From Flavobacteriales bacterium UBA3364 (GTDB taxonomy: Bacteria; Bacteroidota; Bacteroidia; Flavobacteriales_F; PHOS-HE28): a DNA stretch of 64,000 nt. The translations under genes and the position numbers were made by a program. The notes beneath the pieces are model-generated. The model did no database searches. It saw only the letters and a list, made by a program, of their open reading frames with translations, and was not told where the DNA came from. Each line of letters begins with the position of its first letter. Within the stretch, counting starts at the first letter, position 1. This document shows, piece by piece, positions 1 to 64,000 of the stretch. The stretch covers positions 5,638 to 69,637 of the forward strand of contig DEQO01000196.1 of assembly GCA_002360495.1 (NCBI GenBank), written 5' to 3'.

Positions 1-287
1 ACGGAGCCCGGCTGGGCGGTCTTCTCGTTGATGCCGGTATCCACCGTGTACACCGCCGTGCCCGGGGTCTTGTTGGGGCCGGTGAAGGTGACCACCACCT
101 GGCTCAGGTCCTTGCTCAGGGCACAGGTGAAGTTCGCCGGGTCGTAGCTCACCGTGAACTGCACCTGCGTGCTCGATCCGCTGACCAGGCCGTTCACCGA
201 CAGGTTCGTCGGATTCTGGGTGGAGCCGAATTTCACCGAGGTGTCCACGCCTTTGGAATTGCCTGCTTGAAGGTTGCTGAGTGCCAT
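1..287 (-). CDS. hypothetical protein, N-terminal part (gene runs off the left window edge)
   Basis: The reverse strand is open from the ATG (complement of 285-287) to position 1: MALSNLQAGNSKGVDTSVKFGSTQNPTNLSVNGLVSGSSTQVQFTVSYDPANFTCALSKDLSQVVVTFTGPNKTPGTAVYTVDTGINEKTAQPGSV. Codon use is GC3-rich like the neighbours. It is absent from the ORF track because it leaves the window. A degraded copy lies at 3098-3270. No family recognised. Confidence 0.5.
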   Translation of the reverse strand, partial: MALSNLQAGNSKGVDTSVKFGSTQNPTNLSVNGLVSGSSTQVQFTVSYDPANFTCALSKDLSQVVVTFTGPNKTPGTAVYTVDTGINEKTAQPGS

Positions 288-390
288 GGGGTGCGGTATT
301 TCAGGTGAATGTAACCGGAAATACCGAAGGACGCCTTCGCAGCCGGCAAGCTCATCCGATCACCGCAACGCCATGTGCGGACCAGCCCGC

Positions 391-990
391 CTAACAGGGC
401 AGCTCGTAGTCATCGTTGCGCTCCTGCAGGAACCAGAGCCAATGCATCGCCATCTCGGTGCCGCCACTGGAGTGGATGCTCATCCAGGTGGGCTTCCTGC
501 CTGGTACGTGGAGCTTCAGCAGGCCGGAGATGTAGAGGAGGTCCTCGTCGCAGAAGTAGCTCGTGTCCGCATGCGACCCGGCGAGCCCGCCGATGCACCT
601 GCTCATGGCCAGCACGTCGAAGCCACCATCCAGCGACTCCGAGGTGAGGCCGAAGCGCGTGTATCCATCGGCGTCCCCCTCCAGGGTCACGGACATGGTT
701 TGCGGATAGTCCTGGCCATCGCTGTCCAGCGCGTGCAAGACCACTTCGCCACGCCGCACCAACTGGCCGTTCACGGCAACGGGTTCAGTTTCCTGCCAGG
801 TCACGCTGTCCAGTATGCCCGGCGCCAACTGCCACGCACCGTGCGCCGCACCCTCCGGCAGCAAGAGCGCCGCGACGAATTCGTCCACATTACAACTCGG
901 GCTGGCGGCGACCGTTGCAGCGGGTGGCGCCGCACCGCCGCAACCGGACAGCAACACGACAAGGCCGAGGCAGGGGAGGATGGTTTTCAT
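391..990 (-). CDS. hypothetical lipoprotein
   Basis: Internal ATG of ORF 391..1215 gives MKTILPCLGLVVLLSGC, a signal peptide plus lipobox Cys. The upstream extension is Pro/Gly/Arg-rich and looks non-coding. Confidence 0.6.
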   Translation of the reverse strand: MKTILPCLGLVVLLSGCGGAAPPAATVAASPSCNVDEFVAALLLPEGAAHGAWQLAPGILDSVTWQETEPVAVNGQLVRRGEVVLHALDSDGQDYPQTMSVTLEGDADGYTRFGLTSESLDGGFDVLAMSRCIGGLAGSHADTSYFCDEDLLYISGLLKLHVPGRKPTWMSIHSSGGTEMAMHWLWFLQERNDDYELPC

Positions 991-1154
991 GGGGGAGTTG
1001 TTGCAGGCCACCTCACCATGTGCGAAGTGTGCAGTTTGTGCGAGCCTGGCAAGCCGAATGTAGATACACGGGGGCATTGATCGGTGGTGGCGGGGTGCGT
1101 GTGGGGCAGGGCCATCGCATGCCACACCCGTTTCCAGAGGCCGGGCGTTTTCCC

Positions 1155-1271
1155 GTTCGGGGAACCTGTCACCGGTCGCGGACCTGCCTGCGCCGTGCCC
1201 CACACCCGGCCCCATCGGGCACTACCTGGACCTTCCGGTCCCGCCAGGCATCGCGCCGCCCGCAGACCGGG
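1155..1271. repeat. 117-nt intergenic repeat, copy 1 (partner at 3281-3397)
   Basis: Hand alignment to 3281-3397 shows 9 mismatches in 117 nt. The ends are imperfectly inverted (ACCGGTCGCGG ... CCGCAGACCGG). It lies upstream of a plus-strand T9SS cargo gene. Confidence 0.8.
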
Positions 1272-1384
1272 CCAACACACACCGGCGTCGTTCTTGATCC
1301 GCATCAAGTTCGCAAGGCCGGTGCACGGGGGTACTTCGCACCGTGGGAGAGGGCCCTGTAACAAACACCTCCCCATCCCGTCCC

Positions 1385-2461
1385 ATGGACCTCACCCTTC
1401 TCCCCATGCGCCTTCCTTCCCTCTTCCTCGCCCTTGCCCTTGCCGGCACCGTTACCGCCCAGTGCGATCACAGCCCCACCATCACCCCGGTGGGCCTCAT
1501 CCTGTGCCCGTTCACCACGGCGGAGCTGACCACCCAGCAATACGATAGCTACCAGTGGTACAAGCAGGGTGTGCCCATCCCCGGCGCCACGCAGCAGACC
1601 CTCGCGGTGAACTTCCAGGCCGATGCCGGCTACCGCTTCCGCGTGGAGGGCACCCTCAACGGATGCACCGCCATCAGCGAGCAGGTGCTGGTGGACGGCT
1701 GGGCCTTCCCCACCCTGATGGCCACCAGCGGTGGCGATGCACCGCACACCATCGAGAACGGGGGCATCCTGCGCTACTGCCTGGGCGACACCGCCACGCT
1801 CACCCTCAACGCACCCTACACAGCGAACATCACCTGGTTCCGCGATGGCGTGGCCATGCCCGTCGTGGACGACCCCACACTGATGGTGACCGGCAGCGGC
1901 AGCTACACCGCCTGGGCCGCGCCGGGCCAGTGCCCCGATCTGGTCTTCTCCCTCGATGTGAGCATCACTCTGCTCTTCGATGATGTGCCCGTGCCCGTGA
2001 TCCAGAACATCGGCGGCGTGCTTTGCGCCTCCCCCTTCTCCAACGACTACGGCTGGTACCTCAACGGAGGCACAGAGCCCATCGACATCGGCACCTGCCA
2101 TGAACCCCAGGTGCCGGGCGCATACACCGCACGACGCATCACCACGGAGGAATGCACAGCACCCTCAGCGCCCTACCTGCACGTCATCACCGGACAGGCA
2201 TCCCTGGATGCGGACGACGCGTTCGCCGTGCACCTGCGTCCGGGTGACCTGCTGCAGGTGGAACGGCCTGCACATGCGGTGGACATCACCCATTGGCGCA
2301 TCACCGACCTGCAGGGACGCACCCTCCACACCGGACGCTTCCCGCTCACCGAACAGCTGCAGGTGCCGCTGGCCGACCTGGCCGCTGGCATATTCCTCTT
2401 CCAACCCCTCCGCGATGACGGCGGTGCGGCGATGGCCACGCGGTTCGTGCTGGCGCGCTGA
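1385..2461 (+). CDS. secreted Ig-like repeat protein with T9SS type A C-terminal sorting domain
   Basis: Signal peptide MDLTLLPMRLPSLFLALALAGTVTAQ (alternative ATG at 1406). Contains the motif YQWYKQGVPIPGATQQTL. The C-terminus WRITDLQGRTLHTGRFPLTEQLQVPLADLAAGIFLFQPL...RFVLAR resembles a Por secretion tail. Confidence 0.7.
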   Translation: MDLTLLPMRLPSLFLALALAGTVTAQCDHSPTITPVGLILCPFTTAELTTQQYDSYQWYKQGVPIPGATQQTLAVNFQADAGYRFRVEGTLNGCTAISEQVLVDGWAFPTLMATSGGDAPHTIENGGILRYCLGDTATLTLNAPYTANITWFRDGVAMPVVDDPTLMVTGSGSYTAWAAPGQCPDLVFSLDVSITLLFDDVPVPVIQNIGGVLCASPFSNDYGWYLNGGTEPIDIGTCHEPQVPGAYTARRITTEECTAPSAPYLHVITGQASLDADDAFAVHLRPGDLLQVERPAHAVDITHWRITDLQGRTLHTGRFPLTEQLQVPLADLAAGIFLFQPLRDDGGAAMATRFVLAR

Positions 2462-2512
2462 GCAGTGGGGGACTGAGGCGCTCGACGCCACCGGGAGCTC
2501 GTTGAGCAGCGC

Positions 2513-3028
2513 TCACTTGACCTTCAGCGGCTCGGTGCCCTGCACCACCACGCCGTGGCGGGTGAGGGTGTCCACCTTGTCGGGGTTGTTGGTGAGCAGG
2601 CGGATGCTGCGCACGCCGAGGTCCTGGAGGATCGCAGCGGCCGCGCGGTAGTCCCGCGCATCGCGGGCAAAGCCCACCGCCTCGTACGCATCCCCCTGGG
2701 CCAGGCCCGCGCGTTTGTGTGCGATGCTCTGCAACAACGCGTAATGGCCGTTGCCCTTGCCCTCCTGCTCCAGCCAGATCACCACGCCGCAGCCCGCCGC
2801 CTGGATGCGCGCCTGGGCCTGCTCCATCTGCTCGCGGCAGTCGCATTCCACACTGTTGAAGTGATGGCCGAAGATGCAGCTGCTGTGCACGCGGCACAGC
2901 AGCTCCTCACCCTCGCGCACATCGCCCATCACCAGGGCATGGCTCTGCGTGCGGCCATCGTAGTAAAGCACTTCGTGGAAGGTGCCGAAGCGGGTGCGGA
3001 GGTCGGCCGAGGCCAGGCGTGCGATCAT
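2513..3028 (-). CDS. ribA: GTP cyclohydrolase II family protein
   Basis: Start MIARLASADL (ATG at complement 3026-3028). Motifs RVHSSC, CDCREQ, WLEQEGKGNG and RLLTNNPDKV match the RibA signature (RVHSEC, CDC, QEGRGIG, RLLTNNPxK). Confidence 0.8.
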   Translation of the reverse strand: MIARLASADLRTRFGTFHEVLYYDGRTQSHALVMGDVREGEELLCRVHSSCIFGHHFNSVECDCREQMEQAQARIQAAGCGVVIWLEQEGKGNGHYALLQSIAHKRAGLAQGDAYEAVGFARDARDYRAAAAILQDLGVRSIRLLTNNPDKVDTLTRHGVVVQGTEPLKVK

Positions 3029-3097
3029 GGAGGTGGGTGATCTGGTGCGGTGTGGTGCAAAGGTGGTGCGGCACCCGCGTGCTGGATCGCCACCGCA

Positions 3098-3270
3098 ACG
3101 GAGCCCGGTGGGGCGGTCTTCTCGTTGATGCCGGTATCCACGGTGACCACCACCTGGCTCAGGTCCTTGCTCAGGGCACAGGTGACCTTCGCCGGGTTCT
3201 GGATGGAGCCGGATCTCACCGAGGTGTCCACGCCATTGGAATGGCCTGCTTATATGTTGCTGCGTGCCAT
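3098..3270 (-). pseudogene. degraded duplicate of the 5' end of the gene at 1-287
   Basis: Reverse strand reads MARSNI*AGHSNGVDTSVRSGSIQNPAKVTCALSKDLSQVVVTVDTGINEKTAPPGSV. It has an in-frame TAA (complement of 3250-3252) and two internal deletions relative to the copy at 1-287. Confidence 0.75.
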
Positions 3271-3280
3271 GGGGTGCGGC

Positions 3281-3397
3281 GTTCAGGGAACCTGTCACCG
3301 GTCGCGGACCTGCCTGCGCCGGGCCGCACATCCGGCCCCATCGGGCACCGCCTGAACCTTCCGGCCCCGCCAGGCATCGCGCCGCCCGCGGACCGGG
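3281..3397. repeat. 117-nt intergenic repeat, copy 2
   Basis: Partner of 1155-1271 (9 mismatches in 117 by hand). It ends 19 nt before the ATG of the 3417 gene. Confidence 0.8.
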
Positions 3398-3416
3398 TCT
3401 TCCTTAGCGAGGACCC

Positions 3417-5297
3417 ATGCGGATCCCCCCCGTCATACCGGCGATCGCCCTGGCCGCGACCTGTTCCGCACAAGTGCAGCATGGCTTCTGGCCCTTCGGC
3501 TTCAATGCGGGGCTGGACTTCAGCAGCGGCACGCCCGTGGCCATCAGCACGCCGCTCAGCACGGACGAAGGCTGTGCCAGCATCCGCGATGCCACCGGCC
3601 AGCTGCTCTTTTACACCAACGGCGAGAACGTATGGGACCGCAACGGCGCGGTGATGCCCAACGGCACGGGCCTCTTCGGCAATTTCAGCACCAGCCAGAG
3701 CGCGTTGATCGTGCCCATGCCGGACGATCCGCAGCGCTACTACATCTTCACCGCACCCGCCGAGGCCGGCACATGGAACGGGCAGCCCAACGCGGCGTAC
3801 AGCATCGTGGACATGAGCGCCAACGGTGGCAACGGCGACGTGGTGATCGCGAACGTGGTGCTGGACGGGCCCGTGACCGAGCGCCTCACCGCCACACGCC
3901 ATGCGAACGGCCGCGATGTGTGGGTGCTGTACCACGCCTGGGAGAGCGATGCCTACCTGGCCTACCTCGTCACCTGCCAGGGGGTGGAGGGTCCGGTGGT
4001 CACCCACATCGGGCGCAGCATGAACGGTAACCCCGACGGCTCGGGCGCCTCGATCATCGGCTGCATGCGCATCAACGACCAGGGCACCAGGCTGGCCAGC
4101 GCGTGGGGCAACCTGATCCCGTACAGCACCACGGACTGGTGGTCGTCCACCTACTTCGATGTGATGGACTTCGACAACAGCACCGGGCAGCTCAGCGACC
4201 TGCTCAGCGACAGCATCGGTGGCACGGCAGAGCTCTTCAGCCGCGGCTACGGGGTGGAATTCGCGCCCAACGGACACCTGGTGTACCTGAGCGACCACGG
4301 CCTGGAGAACGGCATCGGCTACAGCACCATCCGGCAGTACGACCTCAGCAGCACCGATCCCATGAGCACCGGGACGATCGTGGTGCAGGCGAACCGCGCC
4401 TTCGGATCGCTGCAGATGGCCCCGGATGGCCGCCTCTATGCCGCCCGCCTCAACGGCGCCACCTTCCTCAGCGCCATCCCAGAGCCGGATGTGGCGGGTG
4501 CCGGCTGCGGCTTCATCGACCAGGCCGTGGCCCTTACGAACCCCAGCACCTGGGGCCTGCCGAACCACTGGGACACTTATCCCACACCGCCGCCGGTCGA
4601 TCCCGTCGCGCTGCGCGATACGCTGCTGTGCGCCGGTGCGTCCGTGACGCTGGACGCCACCTGGACGCATCCCTTCCACACGCCCGCCTACCTGTGGAGC
4701 ACCGGCGAGACCACCGCCAGCATCACCGTGAGCAGCGGTGGCCGGTACACCGTGGAAGTGCAACTGCCGTGCAGCACCCTCGTGGACACCGTGGAGGTGC
4801 GCCATGGCGGGCCGGCCTTCTCCCTGGGCGACGAGGTGAGCACCTGCGATGATGTCCCCGCCACCCTGGACCCCGGGCCCGTGCAGGGCATCCTGCACTG
4901 GAGCACCGGCGACACCACCCGCACCCTCACCGTGCAGGAGGCCGGCACCTACACGCTGTTCGTGACCGACACCGCCGGATGCACCGCGAGCGATGCCGTC
5001 ACCGTGCACACCCGCAACTGCCGCTGCCCGCTGTACCTGCCCAACAGCTTCACGCCCAACGGCGACGGCATCAACGATGTGCTGGCCGCAGGCATGGACT
5101 GCACGCCCACCGCCTTCGCGCTGGAGCTCTACGATCGCTGGGGGCGCAGCCTCCATCGCACCACCGACCCGGCCTTCACCTGGACCGGCGACGACCTGCC
5201 CGTGGGCGTCTATGCCTACACGCTGGACTACGCCTGGCAGGCACAGGAGGGCATGCGCCGCGTGCGGCGCAACGGCAGCATCACGCTGGTGCGGTAG
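3417..5297 (+). CDS. secreted protein with gliding-motility-associated (T9SS type B, CHU_C-like) C-terminal domain
   Basis: Signal peptide MRIPPVIPAIALAATCSAQ. C-terminus: CPLYLPNSFTPNGDGINDVL...YDRWGRSL...VYAYTLDY...RNGSITLVR. Confidence 0.8.
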   Translation: MRIPPVIPAIALAATCSAQVQHGFWPFGFNAGLDFSSGTPVAISTPLSTDEGCASIRDATGQLLFYTNGENVWDRNGAVMPNGTGLFGNFSTSQSALIVPMPDDPQRYYIFTAPAEAGTWNGQPNAAYSIVDMSANGGNGDVVIANVVLDGPVTERLTATRHANGRDVWVLYHAWESDAYLAYLVTCQGVEGPVVTHIGRSMNGNPDGSGASIIGCMRINDQGTRLASAWGNLIPYSTTDWWSSTYFDVMDFDNSTGQLSDLLSDSIGGTAELFSRGYGVEFAPNGHLVYLSDHGLENGIGYSTIRQYDLSSTDPMSTGTIVVQANRAFGSLQMAPDGRLYAARLNGATFLSAIPEPDVAGAGCGFIDQAVALTNPSTWGLPNHWDTYPTPPPVDPVALRDTLLCAGASVTLDATWTHPFHTPAYLWSTGETTASITVSSGGRYTVEVQLPCSTLVDTVEVRHGGPAFSLGDEVSTCDDVPATLDPGPVQGILHWSTGDTTRTLTVQEAGTYTLFVTDTAGCTASDAVTVHTRNCRCPLYLPNSFTPNGDGINDVLAAGMDCTPTAFALELYDRWGRSLHRTTDPAFTWTGDDLPVGVYAYTLDYAWQAQEGMRRVRRNGSITLVR

Positions 5298-5422
5298 CTG
5301 CACCGAAGGGCTCGGCCACGCTCCTCACCCCAAGGCCGATCAGCGCAGGCGTTGATGCCATGGGACAGCACTGGGCTGGACTTCCTTTCGCTGGTGCCTG
5401 CCGGGGGGCAGGCGGCGATGGA

Positions 5423-5453
5423 GGGGGTGGGGGATGGTGGGCCGACGGAGTAG
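5423..5453. repeat. 31-nt direct repeat, copy A
   Basis: GGGGGTGGGGGATGGTGGGCCGACGGAGTAG. Copy B at 9950-9980 differs at 2 positions. Confidence 0.75.
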
Positions 5454-5597
5454 CTACGCAGGCGCAGGGTCTCCTGCGGAAGCCCCTGAGGAGGTTTTGA
5501 AATGGCCGTTACGCGGTGTGCCATGCGGATCAACTTCATGTTCAACTTTGAGCCTGACCGTAGGCCCACTTCGGACGACCTTCGGCGGCTGTACAAA

Positions 5598-6062
5598 ATG
5601 AACTACATGGATCTTGCATCACTTTCGGAATGGGCAGGGGTGACTGCTGCAATCGCAACAACCATTAGCATACCTGTTGCGGCATTCGCACTCCTGCAAT
5701 CACGACGACAAGCCCAGACGGACTTTGAAGACAACCTTAACGCGCAGTACAGAGCAACTATCCGCGAAATTCCAATAGATGCTCACTTGGGAAAGCCCTT
5801 GAATGAGGATTGCCTGAAAAAGAACATGCTTGACTTCTATCACTACATCGACTTGACCAACGAGCAGGTCTTCCTGAGAATGGAAGGCCGGGTAAGTACG
5901 AAGACCTGGAGAAACTGGTGCGACGGCATCAGTAACAATCTTGCGAAGCCTGGTTTTGCAGAAGCGTGGAAAGTGATCAAGGTCTGTTCCGAAAACAGCT
6001 TTAATGAATTGCGCAGACTTGAGAGCGACGGATACAAGAGCGACCCGAAGAGATGGACATGA
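5598..6062 (+). CDS. hypothetical N-terminally membrane-anchored protein
   Basis: ORF 5502..6062; the ATG at 5598 gives MNYMDLASLSEWAGVTAAIATTISIPVAAFALLQSRR (one TM helix) followed by a soluble ~120-aa domain. Lies in AT-richer DNA. No family recognised with confidence. Confidence 0.45.
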   Translation: MNYMDLASLSEWAGVTAAIATTISIPVAAFALLQSRRQAQTDFEDNLNAQYRATIREIPIDAHLGKPLNEDCLKKNMLDFYHYIDLTNEQVFLRMEGRVSTKTWRNWCDGISNNLAKPGFAEAWKVIKVCSENSFNELRRLESDGYKSDPKRWT

Positions 6063-6372
6063 TAACCGCTATTGGGAGGATTGATAGGCAGCCAATTCCC
6101 CTTCCCCATGCGCTCCATGAACGAACGGCTATCGACAGTCGAACGGACTAAATGGGGACTGGCTGCGCTTTAGATCGATGGGGATGACCCTCCCAATGGT
6201 AAAAATGTACACATACGCTGATGCCAGTTGCTCTATCGTATGAGCTACCGGTCAAATGTGCTTGCAACTCCGCGAGCTGAATTTCACCATATATCATCGA
6301 GTGATGTCACTCCCCGTTTCGCAAGGCACCAAAGCCGGACTTCGATGACGAGCTCTGAAAGGGCTCTGACAT

Positions 6373-9300
6373 TCACTCCACTACTAAGCGCCGCACGAAG
6401 TCTTCCCCTCGAACTATGTAAACGGCTGTCGGCAGACCGTTGAGATCGAACTGAACCATGCGGCCAATCCCCTTCTGAAGAATGCGTCCAGTGACATCGA
6501 GGACCTCAACAAACCCTGCGGTGGACTGTATTACCGTAATCGTACGAAGGTCTTGGTAATAGGTAATGGTGGTGGTTGCTGTGCTGTGATCGACCACGCC
6601 GGTAATGAGACCACTGCATAGGCAATCGGCGCCGATCACATCGTTGGTGGTGTTCGGGTCGCCATCGTCACAGCCGGATCCGATCTGACCGGCCACTTTC
6701 GGGCAGTCGTCCAGGGTATCCACAATACCATCACCATCGCTATCCGGCCCGATGAGCCCCTTAACGATATAGGGCGAAAGTGTGCTGCCAGCATAGCCGA
6801 AGGAACCCCCGACGATAAGTTGCCCGTCCGAATCGATAGCAAGAGCGCGGACATCCCCCGACATTCCACTGCCCAATGCAGACCAGTTGTTACCATCCCA
6901 TTTCGCAATACGCCTTGCGACCAACCCGCCTGCATAGTCAAAGTTCCCACCGACGTAGATGTCCGAGCCGTTAGCCACAATGGCATACACAAACAAGTCG
7001 ACCCCGGCACCGAGGTTGGACCAACTACTACCATCCCACTTCGCGATGCGGTTAGCGGCTACCCCACCTGCGGTGGTAAAGCCCCCCGTGACATAGAGGT
7101 CAGTTCCACTCACAGCCAATTCCCCAATGGAATTATTGGTACCGACACCAAGGGCGGACCAACTGGTGCCATCCCATTTGGCAATGTTGTTTACAGGAAG
7201 CCCACCGGCCGAGACAAAGAAGCCTCCAACATATAGATCCGAGCCAATAACAGCCATGCCGCCTACACCCCCCCCAAAAGTTGAACTAAAACCCAATCCT
7301 GAACCCAATGCTGACCAACTGCTACCATCCCATTTCGCGATGTTATTGACAGTTACACCGTCCATAGAAGCAAAGTTTCCACATGCATAGAGATCTGTTC
7401 CTATTACGACCAATGCATTTACCGACCCCCCATAATCCGTTCCTGTCCCCAATGCCGACCAACTATTTCCATCCCACTTTGCGATGCCGTTGCAAGGAAG
7501 CCCACCTGCCGTGGTGAAGTAGCCTCCAGCATAGAGGTCCGTGCCGATCACAGCCATTGCTCTGACGCTACAGCCGCCCCAGCCGGTCATTCCGGAGCCT
7601 AACGCCGACCAGCTGCTTCCGTTCCACATCGCAATGTGCTTTGCTGATAACCCGCCCGCTGTTGTGAATAAGCCACCTGCATAGAGAATCGATCCACTGA
7701 CCGTAATCGATTCAATAGCATCATCAATGCCAGTGCCAAGGACCGACCAATTGCTGCCATCCAGTTTCGCGATGTTTTCCGCAACACCACCTCCTAATAG
7801 TGTGAAAGGCCCACCCCCCCCGGCAAAAAAATCTGTACTTGACCATGCCAGTGTATAAACGGTGGGATTCGAGCCAGTACCCACGGGCGACCAGCCTATG
7901 CCATCCCATCTGGAAATGCTATTCGCAACACCACCCGACGGATAGAAATCACCACCAACATAGAGATCCGTTCCGCGCATCGCCAGCGCGTAAACAATAT
8001 AATTCGTCCCCTCGCCCAGTGCTGACCAGCTACTGCCGTTCCATTTCGCAATGTTGTTCGCCGCGATCCCTCCGGCCGTGGTGAAATTCCCACCTGCGTA
8101 AACATCCGTTCCGCTAACCACTATGTCGTTGACCACCACATTATTCAGGCTACCAACACCCACACCCAAAGGCGTCCAAGTGCTTCCATTCCATTTGGCA
8201 ATATGGTTGACCAGGTTTCCTCCGGCCGTTGTGAAACTGCCACCTACGTATACGTTAGGCCCATCCACAGCAATCGCCGCTACTGGATCGTTTACACCGC
8301 TGCCCAAAGCCGACCAGGTACTACCGTTCCATTTGGCCACGTTGTTCGCGGCAAACCCACCTGCATTAGTAAACCGCCCACCGACATAAAGATCCGAACC
8401 ACTTACCGCCAACGCAGATACGTTATTGGTGATCAATTCGTTGAGTCCGGAGCCCAACGCCGACCAGTTGCTTCCATCCCATTTGGCGATGTAATTCGAC
8501 AACACGCCACCAGCAGAGGTAAAACGACCGCCAGCATATATGTCATTACCACTATGGGCTAAAGCGAGGACCTCATCATTCGTCCCATCGCCAACGGCGG
8601 ACCAAGTGCTACCATCCCATTTCGCAATGTTGTTCGCAGCGACGGTGCCTGCGATAGAGAACCAACCCCCAACATACAAATCGTCGTTCTGATCCACAAT
8701 GGCAGCCTTCACCCAGCCACTAGTACCAGGAAGGCCTGGATTCAAGCTCACCCAGTTGGCATCGCTGAAGGTGGGATCGATACGCACCGGATAGACGGCC
8801 TCTTCATCGGCAACGCGCATGACCAAGCATGAAGGGAAGCGTACATCCAAAGAGGCGACGAGCTCTTGACCCATTGCATCCGTCACGCGCACCCTATTGT
8901 AGACAAGCTTGCGACCTGTCTCACCCATTGTGAGCAATACGCCATCGGCAGCCGCTGCTGCTTGTGCACCGCACAGCTCCAGTTCAACCATCAGATCACC
9001 TGCACCCGATGGGCGTTCTGCGATGATGAAGTCCTGTCTCACGCCATCCGCACTGACCGAGTATTCCTCCACCAGACCCGTGCGCCCGAATGTGACCAGT
9101 TTCTCGTCCACCACAACGGTGCCCGAGGTGGGCAGAGCCACGATAGACCCAGACCGTCCGAATGCACTTGATCTCAATTGCAGCGTATCACCTTTTCCAG
9201 AAGTGGATATCAACGTAAGGCCATCCTGGCTCACCGTTCCCGCCAACTTCTGGAAGCCTGCGCGCAAGAATGCCCCTGTTTGGCTAGGGCTGATGCCGAT

Positions 9301-9504
9301 GGCATCACCCGTATAACCGGCCGTCGCCATATCACCGATCCGTGCCCAAGGCATTGGTTCACTAGCCACGCTGTGAGATGATGAGCTCTTCTCCTTTGAA
9401 AACGACACGGACTCTTCACTCGATGCGACCCATTGCCCGGTGGTAGGCCCGCCGGTAATCAAGACGCAGAGGGCGGCGAAAAAAAGCTGCTTCTGTTGAG
9501 ACAT
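6373..9504 (-). CDS. beta-propeller-type repeat protein with T9SS type A C-terminal sorting domain
   Basis: Start MSQQKQLFFAALCVLITGG (ATG at complement 9502-9504). I count 13 copies of a ~47-aa repeat (NNIAKW[DN]GS.WSALG.G...V.AL.V.G.DLYVGG.FT.AGG). Also has a DSDGDGIVDTLDDC calcium-binding-like motif and the C-terminal tail ITVIQSTAGFVEVLDVTGRILQKG...YIVRGEDFVRRLVVE. Confidence 0.8.
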   Translation of the reverse strand: MSQQKQLFFAALCVLITGGPTTGQWVASSEESVSFSKEKSSSSHSVASEPMPWARIGDMATAGYTGDAIGISPSQTGAFLRAGFQKLAGTVSQDGLTLISTSGKGDTLQLRSSAFGRSGSIVALPTSGTVVVDEKLVTFGRTGLVEEYSVSADGVRQDFIIAERPSGAGDLMVELELCGAQAAAAADGVLLTMGETGRKLVYNRVRVTDAMGQELVASLDVRFPSCLVMRVADEEAVYPVRIDPTFSDANWVSLNPGLPGTSGWVKAAIVDQNDDLYVGGWFSIAGTVAANNIAKWDGSTWSAVGDGTNDEVLALAHSGNDIYAGGRFTSAGGVLSNYIAKWDGSNWSALGSGLNELITNNVSALAVSGSDLYVGGRFTNAGGFAANNVAKWNGSTWSALGSGVNDPVAAIAVDGPNVYVGGSFTTAGGNLVNHIAKWNGSTWTPLGVGVGSLNNVVVNDIVVSGTDVYAGGNFTTAGGIAANNIAKWNGSSWSALGEGTNYIVYALAMRGTDLYVGGDFYPSGGVANSISRWDGIGWSPVGTGSNPTVYTLAWSSTDFFAGGGGPFTLLGGGVAENIAKLDGSNWSVLGTGIDDAIESITVSGSILYAGGLFTTAGGLSAKHIAMWNGSSWSALGSGMTGWGGCSVRAMAVIGTDLYAGGYFTTAGGLPCNGIAKWDGNSWSALGTGTDYGGSVNALVVIGTDLYACGNFASMDGVTVNNIAKWDGSSWSALGSGLGFSSTFGGGVGGMAVIGSDLYVGGFFVSAGGLPVNNIAKWDGTSWSALGVGTNNSIGELAVSGTDLYVTGGFTTAGGVAANRIAKWDGSSWSNLGAGVDLFVYAIVANGSDIYVGGNFDYAGGLVARRIAKWDGNNWSALGSGMSGDVRALAIDSDGQLIVGGSFGYAGSTLSPYIVKGLIGPDSDGDGIVDTLDDCPKVAGQIGSGCDDGDPNTTNDVIGADCLCSGLITGVVDHSTATTTITYYQDLRTITVIQSTAGFVEVLDVTGRILQKGIGRMVQFDLNGLPTAVYIVRGEDFVRRLVVE

Positions 9505-9949
9505 GCTGGATGACTTAGAGATGGAATGCAAATGGGTATGCAACGAGCTGAAGACGAAGTTAATCTTCGCACTATACCCATGCAGGGTCTGAACTTTTGC
9601 CTCTTTACTGACGCGGGAGATCCTGGTCCATGGCGTGAAATGAAAGCCCGGTGCATTGCCAACAGCGGTATCGGGGGCTGCCATTACTGCCACGTAGTGT
9701 GCTTTGCCTACTACATTCAAGTGCAACTTTGAGTTGGGCTGCATTGACGCATTCAGCGCAGCGCTGAGGAGCTTTTCGTTGAAGTGTACGCGCACTGGAC
9801 ATCATTAGGGGGTCTGGAGTGATTTGTTCGCGGCTCATGGGCCTTTGCACCCCCGAGGCTAGTTGCATACTTATCGCAACACGTATCCCATGGCCGGACT
9901 GCTGCACGACCACAGGCCCTACGGAGCGAACAATGACATTTGCGGGAGC

Positions 9950-9980
9950 GGGGGTGGTGGATGATGGGCCGACGGAGTAG
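9950..9980. repeat. 31-nt direct repeat, copy B
   Basis: GGGGGTGGTGGATGATGGGCCGACGGAGTAG; 29 of 31 identical to 5423-5453, same orientation. Confidence 0.75.
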
Positions 9981-10132
9981 GGAGTAAGACGAGGGTGACC
10001 GAATCGGAGACCTTGTGTTGGTGAAGGTTGCTACCACCAACTACACGCTCCCGCCTGCACTGAACCACAGGACTGGGATAGTGGCTGAGCATTTCGCTGT
10101 TTCTTCTGATATTCGGGCAACGGACCACCACC

Positions 10133-10624
10133 ATGGAAGAGAAGAGTTCCTCGTTCGGCAGGAAGCTGGGCATCACGGCCACGATCGTTTCACTGGCCGG
10201 TGGCACGATCGCCTTGTGGAACCAGCTCAAGCCGGAGGATGAGTTGCCGGACCTGAGCGGGCGCTGGACGGTCACCAATACGGTGACGAGCTCCGATGGA
10301 GGCAAGTTCGACGGCGAGGTCTATGTCTACAGCATCGGTGTGAGCGAGGCGGCCGATCACCGCCTGACCGGGACCGGGGAGCAGACACACTACCAGCCAG
10401 CAGGCCAGGACATGCGCGCTGCACCGAGCCGCTTCCCCGTGACCCTGACCGATGGTAAGCAGAAACCAACGTCCGTCATTGCCAACTTTACCATCAAAGG
10501 CAATCGCGAATTCACCGGTACCATGAGGCTCGTCCGGGATGAAAGCGATGCGACCCACCTGACGGGCACCTTCGAATACACAGCTGGGGGCACTCAGGGC
10601 ACCACGGAGGTCCGCCTCAAGTGA
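10133..10624 (+). CDS. hypothetical membrane-anchored protein
   Basis: ATG start. N-terminal TM helix LGITATIVSLAGGTIALW followed by a ~120-aa Thr/Gly-rich domain. Convergent with the giant helicase gene. Confidence 0.5.
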   Translation: MEEKSSSFGRKLGITATIVSLAGGTIALWNQLKPEDELPDLSGRWTVTNTVTSSDGGKFDGEVYVYSIGVSEAADHRLTGTGEQTHYQPAGQDMRAAPSRFPVTLTDGKQKPTSVIANFTIKGNREFTGTMRLVRDESDATHLTGTFEYTAGGTQGTTEVRLK

Positions 10625-10756
10625 TCACACACCCGTAAAGAACCGCTTCATTTCTTACACGAACTGCACGATGAGAGCTGGTGCATATCGAGGTCCCTGC
10701 CGATGATGTGGTTGTTGGACGGAGGTTAAAGCCTGGACTAGTGGCTTGCGTCAGGC

Positions 10757-13700
10757 TCAATCCTGCCCTCTCTGGAACATGACCCTCGGCAACACAACCT
10801 CAATATGCCTCTTCTTCTCTTCCTCGTACCACTCCACCAGGTAGCCCACTGAACCACCGTTCACCCGATAGCCGCGCTCCGCTAAGCGCTCGATCACTTC
10901 GGTCTTGAACTTGCGGGAGAAGAGCACCACGGGACCATCGTTCGTTCCCAAGCCAGGCGCTGGGCCGTTCGCAAAGTCGATGCTGCAAGGCACAAGTCCA
11001 TCGCCCGTAAGCAAGCGCTGGATGCGACCTTGGTTGTAACCGCTTGACCCTAGGTTCACGTCCTTCATACCTGCCACGTAGACCAGCTGCTCCGGCCACG
11101 GATGAAGCATACCGTCGTGGTTGCGCTCGAGTTGTGGGCTGTTGAAGTCCGTAGCGAACGGTTGCAAGGCATGCACGACCAAACGCTCCTTCGCCCTAGT
11201 GCAGGCCACATAGAGCAAGCGCTTGTCCTCCGCTCGTTCCATGGGCTGATCATCGAGCAGCACGAAGACGTTGTCGAATTCGCGCCCTTTTGCCTTGTGC
11301 ATCGTGCTTACCATCACGGTCCGCTCCTCGCCGCGCACGGCATCGCTGATGCGGATCTCCCGCAAGAACGCCGCCCATTCACCGGTATCGTATCGCTGTT
11401 GATAGCGTTCATCGAACAGCGCGAACAGGTCGCGCAGGTCGGCGAGCAGCGGCATTTCGCCCATCTCGCTCAGGAACTGCTCCCGCACCTTCAGCCACAA
11501 CTCCTTGGGCACAACACCCGCTTGCGGGAACTCGGCCCGAAGCAGCTGCATGAACCGGCGCAGTTCGCGTAGTCTTCCGGTCTCGAAGCCATCAGAACCT
11601 CCCACATACCGGGCCTTTACGCCGCGTTCCATCAGCATGGATGCGGCCATCAGCGCTTCACTGTTGGTGCGCGTGAGCAAAGCGGTCGTGCCCGGATAGG
11701 AGCGACCGATCAGGTCTTCCACAAGCCCTGATGTATGGAAGCCGCCCGTGTAGGTGATCACCCGTTGGAGACCCACATTGTCTTCATGGGCCGCCATGTG
11801 CTCCCCCGCTTTGATGCGGCCAGGAATGCCCTCTACTAGATGGTTGGTCAGATCGACCAGAGTGGCCTTGCTACGGTAGTTCGTGAGCAGGCTGTGGCTG
11901 GTTGCATTGAAGGTGCCTCGGAAGGCGGCCATGAACTCCGGCGATGCACCGCGCCACGCATAAATGTTCTGGTCATCGTCGCCCACGGCGATGATGCGAG
12001 GGGATTCGGCCACCTTGCCAATGGCCAGGATCAAGCGCCACTGGTCCGCATCCACATCCTGGAACTCGTCCAACATGATCACGCTCTTGTTCGCGATCAT
12101 CGAAAGGTCCGTCTCCTGCTTCTCGATCGCATCGATGGCACGGCCGATGACCGTTTCGGACTTCTCCAGGTCGCCCAGCTGGCCAGTGAGCTCGAAGCAC
12201 AGGCTGTGGAATGTGGTGACCTTGATGAGCCCGCGATACTCGGGCACCAGCGTATGGATGCGACTGCGCAACTCAAGGGCGGCGGCGCGCGAATAGGTCA
12301 GCATCAGGAACTGCTCGGGCTTCACATCCTCCAGTAGCAGCAGGTTGGCCGCCTTGTGGACCAGCACACGCGTCTTTCCGCTTCCCGGACCGGCGGCGAC
12401 CAGGATATGCTGCGACTTGTCCTGCACCACGGCCTGCTGTGAGGTGTCCAGGTCACCCACCAGCTGCCGGAAGCGCTCAGCACTGATCGACCGCGTGATC
12501 TCCGTACGCCGTTGGGGGAAATACCTGCGGATGAAGGCCTCGTGGTCCAGCTTGAAGTAGTCGTCAACGTAGCTCAGGGCCGCCTCCACGCTTTCGCTGC
12601 GCTTGCGGGCATACTCGCCCACCATGTGTATCTGTTCCGTGCGGTTGCGGTAGTGCAGGTCCAGGTGGGCATAGTCGTCCCGGGTAAAACGTTTTCGGTT
12701 ATCCTCCTCCAGTCGGTCCACGTTCAGGCGCTGGTAGATCACCATGAAGCCATCCTCCAGGTTGATGACCTTGCCCTCGTGCAGGTAGAGCAGCGCTTTC
12801 TCCACCGCGCGCAGGTCCTGCTCCTGAGCGAAAAGCCCTTCCCTCAACTTGTCGCGCAGGCCGACCATGGAAAAGGGCACGGGCATTTCTTCCTTGCGCT
12901 CCTGCTGGCTTTGCTGGGCGGTGGTGGCCAGGTCCTGCAAATGGTCCAGGCACGCGATGGCGAGCGTGTGGCGCTCCTCCATCTCGCGGCGCATGTCATC
13001 TGGATCGGAGCGTGGGGTGATCCGGTAAGTCTGCTCCGTCCTGGCCACGCGCGCGGTGCGGATGAAGCCCCGCCGCTTCCAATAGTTGAGAAGCCCGTGT
13101 ACATCGGCGGGTTGACTGTCGACACCCGCGTCAATGGCAGCCTGGTTGAGGGCCCGCAAGCTGGTTGTAAAGGGTCCCGTGCCAAGCTGGGTGAGCAGCA
13201 CCTTCTCAAGACTCATCAGAGACTTCAACCGTGCGATCGACCCCACCCTTGGCCGTAGGTCAACGAAGGCGGTGAGGTCCTCATGGTCGTCCAGCACCTT
13301 CAACTCTCGCAGTAGTTGCACCGTGCGCATCACCTGGCGCAGCTCCATACCGAGTTGCTCCGCCATTTCGTCCAACTTGGTCTCATCGTGCTTGATGATG
13401 CGCTGCAGCACCCGTGCACAATCTTCCTTCTGCTTGGCCGTGAGTACAGCACTGCCATGCACCAACCGCAAGGCGCTTTCCAGGTCTTTCGTCAGCAGGC
13501 TGGTGGCGAACACCTGCGGACTGTTCAGCGTGCGCTTCAAGTAGCCCCGTTCCTCCAGAGCGGCAAGCGAGGCGGTCACCTTGTTCTGCAGGTCCTTGAT
13601 CTCCCGGTCCCAGCCGGCTGCCGTGGCCAGTTCCAACGCCGACTTGCTCACCCGGTCGCGGAAGCGCGTCATGCGCTTGATGGCACGCCAGATCTGATCG

Positions 13701-15625
13701 ATCTCCTGTTGGTTCAGTTTACTCTGCCGGAGCAACTGGAAATGGCCGTCCAGGTCATCCGGGTGGTAGAGCACCAGGCAGCGGGCTTGTATGTCCTTCT
13801 TGCGACCCGCCCTGCCCGCTTCCTGCACATAGTTTTCCAATGAGGCGGAGATGTTGTAGTGGATCACTGTGCGCACATCCTCCTTGTCCACGCCCATGCC
13901 GAAGGCATTGGTGGCCACCATCACCTCGGCCTCGCCCCGCATGAAAGCCTCTTGGTTCAACTGCTTCACCTCCCGTTTCAGCTTGCCGTGATAGCCGCGC
14001 ACCGCAAGGCCCGCCGTTGCGAGCAGCTTCACCAGTTCATCCACACGCTTGGTACGCGACACGTAGACGATGGCCGGCAATTCACATTCGCGCAGCGTTT
14101 GCAGGAGTTTCCGTTGGCGCGTCTCGGGCTTGGTATCGGCGAGCGGGATCACCTCGTAGGCTAGGTTCTCGCGCCGGGCATGGCTGATGAAGGGCTGCAG
14201 CTCCAACCCGAGCTCCTTGCGGAAGTAGTCGCGGATGTCCGCGATCACCTGCGGCTTGGCCGTGGCCGTGAAGCAGGATACTGGGATGGGGCTGCTCAGG
14301 CCCTTGGCCTCCATCAGCTCGCGGATGAAGCGTGCTATGTAGAGGTAGTCCACCCGGAAGTCGTGGCCCCAAGCGGAGAAGCAGTGTGCCTCATCCACCA
14401 CGAAGCGGGCGATGTGCCGGGTGCGCAGCAGACGGAACAGCGTGGGTGAACGCAACGACTCCGGCGCAACATAGAGCAGATGCGCACCACCCTGCTCGAT
14501 GCGCTCCAGCACATTGCGGCGCTCCAAGGGTGACAGCAAACTGCTGAGCTGCACGGCCTGCACGTTGCCGAAGCGGTCCTCCAGCACCTCCACCTGGTCC
14601 TTCATCAGCGACACTAGTGGCGATACCACCACGGTGAGCGCACGAGTCAGCTCGCCCTGCATCAGCGCTGGCAGCTGGAAGGTGAGCGACTTGCCTCCAC
14701 CTGTGGGGAAGATGGTCAACAATGAACCGCCGGCCAAGGCATGCCGTACGCTCCGCTCCTGGATGCCCATGCCCTCCTCCCCATCGAAGCGGCGAAAGGC
14801 CGGGTAGCCGTAGATGCGCTCCAAGCCTTTGAGCGGATCCAGCTTCGCGGCGCAATACGTACAGGCGGGGTCCGTGCAAGGGTTGAAGCGCAAGGCATCG
14901 AGGATGTCCACGCTGCTGGGTAGTTCCATCACCACCCAAGGCGGCAGAACCGATGCCTCATCAACCGTTGCTATCAATGCCAACGCATGCGCCAGTTCCA
15001 CCGGGTGCGTGTTGGCCATAGCATCCAGGTTGGCATGGCGGCAGTACTTGTCCTGAAGGGCGCCTAGTACCAACGCGGATGCATCCGACGTCGATGCGCC
15101 TGTGGCTCCGGCGAGCTGAAGGAATCCGTCATAGCCTGAGCGGTCATGCAGCAACGCATGGTATAGCGCCTGCATCGCCCGCGGCAGGGCGTGCCAGCGG
15201 CCCAGCAGGTCCTCCAGCAGTTGTCCGCAGAGCTTGGCATCGCTCAGCGGGTTGTTGTCGCCATCCTCGCTGTGCAGCTTGTAGCCCTTCACCAGCTTGT
15301 GGTAGGGCCGGTCGGCATAGAGCAGGGCCGACCAACACAGGGTATCGGCCAGCTTCTTGCCCGTCAGGGCCGCATCGCCCATCCGCTTGCGCAGGAAAGG
15401 CGCATCGTGCCGCACGATGTTGTGCCCCACCAACACACGGGCCTCCCGCAGCCAGGGCTCCAGCTTGTCCAGCTTGCGCTCATGCAGTTCACCCCGGCCA
15501 TGGACCGCACCCACGGCGAGCAGGCGCTTGCCCACGCGGTCGGTCTCCAGGTCGATGATGAGCGGTTGTTCCACGGCTGAAATATCGCCTTGTCCACAAA
15601 ACGGAACGGGAACATACGGAACCAA
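10757..15625 (-). CDS. three-module fusion: DEDD-type 3'-5' exonuclease + RecQ-family helicase + UvrD/PcrA-family helicase (1622 aa)
   Basis: Exonuclease: PLIIDLETD, VLVGHNIVRHDAPFL. RecQ: FPTGGGKSLTFQLPAL, FVVDEAHCFSAWGHDFR, FTATA, VATNAFGMGVDKEDVRTVIHYN, QEAGRAGR. UvrD: ILVAAGPGSGKTRVL, IMLDEFQDVD, AVGDDDQNIYAWRGA, LTNYRS, VSTMHKAKGREFD, LLYVACTRAKERL. The ORF-track start is a TTG at 15625, so the true start is uncertain. Confidence 0.85.
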   Translation of the reverse strand: MVPYVPVPFCGQGDISAVEQPLIIDLETDRVGKRLLAVGAVHGRGELHERKLDKLEPWLREARVLVGHNIVRHDAPFLRKRMGDAALTGKKLADTLCWSALLYADRPYHKLVKGYKLHSEDGDNNPLSDAKLCGQLLEDLLGRWHALPRAMQALYHALLHDRSGYDGFLQLAGATGASTSDASALVLGALQDKYCRHANLDAMANTHPVELAHALALIATVDEASVLPPWVVMELPSSVDILDALRFNPCTDPACTYCAAKLDPLKGLERIYGYPAFRRFDGEEGMGIQERSVRHALAGGSLLTIFPTGGGKSLTFQLPALMQGELTRALTVVVSPLVSLMKDQVEVLEDRFGNVQAVQLSSLLSPLERRNVLERIEQGGAHLLYVAPESLRSPTLFRLLRTRHIARFVVDEAHCFSAWGHDFRVDYLYIARFIRELMEAKGLSSPIPVSCFTATAKPQVIADIRDYFRKELGLELQPFISHARRENLAYEVIPLADTKPETRQRKLLQTLRECELPAIVYVSRTKRVDELVKLLATAGLAVRGYHGKLKREVKQLNQEAFMRGEAEVMVATNAFGMGVDKEDVRTVIHYNISASLENYVQEAGRAGRKKDIQARCLVLYHPDDLDGHFQLLRQSKLNQQEIDQIWRAIKRMTRFRDRVSKSALELATAAGWDREIKDLQNKVTASLAALEERGYLKRTLNSPQVFATSLLTKDLESALRLVHGSAVLTAKQKEDCARVLQRIIKHDETKLDEMAEQLGMELRQVMRTVQLLRELKVLDDHEDLTAFVDLRPRVGSIARLKSLMSLEKVLLTQLGTGPFTTSLRALNQAAIDAGVDSQPADVHGLLNYWKRRGFIRTARVARTEQTYRITPRSDPDDMRREMEERHTLAIACLDHLQDLATTAQQSQQERKEEMPVPFSMVGLRDKLREGLFAQEQDLRAVEKALLYLHEGKVINLEDGFMVIYQRLNVDRLEEDNRKRFTRDDYAHLDLHYRNRTEQIHMVGEYARKRSESVEAALSYVDDYFKLDHEAFIRRYFPQRRTEITRSISAERFRQLVGDLDTSQQAVVQDKSQHILVAAGPGSGKTRVLVHKAANLLLLEDVKPEQFLMLTYSRAAALELRSRIHTLVPEYRGLIKVTTFHSLCFELTGQLGDLEKSETVIGRAIDAIEKQETDLSMIANKSVIMLDEFQDVDADQWRLILAIGKVAESPRIIAVGDDDQNIYAWRGASPEFMAAFRGTFNATSHSLLTNYRSKATLVDLTNHLVEGIPGRIKAGEHMAAHEDNVGLQRVITYTGGFHTSGLVEDLIGRSYPGTTALLTRTNSEALMAASMLMERGVKARYVGGSDGFETGRLRELRRFMQLLRAEFPQAGVVPKELWLKVREQFLSEMGEMPLLADLRDLFALFDERYQQRYDTGEWAAFLREIRISDAVRGEERTVMVSTMHKAKGREFDNVFVLLDDQPMERAEDKRLLYVACTRAKERLVVHALQPFATDFNSPQLERNHDGMLHPWPEQLVYVAGMKDVNLGSSGYNQGRIQRLLTGDGLVPCSIDFANGPAPGLGTNDGPVVLFSRKFKTEVIERLAERGYRVNGGSVGYLVEWYEEEKKRHIEVVLPRVMFQRGQD

Positions 15626-15694
15626 AGGGAAATCACCCTACACAAGCATCGTACCTGAACCGTACTGCTCGAAGATCAAGTGCAGGATATTCTA

Positions 15695-15835
15695 CATCAG
15701 CGTCTTGGTCTTGCCTACACCGGCAGCCGCCAATACCAGCAGGCGCTTCTCCTCGCTCAGCACGGCGGCGCGCTGCTCGGGATTGAGGCCGTGGAGGAAC
15801 AGGGATACGGGAGCCTTAGTAAGCTGGTCGCTAAC
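15695..15835 (-). pseudogene. relic of a UvrD-like helicase N-terminus (Walker A region)
   Basis: Directly after the GmrSD stop and in the same frame: VSDQLTKAPVSLFLHGLNPEQRAAVLSEEKRLLVLAAAGVGKTKTLM, then TAG. There is no start codon. The frame continues as NILHLIFEQYGSGTMLV, TAG, then runs into the giant helicase ORF. Confidence 0.6.
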
Positions 15836-17701
15836 CTACATGGGCCACAGCGATTTGGCCCGCTTCCATAGTTCTGTGCCACGTCTCAATATGCTGTCCT
15901 CATCCCAGGTTTCCGCATCATGAAGCTGCTGATTGATCGGAAGCAATGACTTGCGAAGGATCGCCTGTCGCTTTGCAAGCCAAGGTCCATTTGAGACAGA
16001 GGTGTTGAGCGACCCCGTGATGATCGTAAGATTCCCGAGCGAGTGCAATGCACTCTCCCTTGCTCTTGTTGCGGTTGCCCGCGCGTCACTGTCATCCGCA
16101 TCAGCGAGCTCGAATTCTGTCATACCTACTTGACCATCTGGCAATGGCCAGTGCTTCCTCCATTCTTGAGGTAAAAGGTGTTCTACGGTTGACGCTCCCT
16201 TGATCTCGATATCCTCTGATTGCTTACTCAGGTAGGTCTTGTTCAATCGTTCGAGCACTAGCGCCAGCTTGGGATTATTGAGCCGCTCGTAAACCGCGCC
16301 ATGAATGAATTCCTCTTTGAACACGGCGTCATTGGGCCACACCGTCGATTCCCCGGAGAGCCCAAGGAAGTACGCCTTCACGGCTTCTATTGTCGGCGCT
16401 TGCCCGTCAAGCTGGCGCACAAGGGTCAGGAAGATGCGGTTGTAGTTCTTGGTCGTATACCCACAGAACGCACGGCGCAGGATGTACGATTCCAGTATTG
16501 ACGCTACTTGCGGCATCAATTCGCGGCCCGCTTCCGACTGCATGAGGTGGAGCAAGAGCGGATAGACCGTACGTACCTCAAATGCCTCGAGAAACCTGAA
16601 CAACTCGTACAATTTATCCTCGGCATGTGGTGCTATGATGCGCCTGAAGTCATCACCTTGCCTATCCAATGCCATCAGCTCTTCGGCGACACTACCGTAA
16701 GGCTGCTTCTTCTCAATCCACCATTTGTACTCGGTGAATAGATGCTTGATCGGCACATCCGTTCCACGCTTGCTCGCCAGGAAGTGCTGGAGGAAGAGAT
16801 CGCTTCGCGGCCGGAACTGCCTGCCCTGTGAGACTTCTTCTCTCCAGAAGTCCTCATCGAACTTTCGCCAGTGCTGGTCATAGAGTTGCTCCATGGGCTC
16901 GCCCTTGCGCGCGGCTCGTAGGAAAATGAAATTTCTCAATAGGTCGGCAGGAAGCAATGGCTCACCGCGAGCATTGAGCGTCTCGAAGATCACCTGTGCA
17001 TCGTCCTCTTTGTCCAAGTCGATCACCACGACCTGAAGGGCGCTCTTCATGGCCTGGAAACACTCCTCCATTCGCGATGCAATGGGACTATCGGCTTGCA
17101 GCGGCGGTTCATCCTCATGGCCGATAAAGAAGTCATAAAGCCTATCGTCGAAGTAGATGTAGGCCTCAACCATACGAGGCCGGGGGTCTGGCTTTCGTTG
17201 GTATTTCCTGCGGACCAATGGATGGCGTTTGTCGAGTTCATCTCGAGACCCCGAACGCATGACGTCAGCGAATTGCTTGCGATCTAATTGGGTGGGCCAC
17301 ACCTTGTGCATGTCCACATCAGGATTCGCCATCATTCCCTTGTTCACCGTGTACGCCTCGCACTCCTTCGCTAATTCCTCGCAGCCCTGCTCCTTTGCGA
17401 AATCGCGGAATGCAGCAAGGAATATCTGTAGCGTGGTCAGTCGCTGCTGCCCGTCGATTGCCTGGCGCCGTTCCACATGCGTTGTCGGGGTCTGCTTCTG
17501 ATCGAAAACCATCGCGCCCAGAAAATGTACCGGCGTATCGCGTCGACCTTCAACATAGTCCTCGAACTTCCTGCTGATGTCCTCCCAAAGGGGCTCCCAG
17601 TGCTTCTCCTGGCTCCATACGTACTGCCTTTGGAATAGGGGTACTTCCAGTTGCATCTTTTTCTCGAAGATGCCGATGAGAGATACCGCGTTCGCATTCA
17701 T
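15836..17701 (-). CDS. GmrSD-family type IV (modification-dependent) restriction enzyme, DUF262 + DUF1524
   Basis: N-terminus: VPLFQRQYVWS, IDGQQRLTTL (DUF262/ParB-like). C-terminus: VEHLLPQEW ... HSLGNLTIITGSLNTSVSN (DUF1524 His-Me finger). Confidence 0.85.
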   Translation of the reverse strand: MNANAVSLIGIFEKKMQLEVPLFQRQYVWSQEKHWEPLWEDISRKFEDYVEGRRDTPVHFLGAMVFDQKQTPTTHVERRQAIDGQQRLTTLQIFLAAFRDFAKEQGCEELAKECEAYTVNKGMMANPDVDMHKVWPTQLDRKQFADVMRSGSRDELDKRHPLVRRKYQRKPDPRPRMVEAYIYFDDRLYDFFIGHEDEPPLQADSPIASRMEECFQAMKSALQVVVIDLDKEDDAQVIFETLNARGEPLLPADLLRNFIFLRAARKGEPMEQLYDQHWRKFDEDFWREEVSQGRQFRPRSDLFLQHFLASKRGTDVPIKHLFTEYKWWIEKKQPYGSVAEELMALDRQGDDFRRIIAPHAEDKLYELFRFLEAFEVRTVYPLLLHLMQSEAGRELMPQVASILESYILRRAFCGYTTKNYNRIFLTLVRQLDGQAPTIEAVKAYFLGLSGESTVWPNDAVFKEEFIHGAVYERLNNPKLALVLERLNKTYLSKQSEDIEIKGASTVEHLLPQEWRKHWPLPDGQVGMTEFELADADDSDARATATRARESALHSLGNLTIITGSLNTSVSNGPWLAKRQAILRKSLLPINQQLHDAETWDEDSILRRGTELWKRAKSLWPM

Positions 17702-18603
17702 GCTTGAGCCCGGTTAAGGTGATTAATGATTGCCTCCAATGCTCCCTTGCGACCGATGATCAACTTCTCAGCCTCACTGAACTGCCGGATGTTGTAATCG
17801 AGGACTTCAGCCTCCGCCTCACTTCCTTTCAACTCAAACCGGTAGATCCGATTGGGATCCGCACCAGGAACTCCAGGTACGAGTTCTACACGATACTCTT
17901 CGTTTAGTGGTAGCGACAATACGTCGGTGACATTGAACGGGGCAACGATCCCAGCATTTGGCGGATAGTGTATTCGCGTTGGATTATCCGACGAAATGAA
18001 TCCTGTCGTACCAACCACCCGCGTCACACTAATTGAGTCACCCATTCGTACTTGCTGAAGACGAAAACCCGTGGTGAACTGAGTGGTGAGGACTGCGTCG
18101 TTGTTCGTGTTCGCTTGGTACTCTGCCCAAAGCTGGTCCGCTGATTTCCCCTCGAGCTCATACTCTTTGCCATCCAGCACACCAATCTTAGGCTGTGACC
18201 CATCCAGCCGTCTTGCATTCGCCATAAAGTCGATCGATTGCCGCATGAGTGAATCAACGGCATTCACTATTCGGCGTGAGCGAAAGAGAAGTGAACAGAC
18301 GGTACCAACAACCAGCTCTCTGAGCCGATCATCGATGCTCTCTTGTCTATCATCAACGAGGTTCTTGTAAACTTCATCGTAATGGTCTTCCCAGAGGGTC
18401 TTGTATGTGGTGTCCAGCAGTTGTGCATCCTCGGGTGCAACACTGACCAATTTGTACCCATCGATTTCACTACAGAGCTTCTTCGTCGAGGTGTCGCTGA
18501 TGATGCGAGAGCCTTTCTTCACGTAGTGAACGGTCGTATCCGGGCGCACCAGACGCTTCATATACCCTTGCGGTACGAAGTGATGGTTCCTTGGAGTGCT
18601 CAT
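17698..18603 (-). CDS. DUF4238-like protein
   Basis: N-terminus MSTPRNHHFVPQGYMKRLV matches my memory of the DUF4238 signature H[HY][FY]VPQ.Y[LM]. Its stop overlaps the GmrSD ATG (ATGA at 17698-17701). Confidence 0.55.
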   Translation of the reverse strand: MSTPRNHHFVPQGYMKRLVRPDTTVHYVKKGSRIISDTSTKKLCSEIDGYKLVSVAPEDAQLLDTTYKTLWEDHYDEVYKNLVDDRQESIDDRLRELVVGTVCSLLFRSRRIVNAVDSLMRQSIDFMANARRLDGSQPKIGVLDGKEYELEGKSADQLWAEYQANTNNDAVLTTQFTTGFRLQQVRMGDSISVTRVVGTTGFISSDNPTRIHYPPNAGIVAPFNVTDVLSLPLNEEYRVELVPGVPGADPNRIYRFELKGSEAEAEVLDYNIRQFSEAEKLIIGRKGALEAIINHLNRAQA

Positions 18604-18648
18604 GCTCGTCCATCTAGAGGGTCATAGATCCCTAATCAAATGACCACT

Positions 18649-21184
<2,536 letters not shown>

Positions 21185-21192
<8 letters not shown>

Positions 21193-22776
21193 CGTTTGCC
21201 TCTGGCGCCGCGTTCATCGGACGGATTATTGACTCGATGAAGACCTTCTCTGCTTCAGTGATTCCGTACTTCTTGTAGAGCTCGGCGTCGGTCCAGTCTC
21301 GATCCCAAGTTTGCTGTGGCACCCAGGTATATGTGGACTTGTTTGCGTCTTGCGTGATCTTCCGAAGTGAGATGATGAAGCGGGCAAAGCGGGTCCGTAG
21401 GTATGACTGCACACTCTTGGCAGCCCTCTCACTGTCCACAAAGAAGAAGAGATAGGTCTGTGTGCAGACTGAAGGAGGTGCGGCAATCAGTGAAGGGCCA
21501 AGCACCATGTCCACACCGCTTTTCTCCCTCTCCCTTCCTGAACCCGTTTTCGGCACTAAGACCTTCCACTTGTCTATCAAATGTTGACTCTTCGGAACCT
21601 CTGAGCGCTTCATCCAACCAACTTGGCGCTTGGTCTTGTCGTTGTAGTACAGCGCTATGTCATTCTTCCCTGCGGTCGGTCGGTGGCCATCGAAGTTTGA
21701 AGTCATGCCGAATTCCTTGTCAGCGGATAGAAGTTCCGTCAATGACGGCTCCTTCTTGGAGAGCACTTTGTTCAGGATAGCGAGTCCACGGACATCCCGC
21801 ACTAGAACGTCGAACTCGTCAAGCCACCGTTGATGTGGACCGTAGGTCTGACCGTCACGCACCAGTGTCGTCGCGCACTCACCATTGTGATGAGCATCCC
21901 ATAGGAAGTAGCAAATGCCTCCGTTAATCCCGACAGAAGGAAAAAGCTCCGCTGCATTCAGATAGTCCACTAACGCAGCCATTCGGCGGTCACTCAACAT
22001 CGTTTTACGGAATGCGTCAAGGCCCAGCCCTCCAGCCATCCAGCGTGACGGGATGATCATGGACAGAAATCGTGGTTCAAGCTTCTTTGCTTGTTCAACG
22101 AAGTGCTGATAGATCGGCACGTCGCGCGTTCCACCATCCGCTCCTAGCTGGTAGGGCGGGTTACCGATGATCACGTCGAATTGCATGTTCTTTCCAAAGA
22201 TTTCGGTTATCCGAGCCTTGATGTCTTTCGTGTGTATGAGCGCGTAGGCGTGGGTCTCGTACCCTTCGCCCCGGTCCAGCGCATTTTGGCTTGCCCCGCA
22301 GTAGGTACACTTCTCATCCTTCCACGTATGCTCCATCCGCTCGAACCAGATATTGCCCGCATCGGTGGCGAAGCTGCTGCCGATGGAGTGCGCGCCCTTG
22401 GCGTGCTTGGAGCAATACACGCTGCGCCGTGCCAGCAAGCTGGTGAGGTGCGTGATGCCGATGCCGAAGACCTGCTTGGTGAGGATGTGGTCCACGCGGG
22501 TGCGCAGGTCGGGTATCTGGTCCTTCAGGCCTTCGGTAAGGCGGCTGGTGATCTCGCGCAGGAAGACCCCGCTCTTGGTGCAGGGGTCAAGAAAGGTCAC
22601 GGTGGGGTCCGCCCATATGTTGGCTCCTTTGTTGTTGGCAGCCCAAGCTTCGGCCAGCGTGTCCAGCATGCGGTTCGCGAAGTCCGGCGGTGTGAAGACC
22701 TCATCGTTGCTGAGGTTTGCGATACAGGTGAGCACATCGGGGTTGCGCCCGCGCAGGGTGAAGCTGGCTTGGGTGC

Positions 22777-22780
<4 letters not shown>
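21185..22780 (-). CDS. gamma-class N6-adenine DNA methyltransferase (Eco57I-type) with C-terminal specificity region
   Basis: VFTPPDFANRMLD (motif X), FLDPCTKSGVFLREI (motif I), FDVIIGNPPYQLGADGG (motif IV), plus about 300 aa of C-terminal TRD-like sequence. Confidence 0.8.
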
Positions 22781-23430
<650 letters not shown>

Positions 23431-23752
23431 GTGGTGGACAAGTTCAGCAAAGTAATCGGGTGCTCGTACATGGTGCTTGTCCAGCGCTGCATCGTGATGG
23501 GTTATCTGGCTGGAACCGAATTGCCTTTGGTTCCGTGTGGTAACATGTCAATTCGCCTCCAGGTCATGCAGTCTGCTTCACCGCTATCAGGGTATCCCGA
23601 TCCTTCGAACAGGTCAGTATAAGGTCGTTCGGGTAAGGAGAGCATGAAGTGATCTTAATGGTTGGTCGATTTACAAAGCCTTTGGCTTGCCTACTGATCG
23701 GCGAACTCCGTTCATGCTTCGTGGTCGATCGGAAAGGCCTTTCAGTGTTGGA

Positions 23753-26557
23753 TCAAAAGCTGATATACTCTTCTTTATAACCTCTCTTGAGCGTCTCGCT
23801 CTTTTTCTTTCGGTAGTAGTGGTACTTCCGCATGTTATCCAAACAACGGTAGATCTTCTGCAATTGGCCATAGCAGTCCACGAACTGCATATGGTCTTTC
23901 GGGTAACGCTGCTTGATCTTGCGTAGCAAATTGAGTGCACGGGATTCGGCCTCCTGACATCTTTCGCTCTGAACAACGAGGTCAATGGCATATTTCTCGT
24001 ACTCCAACTCCTGCAAAGCGTCCAAATGGGCCAGACCTTTGAGCGAGTCCGCCAATTGGTGGAGCATCTGGACGTCTCTGCTGTTCCACCTTCCGCAACT
24101 GGCCGCTCGGATCGCCAGCAGGGCAAACTTGGCTTCACCAGGTCGGTACAGGTCACTCCCTGTATTCCATGCCTGGTGCGAAAGCGAGTCGGCCGCCCTG
24201 CTGTAACCTTCGGCATTGCGGAGGATCAATGCGAGTCGCAGTTGAGCGTCCACCACGTGCCGGCTCGGACCACTGTGCGCGTCTTCTTCAATGGTGAGGG
24301 CAGCGTGCGCGTGACGGATAGCTTTAGAATCCTTCCCGGCCGTCGCATAGAGTTGGGCCAGCAGATCGTGATCCGCGACCAACTCGCTATGGTCCAGCCC
24401 CTGGTCGGCAGTATCCAAGGTCAATGCTGTCCGGGCAGCTTTGATAGCCTCATTGAAATTGTTCAAGGCGGCATACCTTTTCGCCATGCTGTAATACATG
24501 CCCGATCCCGCTGCGGTATCCAATTGCTCCACCACGTTCAGTTCAAGGTCGAGGGCCCTTCTCTCGTGGGTTATAGCGGCTCGCTTGTTCCCTGCGCATC
24601 GGTGTACCTCAGCTATATCTTTGTGGATCTCGGCCAGACTGACCTTGTTGGTGGTAAGGTCCAAGGCCTTAAATAAGGAGTTCAACGCGGCATCATATTC
24701 CCCTCGTTGGATGCTGATATTCGTCTCGATACTCCGTATCGTGGTCCGTATGTCATCCCATAGGATCTCATCGTATCCCTGGATGTCCGAACATAATTCA
24801 TCTGCTTGGTCCAGTTCGTCCAAGCCCTGACAGACCGCAGCCAAGTTCATCTTGGCCTGCAGCACCTCCGGATGCGCTGGTACACGGTTGAGCATGCTCA
24901 GGCGCATGGCCTCTTCCATATGTGGCTTCGCCTCCATGGGCCGCCCTTGATGAAATAGCAAGGCGGCATAGGCCTGCTGGGCGCCGGCTAGCTCCGGATG
25001 GTCTGGTCCGGAGATCTTCAACCTCATGTGGAAGGCTTTTCGGGTATAGGCCTCCGCGAGGCGATACTCCCGCAATCGGTAATGGACGCCGGCAGCATCC
25101 ATGTAGCATTGGGCAAGTTCTTCGCCAGGGGCGCTCTTTGTGTAGGTCTCCCAAATAATGATCACCTGGCGCAACATGTCCCTGGCTTTCTCCAGTTCAC
25201 CAATTTCCGCCTCAACAATGGCCAACGCCCTCATGAGGGACAGGTAAACTCTAGGGTATCCTGTCCAGTGCACGGCGGTATCCTTGGCGATAGTCTCGAA
25301 GAGGACCTTCGCTTGCTCGAATTCCTTGTTCTGTGCTAGAATATCACCGCGTAGGAATTGGATACAAGCCCGTTCCGATGCATCGATACTGTCGGACGCA
25401 TCTACGACAGCAATGGCCATTTGCAGCAGAGAATCAGCCTCGTAGTACCGCCCGATACCTGCGAGCACTTGCCCTTGTTCGGTCAAAAGAACGGCTCGGA
25501 CCTCGTCCCAAGCAGCGTGCCGGATGGGGCAATAGGAATGTGCTGTCCGCAAATGATCCAAAGCGGCCTGGTAATGTCCCATGCGTTTCTCGATCTCTGA
25601 AAGGGACCGGAGCCTGCGTATCAGGCCCAAGGTATCCTCCCCAAGATGCTTCCTGTGTATCTCCCACGCTTTGTAGGCACAGGCGCGCGCGCTATCCAGC
25701 TTGTATGCCGTGAGCAAGAGGTCGTACTTGATGCGGTACGCGCTCAAGAGTTGGCGGAAGCGTTCGCGGGCCTTTTCTTCGGCCTGCTCGGCATCGTGCA
25801 AGGCGGCATCCAGTTGCTCGTTGCTCAGGATGTGCAGCACAGCCTCGAGGCCCGCCTTGGACTCCAGTTGGCGCACTGCATTGCGCACCAGGTCCGAGCA
25901 AAGATCGAGGTTGAGGCGGGCCAGGTAGGCGGCCATGGTATCCAATTGCTGGCTTACCAGGGCATATTTGCGTTCAATGCTATCGCGTTCCAAGGTTAGG
26001 CGATCCAATTCTGCACGGCTGAGGTCCTTTTGGGCGCGCAGGCGATCGTTCTCCCCCACAGCCAGCCGATAGATTTCCTCGTTCTCGGCTTCAAGCAGCC
26101 CTGCGTAGCGCAGCTTTGCCGCACGCAGTTCACCCTTATCGCACACGGTGATGGTCATGGCCTCCTCGGTGGCCAGGGGTACACGGGCCGCTGCGAGCAC
26201 ATCGGTGTTGACGACTTCGATAGGTCGGCTACCATGCGCTGTATCGCCCACGGCGATATCGGCGCGCTCACCCGGTAACTTGGTGGCGAAGCGCAAGGTG
26301 AAGGCCCCCGCCGAAGTGGACCGCGTGGCGTTGGCATCGGAAGCCTTCACCAACACACCAACCGCAGGTGCCAGGCCGCTGTTCTGGAACACGATGCGCC
26401 CCGATAGCGTAGCTGACTGCGGCAGGGCCTGGTCAGCCATGGATATGGCGAGTACCAGTAGGAGCAGTCGCAGCCGGAGGACAGCCCTGAATCCTGCAAC
26501 GATCGGTCCGTTCACTGCCTGTTCGCTTTGAAGTATTTCGCTCAGCCCTGCGGTCAT
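23753..26557 (-). CDS. exported beta-sandwich (CarboxypepD_reg-like) / coiled-coil / TPR-repeat protein, paralog 2
   Basis: ATG at 26557 (the ORF-track start at 26578 is GTG). Hydrophobic leader LRLRLLLLVLAISMA, then LSGRIVFQNSGLAPAVGVLVKASDANATRSTSAGAFTLRF, a coiled coil containing QQLDTMAAYLARLNLD, then about 650 aa of TPR-like helical repeats. Confidence 0.75.
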   Translation of the reverse strand: MTAGLSEILQSEQAVNGPIVAGFRAVLRLRLLLLVLAISMADQALPQSATLSGRIVFQNSGLAPAVGVLVKASDANATRSTSAGAFTLRFATKLPGERADIAVGDTAHGSRPIEVVNTDVLAAARVPLATEEAMTITVCDKGELRAAKLRYAGLLEAENEEIYRLAVGENDRLRAQKDLSRAELDRLTLERDSIERKYALVSQQLDTMAAYLARLNLDLCSDLVRNAVRQLESKAGLEAVLHILSNEQLDAALHDAEQAEEKARERFRQLLSAYRIKYDLLLTAYKLDSARACAYKAWEIHRKHLGEDTLGLIRRLRSLSEIEKRMGHYQAALDHLRTAHSYCPIRHAAWDEVRAVLLTEQGQVLAGIGRYYEADSLLQMAIAVVDASDSIDASERACIQFLRGDILAQNKEFEQAKVLFETIAKDTAVHWTGYPRVYLSLMRALAIVEAEIGELEKARDMLRQVIIIWETYTKSAPGEELAQCYMDAAGVHYRLREYRLAEAYTRKAFHMRLKISGPDHPELAGAQQAYAALLFHQGRPMEAKPHMEEAMRLSMLNRVPAHPEVLQAKMNLAAVCQGLDELDQADELCSDIQGYDEILWDDIRTTIRSIETNISIQRGEYDAALNSLFKALDLTTNKVSLAEIHKDIAEVHRCAGNKRAAITHERRALDLELNVVEQLDTAAGSGMYYSMAKRYAALNNFNEAIKAARTALTLDTADQGLDHSELVADHDLLAQLYATAGKDSKAIRHAHAALTIEEDAHSGPSRHVVDAQLRLALILRNAEGYSRAADSLSHQAWNTGSDLYRPGEAKFALLAIRAASCGRWNSRDVQMLHQLADSLKGLAHLDALQELEYEKYAIDLVVQSERCQEAESRALNLLRKIKQRYPKDHMQFVDCYGQLQKIYRCLDNMRKYHYYRKKKSETLKRGYKEEYISF

Positions 26558-26587
26558 GGTGCCGAACGAACTTACCACACCGGACGA

Positions 26588-29347
26588 TTATGCCGCGAGC
26601 TTTCCATGCAGTCCGGCTCTCCAGTCCTCAAATCTTGAGCGCAGGCGTGCTGCCCTGCGGCGGTGCTTGCGCTCATTGCGCTGGTCATTCAAGGTCATAA
26701 ACATGTTAGCGAGGTATTCATGAACACGGATGAGCGAAGTGCTCCGCTTGCCATAGTGCTGCCTGGTGCGTTGTAGGACATCGAGCCCAAGTTCCACCGC
26801 CTCTTCATATCGGCCGAGGGCGAAGAGTGCCCGGCTCCGTTCATTATCAAACCGCAGGCTATCGAGTACGTCGTACGCCCCAACGTGGTGACCGCCCATG
26901 CTCTCCCTCAAGCGATCCAGGGCGTAAGCGGTATCGGCGCGGGCAACGCGCCTTGCGGCTTTCAAGAGCAGGAGCCGTACCCGTGGATCGGGAGAAGGGT
27001 CCAGGGATCTTTGCATGTCGACCGCTTCACGAAGAAGGATGAGCGAGGTGTCCTTGCGGTCCAAGTCCCAGAAGACATCGGCCACCCGGTCAATAGCACT
27101 GACCAGGTGGGTATGCGGTTCCGAATGGGACCGATGCTCAATAGCGAGCTGTTCAAGGGCGTGGGTGTAGCCTTGCGCACAACTGTCCACGTCGCACAGG
27201 ACGTTGGCCAGCTCATCATGTATATCCCCCAGTTCGTCGTGATCCAATGCCACTTCCCCGTTGGCCAGCGATAAGGCCGCCCGAAATTCCTTCAGCGCGG
27301 CTAGTTCGTCATCCAGCCAGCTCAGCTGTCGGCCGCGGGCCATGTGCAATGTGTGGTCGTCCGGGTATTCGGCCTCCGCTAGGGCGTAGTGACGGCATGC
27401 TTGAATACGTTCACGTTGTGCTTCGTCAGGTCGCTTCAAACAATTCAACACGAAGGCCCTGCTGGCATGGGCCTCGGCGATGAAGGAACGGTTCGTACAC
27501 GATGCTTCGCCCCATAGGGCCATCAGCGTATCAACGTACGCCAAAGCGACGTCGTGCTGCCCGGTGAAGGTTGCGTTCTCTGAAAGCAACTCAAGCGTTG
27601 AGGCCGTGCGGTGGGTAATTTGCCGGCTATCCTGGCGCAGGGCACGCTGTGCATAGGGTCGGGCTTCATAGAAACGGCCCAGGCGGTGTAGGATGGCCGC
27701 ATGGTTACGGTAGGCCTGCACCAGATCCAGGTGGTGCTTTGCCACTACGGGTTCCATTAGGCGGATGGCATCGGCGTTTGCTTGGAGTGCCTCCTCATAG
27801 CGTTCACCGTCCATGAGGATAGCCGCGATCAGCACTTGGTTCTGGGCCAGCCCGACATGGCCGGGAGGAAGGAACTTCGTGTTCAATGCCATCGCACGCT
27901 TAGCGTAACCCTCTGCTAGGGCTAACTTATTCTGGGCATAAGAGCATCCTGCCAGATTAAAATAAAGACCGGCCAATTGCATGTCCCTGGGTAAGGGGAT
28001 ATTCTCCCAGAGTAATGCACTCATGCGCAGGTAATGGTATGCGCTGTCCAGGTCATTCCTTGATTCATAGTAAGCCACACCTATGTCCGCCAGGATACTA
28101 CAAACCAGAAAACCATCATCGGGCATCGTGAAGGTGTATTCTTCGATGATGTGCTTGTTCAAGGCCAGGAATTCCTCCATACGGCCTAAGTGCCCCAGAC
28201 AAACACCCCGCTCCCGCTCCGCTTGGATGTATCGCAGAGTGTCCACTGTTTCCACTCGTTCCAATGTGCGGAGTTGCATATCCGCGTGGCGCAGGGCTTC
28301 ATCATAGGAGCCCAGGTATATGGAACGCGCAGCGGCCAGCCAGTAAAGGTTTGCCAGTACACGCGGGTCCAAAGCTGGCATCAGCTCACCGAGCTCGACT
28401 GCTCGCTGCCAGTGCACTCGGGCACTATCCCATTGGGAGGTCATGAACTCGGTTCCTTCCAGCAAGACCAGGGTTTGTATCAGGCTGGCAGTATCGGCTG
28501 GCAGGTAGTGTTCGCGGAGCCTTAGCAGGGCTCGCAAATCGTGAACGGAACTATCGAATTGCCCATCTGCGAAGAGTGCTTGGGCCCGCACCCCGTAGGC
28601 TTCAGCCAGCTGCTCGAATCGATCAGTGGCTTTACGTTGCATGCCCTCAGCCTCTTCAAACGCAGCGTTCAACGCCTGGCTGGTGAGGATATCCAGGATA
28701 ACAGTTATATCACCGTTCGTTTCCGAGCGATGTAAGGCCTCGCGCACAAGGGCCGAAGCCTGGTCCAGGTTGATCCGGGCAAGATAAGCGGCCATGGTGT
28801 CCAACTGCTGACGCATTGAACGAAAGCGCTCTTCCAAACTATCCCGTTCATGAACGAGCGCATGAACCGCCGCAGCGGATAGATCACTCCGCTTCAATGC
28901 TACTTCATTGGCAGCCAAGGCTTCGTTATGTCTTCGGGAGCTCTGCCGCTCCAATAAGTTGTAGAAGCGCAACTTGGCCTCGTATAGCTGTCCCTTGTCA
29001 CAGACCACGATGACAAGCGGCTCCGCGGATGCGTTCCCTAGCCGCGCGCCCTCCAACACTTCACGGTTCACCACTTCAATTGCGCGACCAAAGCGTGCAG
29101 TGTCACCGACGGTAAGGTTTACACGGTCACCGGGAACTTTGCTCGCATACGTCAATGTAAAGGCCCCGGAGATCGTGGATCGAGTAGCATTGGCATCATC
29201 CGATTTCACCAGCACACCGATCGCTGGCTGTGAACCGCTGTTCTGGAATACGATGCGTCCTTGCAGTTGTGTGCCTTGTGCAAGGAGTGCAGGGGCAAAC
29301 AGCAGCCAAAGCCACCCAACCAGTGCGCTGTTCACCTGCCCAACCAT
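26588..29347 (-). CDS. exported beta-sandwich / coiled-coil / TPR-repeat protein, paralog 1
   Basis: ATG start. Leader ALVGWLWLLFAPALLAQ, then LQGRIVFQNSGSQPAIGVLVKSDDANATRSTISGAFTLTY, QQLDTMAAYLARINLD, then a long TPR-like region. Overlaps the upstream gene by 16 nt. Confidence 0.75.
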   Translation of the reverse strand: MVGQVNSALVGWLWLLFAPALLAQGTQLQGRIVFQNSGSQPAIGVLVKSDDANATRSTISGAFTLTYASKVPGDRVNLTVGDTARFGRAIEVVNREVLEGARLGNASAEPLVIVVCDKGQLYEAKLRFYNLLERQSSRRHNEALAANEVALKRSDLSAAAVHALVHERDSLEERFRSMRQQLDTMAAYLARINLDQASALVREALHRSETNGDITVILDILTSQALNAAFEEAEGMQRKATDRFEQLAEAYGVRAQALFADGQFDSSVHDLRALLRLREHYLPADTASLIQTLVLLEGTEFMTSQWDSARVHWQRAVELGELMPALDPRVLANLYWLAAARSIYLGSYDEALRHADMQLRTLERVETVDTLRYIQAERERGVCLGHLGRMEEFLALNKHIIEEYTFTMPDDGFLVCSILADIGVAYYESRNDLDSAYHYLRMSALLWENIPLPRDMQLAGLYFNLAGCSYAQNKLALAEGYAKRAMALNTKFLPPGHVGLAQNQVLIAAILMDGERYEEALQANADAIRLMEPVVAKHHLDLVQAYRNHAAILHRLGRFYEARPYAQRALRQDSRQITHRTASTLELLSENATFTGQHDVALAYVDTLMALWGEASCTNRSFIAEAHASRAFVLNCLKRPDEAQRERIQACRHYALAEAEYPDDHTLHMARGRQLSWLDDELAALKEFRAALSLANGEVALDHDELGDIHDELANVLCDVDSCAQGYTHALEQLAIEHRSHSEPHTHLVSAIDRVADVFWDLDRKDTSLILLREAVDMQRSLDPSPDPRVRLLLLKAARRVARADTAYALDRLRESMGGHHVGAYDVLDSLRFDNERSRALFALGRYEEAVELGLDVLQRTRQHYGKRSTSLIRVHEYLANMFMTLNDQRNERKHRRRAARLRSRFEDWRAGLHGKLAA

Positions 29348-30876
29348 AGCTCGATAGGACCTGACCGCGGGCGGTATTCTTCGGTGATGGAACTTCCGTC
29401 GGGTGCAGTGACAGTGAGGAGATGGAGCGGGCGTCGCATATGGTAGGGGAGCTCCACTTGGAACGTGCCATGCATATCGGTCTGTACAACCGTGTCTGTA
29501 CTTACCTGGACCGTGGCATGGGGGAGGGGAGCGAGCCCTTTGGCATTGCGCAGTATACCCATGACCTTGGCCAGTTCTTCGTCAGGCACCAGTTCGATCG
29601 CGTGATCTCCCTCGGCAATAACAAGCGTGTCCAATCGGCTTTCCCAATACATGCCATCCACCCGGATACCGACCGCAGCGCCCCGCAGCTCGGCTGGGAG
29701 ATCGCGGAAAATGATATCTGTCGCCGAGGTGGCCTTCTTGGAAATAGAGCCACGCTCGGTAATGATGGTGATCTCCATTGGGAACGTGAATGCCGGATAG
29801 TCGAGCGCAAGTGCAAGGTCGGCCGGTCGATGCAGGCTTAGGCTCATTGTAAACGGCGCCTGGCTTTTCCAAATGGACCAGACCACGAGGGCCACTAGAA
29901 CAGCGGCTGATCCGAAGAGCACGATGACCCGGTGTTTGTGGATCCAATTCTCCCGCAGTGCACTGTCGAAACCGCGGCCGAGGATGAGAAACTCCTCTGC
30001 CGTGACACGGATATTCGCAATATCCGCGCGCGAACGCTTGATCTCCTCGATGATCACATCAAGACGTGCCTTTAGTTCAACCGTCCAGGAGTCCAACGCG
30101 GCGCGCACTACATTCTCGGCCATTGCCTCGTTCCCTTTGCCGAACCAGGCATTGATATCGTCCGGCGTGATGTAGTGTGACGAGCCCTTCGGTTCCTCTA
30201 GCGGTTTTGATATCCGGACAAGGAGCTGCTCGTTCTGTAGTTTCAGGTCTTCGATCCCCTGTAGTATGGCGTTATGCAGTTGCTTGTTATAAGCGATCAG
30301 TGCCGCATTGTTCTCCGGCTGTTTCAGTAGTTCCCCAAGGCATAGCTGCAACTGTTCCGCGAAATGCGAGCGCACGAATTCCTCGAACGCTTGCGGAACA
30401 GGATCACGCCTTTCATCGGTCTGGAGGACCTTCCATCGGTCGATCACAACGTCTGCATCGAATGGTCTTCCGATCATCTGCATCACCTCCTCGTTGTCGA
30501 CCTTGAGCAATTTGAAGTTGGATGCTATCCGTTTCCGCATCAGGGCGACCATGGCTGCGCTCTCCTTTCTTTCCTGTTTGGTACTCAACTGTTCCGCATA
30601 CAGCGTCCCCAGGTTCTGTATGGTCCAATCCAGGGCCTTCATCACGAGCTTCTGTAGGTCGTGGTTAAGCAACGTCGGATGTGGGGAACGGAGGAATGCG
30701 CGTTGGAATTTCCTGTATTCCAAACGGTCGATGTAGCCACTTGCCAGATTAGCGGCGATGTTACCGAACACCGCCTCGACCATCTTGCTGTTCACCACTT
30801 GGCTAAGGCAGGCCAGGCCCGTAGCGAGAGCGATGCTACCGAACTGCGCTGCGACATCTTTGATATTGTCGTTCAT
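29332..30876 (-). CDS. single-pass membrane protein: ~345-aa cytoplasmic helical domain, TM helix, periplasmic beta-sandwich domain
   Basis: ATG at 30876 (MNDNIKDVAAQFG) overlaps the WYL gene stop as ATGA (30873-30876). The ORF-track start at 30963 is TTG. TM helix VIVLFGSAAVLVALVVWSIW. C-terminus GILRNAKGLAPLPHATVQVSTDTVVQTDMHGTFQVELPY is CarboxypepD_reg-like. Confidence 0.7.
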   Translation of the reverse strand: MNDNIKDVAAQFGSIALATGLACLSQVVNSKMVEAVFGNIAANLASGYIDRLEYRKFQRAFLRSPHPTLLNHDLQKLVMKALDWTIQNLGTLYAEQLSTKQERKESAAMVALMRKRIASNFKLLKVDNEEVMQMIGRPFDADVVIDRWKVLQTDERRDPVPQAFEEFVRSHFAEQLQLCLGELLKQPENNAALIAYNKQLHNAILQGIEDLKLQNEQLLVRISKPLEEPKGSSHYITPDDINAWFGKGNEAMAENVVRAALDSWTVELKARLDVIIEEIKRSRADIANIRVTAEEFLILGRGFDSALRENWIHKHRVIVLFGSAAVLVALVVWSIWKSQAPFTMSLSLHRPADLALALDYPAFTFPMEITIITERGSISKKATSATDIIFRDLPAELRGAAVGIRVDGMYWESRLDTLVIAEGDHAIELVPDEELAKVMGILRNAKGLAPLPHATVQVSTDTVVQTDMHGTFQVELPYHMRRPLHLLTVTAPDGSSITEEYRPRSGPIELWLGR

Positions 30877-31772
30877 TCCTTGTACGCGCGTTGGTGGTCC
30901 GTATATCGTACGTCTTGCAATAGAAGCCGTCCACTGTTTACGGACACCCGGTTTGATGTGCAAGCACGGGTCATCCTTAGCTTCCGAGTGGTTCGGACTA
31001 TCCAGAGCCTTCTTAACGCGTTTGGCACGATGCCGCCAAATCCGCCAGTGAGGTGCTTTGTTAAGCCGATCTTCGAGCTAGTAGGACACCGACCCGGTAC
31101 AGGCAGCATGCCCTGGTTGTGGTCCAATTCCACGTTGGTGAGGCCCTTGGTTCCCGCTTTGAGTCCGAATACGAACCAGCGGTTGTTGTCCTGCTTCAGG
31201 TAGTAGGGATGGAGGCGCAGTTTCGTGTGTTTCGCCTGTTTGGATCCTTGGGACTTCACCTCCAGCACCTGTTTGTTGAGGATGGCTTGGAACAGGGTGG
31301 TGATGTGCTCGCTGCCCTTCAGGTAGGGTTTCTCTTCGAACTCGATGATCCGCTCTGCGCCCTGCTTCAACCCGAAGCCTGATTCCAATCGCGCCACCAA
31401 TTCATCCACCCATGCGAACTGCGGCACGCCCTTGAAGCGGTTCAATGTGAGGAGCGATTCCTTCAGCTGACTTGCTTCATGCTCATTGAGCGGCCGCTTG
31501 TTGGTGCTGAAATCCGGCTCGTTGTAGCGGTACCAGACCCGCTTGCCTTCGTTGTGCCGGTCCAAGGGGATGGCCCAGCCTTGGTCACTCTCCATGTACT
31601 TGATGTCTTCGAAGAGCTGGCGTCGACAAATGCCCTTGTCCTTGCCGGTGTGGACGTAGAGCGACTCGTTCACGGCCTCCAACAGGTCCTCCCAGTAATA
31701 CCGCTTGCCCCCAATGGCGAAGCAGCGGTCCAGGGCTTGGTAGCGGATGAGGGCGTGTTTGTTGACGGGCAT
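30873..31772 (-). CDS. WYL-domain transcriptional regulator (wHTH-WYL)
   Basis: N-terminus MPVNKHALIRYQALDRCF is typical of Bacteroidota WYL regulators. WYL core: LRLHPYYLKQDNNRWFVFGL. The last ~90 aa do not resemble the usual C-terminal extension, although no other frame is open there. Confidence 0.75.
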   Translation of the reverse strand: MPVNKHALIRYQALDRCFAIGGKRYYWEDLLEAVNESLYVHTGKDKGICRRQLFEDIKYMESDQGWAIPLDRHNEGKRVWYRYNEPDFSTNKRPLNEHEASQLKESLLTLNRFKGVPQFAWVDELVARLESGFGLKQGAERIIEFEEKPYLKGSEHITTLFQAILNKQVLEVKSQGSKQAKHTKLRLHPYYLKQDNNRWFVFGLKAGTKGLTNVELDHNQGMLPVPGRCPTSSKIGLTKHLTGGFGGIVPNALRRLWIVRTTRKLRMTRACTSNRVSVNSGRLLLQDVRYTDHQRAYKE

Positions 31773-31781
31773 TCCTCAGCT

Positions 31782-32084
31782 TCATCGATACAGATGATCG
31801 ATCCTGTAGACCATGTTCCAGGGCATTACCTGTTTGAATAAGTCAACAGAACCATCAGCCACCAACCCCGCTGCCACCGGACCCCTTGGCTTCGCCAACC
31901 GAATGCTGCCTCCCCGTCCCCGGCCGCTGACCCGAAGGACTTTTGCCAAAAGGCCTTGCCGGGTGGTTGCGTAGGTGGCCGCATCCCAGCCAAGAAGTTC
32001 GCGGGCCTTGCCGTTGCCGAGGTGCTGGTGTTCGGCCAGGAGGGCCGGCAAGGCTTCTTCGTTGCGGGTCAAACCACGGTCCAT
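31782..32084 (-). CDS. putative small winged-helix protein
   Basis: ATG at 32084. The segment GKARELLGWDAATYATTRQGLLAKVLRVSGRGRGGSIRLA looks like a wHTH recognition helix plus wing. Ends 9 nt before the WYL ATG. Composition is GC-rich, so a spurious ORF is possible. Confidence 0.35.
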   Translation of the reverse strand: MDRGLTRNEEALPALLAEHQHLGNGKARELLGWDAATYATTRQGLLAKVLRVSGRGRGGSIRLAKPRGPVAAGLVADGSVDLFKQVMPWNMVYRIDHLYR

Positions 32085-32405
32085 CGGCAACAAGATAGCC
32101 GGAAGGGCTGAAGCGGCGGCGGGGCGGGGGCGGATGGTGGGTCCGCGATCCGGTGCCGCCGGTCTGGGGGCAGTGGCCTATCGGCTTCGCCGCCATTTGA
32201 ACCAGCGTAGCGGATGGCGATCGCTGCCAGGGCCATCGGCATCTGCCTGGAACAAAGGCCGATCACCTTGCCGGGCCGGCGGTCAAATTGCTGCCCGGCT
32301 GCCCGGGTTAGGAACACTTCATGGTTGATCGTTCCCGAGGCCTGACCTTATCCAGAGCATCCCCCGGCTACTACCTTGTAGGATGCCTTGCCGAACTCCC
32401 CGACC

Positions 32406-32666
32406 ATGACCAAGTGTAAGATCTGCCGTGTCCTGGGCAGGAACATCTATGCGCAGCGCGTGGCCTATCGATTCACCCAGGAGTATCTCGCCCATGAAGC
32501 AGGCATCAGCCAGGGCACCTTCTGCAAGGTCGAGAAGGGCGAGATCGAATTACGGGTCGAAGCTGCTCTCCGGATCGCCCGGCTCCTCGGTCGCACGATC
32601 GAGGAGTTGAGTTCTCCGCAGATGGTGGTGAAGTCACTTGAGGATCGGATGCGCAGGGCAGGATAG
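32406..32666 (+). CDS. XRE-family helix-turn-helix regulator
   Basis: ATG at 32406 (the ORF-track start at 32388 is TTG). GRNIYAQRVAYRFTQEYLAHEAGISQGTFCKVEKGEIELRVEAALRIARLLG is a classic HTH_3 pattern. Confidence 0.75.
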   Translation: MTKCKICRVLGRNIYAQRVAYRFTQEYLAHEAGISQGTFCKVEKGEIELRVEAALRIARLLGRTIEELSSPQMVVKSLEDRMRRAG

Positions 32667-32719
32667 GCGACGCATGCCGCCGTGCGGATCGTGGTTGGGT
32701 GGGTCTTCTACCGGCCTGC

Positions 32720-33159
32720 GAGGCAGCTTCGATCGATATAGGCGGCACCTTCGATCGAACGTGGAGTCAACTTCGATCGACATGGGAGGCACCTTCGATC
32801 GAATGTGGAGGCAGCTTCGATCGACATACGAGGCACATCCGATCGAATGTGGAGTCAGCTTCGATCGCCATAAGAGGCACATCCGATCGAATGTGGAGTC
32901 AGCTTCGATCGACATAGGAGGCACATCCGATCGAATGTGGAGGCAGCTTCGATCGACATAGGCGGCACTTTCGATCGAATGCGGAGGCAGCTTCGATCGA
33001 CATAGGAGGCACATCAGATCGAACGTGGAGTCAACTTCGATCGACATAAGAGGCACCTTTGATCGAATGTGGAAGCACCTTCGATCGGCATAGGCGGCAC
33101 ATCCGATCGAATGCGGAAGCAGCTTCGATCGAAATGGGAGGCACATCCGATCGAACGTG
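32720..33159. repeat. tandem array: 20 x 22-bp units (10 x 44-bp alternating A/B units), each with a CGATCG core
   Basis: A type: GAGGCAGCTTCGATCGACATAG. B type: GAGGCACATCCGATCGAATGTG. In B units, CACAT...ATGTG flank the core as an imperfect 18-bp palindrome. Units were parsed by hand from 32720 to 33159 with few substitutions. Confidence 0.9.
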
Positions 33160-33375
33160 GAGGCCTGCCCGTGCCGATATGCGGTACGGAATAAACTATT
33201 CCGCCGGGAATGGAACACGTTGTATCCCTTGCCCACGGCGGTGTTCCGGGCACTTCGATCATTCCGTGCGGCATATCGGGAGCCGTTCGGAAACCCTCGA
33301 TCCGGCGGCCCGTTGCACACCTCGGATCACCAAAAAACGGTACCCATCCGGTGGCCGGATCCGCAACCGGAAAAC

Positions 33376-33996
33376 ATGAAGTCCAAGGTAAAGTTGTCGT
33401 TGTATCTGTTGAATCCCGCCAAACGGCTGATGTTGCTCCGCAACGTGATCGGCAAGATGTCCGGGAACCCCCACTTCCCCACGCCGCCGGTGACGATGGT
33501 CGCCGCCACGGCGCTGGCGGACGAACTGGACACCGCCATCCAGGAGGCCACCCATGGCAGCAAAGCCGCGAAGGCGGTGCGGAACGCCTTGTCCCGCCAG
33601 TGCGCGGACATGCTGAACGTGCTGGCGGACTACCAGCGCATGGTGAGCAATGGGGACGAGGTGATGCTGAGCTCCGGAGGCTTCGAGATGGCGAAGAAGC
33701 GGGAGCTCGTGGGCATCCCGGGAGCGCCCCAGAAGCTGCAGGTCCGCTTCACCAATGCGAAGGGCCAGCTGGACCTGCGCTGGCAGCCGGTGCGCGGCGC
33801 ACACGGCTACCAGGTGTGGATGACGGCGATGGACCCCACCGTGGAAGCCCACTGGGAGGCCATTGGGTACACCACCCGGGTGAGCCACCTGGTGGATGAG
33901 CTGGAGAGCTTCAAGGCCCATTGGTTCTGCGTAAGCGCCATCGGCGTGGCCGGCGAAGGCCTGCAGAGCGATCCTGCGATGGGCCGCGCAGCCTGA
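33376..33996 (+). CDS. hypothetical protein with C-terminal fibronectin type III-like domain
   Basis: ATG at 33376 (MKSKVKLSLYLLNPAKR). The C-terminal PQKLQVRFTNAKGQLDLRWQPVRGAHGYQVWMT...WFCVSAIGVAGEG is an Fn3-like pattern. Confidence 0.6.
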   Translation: MKSKVKLSLYLLNPAKRLMLLRNVIGKMSGNPHFPTPPVTMVAATALADELDTAIQEATHGSKAAKAVRNALSRQCADMLNVLADYQRMVSNGDEVMLSSGGFEMAKKRELVGIPGAPQKLQVRFTNAKGQLDLRWQPVRGAHGYQVWMTAMDPTVEAHWEAIGYTTRVSHLVDELESFKAHWFCVSAIGVAGEGLQSDPAMGRAA

Positions 33997-34168
33997 CGGT
34001 CCGCGTCCTGCCACGATCGGGCAGCCCTGTATCCGACCCCGGATCTTCCTGCCACGGCAGGAGGCCGGGGTCGGGTCGTTCCAGGGGGTCCTGCTGCCCC
34101 GGACGCTCGATGATGCAGTGCGTCCGTCCCCTGCCCGGCGGTCCGTGCTGTCCTGCGGAAGGAAGTCC

Positions 34169-36124
34169 TCACCCCACCACCACGCGCCCGGTCTTCCGGG
34201 CCAGTCGCTTCTTGGCCTCGGTCAGGTGCATGATCTCCTGCAGCAGCGCCATCACGCCCAGCTCGTCGGCGGTCTTCAGTTGTTCCTGCCGTTCCTTGAT
34301 CATGCGGTCCACGCGGCGTTCCTTCAGGATGTCCACGGCCTCTTCCAGCGCGTCGTAGAGCGCCTCGCTCTCGCGCTTCACGTGGATCTTGTGGCGCTCC
34401 TTCCAATTGGCGCTGAGCACGTGCTTCTCGGTGAGCAGGTCGATGGCGGTGTTGCGCCAGTGCTCCTGCTCATGGCCCACGTAGCGCTGGGCGTCCACCG
34501 CGTGGCCCAGGTTGCTGGTGTGCCGGTAGTCCAGGTAGATCTCGCGGAAGATGAGCTCATCGAAGAGGATGTCGTCCAGGGCGAGCAGCTCGAACATCAG
34601 TTCGGCCACGCTGGTCTCCTCCTCGGTGGTGTTGCCGTCCTCGTCCTGCACGGGCACCGTGATGCGTTCGTGCCCGTAGCTCAGCAGCATGCGCAGCAGG
34701 TCGCGCTCCTGCGGCGAGGTGCCGAGGTCCTCCACGGTGGGCTGCGGCGCGGCGATGTCCGGGGCCAGCTGCTCCACGGGCAGGTTCGCCTCTCCGCCCA
34801 GCTTCCTGCGGTACTGCCGGCGCAGCACCTTGTTCATCTCGCTGATCAGCGCCTGCTCGTTGATGTGCAGGAGCCGGCTGCATTGCTGCACGTAGAGCGA
34901 ACGCAGCACCAGGTCCGGCACCAGGGCGATGCTCTCCACGATCTCGTGGATGGCGGCGGCCTTCTTCACCGGGTCGTCGCCGCTGTCGGCCATGAGCAGG
35001 CCGGCCTTGAAGACGAGGAAGTCCTGCGCGTTGTTCGCCAGGTGCGCGGCCACCTCACTGCTGCCATGGCGCTTGGCGAAGCTGTCCGGGTCCTCGCCCT
35101 CGGGGAAGGTGACCACCTTCACGTTGAGGCCCTCCTTCAGGATGAGGTCGATGCCGCGCAGGCTGGCCTTCATGCCCGCCGCATCCCCGTCGTAGAGGAT
35201 GCTCACGGTGGGGGCGTAGCGCTTGATCAGGCGCACCTGTTCCTCGGTGAGGCTGGTGCCGCTGCTGGCCACCACGTTGGTGATGCCCGCCTGGTGCAGG
35301 CTGATGACGTCGGTATAGCCCTCCACCAGGTAACACAGCTGCTGCTCCACGATGGACTTCTTCGCGTGGAAGATGCCGTAGAGCGAGCGGCTCTTGTTGT
35401 AGAGCACGCTCTCGGGGCTGTTGAAGTACTTCGGGAGCTTCTTGTCGCTCTTCAGCGTGCGCGCGCCGAAGGCGATGGGCTGGCCGCTGAGGCCCAGGAT
35501 GGGGAAGGTGACGCGCCCGGCGAAGAAGTCCCAGGGGGTGCGAGCCTCGTCCTCGCGGCGTTTGATCCACCCGGCCTTCTCCAGCAGCTCCGGGTTGAAG
35601 CCGTTGGCGATGGCGGCCTGCGCGAACAGGCTTCCATATTCGGGCACGTAGCCGAGCTGGAAGGTGCGGATGGTGGCCTCGCTGAAGCCGCGCTCGCGGA
35701 AGTAGGAGAGGCCGATGCGCCGGCCTTCATCGGTGTTCCACAGCTGCTCCACGCTCCAGTTGAGCGCCCACTGCTGGATCACGCCCAGGGCTTCGCGCTC
35801 GCTCTGTTCGATCTCCTGCTCGGGTGTCCGCTCCTCTTCCGGCAGGTCGATGTTGTACCGTTTGGCCAGCCAGCGGATGGCCTCCACGTAGCTGAGGTGC
35901 TCGTGCTTCTGCAGGAAGCCGATGGCATCACCCGCCTCGCCGCAGCCGAAACACTTGTAGATGCCCAGGTTGGGGCTGACGTTGAAGCTGGGGGTCTTCT
36001 CGTTGTGGAAGGGGCAGAGGCCCAGGTAGCGCGGACCCTTGCGCTTGAGGGCCACGAATTCGCCCACCACCTCCTCCACGCGGGCGGCATCCTTCACTTG
36101 CTGTATGGCGTGCGGGGCGATCAA
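34169..36124 (-). CDS. dnaG: DNA primase
   Basis: Zinc finger: GLCPFHNEKTPSFNVSPNLGIYKCFGCGEAGD. Toprim: YLVEGYTDVISLHQAG, ILYDGDAAG. I prefer the TTG at 36124 ((M)IAPHAIQQVKDAARVEEV, the typical DnaG N-terminus). The ORF-track start at 36241 is GTG and adds a Pro/Gly-rich extension. Confidence 0.85.
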   Translation of the reverse strand: MIAPHAIQQVKDAARVEEVVGEFVALKRKGPRYLGLCPFHNEKTPSFNVSPNLGIYKCFGCGEAGDAIGFLQKHEHLSYVEAIRWLAKRYNIDLPEEERTPEQEIEQSEREALGVIQQWALNWSVEQLWNTDEGRRIGLSYFRERGFSEATIRTFQLGYVPEYGSLFAQAAIANGFNPELLEKAGWIKRREDEARTPWDFFAGRVTFPILGLSGQPIAFGARTLKSDKKLPKYFNSPESVLYNKSRSLYGIFHAKKSIVEQQLCYLVEGYTDVISLHQAGITNVVASSGTSLTEEQVRLIKRYAPTVSILYDGDAAGMKASLRGIDLILKEGLNVKVVTFPEGEDPDSFAKRHGSSEVAAHLANNAQDFLVFKAGLLMADSGDDPVKKAAAIHEIVESIALVPDLVLRSLYVQQCSRLLHINEQALISEMNKVLRRQYRRKLGGEANLPVEQLAPDIAAPQPTVEDLGTSPQERDLLRMLLSYGHERITVPVQDEDGNTTEEETSVAELMFELLALDDILFDELIFREIYLDYRHTSNLGHAVDAQRYVGHEQEHWRNTAIDLLTEKHVLSANWKERHKIHVKRESEALYDALEEAVDILKERRVDRMIKERQEQLKTADELGVMALLQEIMHLTEAKKRLARKTGRVVVG

Positions 36125-36321
36125 CGGGGGTGGTGAACGGGAAGGGGGCGTGAGTTTACCCAGACCGGGATGGCCGGGCGACGGTTGTTGAGATCCGGGA
36201 CCCGGTGCGCGGGCATGTGGATCGGGGCCGCGGGCACCCACGGGCGTTGAACCTCAAGGCCCTGCGCGCGGCCCCGGCGCGCGCGGCGCACGACGATATG
36301 AACACCGGATCCACGATCCCC

Positions 36322-36741
36322 TCAGCGGACCACCGCACCGGTGCTGTCGTGCACCACCCGCTTCAGTTCGGTCCCGTTGGGGTCGTAGTAGATCCATTCA
36401 CCGTAGGGCATGCCGTGCAGGTAGCTGCCGGTGTACAGGGGTTTGCCGTTCTCGTGGTACACCACGGTGTGGCCTTCCTCCAGGCCCTGGATGTAGGTGG
36501 AGCGGCTGCGGACCATGCCGTTGGGGAAGTACGAGGTCCATGGCCCGGTGCGCTTGCCCTTGCGCAGCCGGCCTTCCATGCGACCGCCGTCGGGCAGGCG
36601 GATCACCTTCCGGCCGTCCTGGCCGGAGGCTGGCGGCCGGCCCACGCTGTCCGTGGTGTCCGCGGGCACCGGTTTCCCGGCATCCGGGCCGGCGGGGCCA
36701 CAGGCGGTCAACAGGGCGGCGAGGAGGAGGAGGCGGTGCAT
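36322..36741 (-). CDS. lipoprotein with MORN-variant (YwqK-like) repeats
   Basis: MHRLLLLAALLTACG lipobox. Repeats of the type G.W..YFPNG, HENGKPLYTGSY, GMPYGEWIYYDPNG. Confidence 0.65.
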   Translation of the reverse strand: MHRLLLLAALLTACGPAGPDAGKPVPADTTDSVGRPPASGQDGRKVIRLPDGGRMEGRLRKGKRTGPWTSYFPNGMVRSRSTYIQGLEEGHTVVYHENGKPLYTGSYLHGMPYGEWIYYDPNGTELKRVVHDSTGAVVR

Positions 36742-36765
36742 GGTCCCGGGTCCGTTGTCGGTGGT

Positions 36766-37815
36766 CTATTTGGTGCGCTCCACGGTGAGCTGGACGAGGC
36801 CTTCCAGGGCATCGCGGGCCTCGTTCCGCGGGAAGCCATGCAGCACGGCCAGGGCCTTGTCCCGGTATGCGTACATGCGCTGGGTGGCGTGGCGGATGCC
36901 GCCGGCCTGCGTCACCATGTCCATCAGGCGCGCCACGGCCCGGCCGTCCTCGTTGCGGTTCTTCACCACATCCACCATCCAGCGCCGGTCGCTGCGGTCC
37001 ACCTGGGCCAGGGCGTGGATCAGCGGCAGGGTCAGTTTCTTCTCCTTGATGTCCAGGCCGGTGGGTTTGCCGGTATCCTGGCCGCTGCCGTAGTCGAACA
37101 GGTCGTCCTTGATCTGGAAGGCGATGCCGGTGTGCTCCCCGAAGAGGCGCATGCGTTCCACCTCCTCCGCGGGGCGCCCGGCCGCGCTGGTGCCACTGGC
37201 GCAGCACGCGGCGATGAGGCTTGCCGTCTTCTTGCGGATGATGTCGAAGTAGACGTCCTCCTGGAAGTTGAGCCCCCGGGTCTTCTCCAGCTGGAGCAGT
37301 TCGCCCTCGCTCATCTCGCGCACCGCCGAGCTCACGATGCGCAGCAGCTCGAACTCCCCCTTGTCGATGGCCAGCAGGAGCCCGCGGCTGAGGAGGTAGT
37401 CGCCCACGAGCACGGCGATCTTGTTCTTCCACAGCGCGTTGATGCTGAAGAACCCGCGCCGCATGTTGGCATCGTCCACCACATCATCGTGCACCAGGGT
37501 GGCCGTGTGCAGCAGTTCGATGAGGCTGGCCGCCACGAAGGCGCTCTCGTTCACCGCCCCGAACTGGCGCGCACTGAGCAGCGTGAACATGGGCCGCATC
37601 TGCTTGCCCTTGCGCTTCACGATGTAGTGCATGATCCGGTCCAGCAAGGCCACCCGGCTGCGCATGGCTTCGCGGAAATGAGGCTCGAAGGCCTTCATCT
37701 CCGCGGCGATCGGGCGTTGGAGTTCCTCGAAAGTGAGCAGGGGCGGGGCTTCTGTCAGTTCGGTCTTGGGCACGGGAAGGCAAAGATGGGGATCGGGCCG
37801 ATCCCCGGCGGACAA
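36766..37815 (-). CDS. ispB: polyprenyl (octaprenyl-type) diphosphate synthase
   Basis: GKQMRPMF, first DDxxD in LVHDDVVDDA, second in FQIKDDLFDY. The ORF-track start is TTG, so the true start is uncertain. Confidence 0.8.
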   Translation of the reverse strand: MSAGDRPDPHLCLPVPKTELTEAPPLLTFEELQRPIAAEMKAFEPHFREAMRSRVALLDRIMHYIVKRKGKQMRPMFTLLSARQFGAVNESAFVAASLIELLHTATLVHDDVVDDANMRRGFFSINALWKNKIAVLVGDYLLSRGLLLAIDKGEFELLRIVSSAVREMSEGELLQLEKTRGLNFQEDVYFDIIRKKTASLIAACCASGTSAAGRPAEEVERMRLFGEHTGIAFQIKDDLFDYGSGQDTGKPTGLDIKEKKLTLPLIHALAQVDRSDRRWMVDVVKNRNEDGRAVARLMDMVTQAGGIRHATQRMYAYRDKALAVLHGFPRNEARDALEGLVQLTVERTK

Positions 37816-37874
37816 CCATGGGTGCGGAATGTCGTCTGAACGGGAGTGGGCGCCGCCCCCTACCTTCGCTCTTC

Positions 37875-38591
37875 ATGACCCGCACGACCCCCTTGCTCCG
37901 TCCCTTTCTGGTCGCCTTGCTACTGGTCCCGACCGCTACGGTCATGGCCCAACCCACCCAAACGAAAGTGGTGCTCTACAAGGACCGGCTCGCCGCGGCT
38001 TTCGATACGGTCGACTGTGTGAAGAACGTGGTGAAGGTCAACCCGCTGCTGTTCCTTCGGGGAGAGATCCCCATCTATTTCGAGCGGGCCATCAGCCCCA
38101 AGCTCAGCATTGAAGCCGGTATCGGGGTCACCCTCCGGGACTATCTCGCGCTTTCCTTCAACGGGAACGATGCCGATGATTACGGCGCCGGCACGGAGAT
38201 CGTCCCGCAGGTCAGTTTTCACGTTGGGTTCCGATACTATTTCGAGGATGATCTGGAGCCCCAGGGACTCTACCTGCAACCCAACTTCTCCCACCTGCGG
38301 TACACGAAGGATATCCGCACCAAGGGTCCAACAGGTGAATTCACCGATGTGTACCTGCGCGATGATCGGACATACAACGATATCCGCCTATACGTGGGCT
38401 ACCAAGTGCTCAGTTCCAATAGCAATTGGATGTGGGACCTGTACGGTGGTCTCGGTTACCGTGACCGGTACAACATCATCGTCAACCAAAGCGTGGACCT
38501 GACGACCGACCAGTACACGTATTCGGTGGAGGAGTCCAAGGACCAGACGGTGGCGTTCTTCGCCGGGGTGAAGGTGGGTCTGGGGTTCTGA
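37875..38591 (+). CDS. putative outer-membrane beta-barrel protein
   Basis: ATG at 37875. Signal peptide MTRTTPLLRPFLVALLLVPTATVMAQ. Alternating hydrophobic beta-strand pattern with a C-terminal aromatic residue (VGLGF). Confidence 0.55.
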   Translation: MTRTTPLLRPFLVALLLVPTATVMAQPTQTKVVLYKDRLAAAFDTVDCVKNVVKVNPLLFLRGEIPIYFERAISPKLSIEAGIGVTLRDYLALSFNGNDADDYGAGTEIVPQVSFHVGFRYYFEDDLEPQGLYLQPNFSHLRYTKDIRTKGPTGEFTDVYLRDDRTYNDIRLYVGYQVLSSNSNWMWDLYGGLGYRDRYNIIVNQSVDLTTDQYTYSVEESKDQTVAFFAGVKVGLGF

Positions 38592-38621
38592 AACGCCGGG
38601 ATCGGACCTGATGGTCCAATG

Positions 38622-39695
38622 CTACTTCATCACGCGTTCCCCGTCCTTCAAAGCAGGTTCGTTCTTGTTGGCGAGTTGTCCGCAGGCGGCATCGATGTCG
38701 CGACCACGGCTTCTGCGGATCCTTGCGACGATGCCTTTCTTCTCCAGGTGGTACATGAAGGCAACGGCATCCTCACTTTCGGTGCGGCCGAACTCGCTTC
38801 CGTCGATCGGGTTGTATTCGATCAAGTTCACTTTGGCGTGAACGTCGCTCGCGTAGCGCACCAGTTCCTGCGCGTCGGCCAGTGAATCGTTGAACCCGCG
38901 CAACAGGATGTACTCGAAGGTGACGTCTTTGCGGGTGACCCGCGTGTAGTAGCGTAACGCGTCCTTCAGATCGGCCAGCGAGTTCTGCTCGTTGATCGGC
39001 ATGATCTTGTCGCGCTTCTCATCGTTGGCGGCATGCAGGCTCAGCGCAAGGTTGAAGCGAGCACCATCATCGGCCAGCTTGCGGATCATTTTCGCTATGC
39101 CCGCGGTGCTCACGGTAACACGTCGTGCACCCAGGCCCAAACCATCCTGCGCCATGATGCGTTCCGCGCTACGCATCGTGTTGGCGTAGTTGAGCAACGG
39201 TTCGCCCATGCCCATGTACACGATGTTGCTGATGCCCTGCTTGTGATGCTTCAACGCGAGATCGTCGATCATCGTCACTTGGTCCACGATCTCGGCAGCA
39301 TCCAGATTGCGGATGCGTTTCAATTTGCCCGTTGCACAAAAGCTGCAGGTGAGACTGCACCCGATCTGGCTGCTGATGCAGGCCGTAAGCCGGGTAGGGG
39401 TCGGGATCAAGACACCTTCCACCACATGACCATCCCATGTCTTGAAAGCACATTTCACCGTGCCGTCCTGGCTGAGTTGTTCCTCTACCAAGGTCAACGG
39501 CCGGAAAAGCGTGCGTTCTGCGAGCTTCTCCCGGAACGCCTTGGGCAGGTCGCTCATGTGGTCGAACGCCCGGGCCTTCTTCTTCCATAGCCATTCCCAG
39601 AGCTGCTTCGCGCGGTAGGGCTTTTCACCGAGTTCCGCGACGAGCGTTTTGATCTCGTCCTGGGAGAGTTCGCGGATGTCGGACGTTGCGGCCAT
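38622..39695 (-). CDS. rlmN: 23S rRNA/tRNA adenine-C2 methyltransferase, radical SAM
   Basis: ISSQIGCSLTCSFCATG (CxxxCxxC), MGMGEPLLN, and a C-terminal IDAACGQL. Confidence 0.9.
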   Translation of the reverse strand: MAATSDIRELSQDEIKTLVAELGEKPYRAKQLWEWLWKKKARAFDHMSDLPKAFREKLAERTLFRPLTLVEEQLSQDGTVKCAFKTWDGHVVEGVLIPTPTRLTACISSQIGCSLTCSFCATGKLKRIRNLDAAEIVDQVTMIDDLALKHHKQGISNIVYMGMGEPLLNYANTMRSAERIMAQDGLGLGARRVTVSTAGIAKMIRKLADDGARFNLALSLHAANDEKRDKIMPINEQNSLADLKDALRYYTRVTRKDVTFEYILLRGFNDSLADAQELVRYASDVHAKVNLIEYNPIDGSEFGRTESEDAVAFMYHLEKKGIVARIRRSRGRDIDAACGQLANKNEPALKDGERVMK

Positions 39696-39712
39696 GCTGT
39701 AAATGTACCGGC

Positions 39713-40381
39713 TTAGCAGAGCTGCATTTCGGCGATCCTCAGGTCCAGCGGTGTGGTGACCTTGACGTTGTTGTTCTCACCATCCACGAGGTGGACACTT
39801 TTCCCCAGCCGTTCCACCAGGGTGGCTTCATCGGTGAAAGCAGGGTCGTAGGGTAGCTCAAAGGCCGTTCGCAGAAGTTCGAGCCGAAAGCACTGCGGTG
39901 TTTGCACTGCGCGCAAGGCAGTGCGATCGAGCGCCTTGCTTGTTCCACCGCTCACCTCACGCACCGATGAGCTGATCGGCACTACCGGGATCGCGGAACC
40001 ATGTTCTTTCGCCGCCGCGAAACAGCGCGCGATCAATTCCTTGCTCACCAAAGGCCGCACACCATCATGCACCGCGACCACACCATCGCCTTTTACGGCT
40101 CCAAGCCCGTTGCGTGTTGAGTGGAAACGTTCCTCGCCACCGGATACGACCTCATGTTCAATGAAGAACCCGTGCCCGATGCACAGTGCCTTCCAGATCG
40201 GGATCTGCGCTTCGGGCAGCACCAGGATGATCGGCATCGCCGGATCGAAGGCATGGAACGCCTCGATGGTCCAACAGAGCAGCGGTCTGCCCTTCAACAG
40301 CATGAACTGCTTGGGGATGGAGCCGCCCATCCGTTTTCCGGATCCGCCTGCTACGATAATGGTGGTTCTAGAGGAACTCAT
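39713..40381 (-). CDS. ispD: 2-C-methyl-D-erythritol 4-phosphate cytidylyltransferase
   Basis: IIVAGGSGKRMGGSIPKQF, VHDGVRP, VQTPQCF. Confidence 0.85.
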   Translation of the reverse strand: MSSSRTTIIVAGGSGKRMGGSIPKQFMLLKGRPLLCWTIEAFHAFDPAMPIILVLPEAQIPIWKALCIGHGFFIEHEVVSGGEERFHSTRNGLGAVKGDGVVAVHDGVRPLVSKELIARCFAAAKEHGSAIPVVPISSSVREVSGGTSKALDRTALRAVQTPQCFRLELLRTAFELPYDPAFTDEATLVERLGKSVHLVDGENNNVKVTTPLDLRIAEMQLC

Positions 40382-40387
40382 AAGATG

Positions 40388-40478
40388 GCCGCAAAGGCGC
40401 AGAGGCGCAAAGGAATGCCGAAAGAGAAAGGCCGCAGGGAGTTCCCGCGGCCTCTTTGCGTCTTAGCGCCTTTGCGGC
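40388..40478 (-). terminator. nested palindromic element / likely terminator after queA
   Basis: Inner hairpin GGCCGCAGGGA-GT-TCCCGCGGCC (40430-40452), followed on the minus strand by a T-rich run (TTTCTCTTTC). Outer inverted repeat GGCCGCAAAGGCGC (40388-40400) / GCGCCTTTGCGGC (40466-40478). Confidence 0.5.
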
Positions 40479-40485
40479 TCATTCC

Positions 40486-41535
<1,050 letters not shown>

Positions 41536-41668
41536 GTGTAATGAGCGGGCTTACGGGCCCGGGTCCGGGGTTTGGGGCGCCGAAGATAGTACGATCAGGT
41601 GCCGAACGTTAAATGCGCTGTATATCAGGCGGATATGCCTGTTCAAAGGGGGCGAAGACCCTCACGTA

Positions 41669-42403
41669 CTACCGTCGATGACCCTCAGCAGAGATCCGCT
41701 GCGACCAAACGGCAGGGGGCGCAGCGTTCGAGACATCGTATTCGCCGATCCGCGTGCGCCGGAGCGCTGACAGGTAGGCGCCGCAACCCAGCACCTGTCC
41801 GATGTCATGGGCCAACGAACGGATGTAGGTGCCCTTGCCTACGTCCACTACGAAATCAATTTCCGGTCCACGAATGGCCGATACTTCCAAGGAGTTGATC
41901 AGGACGCTCCGGGCGGGGATCTCCACCAGATGCGCACGCTCCGTGTCCCGCGCCAGCCAGTAGGCCCGCTCGCCTTCGAAGCGTTTGGCCGAGAAGTTCG
42001 GCGGGCGCTGCAACATCTCGCCCTTGAATTGTGCGAAAGCGGCCCGAATAGTGGCTTCGTCCAGGTTCTCCCAAGCCCCGAACGGTTCAGGACTGCTCTC
42101 CAGGTCGTAGGTGGGGGTTACACTTCCGAGCGTGAGCGTGCCTGTGTAGGTCTTCTCCTCACCGGTGATGTAGGGCAGCTTCTTGGTGAACGGCCCGTAG
42201 GCCAGGATCAGCAATCCGGTAGCCAAGGGATCCAGGGTCCCGGCATGGCCCACTTTCAATTTCCGCCCGGCGGCGATCCGCATCGCGATGCGGAGCTTTC
42301 CAACAACATCGAAGCTGGTCCAGGTCAACGGCTTGTCGACCAGGAGGATACCGCCGGAATCCGGGTCGAAGACGAAATCGCTGTTCGGGGAGAGGACTTC
42401 CAT
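41669..42403 (-). CDS. truB: tRNA pseudouridine(55) synthase
   Basis: GGILLVDKPLTWTSFDVV, KVGHAGTLDPLATGLL, KGTYIRSLAHDIG. Confidence 0.9.
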   Translation of the reverse strand: MEVLSPNSDFVFDPDSGGILLVDKPLTWTSFDVVGKLRIAMRIAAGRKLKVGHAGTLDPLATGLLILAYGPFTKKLPYITGEEKTYTGTLTLGSVTPTYDLESSPEPFGAWENLDEATIRAAFAQFKGEMLQRPPNFSAKRFEGERAYWLARDTERAHLVEIPARSVLINSLEVSAIRGPEIDFVVDVGKGTYIRSLAHDIGQVLGCGAYLSALRRTRIGEYDVSNAAPPAVWSQRISAEGHRR

Positions 42404-42430
42404 CGTTCTGGTACGATCCGCAAGCCCGGA

Positions 42431-43225
42431 TCACATCATCTGCATCGAAACACCCGCCAGATGCAATGCGATGATGACCCCGCCAACGATGATGCGGTAC
42501 CAGCCGAAGGCCACGAAGCCATGCCTGGTAAGGAATGTGATGAACGACCGGATCGCGATGAAGGCGACGATGAACGCGACCACATTGCCGATGGCGAAGA
42601 GTTGAAGGTGTTCATTGGTGAAGACGCCACCATCCTTCATATAGTCATAGATCGACTTCACCGTGGCCGCGAACATCGTCGGTACGGCAAGGAAGAAGCT
42701 GAACTCCGCAGCGTTCTTTCGTGTGAAGCCCTGCGTCATACCCCCGATGATGGTGGCGGCTGAGCGCGAAACTCCGGGTACCATCGCAACGCACTGCCAC
42801 ACGCCGATGGTGGCCGCTTGTTTGAAGGACATGGGCTGTTCCGTCGTCCCACCGGTGTCGGGGGCCAGACGGTCGATGAAGAGGAATACGATGCCGCCGA
42901 GGAACAACATCACACCCACAACGACCACGTTCTCCAACAGCAGGTCGATGTAGTCCTTGAAGAACAAGCCCGCGATCACCGCAGGGATGAAGCCTGCCAG
43001 GAGCTTCAGATAGAAATCGAAGCTCTGGAAGAAGCGCTTCCAGTAGAGCACGACCACGCTGAGGATCGTACCGAACTGGATCGCCACGGTGAAGAGCTTG
43101 ACGAATTCGTCCTGCTGGATCCCCATGATCGTGGACCCGATGATCATGTGGCCGGTGCTGGAGACGGGCAGGTACTCCGTGATCCCCTCGATGATCGCGA
43201 GGACGATCGCCTGAACGATGGTCAT
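42431..43225 (-). CDS. uppP: undecaprenyl-diphosphate phosphatase
   Basis: IEGITEYLPVSSTGHM, PGVSRSAATI; a multi-TM protein. Confidence 0.9.
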   Translation of the reverse strand: MTIVQAIVLAIIEGITEYLPVSSTGHMIIGSTIMGIQQDEFVKLFTVAIQFGTILSVVVLYWKRFFQSFDFYLKLLAGFIPAVIAGLFFKDYIDLLLENVVVVGVMLFLGGIVFLFIDRLAPDTGGTTEQPMSFKQAATIGVWQCVAMVPGVSRSAATIIGGMTQGFTRKNAAEFSFFLAVPTMFAATVKSIYDYMKDGGVFTNEHLQLFAIGNVVAFIVAFIAIRSFITFLTRHGFVAFGWYRIIVGGVIIALHLAGVSMQMM

Positions 43226-43479
43226 TTGTCGGAGCCGGTCGCGGTGGACTTCTTCAGGATGGCGTACACCACGAAGAGGTAGCCGATCAGCACGACGATG
43301 GGTGCAACCGTGATCCGGCGGGCACTGAAGATCTCGGCCTCATCGAACGCATTGGGATCACCATTCCCACCACCGGCCATGAGCACATAACCCAGCACCA
43401 CGATGCCGATGCCGATCAAGAGCAGGCGGTAGTTGGTGGCCGTAAAGGCCATGTCGTTGTTCAGGTCGAGTTTGGCCAT
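43222..43479 (-). CDS. DUF3098-like small membrane protein
   Basis: Internal ATG of ORF 43222..44457: MAKLDLNNDMAFTATNYRLLLIGIGIVVLGYVLMAGGG. Two TM helices. Stop overlaps the uppP start (ATGA). Its position between ftsX and uppP is typical of Bacteroidota. Confidence 0.65.
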   Translation of the reverse strand: MAKLDLNNDMAFTATNYRLLLIGIGIVVLGYVLMAGGGNGDPNAFDEAEIFSARRITVAPIVVLIGYLFVVYAILKKSTATGSDK

Positions 43480-43490
43480 GTGCGATCGGA

Positions 43491-44366
43491 TCAGCTCCAG
43501 TGAAGGTCCTCGGAATTCATGCGAAGGTAGCGCCGTACGGCGAACCAGGTGGAGATCAGGGAGATCAACAGGCCGAGGACCAGCACCCCGGCGAACAGGA
43601 GCGCCAGCGTCGACATGTCCGTGAAGGCGAGGAGATCGGGCATGTAATGTTGCACCAGTTGCAGCAGACCGACCAGCAAACCGATGGCCACGATGGCACC
43701 CACCACCCCCTGCCATAGGCTCTGTCCCAGGAAGGGCTTTTTGATGAACCACTGGGTCGCACCAACCAGATGCATGGTACGGATCAGGAAGCGCTTGCTG
43801 TAGATCGCCAGGCGGATGGTGTTGTTTATCAGCGCGATCGCGATGACCAATAACAATGCCGTGAAAAGCAGGACCAGCAGGCCCAATTTGTTCACTGTCG
43901 CATCGATATTCTCCACCACTGAGGAGTTGTAGGCCACCTCCTGGACCCGTTGGTCCTTCTTCAATTGCTCCACGATCCACTTCAGCGTGTCGGCCTGGGC
44001 GTAACTGGCATTCAACCGAAGTTCCACCGATGGATACAGTGGATTGCTGCCCAAGACCCCCAGAAAATCCTCGCCCAGGTCCTTTTTCAGTTGTTCTGCG
44101 GCTTCTTCGGCGGTCACGTAGCGCGTCTCGTACGTGTAATCCTCGGTATCCAGTTCTTTCCGGAACTGCATCACGTCCACTTCCTTCAGGTCGCGTTTCA
44201 GGAACAGTTCCACGCGTACGTTTTCCTTGAAATAGCGCTCCAAGGCGTGGGCGTTGAGCACCAGGAAGCCCAGTACCCCGAGCATGAACAGCACCAAGGC
44301 GATGCCGATCACCGTGCTGACGTTCGAGGTGCGGGTCCGGGACTTCAGATAGCGATGGTCGCTCAT
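43491..44366 (-). CDS. ftsX: cell division ABC-transporter permease-like protein FtsX
   Basis: 291 aa. N-terminal TM helix, a periplasmic loop with VELFLKRDL, and three C-terminal TM helices with the RTMHLVGAT motif region. Confidence 0.8.
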   Translation of the reverse strand: MSDHRYLKSRTRTSNVSTVIGIALVLFMLGVLGFLVLNAHALERYFKENVRVELFLKRDLKEVDVMQFRKELDTEDYTYETRYVTAEEAAEQLKKDLGEDFLGVLGSNPLYPSVELRLNASYAQADTLKWIVEQLKKDQRVQEVAYNSSVVENIDATVNKLGLLVLLFTALLLVIAIALINNTIRLAIYSKRFLIRTMHLVGATQWFIKKPFLGQSLWQGVVGAIVAIGLLVGLLQLVQHYMPDLLAFTDMSTLALLFAGVLVLGLLISLISTWFAVRRYLRMNSEDLHWS

Positions 44367-44554
44367 GCGGCGGCGAAAGTAAGGGCCGGGGCGGGATGGG
44401 GCGCTGAAGCGCCTCGCTATTCACCGCAGCGGCGCAGAGAACGCAGCAATAGCGCAACGGAGATCTTGCGCTGCGAATTCTTTGCGGACGCTGCGTCGTT
44501 GCGGTGGGTCTTCATTACACTTTCTACCTTCAGGGTGGATCAGAACGAAACTGC

Positions 44555-44821
44555 ATGCGAGATCGGGACAAAGACCGAGAACCTCCGAGCCTTGGGACGG
44601 CCGGCCCTTATGTGGCTTTCGTCTGCGGTGGGATCATCCTGCTCATCGGTGTCTACTTGGAGTTCATCGGAGCCGGGGCAGCCGGTTACACGTTGGCAGG
44701 TCGTAGCGGAACAGGAGGAGGTGAGCCGATCACGGTCCCGGGCTGGGGGTACATAGCGATCGGCTCTTTTTTCTTCCTTCCGGGAGCTTGTTATTTACTT
44801 CTCACCCGGCGACGTCGGTAG
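44555..44821 (+). CDS. possible small two-TM membrane protein
   Basis: The ATG at 44555 gives MRDRDKDREPPSLGTAGPYVAFVCGGIILLIGVYLEFIG...GYIAIGSFFFLPGACYLLL. Lies in the ftsX-leuS divergent region. Weak support. Confidence 0.3.
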   Translation: MRDRDKDREPPSLGTAGPYVAFVCGGIILLIGVYLEFIGAGAAGYTLAGRSGTGGGEPITVPGWGYIAIGSFFFLPGACYLLLTRRRR

Positions 44822-44915
44822 CTCCGTCAGCGCAGGGCATGGCTACGTGGCCGTCGTCGCCTTTGCGGTAGGTCTTCACCTCGCCTTCTACCTTCGCGCT
44901 CAGTAGCACAGGACT

Positions 44916-47900
44916 ATGCAGTACGATCCGAAGGACATCGAGAAGAAGTGGCGGGAGAAGTGGAGGAACGACAAGACCTACCGGGTCCTGAACGATGCCT
45001 CCAAGCCGAAATACTACGTCCTCGACATGTTCCCGTACCCCAGCGGTGCCGGACTGCATGTGGGCCATCCGCTCGGCTACATCGCGAGCGACATCGTGGC
45101 ACGCTTCAAACGGCACAACGGATTCAATGTGCTGCACCCCATGGGCTACGACAGCTTCGGCCTGCCTGCGGAGCAGTACGCGATCCAGACCGGGCAGCAT
45201 CCAGCGAAGACCACGGAGGTGAACATCGCGCGTTACCGCGAACAACTGGACAACATCGCCTTCAGTTTCGATTGGGACCGCGAGGTGCGCACCAGCGATC
45301 CATCCTATTACAAGTGGACACAGTGGATCTTCCTACAGCTCTTCGATAGCTGGTATGACCACGAGGCGCAACGCGCGCGACCCATCATGGAGTTGCTTGC
45401 ACGGTTCGAGATCCAAGGCTGGCATGCGGCCGATACCGCCGCCCTCACCGGTGATGTGGAAGAGGAATTGGGTGCCTTCACCGCTGCCGAGTGGAAGGCC
45501 TTCGATAGCCGCACGAGGCATCGCATCCTGCAGAACTTCCGCCTGGCCTACCTCAGTGAAGCCTGGGTGAACTGGTGTCCCGCGCTGGGCACCGTGCTGG
45601 CGAACGATGAGGTGAAGGACGGCGTGAGCGAGCGCGGGGGCCACCCCGTGGAGCGCAAACGGATGCCGCAGTGGAGCATGCGCATCACCGCTTATGCGCA
45701 GCGTTTGTTAAACGGGCTTGACACGCTGGATTGGAGCGAGAGCATCAAGGAGGCGCAGCGCAATTGGATCGGAAGGAGCGAAGGTGCTTTGGTGCGCTTC
45801 AACCTCAAGCACGGCGCGGGTGATATCGAGGTCTTCACCACACGTCCGGACACGCTCTTCGGCGTCACTTTCGTGACACTGGCACCCGAGCATGAATTGG
45901 TGGAGGTGATCACGCTTGCGGAGCGTCGGGAGGAAGTGATGGCCTACGTGACCACGGCCAAGAACCGCAGCGAACGCGACCGAATGGCCGATGTGAAGAC
46001 GGTGAGCGGGGTGTTCACCGGTGCGTACTGCATTCATCCCTTCACCGGAAAGGAAGTGCCGGTCTGGGTGGGCGACTACGTGCTCGGTGGCTACGGAACC
46101 GGCGCCGTGATGGCCGTGCCCGGCGGCGACCAACGCGATTGGAATTTCGCAACGTACTTCGGCCTGCCGATCATCGCGGTGACGGAAGGCGCGGACATCG
46201 GCAAGGAGGCCGACGAACGCAAGGATGCGACGATTAGCAGCGAAGGATTCCTGAAAGGCCTGAAAGTGCCCGATGCGATCAAGCGCTCCATCGATGAATT
46301 GGTGAAGATCGGTGCCGGTGAACGCCGTATCAACTTCCGGTTGCGCGATGCCGCTTTCGGTCGCCAGCGCTACTGGGGCGAACCGATCCCGATCTACTAC
46401 AAGGATGGTGTGCCCTACGCCCTGCCTGAGAGCGAGCTTCCCCTGAGGCTTCCCGAGGTGGACAAGTTCCTCCCCACCGAGGATGGTGAACCACCGCTCG
46501 CACGCGCCGCGAACTGGAATTATCAAGGCCATCCGTTGGAGACCACGACCATGCCCGGCTGGGCCGGCAGCAGCTGGTACTTCCTGCGCTACATGGACCC
46601 GCACAACGAAGGTCGCTTCGCCTCGCCGGAAGCCGTGAACTACTGGCAGCAAGTGGACCTCTACATGGGCGGCAGCGAACACGCCACCGGCCACCTGCTT
46701 TACTTTCGCTTCTGGACCAAGTTCCTACATGACCGCGGCTGGATCAACTTCGATGAACCCGCGAAGAAGCTGGTGAATCAGGGGATGATTCAGGGTGTAT
46801 CACAATACATCTTTCGCATAGTGCCAGTCATACCGGATGGCCCACGAGAGTTTACTATGCTGCGTTTGAACCTCAACGGCATACAAGGAGAAATCACGCT
46901 CCCGGCTCCAACCAAGTTCGTCTATGTCAGCGCAGATGCGAAGGATTACTTCAGCGGGTTGGGCACCAGGCTTCCCAATTCAACCACGTTCCTTCCCATC
47001 AACTATTTGTTCCAACGACTCCCTGTCGACGTCAAGCATGTTCAGTCTGGAGAACTGCTGCTGGGACCTTTCATCGATTCTCTGAATGTCGATGCCAATG
47101 AGGAGGTGCAATTCATCTTTCATGCAGGCATCATATCTCGATTGAATGGTGCAGCTCGATTCCCTGGGGTACAGGAGACCTTTAGGTTCCTCACCGGGGA
47201 TATCGGCCGGCCTAGGACAGAGCCCGAGGTAGAGAAGATGTCCAAATCGAAAATGAACGTCGTCAACCCCGACGACATCATTTCGAAATACGGCGCTGAC
47301 ACGCTGCGGCTGTATGAGATGTTCCTTGGTCCGCTGGAGCAGAGCAAGCCATGGGACACCAACGGCATCGAAGGCACCTTCCGCTTCCTCCGGAAATTCT
47401 GGAATCTCTTCCACGGTGCGGATGATGTATTCGGCGTGAGCGATGAGGCCGCCACCAAGCCCGAACTGAAAGTGCTGCACGCCACCATCAAGAAGGTGAG
47501 TGAGGACATCGAGAAGATGAGCTTCAACACCAGCGTGAGCCAGTTCATGATCGCGGTGAACGAGCTTGGCACGCTGAAGTGCAACAAGCGCGCGGTGCTG
47601 GAACCGCTGGTGATCACGCTCACGCCCTTCGCCCCGCACATTGCGGAAGAGCTCTGGGAGAAACTGGGGCACAGCACCAGTGTCACCCTGGCCCCTTGGC
47701 CGAAATGGGATGCCAGCCATTTGGTGGAGGACAGCTTCAGCTACCCCATCAGCTTCAACGGGAAAACACGGCTGCAGATGGAATTCCCCATCGCTTTGGA
47801 TGCGAAAAGTGTGGAAGCCGCCGTTCTGGCTGACCCGGAGGTGCAATTGCGCCTGGAAGGCAAGTCCCCCAAGAAGGTGATCGTCGTGCCGAAACGGATC

Positions 47901-47918
47901 GTCAATATCGTGGTATGA
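44916..47918 (+). CDS. leuS: leucine--tRNA ligase
   Basis: PYPSGAGLHVGHPLGY (HIGH), KMSKSKMN (KMSKS), 1000 aa. There are 146 aa between NQGMIQG and KMSKS. Confidence 0.95.
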   Translation: MQYDPKDIEKKWREKWRNDKTYRVLNDASKPKYYVLDMFPYPSGAGLHVGHPLGYIASDIVARFKRHNGFNVLHPMGYDSFGLPAEQYAIQTGQHPAKTTEVNIARYREQLDNIAFSFDWDREVRTSDPSYYKWTQWIFLQLFDSWYDHEAQRARPIMELLARFEIQGWHAADTAALTGDVEEELGAFTAAEWKAFDSRTRHRILQNFRLAYLSEAWVNWCPALGTVLANDEVKDGVSERGGHPVERKRMPQWSMRITAYAQRLLNGLDTLDWSESIKEAQRNWIGRSEGALVRFNLKHGAGDIEVFTTRPDTLFGVTFVTLAPEHELVEVITLAERREEVMAYVTTAKNRSERDRMADVKTVSGVFTGAYCIHPFTGKEVPVWVGDYVLGGYGTGAVMAVPGGDQRDWNFATYFGLPIIAVTEGADIGKEADERKDATISSEGFLKGLKVPDAIKRSIDELVKIGAGERRINFRLRDAAFGRQRYWGEPIPIYYKDGVPYALPESELPLRLPEVDKFLPTEDGEPPLARAANWNYQGHPLETTTMPGWAGSSWYFLRYMDPHNEGRFASPEAVNYWQQVDLYMGGSEHATGHLLYFRFWTKFLHDRGWINFDEPAKKLVNQGMIQGVSQYIFRIVPVIPDGPREFTMLRLNLNGIQGEITLPAPTKFVYVSADAKDYFSGLGTRLPNSTTFLPINYLFQRLPVDVKHVQSGELLLGPFIDSLNVDANEEVQFIFHAGIISRLNGAARFPGVQETFRFLTGDIGRPRTEPEVEKMSKSKMNVVNPDDIISKYGADTLRLYEMFLGPLEQSKPWDTNGIEGTFRFLRKFWNLFHGADDVFGVSDEAATKPELKVLHATIKKVSEDIEKMSFNTSVSQFMIAVNELGTLKCNKRAVLEPLVITLTPFAPHIAEELWEKLGHSTSVTLAPWPKWDASHLVEDSFSYPISFNGKTRLQMEFPIALDAKSVEAAVLADPEVQLRLEGKSPKKVIVVPKRIVNIVV

Positions 47919-48088
47919 TGAATGCGTTGAAGGCTGTAGGCTGCTTGCTGCTAGCCCCTTATCGCCAGGCGATCGGGGCATCGCCGCGTCGGGCAGCTGG
48001 CTCTAAGGTGCTGGAGCGTGCCGACCAGCGAAGGGTGACCAGCCAGAAGCCAAGAGCGCATTGGCATCCGGTTTGCACTCCACGCGCC

Positions 48089-48907
48089 ATGGCACGTTCA
48101 ACCACGTTCGTTTTACTCGGCTTCGGTTTGTTGTCCATGAGCTTCGCGCAGCAGGCGACCATCAAGGACGCGGATGCCCCTCATGAACTGTATCCCCTTC
48201 GGGACCTGAAGCACAATGCGTTCCAGCCCGGCGAGAAGTTGACGTATATCGTCCACTACGGTTGGGTGAATGCTGGTGAAGCCGTGGTGCAATTGAAGGA
48301 AAGCGACCGCGAGATCCAGGGCCGCAAGGTCTGGGTGGCCACCGGCAAGGGCCGCAGCCTCGGGGCCTTCAACACCTTCTACAAGGTGGACGATTTCTAC
48401 GAGACGCATTTCGATGCCCAAGGCGTTTTCCCATACGCCTTCGTGCGCCGCGTGAGCGAGGGTGGGTACAACTTCAGCCAGGACTACCTCTACAACCAGG
48501 TCCGCGGCGAGGTGACCACGCAGAAAAAGGCCACGCACAAAGTGCCGCCCAGCGTGCAGGACATGCTCAGTGCATTCTACTACGCCCGCACGTTCGACTT
48601 CAGCACCGTGGAACCGGGCGATGAGTTCATGATCATGACCTTCCTCGATGACGAACTGTGGCCCCTGCGGATGAAGTTCGTCAAGCGGGAGACCATTAAG
48701 CTGCGCAACGGGAAGTACCGTTGCATGAAGTTCCAACCGGTCGTGCAGGAGGGGCGGATCTTCAAGGGCAACGACGACCTCAACGTATGGATCACCGATG
48801 ACGGCAATCGCATCCCTGTCCTCGCCCAAGCCAAGGTGATCGTGGGTTCCATCAAGATGGAGCTCAGTGGCTACGAGGGTCTGGTGCATCCCATCGCTAA
48901 GGAGTAG
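48089..48907 (+). CDS. DUF3108-like exported protein
   Basis: ATG at 48089. Signal peptide MARSTTFVLLGFGLLSMSFAQQ. GEKLTYIVHYGWVNAGEAVVQL pattern. Confidence 0.6.
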   Translation: MARSTTFVLLGFGLLSMSFAQQATIKDADAPHELYPLRDLKHNAFQPGEKLTYIVHYGWVNAGEAVVQLKESDREIQGRKVWVATGKGRSLGAFNTFYKVDDFYETHFDAQGVFPYAFVRRVSEGGYNFSQDYLYNQVRGEVTTQKKATHKVPPSVQDMLSAFYYARTFDFSTVEPGDEFMIMTFLDDELWPLRMKFVKRETIKLRNGKYRCMKFQPVVQEGRIFKGNDDLNVWITDDGNRIPVLAQAKVIVGSIKMELSGYEGLVHPIAKE

Positions 48908-49013
48908 GACCATTGCTCAGGGTGGCGGATCTCGCAGGTGAACATCCCGGCGTGGAAAGGATGTGGGCGCATCGCCCGCCGGCAAGCGAATAGTGCCGTT
49001 CCTTGGTCGTCCG

Positions 49014-50288
49014 ATGAAACTGTGGCAGAAAGGTCTTGCGGTGCTCGCTGCCGGGTGCAGCGTTGGTTTCTTCTTTCTGGCAGTGGATGTCAGTCCGCGC
49101 GTGGAGTATGTGCCGGATCCCGTGGTGGACGTGCCCGAGGACACCGTGCCACTGCCGCCGGACGCGTACGGGATCCCGATGGCCGGGTATATCCTCGAGC
49201 AGGGTGTGGTGAAGTCCGGCGATACGTTCGGCGCCTTGCTCCACGTGCGTGGCGTGGAGCAAGGTGACATCCAGGGCCTGGTGGAGCTGGCACTTCCACA
49301 TTTCGATGTCAAGCGCATGCGTACGGATCATCCGTATGCCTTCATTTTCAAAGAGGAGAACGCCTTGGGCCCGGACTACTTCGTGTACGAGGCCGATCCT
49401 GTTCGCTACGTGGTGTTCCGCCTCCACGACGGTCTTGCGGTGAACGTCGGTGAGCGGCCGGTGGTCACCGAAGAACACAGCATTGCCTGCCTGGCCACCG
49501 GTGCGTTGTACAACGACATTGCGCGGGCCGGGGCCGATCCCCGCCTGGCCATGCAGCTGGCCGAGGTCTTTGCCTGGACGGTCGACTTCTACCGCATCCA
49601 GAAGGACGATGTGTTCTCCGTGGTCTATCGGGAGAAGAGCGTTGACGGCGTGCCCTACGGCGAACCTGAGATCGTCGGTGCGCGCTACATCAGTGAGGGC
49701 CGTGTGAAGGAGGCCTATCGCTTCGCACAGAACGATGGCGTGGAGCAATACTATGATGATGAGGGCAGGAGCCTTAAGAAGGCTTTCCTGCAAGCACCGC
49801 TGAAGTACAGCCGCATTTCATCGGGGTTCAGCAACAAGCGGTTGCATCCGGTGCAACGGGTGATGAAGGCGCACTTGGGTACCGACTATGCTGCTGCGTA
49901 CGGCACCCCGATCCTCGCGGTCGGTGATGGTATCGTGGAGAAGACCGGCCATTCCGGTGGCAACGGCAACTACGTGAAGATCCGACACAACGGCACGTAC
50001 ACGACGCAGTACCTCCACATGCGCAAGATCCTCGTGAAGCAGGGCAGCGCCGTCCAACAGGGCCAGGTCATCGGGGAGGTGGGCAGCACAGGGCTCGCCA
50101 CCGGCCCGCACGTCTGCTTCCGATTCTGGAAGAACGGTGTGCAAGTGGACCATCGCAAGGAGGAGTTCCCGAATACCGAGCCACTTGCGGAAGAGTTGAT
50201 GGCTTCCTTCAACGAATTCAAGGAACCCGTTCGCGAGGAACTTTTTGCAGCCGAGAAGACGGCGCGTGGCCGTGTGGTGAATTTCTAA
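49014..50288 (+). CDS. M23-family metallopeptidase
   Basis: ATG at 49014 (MKLWQKGLAVLAAGC). HLGTDYAAAYGTPILAVGDG, GNYVKIRHNGTYTTQYLHM, GSTGLATGPHVCF (the HxxxD and HxH context of LytM/M23). Confidence 0.85.
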   Translation: MKLWQKGLAVLAAGCSVGFFFLAVDVSPRVEYVPDPVVDVPEDTVPLPPDAYGIPMAGYILEQGVVKSGDTFGALLHVRGVEQGDIQGLVELALPHFDVKRMRTDHPYAFIFKEENALGPDYFVYEADPVRYVVFRLHDGLAVNVGERPVVTEEHSIACLATGALYNDIARAGADPRLAMQLAEVFAWTVDFYRIQKDDVFSVVYREKSVDGVPYGEPEIVGARYISEGRVKEAYRFAQNDGVEQYYDDEGRSLKKAFLQAPLKYSRISSGFSNKRLHPVQRVMKAHLGTDYAAAYGTPILAVGDGIVEKTGHSGGNGNYVKIRHNGTYTTQYLHMRKILVKQGSAVQQGQVIGEVGSTGLATGPHVCFRFWKNGVQVDHRKEEFPNTEPLAEELMASFNEFKEPVREELFAAEKTARGRVVNF

Positions 50289-50932
50289 CCAGCCAGGGCC
50301 TTTATCCCTGCGGTCGTATGGATGTGGACACCGCTATCGGTTCCCGCCGCCGCGCTCAGTAGTGCTTTTGCCAGGGTCCGGTAGGGCATCGGGCGTGACC
50401 TTGTCGGCAGGAGCGGGGCTAGGAATTTCATCAGGACCAGACCCGCCCGTTCACCCGGTCGGTCCTCCTTCCTTGGGCCATCCAGGATGGAAGGCCGGAA
50501 GATGTGGAGGGCCTGGAACGTGAGCCTCCGAAGGTCCATCTCGACGCGGCCTTTGACACGGTTATAGAAGAACGCACTGTTCGGATCGGCGCCCAACGCA
50601 CTTACCAAGCAGAAGCGCGTATCGGAACCTTCCGCCCAGCGTGCAAGGGCAAGGACAAGCTCCAGGTCCACATGCACAAAGGCTTTCTTATCTCCCTTGA
50701 CATTGCGCATCGTTGTGCCAAGGCAGCAGATCACCGCATCGACACGCTCGTTCCTCAGTCCTTCGATCAGGCTGACCGGTCCAGGCGCCCAATGTTCCGA
50801 TCCGTTCGTGTTGGGCATTGCCCGCCGCCCCCATGTGATCACCCGGCCGAAACGCTGATCAGCCAAGGCAAGTTCCACCACGGCCGAACCGACCAGTCCC
50901 GTCGCCCCGGCAACAAGAAGTGAGCGCTTCAT
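50285..50932 (-). CDS. NAD(P)H-binding (SDR-like) protein
   Basis: ATG at 50932. MKRSLLVAGATGLVGSAVV is a Rossmann GxxGxxG motif. Confidence 0.7.
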   Translation of the reverse strand: MKRSLLVAGATGLVGSAVVELALADQRFGRVITWGRRAMPNTNGSEHWAPGPVSLIEGLRNERVDAVICCLGTTMRNVKGDKKAFVHVDLELVLALARWAEGSDTRFCLVSALGADPNSAFFYNRVKGRVEMDLRRLTFQALHIFRPSILDGPRKEDRPGERAGLVLMKFLAPLLPTRSRPMPYRTLAKALLSAAAGTDSGVHIHTTAGIKALAG

Positions 50933-51005
50933 GGAAGAAATGTAGGCCATCATATTGTTTATGAAGTAAACATGTCTACATTTGTACCATACAACAGCAC
51001 GAGCC

Positions 51006-51590
51006 ATGGACACCAACCTCAGTCCCGAACAAAGTCTGAAGCTGATCGAAAGCATGATCGGTCAGGCCAAGAAGAGTTTCCACCGCATCAGTTTCTACTT
51101 CCTTTTGTGGGGGATATTGCTCACGTTGGCCATGGTGGCACAACTCGTCACAGCACGGTCGGCGCCCGGCGCTGAAGGGTGGGGTTGGATCCTGGCAAGC
51201 ATCCTCGGTGGCATCGGTTCGGCGGTTTACGGCGCACGTGAAGGTCGTCGTGAGCAAGCTGAAACGTTGGCGGATCGTGTGATGATGTGGCTGTGGATGG
51301 CGTTCGTGATCACCTTGTTCGCCACCGGTGTTGGAGCAGGAGTTGCGGGATACTCAACTCCCGTGGGTTCCATCATCATCCTCACGGGCCTGCCGACGTT
51401 CACGACCGGACAGCTCATCCGGTTCAAACCGCTCATTTTCGGTGGCGTCCTATTCTGGGTGCTCGGTGTGATCAGTTTCTTCGTGGAGCCGTTCATCATG
51501 GGTATGCTGCACATCGTGAGCATGGTATTCGGCTACATCATTCCGGGCATCATGCTCAAGCGGCAAGAGAATGGCCTTCGCACCGCTTGA
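51006..51590 (+). CDS. hypothetical multi-TM membrane protein
   Basis: ATG at 51006 (MDTNLSPEQSLKLIESMI) followed by about five hydrophobic helices. Overlaps the downstream regulator gene by 20 nt. Confidence 0.55.
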   Translation: MDTNLSPEQSLKLIESMIGQAKKSFHRISFYFLLWGILLTLAMVAQLVTARSAPGAEGWGWILASILGGIGSAVYGAREGRREQAETLADRVMMWLWMAFVITLFATGVGAGVAGYSTPVGSIIILTGLPTFTTGQLIRFKPLIFGGVLFWVLGVISFFVEPFIMGMLHIVSMVFGYIIPGIMLKRQENGLRTA

Positions 51591-51858
51591 TCCCGTTCTG
51601 CACAACCAGCTCAGGCTTGCCGTGGTGAGCCTGCTGGTGGCCGTGGAAGAGGGGGACTTCAATTTCCTCCTGGAGAAGACCGGGGCAACGCGCGGCAACC
51701 TGAGCGTACAGATCACGAAGCTGAAGGATGCCGGATACATCACCGTGACGAAGACCTTCAAGGACAACTACCCGAACACCCAATGCAGTATGACGCCGAA
51801 AGGGATCGGAGCCTTTGAACTGTATGTGAAGGCGATCAAGGACTATTTGGGGAAGTGA
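51571..51858 (+). CDS. winged-helix (HTH_34-like) transcriptional regulator
   Basis: LDPVLHNQLRLAVVSLLVAVEEGDFNFLLEKTGATRGNLSVQITKLKDAGYITVTK. Confidence 0.7.
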   Translation: MAFAPLDPVLHNQLRLAVVSLLVAVEEGDFNFLLEKTGATRGNLSVQITKLKDAGYITVTKTFKDNYPNTQCSMTPKGIGAFELYVKAIKDYLGK

Positions 51859-51907
51859 GCCGGTTCGGGGCCATCGATGTTCGTCGGGTCGTTCCCGTGC
51901 CCCGTCG

Positions 51908-52933
51908 GTGGCCCAGCTTCTTTTTGTCGAGTTCTTGTCCACTTCGGGGAACCTGCTGCGTAGACAGCCGCAGGACTCCCCGCCTGTGGTGACCTGTGCG
52001 ACATATCGAACCTCCCTTCCCACGCTGATCGCGGTCGGTCTGCTGTTGTCCCTTTCGGCGTGCAAGAAGGAAGAGGTGGAGGTGCGGCCCGACAACCAGG
52101 CGCCGGACTACTATGGAGTACCCACGGTCGTGGTGCAGAACTACGTGAACCGCTTGTTCATCGACCTGCTGGGCCGTGAGCCGGTGGATGCGGAGATGAA
52201 CGCCGAGGTGGCCACCTTGGAAAGCGCCGGCCTTTCTTCCGGATCGCGCATCGCATTGGTGAACAAGCTGATGACCAGCACGGTCTTCGTGGAAGGTGAT
52301 TCCAGCTACAAGAACGCCTACTACCAACGGCAGTACGAAGGCTTCAAAGCCCGCTTCCTGGAGGGCGTGAGCGACGAGGTGATCGATGGGTTCATCGGGA
52401 ATGCGGCCCAAGCGGCCCTGGCCGATTCGCTGAGCGGGAACGCACAGGGAGCAAGTGAAAGCAACAGCGCGCTACAGCGATTGCTCCGATTGAAGAATTC
52501 CCGCACCCAATTCCGGGATGGGCTGATCAACGTGAACGAAGTTGTGAAGCGGATGATGCTCAACGCCGTGTACGACGAGATCAACATGAACACGTTCAAC
52601 TTCTTGAACGCATCCTTCGACAACCTGCTGTTCCGCTACCCGACGGATGCCGAGTTCGATGCCGGATACACGATGGTGGAGAACAATGCAAGTGCGCTCC
52701 TCTTCGGACAAAGCGGTCAGAACAAGGCCGCGTATCTCGACATCCTGGTGCAGAGTGCCGAGGGACACGAAGGACTGGTACGCCTGTGCTACCGCACCTT
52801 CCTTGGTCGAGACCCCAGCACGTTCGAGGCCTACCAACTCACCACCGCGTTCCGGGCCGATCACGACCTGCAACGCCTGCAACGCTCCATCCTCATCGGC
52901 GATGAATACGCCGGACTCTCCAACAACCAATAA
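51908..52933 (+). CDS. lipoprotein with DUF4214-like motifs
   Basis: Lipobox LLLSLSAC. VNRLFIDLLGREPVDAEM and CYRTFLGRDPSTFE motifs. The ORF-track start is GTG; GTG at 51986 or 51989 is also possible. Confidence 0.55.
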   Translation: MAQLLFVEFLSTSGNLLRRQPQDSPPVVTCATYRTSLPTLIAVGLLLSLSACKKEEVEVRPDNQAPDYYGVPTVVVQNYVNRLFIDLLGREPVDAEMNAEVATLESAGLSSGSRIALVNKLMTSTVFVEGDSSYKNAYYQRQYEGFKARFLEGVSDEVIDGFIGNAAQAALADSLSGNAQGASESNSALQRLLRLKNSRTQFRDGLINVNEVVKRMMLNAVYDEINMNTFNFLNASFDNLLFRYPTDAEFDAGYTMVENNASALLFGQSGQNKAAYLDILVQSAEGHEGLVRLCYRTFLGRDPSTFEAYQLTTAFRADHDLQRLQRSILIGDEYAGLSNNQ

Positions 52934-52979
52934 GGGCGGGAGATACCTCGCCCCAGCAACCAAGCCAACACCCAACACC

Positions 52980-53111
52980 ATGGAACCCAAATACAGAACC
53001 CTCGTACAAGCCGCACTCATCGCTGTGGTCATCGCCTTCACCATCCTGGGACATACGAGCGAAAGTGGCGATGAAGCCCTTGCACAAGAGACCAGCCAGG
53101 GTCACCGCTGA
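52980..53111 (+). CDS. possible 43-aa single-TM peptide
   Basis: MEPKYRTLVQAALIAVVIAFTILGHTSE, lying between two operon genes. Support is weak (length only). Confidence 0.25.
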   Translation: MEPKYRTLVQAALIAVVIAFTILGHTSESGDEALAQETSQGHR

Positions 53112-53122
53112 ACACACGCATC

Positions 53123-53623
53123 ATGCGCTCCGCAACCCTTCTCCTTCGTTCGCCAGGCCTGCTCCTGCTGGTCGCGGCGTTGGTCACGGGCTGCAAGAAG
53201 GACGCGTTCATCTATGACGTCGATCCCGTGGACCTGGGCCGGTCCGATGGCGACAAGGACCGCGAGAAGACCAACCAGGAGTATGCTGCGATCCTGCATG
53301 CCAACCTGTTCCAGACGGCGCTCTCGGCCAACGATCTGTACGAGATCGACCAGTGTATACAAAGCATCGGGGACAAGCAACTGGCGCGGGAGGTCATCAT
53401 CAGCAACTTCATGAACAAGCCCGGGGTGATGATCCCGTCGGACTCCCTCATGCATGCCGATGTGGACGCGTTCATCATCGACACGTACAACCGGTTCCTG
53501 GTGCGCAACCCTACCGAAGCCGAGAAGACCTGGTTCCGCAACACCATCGCAGCGGACCCGAACGTGACCACGGAGCTCATCTACTTCTCCTTCGCCCTCA
53601 GCGAGGAATATCTGTTCTACTGA
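53123..53623 (+). CDS. lipoprotein with DUF4214-like motif
   Basis: MRSATLLLRSPGLLLLVAALVTGC lipobox; TYNRFLVRNPTEAEKTWF. Confidence 0.6.
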   Translation: MRSATLLLRSPGLLLLVAALVTGCKKDAFIYDVDPVDLGRSDGDKDREKTNQEYAAILHANLFQTALSANDLYEIDQCIQSIGDKQLAREVIISNFMNKPGVMIPSDSLMHADVDAFIIDTYNRFLVRNPTEAEKTWFRNTIAADPNVTTELIYFSFALSEEYLFY

Positions 53624-53634
53624 ACCTCAGGACC

Positions 53635-54966
53635 ATGGATCGAAGGAAGTTCATCAAACGAACAGGAGCCGCTGCTGCGGGCCTCTTCGCCGCTCCGTAC
53701 ATCCTGCCCAGCGGTCGCCTCTTCGCTGCTTCCGGAGCGCAGCTTGCGGAGCATGTCGTCTTCGTCCTTTTCGCTGGTGGCGTGCGCCAACAGGAGACCG
53801 TGCTGCAACGCTACATAGCCGATGCGCAGGACGATACGGTGGAGGGTAACATTCTCTACAACATGTTGGATGGCGCCCCACCGCCCGAGAAGATCGTATA
53901 CGGTACGGGCTTGGGTGGCATCAACCCGATCCAGCCGATACTGGGCCAATCGCTGCAGCAACAAGGGACGCTTTTCCGTGAGATGCGTGCCGTGAGCGCC
54001 GGCCACTATGGAGGGTTGAACTCCTTGTTGCAAGGGAATACGGCTGCGACGCAAGGTCTTCAGCAGAAACCGTTGAACCCGACGATCTTCGAATACCTGC
54101 GTCGCCATGGTGGTCTGCCTGCGACGAAGACCTGGTTCATCGGGAACTCCATCGGCAACAGTGTTCCCTTGCTGAACTACAGCATCAACCCGAACTACGG
54201 CGCCCGGTACGGAGCGAACTTCTTCGCGCCCAATGTCACCTTCGGACCTGCCGGCGACCAGTATCTCTCCGACGCGAAGGTCTACCATCCGCAGGACCAG
54301 CTCGATCCCATCTACGAGATGAAGGCTTTCCTCGACAACAGCTTCGAGCATCTCGGTAGCGTGCCCACCAGCATCGGCAACACGGCGGAGGAGAAACAGG
54401 ACATCAAGGCCTTCATGGAAGAGATGTTCACCAAGACGCAGAACGGAACGATCGCGCACCCGCCTGTGCATGACAGCGGTGATCTCACCACCGTGGGCTA
54501 CGCCTGCGAGGTGATGAAGTGGTTCAAGCCGGCGTTGACCGTGGTGAACATGAGCGGAGTGGATGGCTGCCACAGCAGTTTCACGGGCTATCTGGCAGCC
54601 ATGCATCGCGCAGACCATGCCGTGGGCCATGTTTGGGACTTCATCCAGGAACAGGTTCCGGAGATGGCCGGCAATACCGTGATCATCGCGATCCCCGAAT
54701 GCGGCCGCAATGGCGAACCGAACGCCATCCAGGACCAGAACGACTGGTACTCTTTCGATCACAGCGACGCCAACGCGTTGCGTGTGTTCGGCATGATGGC
54801 CGGCGCGAACGTGCCATCCAACCTGGCCATCGGCTCCGAGGGGAACCAGGTCGGTATTGTCACTGATGTTGTTCCCACGATCGCGGAGATCCTTGGCGTG
54901 AAGAACGAGGTGATCGGTGCCGGATTCCTGAGCCCCGGTACGCTTTCGCTCTTCGATCGGATCTGA
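53635..54966 (+). CDS. Tat-signal protein, DUF1501/sulfatase-superfamily-like
   Basis: ATG at 53635. MDRRKFIKRTGAAAAGLFAAP is a twin-arginine leader. The family assignment is from memory only. Confidence 0.6.
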   Translation: MDRRKFIKRTGAAAAGLFAAPYILPSGRLFAASGAQLAEHVVFVLFAGGVRQQETVLQRYIADAQDDTVEGNILYNMLDGAPPPEKIVYGTGLGGINPIQPILGQSLQQQGTLFREMRAVSAGHYGGLNSLLQGNTAATQGLQQKPLNPTIFEYLRRHGGLPATKTWFIGNSIGNSVPLLNYSINPNYGARYGANFFAPNVTFGPAGDQYLSDAKVYHPQDQLDPIYEMKAFLDNSFEHLGSVPTSIGNTAEEKQDIKAFMEEMFTKTQNGTIAHPPVHDSGDLTTVGYACEVMKWFKPALTVVNMSGVDGCHSSFTGYLAAMHRADHAVGHVWDFIQEQVPEMAGNTVIIAIPECGRNGEPNAIQDQNDWYSFDHSDANALRVFGMMAGANVPSNLAIGSEGNQVGIVTDVVPTIAEILGVKNEVIGAGFLSPGTLSLFDRI

Positions 54967-54969
54967 ACC

Positions 54970-55911
54970 ATGCGCATCACTTGGATCGTCATAGCGCTCG
55001 TCCTGCTCATCCTTGCTTCGTGCCGGAAGGAGACGCCGAACCCGTACGATGAACTCGAGCGCCGCTCTCCCAATCCCTCCGTGGAGAGTATCCCACAGGA
55101 CAATTTTGCGTGGATCCACCAGCGGATCCTGCGCCCGAACTGCGCCTTGAGCGGTTGCCATGACGGCACCTTCGAGCCGGAGTTCCGGAGCATCGGAAGC
55201 GCATACAACTCGCTGGTGTTCCATCCGGTGATGGCGAACACCCCCCAACAGACCTTCACCTACCGCGTGCTGCCGGGTGATGTCCAGGCTTCCTTCCTGC
55301 ACGAACGTCTTACGGTATCCGTACCCAACACTTCCGGCATCATGCCCCCGGCCCTCGCGGAGAACAGTGACTGGCCCGCTAACGCCGAAGCTTACCGGGC
55401 GGCCATCTTCAGTTGGATCGCCAGTGGGGCGAAGGACATGTTCGGTGGAACACCGAGCCTTGGCAACCTGGAGCCTCAGGTCACGGGGATCCTCGCCTTC
55501 GCTGCAGGCAGCACCACCAACCCTTACCCGCGCGGAACGGACGAAGGTGTGCAGCCCATCGAAGTGCCGGCCGGGACGATCGATCTCTGGTTCGCGTTCT
55601 CGGATGATGGGACGGCGAGTACAGCGCTCATGTACAACAAGGTGAAGATCGCCACCTCTACGAATGCCTTCGAAACCGTGCCGGAACTGGAGCTGACCAC
55701 ATCTTCCACGCTCACGGGTCCTGATCTGGGGAACAGTACGGCGACGTACACCCATCGTGTGCAACTGCCGCTCGGAAACTATCCCGTTGGCACTACGCTG
55801 TTCGTTCGCGTGTATGTGGATGATGGTGATCATTCCTCACCGACCGAGATCCCCAACGAAGGGACCACCTCCCCGATGCTGGACTACTTCACCCTACGGA
55901 TCGTCGCATGA
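54970..55911 (+). CDS. lipoprotein with C-x4-CH motif (PSCyt-like?)
   Basis: LILASC lipobox. IHQRILRPNCALSGCHDG resembles the heme-like motif of Planctomycete-type cytochrome domains, but with x4 spacing. Confidence 0.6.
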   Translation: MRITWIVIALVLLILASCRKETPNPYDELERRSPNPSVESIPQDNFAWIHQRILRPNCALSGCHDGTFEPEFRSIGSAYNSLVFHPVMANTPQQTFTYRVLPGDVQASFLHERLTVSVPNTSGIMPPALAENSDWPANAEAYRAAIFSWIASGAKDMFGGTPSLGNLEPQVTGILAFAAGSTTNPYPRGTDEGVQPIEVPAGTIDLWFAFSDDGTASTALMYNKVKIATSTNAFETVPELELTTSSTLTGPDLGNSTATYTHRVQLPLGNYPVGTTLFVRVYVDDGDHSSPTEIPNEGTTSPMLDYFTLRIVA

Positions 55912-56360
55912 GAACGGGCATCATAGCGATCTGGTGCACGCTCGTGCTGATGGCCTGCAAGAAGGAGCAAGCCGACATCATGCCGATGGAACCCGAGATC
56001 GAGCTGATCAGCATCGGTCCGTCCGCTGTGGTGGAATTCGAGCAGCCCATCATCCTGCGGTTCAGCTACAAGGATGGGAACGGTGATCTCGGTCGTATCG
56101 ATCCGGACGATCATTCGCTGTGGGTCAAGGACAGTCGTCTCGCCGTTGCCGATGGTTATCACATCATCCCGCTCGCACCTCCCGATACGGAAGTGCCCAT
56201 CCAGGGGGAACTGGAAGTGGAGCTGGATCCGCTTTTCCTACTCGGGAACGGTGCTGAAGAGATCATGACGTATTCCTTCCACGTGGTGGACAACGCTGGT
56301 AACAAGAGCAACGAGATCACCACTCCGGCGATCGTGATAACCGCACAGGACAGCCTTTGA
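55908..56360 (+). CDS. hypothetical lipoprotein
   Basis: MRTGIIAIWCTLVLMAC lipobox. ATGA overlap with the upstream stop. Confidence 0.6.
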   Translation: MRTGIIAIWCTLVLMACKKEQADIMPMEPEIELISIGPSAVVEFEQPIILRFSYKDGNGDLGRIDPDDHSLWVKDSRLAVADGYHIIPLAPPDTEVPIQGELEVELDPLFLLGNGAEEIMTYSFHVVDNAGNKSNEITTPAIVITAQDSL

Positions 56361-56370
56361 GCGAAAGCCC

Positions 56371-59300
56371 ATGCAGCACCTTCGGAACATCGCGCTTGCA
56401 AGCACCATGGCCCTGGTCATGTGTTCGCAAGCACAGGTGTTGCCCGAGTTCAACATGACCGATACGGTCGTTACCATCTGCAAGGGGATATTGCTCGACA
56501 GCGAAGAGGGACCCGGTGGCAACCTTTACGGTAACAACGAGGACTTCGTCTTCACCATAGACGCCGGTAGCCAGATCACACTGGTGTTCCAGCCCGTCTT
56601 TTGCCTCGAACAGGGGTATGACTTCCTGACCTTCCACAACGGTCCGTCGGTCAACTCCCCGCAGATCGGGCCTTCGTATTCCGGCACCACTGCTCCACCG
56701 CCGATCACCGCCAGCAGCGGGGTGCTGACCATCCACTTCGTCAGTGACCCGACCGTGGCTTACTGCGGATTTGAAGCGCAATGGACCAGTATTGTGGCAC
56801 CACCCGTACCACCGGTGATGACGATCCCGTCCGCGCCCGTGTGCGGAAGTGGTACCATCGGCCTGCGATTCAGCTATCCCATCGCGTGCGATTCCATCGC
56901 GCCTGGAGCGTTCAGCATAACGGGCCAGGGAGCCCCCGCGGTGACCGGTGCGGGTGCTGTGGGGTGCAATGGTGGGGAAACGGTGGCCATGCAACTGTCG
57001 GTCGACCCCCCGTTCGAGCGGAACTGCCCCTACACCGTCTCCTTCCGCATCGGTATCTACGATCGTTGTGATTCGCTATGGTTCTTCACGATCACAGCCA
57101 ATACCCAGGTCGTTTCATGCCCCATCGCTGTCGAGGTCCTCGCTGAGCGGGACACGATCTGTTCCGGGAGTTGTGTTGACCTGACCGCCGATGTGAACGG
57201 ATGTCTGACCTATACCTATGCGTGGGACAATGGTCTCGCCCCCGTGCGAGGCCCCATCTCCGTCTGCCCCACGGCGACAACGACCTACTCCGTGACCGCC
57301 ACGGAGACAGGGACCGGTAACCAGGCTTCAAATACCATCACCATCGTCGTATTGGATCCGCAGGTCGTGGGTGCACCGGCTACCGTCTGTCAGTCGCTGG
57401 ACGCGTTCGATCTGGTCGGCTCTCCACCGGGTGGCTGGTGGACAGGCGATGGTATTCTGGACAGCCTTTCCGGGACGTTCGATCCGGACACGGCGGGACC
57501 AGGGGCACATGTGCTCACGTACGGAATTCCCGGCGGATGCGAAGCGGCGATCACACTCTTCGTTGACAGTATGGATGCAGGATTGGATGAGGCGGCATGT
57601 CCGGGTACAGCGCCGTTCATGATCCAGGATAATACCCCGCAAGGCGGGACCTGGAGCGGCCCTTTCATCCAGCCGAACGGCCTTTTCGATCCTTCAACAG
57701 TCGGTTCCTACGTTGTCACCTATTCTGCCGGCAGCTGCTCGGATACGAAGACGATCAACGTCGACAACATCACCGGGCAAACACAATTGGACACCGTATG
57801 CCAGAGCACGTTCCCGTTCGATATCCCCGTGCAACCTTGGGGTGGTCGTTGGTCGGGTGCCGGTATCGTGGATACGCTGCGTGGCACTTTCGATCCGGAC
57901 GAGGCAGAGGGAGGTACGCACATCCTGACCTATGCCTTGCATGGATGCGATCGACAATTCACGATCCATGTTAAGCCCGTGGACATCGGGGGGAGCCGAA
58001 GCGCCTGTCCGGCGCAGCCTGCGCCATTTGCGTTGGATCCGGCAGCATTCCCGGCAGGCGGGACCTGGGCAGGTGGTGGTATTGTGGACGCTTCGAACGG
58101 AACCTACGATCCGGTGCAAGCCGGCAATGGATGGGATGAGCTATTGTATTTCGCCCCGAACGGCTGTGTGGACACGATCGGGATACTTGTCGGATACACA
58201 GCGGTGGATGATGACACGCTATTCTTTTGCAGTAACTCCGATGAGCTGAAGCTGGATGATGGGACCACCGGCCGCACTCCGTGGGACGGCACTTGGTCCG
58301 GTCCGTCGATCAGCCAGAACAGCGATGGCGACTGGTTCTTCGATCCACAAGAAGCCGGTGTCGGTGTGCATGTGTTGCATTTCGATGCGAATACGTGCGG
58401 TGATTCGTTGCTGGCCATAGTGCATCCCGCATCACTTGCGGTGACCGATATGACGGTGTGCGCGGCCATCGCTCCATTCCCTCTTGCCACGGTCCCACCA
58501 GGGGCGACTTTCAGTGGAGCGGGGGCGGACAACGATGGAATGTTCGACCCGGCGGCAGCGGGGGAAGGGACGCATATGATCCACTACGACACACCGGCCG
58601 GTTGCACGGATTCCGTTCTGATCACCGTGATACCGTTCGTACAAGCGGAGCTCGGTGGGGTACAGGACACTTACTGTTCCAACGATGTGGAAGTGACGAT
58701 CACGTTCTCCCCGTTGGGTGGTGTTTTCACCGGAATGAACAGCATCACCTTCAATCCATCCACGTTGACGGACGGCGACTACACGTTGGTGTACCAATAC
58801 GGCTCCGGGGACTGCCAGTCCACCGACACCCTGCACTTCACGGACCATCCCCCGTTGACCACCGAATTGGTGGTGAGCAACAACCCGATCTGCACCGGCG
58901 GTGGGAGTGAGATCCAAGTGATCACAAGCGGCGGCGACCCAGATGGGCTGATCGACCATCAATGGGACAATGGACTATTCCCCGCGGCCACGCAAAACGC
59001 TTCGCCGACAACGACCACGACCTACCATGTGCTGACGACCGATGGTTGCAGCGATGTCGTTGCGGATAGCATCACGATCGTGGTACACCCACCGTTCGAA
59101 CCGCAGTTCGCCTTCTCGCCCATGCAGTGCCACGGCGACCCCGGCTACGTGATCGGATCCGTGACCGGAACGGGCACGTACACGTTCTCATGGGATCTTT
59201 CGCCCACGGATATGGTAGGGGATAGTATCGCCCTTCCCGCCGGTGGCCTTGCCTTCGTGACGGTGACCAACAATGAGACGGGATGTGCCACGGACAGCCT

Positions 59301-59853
59301 TATCCGGGTGCCGAGCTGGCCCGCCATCACCGCACTGTTCAGCAGCAACCCGAATGAGGAGTGCATCGATTTCGATCAGCGGGATGTCACCTTCATCGAT
59401 CTCAGCAACAATGCCGTGGCCGGTTTCTGGGTGATCAATGGAGATACGGTCCCTTACGAATTCGGCGTGAACCCTCACTTTGATCTCGGCACTGCCGGGT
59501 ACTACGAGACGCAACTTGTCGTATGGAACGAGGGGAATTGTGTGGACAGCATGTCGCTGGACATGTGCATCCGTGATAGCGAGGCCATCTTCATCCCCGA
59601 TGTCTTCAGCCCGAACGGTGATGGCAACAACGACGTGCTCTTCGTGCGCGGGCCAACGATCATCGAACTGGACTTCGCCATCTACGATCGCTGGGGTGCA
59701 AGGCTCTTCAGTACCACCTCGGTGGGCAACGGTTGGGACGGGACCGTGGACGGTGATCAAAGCACAAGCGGCGTGTATCTCTACACCTTGACCGCACGAA
59801 CGGAGGATGGTGATGAGCTTGTACGGACCGGCAACATCACCTTGGTGCGATGA
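56371..59853 (+). CDS. large adhesin-like protein with T9SS type B (CHU_C) C-terminal domain
   Basis: Signal peptide MQHLRNIALASTMALVMCSQAQ. Many Cys-containing Ig-like repeats (G.FDP...G.G.H.LTY). C-terminus: IPDVFSPNGDGNNDVLFV...YDRWGARLF...GVYLYTL...TGNITLVR. Confidence 0.85.
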   Translation: MQHLRNIALASTMALVMCSQAQVLPEFNMTDTVVTICKGILLDSEEGPGGNLYGNNEDFVFTIDAGSQITLVFQPVFCLEQGYDFLTFHNGPSVNSPQIGPSYSGTTAPPPITASSGVLTIHFVSDPTVAYCGFEAQWTSIVAPPVPPVMTIPSAPVCGSGTIGLRFSYPIACDSIAPGAFSITGQGAPAVTGAGAVGCNGGETVAMQLSVDPPFERNCPYTVSFRIGIYDRCDSLWFFTITANTQVVSCPIAVEVLAERDTICSGSCVDLTADVNGCLTYTYAWDNGLAPVRGPISVCPTATTTYSVTATETGTGNQASNTITIVVLDPQVVGAPATVCQSLDAFDLVGSPPGGWWTGDGILDSLSGTFDPDTAGPGAHVLTYGIPGGCEAAITLFVDSMDAGLDEAACPGTAPFMIQDNTPQGGTWSGPFIQPNGLFDPSTVGSYVVTYSAGSCSDTKTINVDNITGQTQLDTVCQSTFPFDIPVQPWGGRWSGAGIVDTLRGTFDPDEAEGGTHILTYALHGCDRQFTIHVKPVDIGGSRSACPAQPAPFALDPAAFPAGGTWAGGGIVDASNGTYDPVQAGNGWDELLYFAPNGCVDTIGILVGYTAVDDDTLFFCSNSDELKLDDGTTGRTPWDGTWSGPSISQNSDGDWFFDPQEAGVGVHVLHFDANTCGDSLLAIVHPASLAVTDMTVCAAIAPFPLATVPPGATFSGAGADNDGMFDPAAAGEGTHMIHYDTPAGCTDSVLITVIPFVQAELGGVQDTYCSNDVEVTITFSPLGGVFTGMNSITFNPSTLTDGDYTLVYQYGSGDCQSTDTLHFTDHPPLTTELVVSNNPICTGGGSEIQVITSGGDPDGLIDHQWDNGLFPAATQNASPTTTTTYHVLTTDGCSDVVADSITIVVHPPFEPQFAFSPMQCHGDPGYVIGSVTGTGTYTFSWDLSPTDMVGDSIALPAGGLAFVTVTNNETGCATDSLIRVPSWPAITALFSSNPNEECIDFDQRDVTFIDLSNNAVAGFWVINGDTVPYEFGVNPHFDLGTAGYYETQLVVWNEGNCVDSMSLDMCIRDSEAIFIPDVFSPNGDGNNDVLFVRGPTIIELDFAIYDRWGARLFSTTSVGNGWDGTVDGDQSTSGVYLYTLTARTEDGDELVRTGNITLVR

Positions 59854-60923
59854 GGAAGAACGCCACCATAACAGCCTTGCGACCGGAGTCGATCGGCGCG
59901 GCGTGGCGCTTGCTTTTCGTTGTGCTGGGCTTGCTTCTAAGGTCGGTGATGATGGGACAGGACGTCCACTTCGGACAATTCTTCAACGCCCCGCTCGTGA
60001 TCAACCCCGCCAACGCGGGCGATATCGAAGGGGATCAGCGGTTCGCATTGATCCACCGTGAACAGTGGCGCAGCGTGGGGAGCCCGTTCCGGACGGATGC
60101 CTTCAGCTACGACGCCCCCGTTCTAAGCGGCAAATTGGGCGGAGGGCGGTACCTCGGGTTGGGGTTGAGCGCCTTCAGCGACAAGGCCGGCACCTCCCAA
60201 TTCGGGGATACACAGGGGAATTTGAGCGTGGCCTATGCCATCCGGAGCGGTCACGGAAGTTTGCTGGCTTTCGGCTTGCAGGGCGGTTACGGCCAGCGCA
60301 GCGCATCGCTGGATGGCATGCGCTGGGATAGCCAGTACAACGGTGCGGGTTATGATCCTTCGTTGCCGACCAATGAGTCCATACCGAACAGCCGTACCTC
60401 GTTCGTGGACTTTTCAGCGGGAATGCTGGCAAAAGGCGAATTGAAGAGCGGCGTGCAATGGAAAGGAGGTGCATCGGTCTTTCACCTGAACCAGCCCCAG
60501 GTCTCACTGTTCGGGTCGAGCGAGGACCGGTTGATGCACCGGTTCGTGGCCCACGGTGAATTACGCATGGATGGCAAGCGTTGGATCTGGTTGCCGAAGT
60601 TCTTCGTTGCGCAGCAGGGCGCAAGCCGTGAGATCAATATCGGTGGATTGATGCACCGACGCATCGGAGTGGACAGCCGGTACACCACCGACAAGAACTC
60701 CTCGGCGCTCTACTTCGGGTGCTTCTACCGTGTGAACGATGCCATCGTGCCCATGGTGCAGTTCGAATGGCAGCGCAAACTGGTCGGAGCGATAAGCTAT
60801 GACATCAACATCAGCAAGTTGCGGACCCAGACCATCTACCGGGGTGCGATGGAGTTGAGCCTGCAGTGGATCGGCGTGTTCCGCGATAAGCGCATGCGGT
60901 TGCCGAACAGTACGTTGCGCTGA
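59850..60923 (+). CDS. PorP/SprF-family T9SS membrane protein
   Basis: QDVHFGQFFNAPLVINPANAG is the family's N-terminal signature. ATGA overlap with the upstream cargo gene. Confidence 0.8.
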   Translation: MRKNATITALRPESIGAAWRLLFVVLGLLLRSVMMGQDVHFGQFFNAPLVINPANAGDIEGDQRFALIHREQWRSVGSPFRTDAFSYDAPVLSGKLGGGRYLGLGLSAFSDKAGTSQFGDTQGNLSVAYAIRSGHGSLLAFGLQGGYGQRSASLDGMRWDSQYNGAGYDPSLPTNESIPNSRTSFVDFSAGMLAKGELKSGVQWKGGASVFHLNQPQVSLFGSSEDRLMHRFVAHGELRMDGKRWIWLPKFFVAQQGASREINIGGLMHRRIGVDSRYTTDKNSSALYFGCFYRVNDAIVPMVQFEWQRKLVGAISYDINISKLRTQTIYRGAMELSLQWIGVFRDKRMRLPNSTLR

Positions 60924-60925
60924 GG

Positions 60926-61537
60926 CTATTGTCTCTTCACGAAGCGATACCCCCCCTTCTCCGCTCCCCAGACTTGTTCCCCGGCATCGTTGTAGCCGCG
61001 GTCCCAACTCACCATCAAGCCCGGGGAAATGGTCACCTCGCTCGTGGCGTACGTTGCCTTGCCCCAAGCATTCGCACACTTACGGCCGTCCGTGCTTCCT
61101 GTGAACGCACCATCCTTGTAGGTCAACGTTATGGCGCATCCCTCCAAGGCTTGTAATGAGTCCAGCGACAGGCCCTTGAGCTTTTCCGGCTGCGCGAAAG
61201 CACCATACCAAGCCTCGCCCCCATTGATGCTCATGATCGTGCTGGTGAAGGTATTGGCATCCACCTGTTCCACATGGTACACGCGCTGGCGATAAGGCTT
61301 CTCTTTTTTCGCCGCTGTGGCCTGTTCAACGTACAGCCAAACGCCATCCTTGGCTTCCGTATTGAATCGCACCATTTCCAACTCGATCTCGAAATAGTCG
61401 GTGTCCGACTTTGCCTGTTCAATGCTGCTGAAGGTGCCTTGCATGTATGAGGCCAGAAGGTCGAAGGGCGAAGCCTCTTTGTCTTGGCCGAAGGCCGAAA
61501 GACCGCAGAAGAGAACGGGTAGTGTCAAGTTACGCAT
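60926..61537 (-). CDS. CpcT/CpeT (DUF1001)-like protein
   Basis: ATG at 61537. Signal peptide MRNLTLPVLFCGLSAFGQ. MQGTFSSIEQA...GVWLYVEQA...KPYRQRVYHV. Confidence 0.65.
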   Translation of the reverse strand: MRNLTLPVLFCGLSAFGQDKEASPFDLLASYMQGTFSSIEQAKSDTDYFEIELEMVRFNTEAKDGVWLYVEQATAAKKEKPYRQRVYHVEQVDANTFTSTIMSINGGEAWYGAFAQPEKLKGLSLDSLQALEGCAITLTYKDGAFTGSTDGRKCANAWGKATYATSEVTISPGLMVSWDRGYNDAGEQVWGAEKGGYRFVKRQ

Positions 61538-61611
61538 GGCTCCAGGTACTGAAGTGGATGATAGGAGGTGATCTCTTGGTGGGAAGGACGCGTCGAAGAG
61601 GGGAACGAAGG

Positions 61612-62541
61612 TCAACCGCCCCGATGGAACCTGAGTTTTTCCAATAGTTCGTCACCCATACCGATGGCAGCGCGACGTTCTTCATGCCCGGGCTCGCGCT
61701 CCTCGGGACGCAGGCCGGAGAAGATACCATACGGTATCGGTCTGTGTTCTTCATTCGCAAGATCATCGAAGCATACAGCGTATGTGCAGGGGTATATCAT
61801 TCCACGTTCCAGCCAACGTCGTACGGTCCGGTGTTCGCGCACCTTCAATGGTGCGGACACATGGAGCAAAAAGGTCTCGAATTCGTCGTTCACACCGTAG
61901 ATAGCAATGGATGGGACCTTCAATTTCCCTGTCAAGAGACTATCGAACGTGAGGTCGTGTTCTATGATGATGGCGTCGTAGACCTGCTGTGCTTCGGGTT
62001 TTTCGGCGGGATCGAAATATCCCAGTGAATCGATGATGAATTGATGACGTCGGTTCAAGCGTGTTACCGGTGTGGGCATGCCCTCGTTCGGGCCATCCGC
62101 ATATTGTGGCAATGACCGCCGGAGCAAGGTGCAATCAGCAATGACGCTCTCATACCAGAGAGAGTCCGCCGCCGATCGATACACAGGTGCTGAAAAGAAA
62201 AGCCAACCGAACGGAGCATGTTGTTCGATGCTTTTCAGATATGACAGTCGTGCGGCTGCGGTATCGCCTAACGCAACCTGGCACAGGGCACGTGCAAAGG
62301 TCTCCGTTGGCATCAGGCCATATCGTTCTTCCAGTTCGTTCAGCAGCGCCAATGCTTTGGAGGTATCGCCCTGCATCATGTATTCCTGCACCACCAAGCA
62401 GCGCTGGTGGTACCGGACGAAGTTCTTGGCATGGGCCGTTGATGCACCGGCGAGGATGTTGAAAAGGAGCGCGAACCCCAAAAGACGCTTGGGGGTCCAG
62501 CGGTTTCCATAACGCCGCTTGGTGGAAGCCGATGCGATCAT
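61612..62541 (-). CDS. hypothetical exported protein
   Basis: ATG start. Leader LLGFALLFNILAGASTAHA. No family recognised. Locally AT-richer. Confidence 0.5.
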   Translation of the reverse strand: MIASASTKRRYGNRWTPKRLLGFALLFNILAGASTAHAKNFVRYHQRCLVVQEYMMQGDTSKALALLNELEERYGLMPTETFARALCQVALGDTAAARLSYLKSIEQHAPFGWLFFSAPVYRSAADSLWYESVIADCTLLRRSLPQYADGPNEGMPTPVTRLNRRHQFIIDSLGYFDPAEKPEAQQVYDAIIIEHDLTFDSLLTGKLKVPSIAIYGVNDEFETFLLHVSAPLKVREHRTVRRWLERGMIYPCTYAVCFDDLANEEHRPIPYGIFSGLRPEEREPGHEERRAAIGMGDELLEKLRFHRGG

Positions 62542-62551
62542 CTGTGAAGGG

Positions 62552-64000
62552 TCATACTTCCGCGACCTCCACCCAATCCCCGTGCTCCTTGATCAGGCCG
62601 ATCAGCTCATCCACGGCCTTCTCGCTGGGAACGTTGCGCTTCACCACTTCCTTCTCCTTGTAGAGCGTGATCACACCGGGACCGGTGCCGACGTAACCGT
62701 AGTCCGCATCGGCCATTTCACCGGGACCGTTCACGATGCAGCCCATGATGCCGATCTTGATCCCTTTCAGGTGGCTGGTGCGTGCGCGGATCCTCGCTGT
62801 GGTCTCCTGTAGATCGAACAAGGTGCGGCCGCAGCTCGGGCAGCTGATATACTCGGTCTTGCTGGTACGGGTACGCGTGGCTTGAAGGATGCCGAAAGCC
62901 GTGCGGCATACCAGGTCTTCCCGGCCTCCGTCCTCATCAGCGATGAAGATCCCATCGCCCAGGCCATCAAGGAAAAGCGGACCGATGTCGGTGCTGCTGT
63001 GGAGCACGAGGTCGTCCTTGTCGATGGATCCGTAAGCCCGACCGATGATGACCGGAGTTTCGCAGCCCGCTTCCATCAACGAGAAGAACAAACGCCGTTG
63101 CTCCGCCATCCCGTGTGTATTGTACGTGTCGATCAACAACACGGCGGTGGGGTCGTTGTTCAGCGCAGCGATGAGCGCGTCGTTCAAATTCGGCAACGTG
63201 CTGTAAACGATGTTCAGTTGCGGATGACGTTCCGCACCAGCGAGGTAGGATGCCTGTTGATGGAACGGATAATGCCTGTCCTTCTGCTTGTCCTGTTGCC
63301 ATACGGCATGTTCCTGGATGATGCCGAGCGTGCCAGGGATCTCGAAATCGATGCTGTTCTTGCCGATGAAAGCGTAGTCGCAAGCCTGGTCGGTGATGTT
63401 CCACTTGTCGAGCGGCACGCTGTACCGATAACCCCACGCGAAGAGTGTCGCCGGCGTGATCTTCTCCTTACCGCTCAAGTCGGCCATCACCACGGGTACA
63501 TGCTTGGCGCCGATGTTGAGGACCTCGGTAGTGTGACGGCGTTCGTGACCAAAAGGATCCAACGGGACATCGGTCACAACAGGGATCTCTGCGTGCGTCG
63601 ATCGGTCAGCATAGCGGGCCACGAGCGCACGGGCCACAGGGATCTCGAATTCGGGATCCTCGGTCAGGCTCACGCGCACCGTATCGCCGATGCCATCCTC
63701 GAGCAAAGCTCCGATACCGGCTGCGCTCTTCACACGACCGTCCTCACCATCGCCCGCTTCCGTGACGCCAAGGTGCAGCGGGTAGTCCCAGCCTTCGCTC
63801 AACATGCGGTGGACGAGCAAGCGGTAGGCCTGCACCATCACCTGCACGTTGCTGGCCTTCATGCTGAGCACGATCTGGTGGTAGTCCTCGTCGCGGCAGA
63901 TGCGCAGGAATTCAAATGCACTCTCCACCATGCCCAGCGGCGTGTCGCCGTACCGGTTCAGGATCCGGTCGCTGAGGCTGCCATGGTTGGTGCCGATGCG
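62552..64000 (-). CDS. ispG: 4-hydroxy-3-methylbut-2-en-1-yl diphosphate synthase (long Bacteroidota form), C-terminal part
   Basis: LHLGVTEAG, ISCPSCGRT, MGCIVNGPGEMADADYGYVG. The frame stays open upstream of the listed internal Met to the window edge. Confidence 0.85.
   Translation of the reverse strand, partial: RIGTNHGSLSDRILNRYGDTPLGMVESAFEFLRICRDEDYHQIVLSMKASNVQVMVQAYRLLVHRMLSEGWDYPLHLGVTEAGDGEDGRVKSAAGIGALLEDGIGDTVRVSLTEDPEFEIPVARALVARYADRSTHAEIPVVTDVPLDPFGHERRHTTEVLNIGAKHVPVVMADLSGKEKITPATLFAWGYRYSVPLDKWNITDQACDYAFIGKNSIDFEIPGTLGIIQEHAVWQQDKQKDRHYPFHQQASYLAGAERHPQLNIVYSTLPNLNDALIAALNNDPTAVLLIDTYNTHGMAEQRRLFFSLMEAGCETPVIIGRAYGSIDKDDLVLHSSTDIGPLFLDGLGDGIFIADEDGGREDLVCRTAFGILQATRTRTSKTEYISCPSCGRTLFDLQETTARIRARTSHLKGIKIGIMGCIVNGPGEMADADYGYVGTGPGVITLYKEKEVVKRNVPSEKAVDELIGLIKEHGDWVEVAEV

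Follow-up and report, generated by a model that had tools for sequence, protein, structure and literature searches.

The window, meaning the whole stretch of 64,000 nucleotides of Flavobacteriales bacterium UBA3364 that was analysed, encodes a membrane protein and two exported TPR proteins which together look like a receptor of immunity or conflict, one that would sense the periplasm and act in the cytoplasm. As judged by sequence comparison, the membrane gene (component A) and one or two adjoining TPR genes (component B; B1 and B2 in the window) are a conserved and undescribed gene module of Bacteroidota, with no match for the system in PADLOC, Pfam, NCBIfam, PDB or the literature searched. 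We consider it rather probable that this cassette is self-contained and works across the envelope as a sensor-effector module of biological conflict (immunity).

Five open reading frames, all on the minus strand and lying where the earlier note had placed them, make up the locus, which is followed by restriction-modification (R-M)-like genes:

31782..32093, minus strand: 103-aa ORF outside the conserved module, with no Pfam, NCBIfam or PADLOC match and weak codon periodicity
30873..31772, minus strand: truncated WYL gene outside the conserved module; homology to Bacteroidota WYL regulators over residues 1-217 (31122-31772)
30876-31121, minus strand: tail of the WYL gene, 82 codons, no match in any frame
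29332..30876, minus strand: component A (membrane gene), 514 aa, from a HMMER full-length family and family alignment
30211..30876, minus strand: A residues 1-222, candidate new helical N-domain, which heads NB-ARC/NACHT+TPR proteins too
29929-30210, minus strand: A residues 223-316, predicted cytoplasmic coiled coil directly before the TM helix
29860..29928, minus strand: A residues 317-339, single TM helix by hydropathy and positive-inside count
29335..29859, minus strand: A residues 340-514, predicted periplasmic part with PF motif, beta region and CarboxypepD_reg (about residues 431-505)
26588..29347, minus strand: component B1 (TPR1), 919 aa, TPR_12/TPR_10; N-module HMM E 8.7e-118
23753..26578, minus strand: component B2 (TPR2), paralogue of B1 with B1-like architecture; 934 aa from ATG 26557 or 941 aa from GTG 26578
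18649..23430, minus strand: flanking R-M-like genes by Pfam and PADLOC, namely a 217-aa MTase fragment, a 531-aa Eco57I-type MTase and an 847-aa T5orf172+ResIII helicase

The tight co-directional linkage described in the earlier note was confirmed, with a gap of 9 nt between the small ORF and the WYL gene, a real ATGA overlap of the WYL and membrane genes at 30873-30876, an overlap of the membrane gene and TPR1 of 16 nt (ATG start) or 4 nt (GTG start, NCBI's choice), and 9-30 nt between TPR1 and TPR2, the latter extending over 23753-26557 or to 26578.

The A family comprises 167 cluster representatives at E<1e-3 (HMMER, 1.84 billion representatives). Component A starts with the N-domain in the cytoplasm, which a coiled-coil linker joins to the one TM helix; beyond the membrane follow a beta region and, at the C-terminus, CarboxypepD_reg, the beta-sandwich of Pfam PF13620/PF13715. 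The central TM helix has a mean Kyte-Doolittle value of 2.4 over 47 family members and the K+R count around it is 3.7 before and 1.4 after, which points to an N-in, C-out orientation. Hydropathy and charge thus show a predicted N-in anchoring of A, with the coiled coil and N-domain in the cytoplasm and CarboxypepD_reg in the periplasm. In PDB searches, the profile of the coiled coil and TM helix matches the coiled coil plus TM of VAMP2, while the periplasmic part matches the SusC/RagA N-terminal domain and carboxypeptidase D. CarboxypepD_reg was matched in 26/47 and 30/48 family members (best E 8.6e-10), the window protein itself staying below threshold (E 0.01, 16.6 bits vs 32.3) and giving no match in Pfam, NCBIfam or PADLOC. 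The AF2 models of B1 and A (pLDDT 63 and 39) are poor as a result of shallow alignments; that of A has helices only, at low confidence, that of B1 has long helices from residue 118, and none gives with confidence the nature of the N-domain, the beta-sandwich fold or an A-B complex.

Component B1 is composed of a Sec leader (residues 1-23, cleaved between ALLA and Q), a CarboxypepD_reg-like domain (about 24-120), a coiled coil (about 121-260) and a TPR array (261-919); the leader of B2 ends in ALP before QS. In Bacteroidota, the signal peptidase I site as a rule precedes Gln (the Q-rule). By inspection, 15/15 leaders of B homologues follow the pattern MKxx, hydrophobic core and then A, S or G before Q, and a Sec-leader pattern with Gln after the cleavage site and no lipobox Cys was found in these homologues and in both window proteins, the leader of TPR1 being without a basic n-region. 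Cleavable Sec leaders on B would therefore place its CarboxypepD_reg-like domain, coiled coil and TPR array in the periplasm. Among PDB entries, the profile of the B N-terminal domain matches that of a SusC homologue (8aa4_A, E 3.6e-4), and it aligns with the C-terminal domain of A at an hhalign probability of 92.8%. Consequently, what the earlier note had deduced from the letters, i.e. a membrane protein with a cytoplasmic domain, one TM helix and a periplasmic CarboxypepD_reg-like fold, joined by two leader-bearing, exported TPR proteins that have the same fold, is upheld by hydropathy, residue counts, leader patterns and family-level profile matches. Pfam finds TPR_12/TPR_10 repeats in B1 and B2, and the arrays show no specific similarity to the TPRs of the STAND relatives described below. 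B1 and B2 are 61% identical over the beta domain, against just 22% over the TPR array; orthologues are 40-50% identical in the array, the beta domain ranging over 61-76%. This fast divergence of the TPRs compared with the beta domain supports what may be a sensor-like evolution.

Wherever the flanks of a related locus could be read (n at least 15), B adjoins A. The B N-module (E 1e-20 to 1e-125) is found beside A in L001, L009, L012-L018 and L020-L022, as well as in L027, L028, L029 and L031, and it also adjoins the TIR variant of A in L011 and the EAD11 variant in L025. When 185,579 species genomes were scanned with a single motif, 11 genome loci came up, all in Bacteroidota, and cultured carriers include Seonamhaeicola sp. 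MEBiC1930 and Psychroserpens algicola Dm15. The pair was not found in plasmid or phage collections. The neighbours of distant relatives are mostly housekeeping genes (MFS transporters, RNA polymerase, Clp) with few defence-like ones, so that enrichment in defence islands was seen only for the window and L001. As for the conserved neighbourhood that the earlier note proposed to check, the pairing of A with B thus recurs outside this genome and the WYL gene is not part of it.

At its N-terminus, A carries a domain of about 220 residues that opens with a hydrophobic helix pair rich in G/A/S/T, contains the motifs LNHDLxK and QLCxGELLK, has a hydrophobicity of about 1.5 and is 86% identical over residues 1-100 to the orthologue of L001. 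Profile searches gave no Pfam family and no PDB match for this domain; no catalytic signature was seen and it may not be an effector. The same domain stands at the N-terminus of NB-ARC/NACHT+TPR proteins (P0034, P0059, P0140, P0042 and L019). The TM+CarboxypepD_reg module, for its part, is retained in 48 proteins in which the N-terminal slot is TIR_2 in 8, with the W-x-x-E motif kept, EAD11 in 14 and HEPN_STY4199 in 1. In the 47 full-length members that were aligned it is joined to the new N-domain, and further N-termini found on it are unassigned. A constant sensor combined with a variable effector is a signature of conflict systems, and the A-B pair is read accordingly; the slot shared with TIR, HEPN and EAD11, together with the N-domain on NB-ARC+TPR STAND proteins, points to a sensor-effector conflict system and not to a scaffold. 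The earlier proposal of an envelope-spanning sensing or scaffolding complex without assigned function is therefore kept in its envelope-spanning part and replaced in its scaffolding part. A latent effector, membrane-active or toxic in some other way, is the most likely role of the window N-domain, that of an adaptor being less likely.

The cassette of the window adjoins the Eco57I-type MTase and helicase genes, GmrSD and a DEAD+UvrD helicase, and that of the close relative L001 (64% identical) lies between hsdR and hsdM/S. The GC3 of the window cassette is about 0.65, compared to 0.81-0.91 in flanking and host genes, and this, with a DNA homology to L001 that sets in at the ATG of A, supports mobility of the cassette. 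Searched against PADLOC-DB v2.0.0 at E<=0.01, A, B1 and B2 matched no family, and the matches of Pfam, NCBIfam and PADLOC over the locus were limited to TPR repeats and part of a WYL domain, with no familiar effector among them. The earlier note was thus right in describing an operon that abuts defence genes and is itself free of familiar effector motifs, and its candidate undescribed system matches no known one.

In the proposed mechanism, a TPR sensor in the periplasm would act through the membrane on an effector in the cytoplasm, with no NTPase involved. A and B would make contact through their coiled coils and through the mutually related beta-sandwich domains that both have in the periplasm, the TPR arrays may bind a periplasmic cue such as phage or another envelope assault, and the resulting clustering would be relayed through the TM helix and coiled coil so that the cytoplasmic domains meet and become activated, as in the oligomerisation of TIR domains and NLR N-terminal domains. 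The output domain in the window would be the new N-domain, and the two B paralogues may broaden or combine specificities. A bolder proposal, which is put forward tentatively and held to be possible rather than probable, is that NLR-like immunity has in Bacteroidota a branch that spans the membrane, needs no NTPase and follows the logic of Toll-like receptors. An exported TPR receptor would sense the invader or envelope damage in the periplasm, dock via CarboxypepD_reg and coiled coils on its single-pass partner and switch on a cytoplasmic TIR, HEPN or EAD-recruited effector. The output in the window would then be a hitherto unknown domain for cell death, about 220 residues long and opening with a hydrophobic helix pair, which the bacteria use on NB-ARC+TPR receptors as well.

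Other explanations of the locus were weighed against this sensor-effector reading. In the earlier note, a WYL regulator of the BrxR/CapW type headed a five-gene operon building an envelope scaffold, a view that is now largely refuted and very improbable. It draws on the tight co-directional packing with its ATGA overlap, on the possibility of read-through transcription from the WYL promoter, and on the genuine homology of residues 1-217, the N-terminal two thirds of the protein, to Bacteroidota WYL-domain regulators (42% identity to a Chryseobacterium protein; another homologue belongs to a type III-B CRISPR locus of Runella). However, homology to intact proteins of 325-329 aa stops at residue 217 of 299 (tblastn) with no frame continuing it, Pfam WYL covers only 1-53 of 70, and the end of the WYL domain and the whole C-terminal domain, which serves dimerisation in such regulators, are missing. 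The tail looks non-coding since it is without codon periodicity, GC by codon position being flat at 0.54/0.51/0.60 against 0.57/0.33/0.81 in the N part, and the GC3 of the latter resembles that of R-M genes (0.84-0.85 in the MTase fragment and helicase), unlike the cassette. Moreover, the WYL gene is absent from L001, where hsdR stands upstream and DNA homology with the window begins exactly at the ATG of A, and it was not seen twice or more among 91 neighbours of distant relatives in the best 25 families listed. The WYL gene is consequently a broken bystander, neither head nor regulator of the module, and a WYL-regulated defence operon was rejected since the regulator is not intact and its linkage to A-B is not conserved; insertion of the cassette into a WYL-headed R-M-like locus probably truncated it. 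Likewise, the 103-aa ORF, formerly taken for a wHTH protein, has no Pfam, NCBIfam or PADLOC match even at E 10 and a codon periodicity of 0.65/0.48/0.67, which does not sustain that assignment; metagenome pipelines do call a gene there.

It is conceivable, if unlikely, that the N-domain is not itself the toxic output but an adaptor in the EAD sense. It would then bind its identical counterpart on an NB-ARC+TPR STAND NTPase whose gene lies elsewhere, and so couple the periplasmic sensor to a cytoplasmic NLR-like machine, or the reverse. Its presence on both a STAND core and a TM+CarboxypepD_reg protein is the pattern by which EADs are defined in PMC7159879, EAD11, an accepted adaptor, fills the slot in the 14 relatives, and an EAD11 protein lies two genes away from the A-B pair in L006/L012. 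On the other hand, about 220 residues is large beside the small EADs of that paper and the 80 positions of the EAD11 profile, hhalign finds N-domain and EAD11 unrelated (probability 0.2%), and TIR and HEPN in the slot of A are outputs, not adaptors. Furthermore, each of the 11 genomes has one N-domain locus and none has a STAND copy together with a TM copy, a weak point because the scan rested on one motif. A non-immune envelope role is less likely again, with A and B as a housekeeping or stress-signalling complex, either linked to TonB-dependent transporters or coordinating wall and outer membrane in the manner of CpoB, a periplasmic protein with leader, coiled coil and TPR. The match of the CarboxypepD_reg domains to SusC/RagA N-terminal domains, the housekeeping neighbours of distant loci and the absence of the pair from plasmid and phage collections agree with such a role, and so does the CpoB/YbgF-like layout of B, a likeness of architecture only, since NCBIfam gave B1 and B2 weak sub-threshold FxSxx_TPR and Ycf3 hits and no CpoB or Tol-Pal match. 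Against it are the patchy spread (167 clusters, 11 loci), the variable neighbourhoods, the swapping of TIR, HEPN and EAD11 into the cytoplasmic slot, the N-domain common to STAND NTPases, and the location of the cassette, of foreign composition, inside R-M loci.

Compared with known systems, the putative sensor-effector module has parts in common with STAND/NLR-like proteins (Avs, bNACHT, NB-ARC or NACHT with TPR), namely the N-domain that heads Bacteroidota NB-ARC+TPR proteins, a TPR_12/TPR_10-type sensor and a variable effector. The N-terminal effector or adaptor and the repeat sensor of STAND proteins are both present, on two separate proteins here, the sensor being on an exported polypeptide; A, B1 and B2 give no NTPase match in Pfam, NCBIfam or PADLOC, and TM helix, coiled coils and CarboxypepD_reg replace the oligomerising NTPase. 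The EAD conflict systems (Kaur, Burroughs, Iyer, Aravind; eLife 2020, PMC7159879, and 2021, PMC8195603) are alike in their constant module with swappable TIR, HEPN or EAD N-termini and fast-evolving repeats, and the TM+CarboxypepD_reg family does combine a constant module with variable terminal effector or EAD domains. They centre, however, on cytoplasmic NTPases (MoxR-vWA, STAND, GTPases), and term searches of these two sources returned no periplasmic, signal-peptide or carboxypeptidase-domain component, while the cassette has no NTPase and a single N-domain locus per genome in that single-motif scan. The two-gene TIR+TPR operon BcTir/BcTpr has reported anti-phage activity (bioRxiv 10.1101/2023.05.26.542521); the abstract gives BcTpr an N-terminal NADase/glycosidase domain and mentions no leader, TM helix or CarboxypepD_reg. 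Its host, Bacillus cereus, belongs to a different phylum. The TIR variants have a topology like that of animal Toll-like/IL-1 receptors, in which a single TM helix stands between repeats that sense outside the cytoplasm and a TIR domain inside it. This is an analogy only and implies no common descent. The repeats of the sensor are TPR and not LRR and belong to a separate polypeptide, and the window copy carries the new N-domain instead of TIR. Zorya (ZorAB) and Kiwa are inner-membrane complexes proposed to sense phage at the envelope and signal inward. They have no sequence relation to the cassette (PADLOC negative) and are not known to have an exported TPR sensor or a swappable N-terminal effector slot.

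To our knowledge, nearly all characterised prokaryotic immune sensors work in the cytoplasm. If the sensor-effector reading is true, an exported repeat sensor paired with a cytoplasmic effector would allow attack to be detected before or during envelope crossing and signalled inward, in a topology convergent with animal Toll-like receptors. Since cultured carriers exist, the hypothesis is directly testable, and the TIR variants would offer a simple biochemical read-out, the loss of NAD+. The N-domain, common to A and to bacterial NB-ARC+TPR proteins, is in turn a candidate new death or adaptor module.

The five minus-strand ORFs claimed in the earlier note were all recovered by ORF calling, each at exactly the position claimed:

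31782-32093, minus strand: small ORF, 103 aa
30873-31772, minus strand: WYL ORF, 299 aa, 9 nt downstream of the small ORF
29332-30876, minus strand: A, membrane protein, 514 aa, with its ATG overlapping the WYL stop as ATGA
26588-29347, minus strand: B1, TPR protein, 919 aa, with TPR repeats
23753-26557/26578, minus strand: B2, TPR protein, 934/941 aa, with TPR repeats

The overlap of B1 with A amounts to 16 nt, or to 4 nt from the GTG start chosen by NCBI. In Pfam, NCBIfam and PADLOC, TPR repeats were the sole matches of B1 and B2, no match was obtained for A or the small ORF, and the WYL ORF gave a partial WYL match covering profile positions 1-53 of 70. PADLOC found no system for A-B1-B2 (the cassette), in agreement with the claim that no known system matches.

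The proposal of a WYL-led operon, for its part, was not borne out. Bacteroidota WYL proteins up to 42% identical to that of the window were found by tblastn against plasmids, and nearly all alignments ended at query residue 217, the longer one with Runella being low-identity padding. With intact homologues from Chryseobacterium (329 aa) and Runella (325 aa) as queries against the window DNA, homology ended at '...NVELD' (about 31122), and the missing C-terminus was absent from every frame in these tblastn searches and in Pfam searches of the other two frames. Coding periodicity is strong over WYL codons 1-217 (GC1/2/3 of 0.57/0.33/0.81) and the final 82 codons are flat in all frames (0.54/0.51/0.60). 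The GC3 of the N-terminal part is close to that of the downstream methyltransferase (MTase) fragment and helicase (0.84-0.85), compared with 0.63-0.67 for A, B1 and B2 and 0.91 for the host dnaG. Blastn against L001, the only close relative of the locus, showed DNA homology beginning exactly at the ATG of A (30876 aligned to 3880), and in L001 the cassette is preceded by a type I hsdR and followed by hsdM/S. The window WYL gene is thus a truncated bystander. Because of this truncation, the flat tail, the GC3 match to the R-M genes and the start of L001 homology at the ATG of A, we conclude that A-B1-B2 is a mobile cassette whose insertion into an R-M-like locus headed by WYL removed the 3' end of the WYL gene. 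Of the tight linkage claimed, the ATGA overlap of WYL and A does exist, but it is a read-through into spacer.

Downstream of the cassette lie a 217-aa MTase fragment, an Eco57I-type MTase, a T5orf172+ResIII helicase, a DUF4238 protein, GmrSD and a 1622-aa DEAD+UvrD protein. Since R-M, GmrSD and helicase genes are found there by Pfam and PADLOC, the window cassette can be assigned from gene content to a defence island, as had been supposed. The two close copies (window and L001) each lie inside an R-M system, and these two systems are unrelated. The neighbours of distant relatives are varied and mostly housekeeping, with a few defence-like genes (among them TIR, ThsB-like, AbiLi and OLD/Gabija-like), so that an association with defence islands for the whole family is suggestive and not established.

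Several features of this neighbourhood are recorded in their own right. At 21185-23430 the MTase is split into 217-aa and 531-aa ORFs which overlap by 4 nt and each carry an AdoMet-binding motif; their GC3 differs strongly (0.84 against 0.69), and this points to an R-M gene of mosaic or rearranged structure more than to a plain frameshift. A sigma-70 promoter scan of the gap between B2 and the MTase found none, this model being unsuited to Bacteroidota. The 1622-aa DEAD/Helicase_C and UvrD-type helicase fusion, the GmrSD type IV restriction enzyme (PADLOC mREase_IV, E 1e-88) and the DUF4238 protein occupy 10757-18603. GC3 is about 0.65 in the cassette (23753-30876), like GmrSD, 0.81-0.85 in the WYL remnant, MTase fragment and helicase, and 0.91 in dnaG; therefore, the island is a patchwork of separately acquired pieces. 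At its edge, between an XRE-type HTH gene (32388-32666, plus strand) and dnaG, a 44-bp unit is repeated 10 times in tandem (32720-33164; 86% matching, 132-bp higher-order period), and the long ORFs called over it on both strands are probably repeat artefacts. At 3417-5297, the CHU_C type IX secretion signal at the C-terminus of a 626-aa protein identifies the host as Bacteroidota despite a G+C content high for this phylum (0.53-0.67 in 2-kb windows).

Word-based searches with the window proteins returned one orthologous set only (A 64%, B1 53% identical). A profile of these two A sequences, run by exhaustive HMMER against 1.84 billion cluster representatives, retrieved 167 proteins at E<1e-3, from which 47 full-length members of about 500 aa and the same architecture were aligned, being 16-28% identical to the window A when the 64% L001 orthologue is left out. 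No A homologue was found in plasmid and phage collections. Members share an N-terminal hydrophobic helix pair rich in G/A/S/T with the motifs LNHDLxK and QLCFGELLK, followed by a coiled coil, a single TM helix then PF, a beta region and a C-terminal CarboxypepD_reg domain, the latter matched by Pfam in 26 of the 47. In the PDB, the A profile matched SusC/RagA N-terminal domains, carboxypeptidase D and the VAMP2 coiled coil plus TM, and the N-domain profile (residues 1-200) gave no match. The hydropathy profile, together with K+R counts of 3.7 before and 1.4 after the helix (positive-inside rule), predicts an N-in, C-out topology.

Every ORF of the related loci was searched with an HMM of the B N-module, which comprises leader, beta domain and coiled coil. 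Wherever A is full-length and its flanks can be read, the co-directional gene adjoining A carries this module (genome loci L001, L009, L012-L018 and L020-L022; metagenome loci L027, L028, L029 and L031), so the genes are co-conserved outside the window genome. All genome loci (11/11) belong to Bacteroidota: Saprospiraceae, Flavobacteriaceae, Seonamhaeicola, Psychroserpens, Lutibacter, Emticicia and Flammeovirgaceae; carriers include Seonamhaeicola sp. MEBiC1930 (A+B at about 1.697-1.701 Mb of NZ_CP104270.1) and Psychroserpens algicola Dm15. The length of B proteins varies from 577 to 1136 aa, and all open with a textbook Sec leader ending just before Gln, in keeping with the Q-rule for signal-peptidase-I cleavage in Bacteroidetes. 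The window leaders fit this pattern (ALLA|QG and ALP|QS), that of B1 having an n-region without basic residue, and export of the TPR proteins, as had been proposed, is predicted throughout. The further claim that one fold occurs three times, in A, B1 and B2, is supported at profile level, because the B beta domain matched the N-terminus of a SusC homologue in the PDB (E 3.6e-4) and aligned with the CarboxypepD_reg domain of A (hhalign probability 92.8%, E 3.9e-7). Two AlphaFold models from alignments of 2-3 sequences were too poor to inform, the pLDDT being 62.7 in one (with values under 50 for the beta domain) and 39.3 in the other. Of the 16 B homologues that extend to the end of the beta domain, about two thirds share one conserved Cys there, at the coiled-coil junction, within the motif (I/V)(I/V)VCxKG (C116 in window B1, about 29000-29002), which could form an intermolecular disulfide in the periplasm.

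The N-domain of A (residues 1-220) is also the N-terminus of NB-ARC/NACHT+TPR proteins (P0034, P0059, P0140, the 2079-aa P0042 and one in L019). A specific derivation of the B TPR arrays from those of these STAND proteins was rejected, no significant blastp match being found. In P0042 the N-domain is followed by nSTAND3 and NLRC4_HD2-like regions. Four proteins of about 720-740 aa (P0061, P0095, P0105, P0144) begin with the N-domain and have no Pfam match after it; therefore, the N-domain has additional uncharacterised partners.

The reverse also occurs: 48 proteins retain the TM+CarboxypepD_reg module alone, and their N-terminus is EAD11 (14), TIR_2 (8), HEPN_STY4199 (1) or, in the others, unassigned; the W-x-x-E motif is kept in the TIR variants. 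One TIR variant (P0058, L011) and one EAD11 variant (P0128, L025) each adjoin a gene with the B N-module, which for P0058 is a TPR gene lying upstream, and an 838-aa gene immediately precedes a second TIR variant. According to Kaur et al. (PMC7159879, PMC8195603), a constant module with swappable TIR/HEPN/EAD termini is the architectural signature of conflict systems. The cytoplasmic slot of A is, as its variants indicate, a predicted effector or adaptor slot. Within the N-domain, the first 45 residues are hydrophobic and small-residue-rich (Kyte-Doolittle about 1.5), which makes a latent membrane-active effector plausible; that the N-domain is an adaptor is the main alternative. The possibility that it is a divergent EAD11 was dismissed on an hhalign probability of 0.2%. 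In L006/L012, where A carries the N-domain and not EAD11, a 454-aa protein with N-terminal EAD11 (15088-16452) lies two genes downstream of the A-B pair, a hint that such loci may gather further adaptor-linked components. In L011, a second TIR protein of 387 aa (4745-5908), transcribed divergently, lies directly upstream of the B and TIR-TM-CarboxypepD_reg pair, and HicAB is among the toxin-antitoxin genes borne by that contig.

Identity between the window and L001 orthologues is 86% over residues 1-100 of A, 64-76% over the B beta domains and only 40-50% over the TPR arrays; between window B1 and B2, the beta domain is 61% and the TPR array 22% identical. This pattern fits a conserved docking or signalling part joined to a diversifying, putatively ligand-binding part.

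Taken together, B is predicted to be exported, A to be N-in and both to share a periplasmic fold, with A and B always linked and the cytoplasmic slot swappable, and a two-component trans-envelope module is very probable. In the proposed activation model, A and B would assemble in the periplasm via their CarboxypepD_reg and coiled-coil parts, and a periplasmic cue would be bound by the TPR arrays. Clustering would then pass via the TM and coiled coil and bring the cytoplasmic domains together, whereby TIR or HEPN would be activated, effectors recruited through EAD11 or, in the window, the N-domain activated. A conflict or immune role is fairly likely, and this specific course of activation is put forward tentatively.

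In its working the module would resemble an NLR/STAND receptor, but the position of the NTPase is taken by a membrane-spanning assembly, and membership in the STAND family was rejected since no NTPase is present. The WYL-led operon was discarded with the truncated WYL gene, and BcTir/Tpr, a cytoplasmic system of other architecture and from another phylum, was likewise rejected. The TIR variants have the same topology as a Toll-like receptor. A full-text literature search for the domain combination turned up no description, nor did term searches within PMC7159879 and PMC8195603 (Aravind lab). The module is probably a novel form of modular sensor-effector conflict system, and there is a real chance that it merits the status of a new kind, a periplasm-sensing immune receptor.

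Follow-up and report, generated by a model that had tools for sequence, protein, structure and literature searches.

The 22-bp tandem array in the stretch of Flavobacteriales DNA analysed here (the window, 64 kb in full) is one member of a conserved unit that consists of a small XRE regulator, a 22-bp repeat array and the gene for a 206-residue FN3-domain protein. The three-part unit is widespread in uncultured Flavobacteriales, where the 22-bp spacing is kept and the sequence and orientation of the repeats are not. Judging from sequence comparison, the array is tied more closely to the FN3 gene that follows it than to the XRE gene. Our preferred reading, to which we give a probability of only about 40%, is that it is a DNA-level, helically phased, multi-site platform for protein binding in the upstream control region of the FN3 gene; protein binding, regulatory effect and promoter assignment are each what we infer. 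Phased tandem arrays of binding sites are familiar chiefly from the origins and centromeres of plasmids. In a clade of uncultured, wastewater-abundant Flavobacteriales, one gene family has this geometry throughout as a conserved feature of the chromosome. The module is unusual in that period and position are conserved while sequence and orientation are not, and in that the partner protein belongs to no known family. It offers a concrete system in which to study the regulation of a bacterial promoter by periodic DNA arrays and the function of the FN3 protein. Literature searches found nothing that matches the array or the module. The features of the locus are summarized in Table 1.

Table 1. 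Features of the XRE-array-FN3 locus (positions in the window)
Feature	Position	Strand	Basis or remark
XRE/HTH_3 regulator gene, 86 aa	32406-32666	+	Pfam HTH_3, E 4.3e-8
GGCCTGC, left copy of 7-bp direct repeat bracketing the array	32713-32719	+	direct reading
Array of 20.2 units of 22 bp, types A and B	32720-33164		Tandem Repeats Finder, repeat search, direct reading, z = 8.6
GGCCTGC, right bracketing copy	33162-33168	+	direct reading; overlaps the last partial unit
Operator-like palindrome O1a (ATGCGGTACGGAAT)	33179-33192		one arm of inverted repeat I22
Operator-like palindrome O1b (ATTCCGCCGGGAAT)	33198-33211		pattern search
Operator-like palindrome O2 (ATTCCGTGCGGCAT)	33261-33274		just upstream of the -35-like element
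Putative ECF-sigma-like promoter motif, GGAAAC-N16-CGTTGCA	33289-33317	+	anchored alignment, 23 loci
5' leader with possible pseudoknot	33324-33370	+	covariation, 17 loci
Gene for conserved 206-aa FN3-domain protein	33376-33996	+	89 homologues, nearly all 206-207 aa

Features of the repeat array

The array comprises 445 bp of non-coding DNA, with 20 full units of 22 bp (32720-33159) followed by the partial unit GAGGC. The units alternate between types A and B: neighbouring units are about 65% identical, and units two steps apart are 87-90% identical (repeat search, 22-bp register). Tandem Repeats Finder reports a period of 44 with 10.1 copies, 86% matches, 0% indels and a score of 638, and also calls a 132-bp superperiod with 88% matches. 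The initial annotation had described phased 22-bp units in A/B alternation with a true period of 44 bp, and Tandem Repeats Finder and direct reading both agree with it. Its further statement that every unit carries CGATCG/GATC is correct for GATC (20/20) and too broad for CGATCG, which is found in 18 of the 20 units, with AGATCG in unit 14 and TGATCG in unit 16. The B units (CACATCCGATCGAATGTG) match at 16 of 18 palindromic positions and are thus the imperfect 18-bp palindromes they had been taken for, and the perfect palindrome noted in some units, TTCGATCGAA, is present in four. The core of the window units is TCGATCGA. Positions G1, C5, A6, T9 and GATCG at 12-16 are invariant, and the conserved positions cluster in two patches, 3-6 and 12-16, about 10 bp apart.

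If one mismatch at most is allowed, TTCGATCGAA has 17 occurrences within the array and a single one in the rest of the 64 kb (1.9 expected); for GGCA-N5-GATCG the corresponding numbers are 14 and one. The array is unique within the window and its k-mers have about single-copy depth in the source metagenome, which speaks against the dispersed satellite that had been considered as a contrary outcome. For the source sample, the ENA k127 assembly and the NCBI MAG GCA_035438145.1 agree throughout the array. The Logan assembly breaks at 32782, and its short pieces tile the array with 0 mismatches at 7-18x depth (flanks 11-16x). Nothing points to a gross collapse of the array or to further copies elsewhere.

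The units abut without spacers and scans of the region found no cas families; at gathering score, Rfam 15 has 0 matches in the whole window. A 228-aa minus-strand ORF across the array (32634-33320), annotated as a gene in ENA, was rejected as coding DNA because unit sequence and strand are not conserved, the superperiods are inconsistently multiples of 3, and no RNA was found. Gene callers place false ORFs across the array.

The array had also been placed exactly at the right-hand composition boundary of a genomic island. The step in GC content is gradual, from 0.53-0.62 over 5-33 kb to 0.65-0.70 over 34-38 kb, with 0.61-0.62 across 32-34 kb and no AT-rich stretch there. The right border of the variable defence island is the conserved XRE-array-FN3 unit as a whole, not the array alone. 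The module is flanked by core chromosomal genes such as dnaG, ribA and queA, and occupies differing chromosomal sites in many genomes.

Conservation of the module

The comparison covered 27 distinct FN3-family loci, with FN3 identities of 41-100%; a periodic array accompanies every locus of the family that has enough upstream DNA. A 22-bp-periodic region lies upstream of the FN3-family gene in 26 of them, and the 27th has a period of 43. Periodicity z scores range from 3.9 to 12.5 in the 26 loci, against a mean of -0.09 and a maximum of 1.14 in 400 null windows. The homologous arrays contain 4-24 units over 100-530 bp, with superperiods of 44, 66, 88, 110 and 132, and mostly end about 210-290 bp before the FN3 start codon. 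Two arrays, L169 and L171, are too decayed for Tandem Repeats Finder yet periodic: the six highest of 140 autocorrelation lags in L171 are exact multiples of 22, and the three highest of 70 in L169 are 66, 22 and 44. Selection appears to maintain only the 22-bp phase, which persists even where the units have decayed, and conservation of the period could result partly from descent and unequal crossing-over instead of helical phasing.

The unit sequence itself turns over fast, and its orientation flips between subgroups. L128 and L129 encode identical FN3 proteins, and their array consensus is shared at only 32 of 44 positions. The anchor motif, RGGCA-like, lies on the plus strand in 7 arrays and on the minus strand in 7 or 8, and units of different subgroups match significantly as reverse complements (28 of 44 positions, 99th percentile 22). 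Some arrays lack this motif, such as L173 (GGGTACTCACCCCGTAGTGATC) and L171 (CGAAGGA). Dyad symmetry is missing in many homologous arrays, the palindromic core being limited to the window and a few loci. About half of the arrays are without any GATC, and GATC is over-represented across the window generally (observed/expected 2.0), both of which argue against the methylation-sensitive GATC switch that the initial annotation had suggested. Copy number varies as well, and assemblies often break inside the repeats, so that the array accounts for the frequent contig breaks at the locus in these genomes. The decayed arrays retain specific positions (CGAAGG in L171, A.GGC..TAT in L169), which gives them the look of a recognition motif.

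The FN3 gene and its upstream region

The FN3 protein has no family in Pfam, NCBIfam or PADLOC, and tblastn and scans found no relative in 72,556 plasmids, 50,697 phages or IMG/VR. AlphaFold2 (pLDDT 90) predicts an N-terminal three-helix bundle and a C-terminal FN3 domain, and Foldseek matches to the model are confined to the FN3 domain. The C-terminus ends in an invariant AA, mostly as ...GRAA.

The gene is clearly expressed in situ and is well expressed relative to its neighbours. In 8/8 activated-sludge metatranscriptomes of a related species the RNA contigs cover only the FN3 ORF, whose mRNA assembles at 6-19x depth, and two low-depth runs of a second lineage again yield RNA contigs only on this ORF. 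The array, the XRE gene and the spacers have no RNA contigs in the 8 metatranscriptomes; these are Logan contigs of another species, and they show presence, not absence. A putative ECF-sigma-like promoter motif takes the form GAAC(C)-N15-16-CGTTGCA or GGGCy-N15-16-CGTwmCA across the 23 aligned loci, and the 5' ends of the RNA contigs of one locus (L147) fall between 6 nt before and about 100 nt after the homologous CGT. Transcription is predicted to start about 8-10 nt past CGTTGCA. From the alignment, a sigma-54 reading of CGTTGCA was rejected because there is no GG at -24/-25. Reading the array units as tandem ECF promoters was rejected because the spacing does not fit. Scans for sigma-70 promoters and intrinsic terminators, which are ill-suited to Bacteroidota, found none. 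The leader that follows the promoter motif may form a pseudoknot, with GGATC (33324-33328) pairing with GATCC (33358-33362) and CCGGT (33348-33352) with ACCGG (33366-33370). Over 17 loci 84% of the cells are paired, compared with 69% in shuffles (0/500 as high), and double-sided changes number 26 versus 9.5; slid controls give 23-60%.

On our preferred reading the array would be the distal part of the conserved upstream control region of the FN3 gene and would act as DNA, not RNA. It would display a row of short recognition motifs, one per 22 bp, which in the window would be GGCA plus GATCG, and since 22 bp is about two helical turns, the motifs would all lie on one face. A DNA-binding protein could load cooperatively onto them and in this way set or buffer the activity of the putative ECF-type promoter, some 150 bp further downstream. 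For the XRE regulator, the three 14-bp palindromes between array and promoter are the more probable sites of action, and the array could be bound by the XRE protein through a different mode, by the FN3 protein or by a factor of the host. A more speculative version, which we consider doubtful, is that the array is a locus-bound "regulatory satellite", a new kind of bacterial cis-element. Selection would act on the 22-bp helical phase and a few anchor bases, and the rest of the unit would turn over by concerted evolution and even invert; the array would nucleate a higher-order nucleoprotein complex, possibly with abundant FN3 protein, that sets expression of the FN3 gene. If so, unit sequence or copy number might serve as a strain-specific rheostat, or might insulate against cross-talk of paralogous modules in one cell.

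The XRE regulator and its putative operators

The initial annotation regarded the adjacent XRE protein as the obvious binder of the array. An XRE protein bound to each 22-bp unit as dimers, on palindromes centred on CGATCG, would make the array an operator, titration or iteron-like array. The XRE stop codon is 53 nt from unit 1, as first described, and the link to a small XRE gene extends to most relatives: in 14 of 18 distinct lineages the array directly follows a same-strand XRE-like ORF. Direct repeats can serve as binding sites of XRE-family proteins, SinR among them. Near-identical XREs accompany similar unit cores (GGTCGTGTG in L128/L129, GGCGATCGTC in L130/L149), and the window and L166 have both the XRE class and a CGATCGA core in common. 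However, four lineages (L138, L154, L158/L159 and L165) have an array with no adjacent XRE, an IS256-family transposase taking its place in L165. The array holds its distance to the FN3 gene and not to the XRE gene, whose stop codon lies anywhere from 4 to 479 bp away. Palindromes are no general property of the units, and XRE class does not track array type: XREs with the recognition helix QSRLSK/S are paired with unrelated units in L128, L130 and L136, and the homologous units CAAGGCGATCG are paired with class-1 XREs (L149) and a class-3 XRE (L166). No co-variation is seen among XRE class, O-site half-sites and array units. We therefore consider it unlikely that the XRE protein binds each unit in this way.

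Better putative operators of the XRE type exist downstream of the array. The pattern ATTCCGNNCGGVAT, with at most one mismatch, is found at three places in the 64 kb, all of them at 33179-33274, and O2 is 63 bp from O1b, centre to centre. The position homologous to O1b carries a locus-specific palindrome in other loci (ATGCC-N4-GGCAT, AACCC-N4-GGGTT and others), and between two paralogous modules of one MAG the 14-bp palindromes change along with the XRE. Comparison of these sequences suggests that the 14-bp palindromes between array and FN3 promoter look more like the operators of the XRE regulator than the array units do. The same arrangement, a small HTH_3 gene beside multiple 14-bp palindromes upstream of a promoter motif, with palindromes that differ between paralogous modules, is seen in Cro/CI-type (XRE family) modules. 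The regulator-specific dyad sites of 14-18 bp that an XRE/Cro-type operator set has near its promoter would be the O palindromes and not the array units. In contrast to Cro/CI-type modules, the palindromes are separate from an array, and a phased array of 100-530 bp lies between regulator and operators, which to our knowledge is not part of any known module of this type. The O half-sites were rejected as the building block of the array, since their similarity to the array of the same locus does not exceed that to the arrays of other loci (p = 0.68). The window XRE protein alone as query has no k-mer-detectable homologues; its relatives were found with a 12-member XRE alignment as query, and the closest, at 42% identity, belongs to a second module of the same MAG.

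Structural and neutral alternatives

The array might also be sequence-nonspecific structural DNA. It might be curved in phase, form a cruciform or act as a sink for supercoils, or it might insulate the strongly transcribed FN3 gene from the XRE gene and the variable defence island. Such a role is consistent with the conservation of period and not sequence, with the irrelevance of orientation, and with a location upstream of a gene whose expression is good compared with that of the genes around it, and some arrays are strongly self-complementary (z of -3 in L145, -2.3 in L137 and -2.5 in L136). However, in most arrays the hairpin potential is no better than that of shuffled-unit tandems. The excess of self-complementarity over such tandems has mean z scores of -0.86 and -0.42, and -0.2 and -0.8 in the window array. 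Since this excess is weak overall and absent in the window array, the hairpin or cruciform reading was rejected. The specific positions kept in the decayed L171 and L169 arrays also argue against structure alone, and a purely structural role appears quite unlikely.

The very fast sequence turnover, the variable copy number and the frequent assembly breaks would all fit a functionless tandem repeat that slippage and unequal crossing-over maintain at an island border prone to recombination. Tandem arrays with 22-bp GATCG phasing also occur in many unrelated genomes: a pattern scan of genome contigs for GATCG four times at 22-bp spacing found at least 120 unrelated arrays, the source genome and its relatives not being among the matches listed. 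Among these listed matches none is like the window unit or near an FN3-family gene, and only one lies near an XRE-like ORF. In viral contigs, three CGATCGA cores at 22-bp spacing retrieve 4 short unrelated arrays, and a family-specific DNA pattern has 0 matches in metagenome contigs. A lack of function is nevertheless very unlikely, in that all 27 distinct lineages, at FN3 identities as low as 41%, have the array in this same place, and its periodicity outlasts the detectable homogeneity of the units. Bacterial deletion bias should remove a neutral repeat of 100-530 bp.

A possible RNA-level function

A structured repeat RNA had been offered as an alternative. The array could work as tandem hairpins that stabilize or terminate the 3' end of the XRE transcript, or as a repeat RNA controlling the downstream protein in the manner of type III toxin-antitoxin systems; in toxIN, a small protein gene is directly preceded by tandem repeats. 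Compared with whole-sequence shuffles, the window array folds with z scores of -3.9 on the plus strand and -6.8 on the minus strand. This signal is no better than that of shuffled-unit tandems, orientation flips between lineages, and the RNA contigs from the 8 metatranscriptomes of a related species leave the array, the XRE gene and the unique spacers bare. A separate promoter motif seems to precede the FN3 gene, the predicted fold of its protein, FN3 domain plus helical bundle, matched no other fold in the structure searches, and neither an Rfam match nor an intrinsic terminator was found in the scans described above. Taken together, these observations make an RNA-level function highly improbable.

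The type III systems toxIN, cptIN and tenpIN are like the locus in having a tandem array right before a small protein gene, often in defence islands. Their repeats are 34-45 nt long, present in 2-5.5 copies, abundantly transcribed and processed by an RNase of the ToxN fold. The present module differs in the lack of array RNA contigs at a homologous locus, in the variable orientation, in the apparent own promoter of the gene, and in a predicted helical bundle plus FN3 domain in place of an endoribonuclease fold of the ToxN/AbiQ type.

Comparison with iterons, centromeres and dispersed palindromes

Phased direct repeats of 22 bp are the classical geometry of iterons (R6K, F, P1), and ten copies of 44 bp resemble F sopC, with 12 copies of 43 bp. 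The array could accordingly be the iterons of a replication origin, or a sopC- or parC-like partition centromere, of an integrated mobile element, as the initial annotation had proposed. This reading is largely refuted and we give it hardly any weight: there is no Rep, ParA, ParB or integrase gene in the module or island, the flanks are core genes in a GC-rich region, the FN3 protein has no plasmid, phage or IMG/VR match, and the chromosomal site of the module differs among many genomes. The broader proposal of a repeat array for DNA-binding proteins survives, in that a DNA-level binding array remains the best reading; its specific forms, an iteron, a centromere or the XRE protein as obvious binder, are not supported.

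Plasmid iterons (7 x 22 bp in the R6K gamma origin, about 22-bp spacing in F, P1 and RK2) show the same 22-bp phase on one helical face, and their unit sequences are element-specific and diverge fast between relatives, as in this array family. The array differs from them in lacking an initiator gene (Pfam, NCBIfam and PADLOC scans of the island found no Rep family), an AT-rich unwinding element and, apparently, a DnaA box. It is chromosomal, tied to a non-Rep gene, variable in orientation to its neighbours and up to 24 units long. Repeat centromeres such as F-plasmid sopC, parC of R1 and parH of TP228 are like the array in a 43-44-bp unit repeated 10-12 times with an inverted-repeat core. They adjoin the gene of a small DNA-binding protein and can double as operators, and the array likewise lies near the XRE gene. 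Unlike them, it has no ParA-type ATPase or ParB/ParR/ParG partner: the window module and about 20 homologous contexts contain no parA/parM/tubZ NTPase or parB/parR/parG gene. Its replicon needs no partition, and a palindromic core, far from being family-wide, is a property of the window array and of a few other loci.

REP/BIME elements resemble the array as clustered, alternating imperfect palindromes in intergenic DNA, and they can bind proteins and affect supercoiling. A genome contains tens to hundreds of dispersed REP copies, whereas the array unit occurs at a single locus, and many of the homologous arrays lack palindromes.

Conservation of the 22-bp phase

The surroundings of homologues of the FN3 gene, which lies downstream of the array, were read from both genomes and metagenomes. 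Wherever the sequence reaches far enough upstream of the gene, a tandem array is present, with a period of 22, 44, 66, 88, 110 or 132 bp. The number of units per homologous array ranges from 4 to 24, and the distance from array end to ATG is about 210-290 bp in most loci. The periodicity statistic (mean z of the autocorrelation at lags 22, 44, 66 and 88) is 3.9-12.5 in 26 of 27 distinct loci; in comparison, 400 control windows taken from these loci average -0.09 and reach 1.14 at most. The sole exception is L166, with a period of 43. Tandem Repeats Finder sees no repeat in L169 and L171, yet the top three of 70 lags in L169 are 66, 22 and 44, and the top six of 140 in L171 are exactly 132, 110, 66, 22, 88 and 44, indicating that the phase is kept despite the loss of unit homogeneity.

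The unit sequence differs by locus: GGTCGTGTGTGGAGGCAACTAT (L129), CCGCACATTAGGCAGACTGTGC (L132), CCTCCAAGGCGATCGTCGTTGA (L149) and GGGTACTCACCCCGTAGTGATC (L173). Below about 76% FN3 identity, array similarity is noise (Mantel p = 0.018), and two loci with identical FN3 proteins have arrays that agree at only 32 of 44 positions. Many arrays share a short anchor rich in purines (RGGCA, often GAGGCAAC), which lies on the plus strand in the window, L128, L129, L134, L137, L139 and L141, and on the minus strand in L135, L136, L138, L140, L142, L149 and L165. Reverse-complement matches between the two subgroups are significant; evidently the array changed its orientation with respect to its surroundings in the course of evolution.

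This comparison of sequences leads us to infer that selection maintains the 22-bp phase, a small number of anchor bases in each unit, a location 5' of the FN3 promoter and an array of several units, and that it tolerates change in strand, palindromy, GATC and most of the sequence. The array would then act as DNA, displaying short motifs on one face of the helix as a platform for proteins that bind cooperatively, within the control region of a chromosomal FN3 gene. Phased motifs on one helical face are the known geometry of iterons and repeat centromeres. The module (XRE gene, array and FN3 gene) would thus be a variety of phased repeat binding arrays used in chromosomal gene control; less probably, it represents a type of its own, a regulatory satellite constrained in its period. 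No description of it was found in the curated families, annotated records or literature searched. The iteron and centromere readings of the initial annotation each fail at least one tested defining feature, as do CRISPR, REP/BIME and type III toxin-antitoxin elements.

Features of the window and of the paralogous module
Feature	Position	Strand	Remark
Defence island	5500-32300		
DEAD+UvrD helicase fusion	defence island		1622 aa; matches DpdF and GajB models
GmrSD protein	defence island		
DUF4238 protein	defence island		
T5orf172+ResIII enzyme	defence island		type IIG-like
Split methylase	21185-22780 and 22777-23430		two ORFs, 4-nt overlap
Two TPR proteins	defence island		each ~930 aa
WYL protein	defence island		
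Proteins of no known kind	defence island		543 aa and 103 aa
XRE gene	32406-32666	+	HTH_3
ORF spanning entire array	32634-33320	-	228 aa; gene call in ENA annotation (L121)
GGCCTGC heptamer	32713-32719 and 33162-33168		direct repeat directly bracketing array
Array	32720-33164		
O palindromes, ATTCCGnnCGGAAT type	33179-33192, 33198-33211, 33261-33274		only such sites in 64 kb
Promoter motif GGAAAC-N16-CGTTGCA	33289-33317	+	ECF-sigma-like
FN3 5' leader	33324-33370	+	two predicted interleaved helices (possible pseudoknot); end 6 nt before ATG
FN3 gene	33376-33996	+	
Second module, XRE-array-leader	6001-6765 of L171		GCA_035438145.1 contig DAORHW010000065.1; paralogous to the window's

The array in the window

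Tandem Repeats Finder gives the array a period of 44 with 10.1 copies, 86% matches and no indels, in agreement with the A/B alternation described initially, and a 132-bp higher-order period (88%). Twenty complete units can be read directly. Read in steps of 22 bp, adjacent units share about 65% identity and units two apart 87-90%, and positions G1, C5, A6, T9 and GATCG (12-16) are invariant in all 20. The initial annotation gave CGATCG/GATC to every unit; this holds for GATC (20/20), and CGATCG is found in 18. The GATC methylation switch that it listed as an alternative is not supported by the homologous arrays, about half of which have no GATC. Within the array the core TTCGATCGAA is found 17 times with at most one mismatch, compared with a single occurrence in the other 63.5 kb (1.9 expected); GGCA-N5-GATCG is found 14 times in the array and once in the rest of the window. 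Unit 1 begins 53 nt past the end of the XRE gene, exactly the gap first reported. The bracketing heptamer may be a trace of the origin or expansion of the array. Rfam and tRNA scans of the whole window gave no matches. The ORF through the array, like a comparable 225-aa plus-strand ORF in L129, was rejected as a gene and is regarded as a stop-free repeat artefact.

The window derives from an activated-sludge metagenome (MAG GCA_035438145.1). An array length dependent on the assembly had been considered at the outset; two assemblies of the source sample are identical over the array, and a Logan contig ends within unit 3. Short Logan pieces cover the array without mismatch at 7-18x depth (flanks 11-16x), which argues against a many-fold collapse and against many copies elsewhere in that genome. 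In a freshwater metagenome, a strain about 95% identical has the XRE gene and the downstream gene as well as both ends of the array. Many short contigs of homologous loci start within the array, which fits assembly breaks there.

XRE proteins, operators, promoter and leader

Of 18 distinct lineages with sufficient DNA, 14 have a same-strand XRE-like ORF immediately 5' of the array; it is missing from that position in L138, L154 and L158/L159. In L165, a close relative of L149, the XRE gene has been lost and an IS256-family (mutator-type) transposase takes its place (5800-7100), with both the array (44 bp x 10.6) and the FN3 gene intact. By sequence, the module XREs form at least three classes, 18-41% identical to the window protein, and class does not track array type: homologous CAAGGCGATCG units accompany a class-1 XRE in L149 and a class-3 XRE in L166, and the recognition helix QSRLSK/S is found with three unrelated unit families. 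The distance from XRE stop to array ranges from 4 to 479 bp. The initial proposal of the XRE protein as the obvious candidate binder is not supported by unit sequence or spacing; the protein is still a candidate array binder, but the comparison of loci points to the palindromes as its more probable operators.

These 14-bp palindromes are locus-specific and occur in 2-3 copies between array and FN3 gene; other loci have ATGCC-N4-GGCAT, AACCC-N4-GGGTT or CCATGCG...CGCATGG at the same positions. Their half-sites match their own array no better than other arrays (p = 0.68), so array and palindromes are separate elements, and the palindromes are likely XRE operators. Another contig of the same MAG encodes the protein most similar to the window XRE (42% identity). 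The second module adjoins hsdR and motA/ompA-like (Zorya-like) genes and has a decayed yet 22-bp-periodic stretch followed by a leader that shares about 70% identity with that of the window; the contig stops short of the expected FN3 gene. The half-sites differ (CGAAT in the L171 leader, GGAAT/GGCAT in the window), as does the XRE recognition helix, which is expected if XRE reads the palindromes.

Across loci the promoter motif is either GAAC(C)-N15-16-CGTTGCA or GGGCy-N15-16-CGTwmCA. The -35 (GAAC/GGGC) and -10 (CGTTGCA/CGTwmCA) types switch jointly, which suggests two cognate sigma specificities. Compensatory changes at 17 loci support the two interleaved leader helices as a predicted structure: 84% of cells are paired versus 69% in shuffles (0/500 as high), with 26 double-sided changes versus 9.5, and slid controls are 23-60% paired. 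Four loci have a short leader with a single helix.

In many module XREs the HTH is followed by an alternating hydrophobic strand (ITITIT, ITITF, FTLVV, VNVTF; aligned in L139, L141, L142, L166, L167 and L169), which may serve oligomerisation, and then by a proline-rich tail. In L166 an unrelated 61-bp repeat is present in three perfect copies (7211-7394) that separate the XRE gene from the array of 43-bp period; past these copies, part of the XRE 3' end and its downstream sequence are duplicated.

Transcription

No RNA runs with the window's own sequence were found, and the RNA evidence comes from the homologous locus L147 (same species as L132; array of 13.8 units) and the L154 lineage. In all eight activated-sludge metatranscriptomes, L147 contigs cover the FN3 ORF only (depth 6-19), with 5' ends lying between 71 nt upstream of the ORF and 39 nt within it and 3' ends about 10-60 nt past the stop codon; none covers the array, the XRE gene or unique spacers, contigs being a record of presence, not absence. 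Two low-depth runs of the L154 lineage yielded FN3 fragments only. The initial annotation also offered a structured repeat RNA. The window array folds better than shuffles of its whole sequence; against tandems of shuffled units it has no excess self-complementarity (z -0.2 and -0.8), and only a weak excess is seen across loci (mean z of -0.86 and -0.42). The contig coverage makes an abundant array RNA, or a long leader through the array, unlikely. One contig, in run X7, begins 5-6 nt upstream of CGTTGCA, and the start-site assignment is therefore provisional.

The FN3 protein and genomic context

The FN3 family has 89 homologues (41-64% identity), nearly all exactly 206-207 aa long. Their C-terminal AA is invariant, and the usual ending, ...GRAA, recalls an ssrA-like degradation tag. 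They also share a conserved GS+xS+xxR loop. The AlphaFold2 model (pLDDT 90) has an N-terminal three-helix bundle and a C-terminal FN3 domain, and Foldseek recognised only the latter. The protein matches no Pfam, NCBIfam or PADLOC model, and no relatives were found in plasmid, phage or IMG/VR collections.

A contig scan of genomes found at least 120 tandem arrays with a 22-bp period and a GATCG core (L001-L120) in many phyla, none linked to the FN3 family among the matches listed. They include an A/B-alternating family present in multiple copies in Actinomyces massiliensis and A. israelii, ACTGAGGCAGGATCGTGACACA arrays at several loci, one in a Prevotella genome, GAAACTCTCGGATCGTCGTACC arrays in Actinomycetota MAGs, and an array of 16 units in a Cyclobacteriaceae genome.

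Housekeeping genes flank the defence island and module on both sides, with ribA on the left and dnaG, polyprenyl synthase, rlmN, ispD, queA and truB on the right. Restriction-modification or defence genes also adjoin the modules of L129, L130, L166, L171 and L173, and not those of L167 and L169. T9SS CHU_C and MORN_2 domains encoded in the window, together with the NCBI names of homologue-bearing MAGs, place the organism in Flavobacteriales. The window as a whole has a tetranucleotide bias, with observed/expected ratios of 2.0 for GATC, 0.13 for CTAG, 0.19 for TTAA and 0.38 for TATA.
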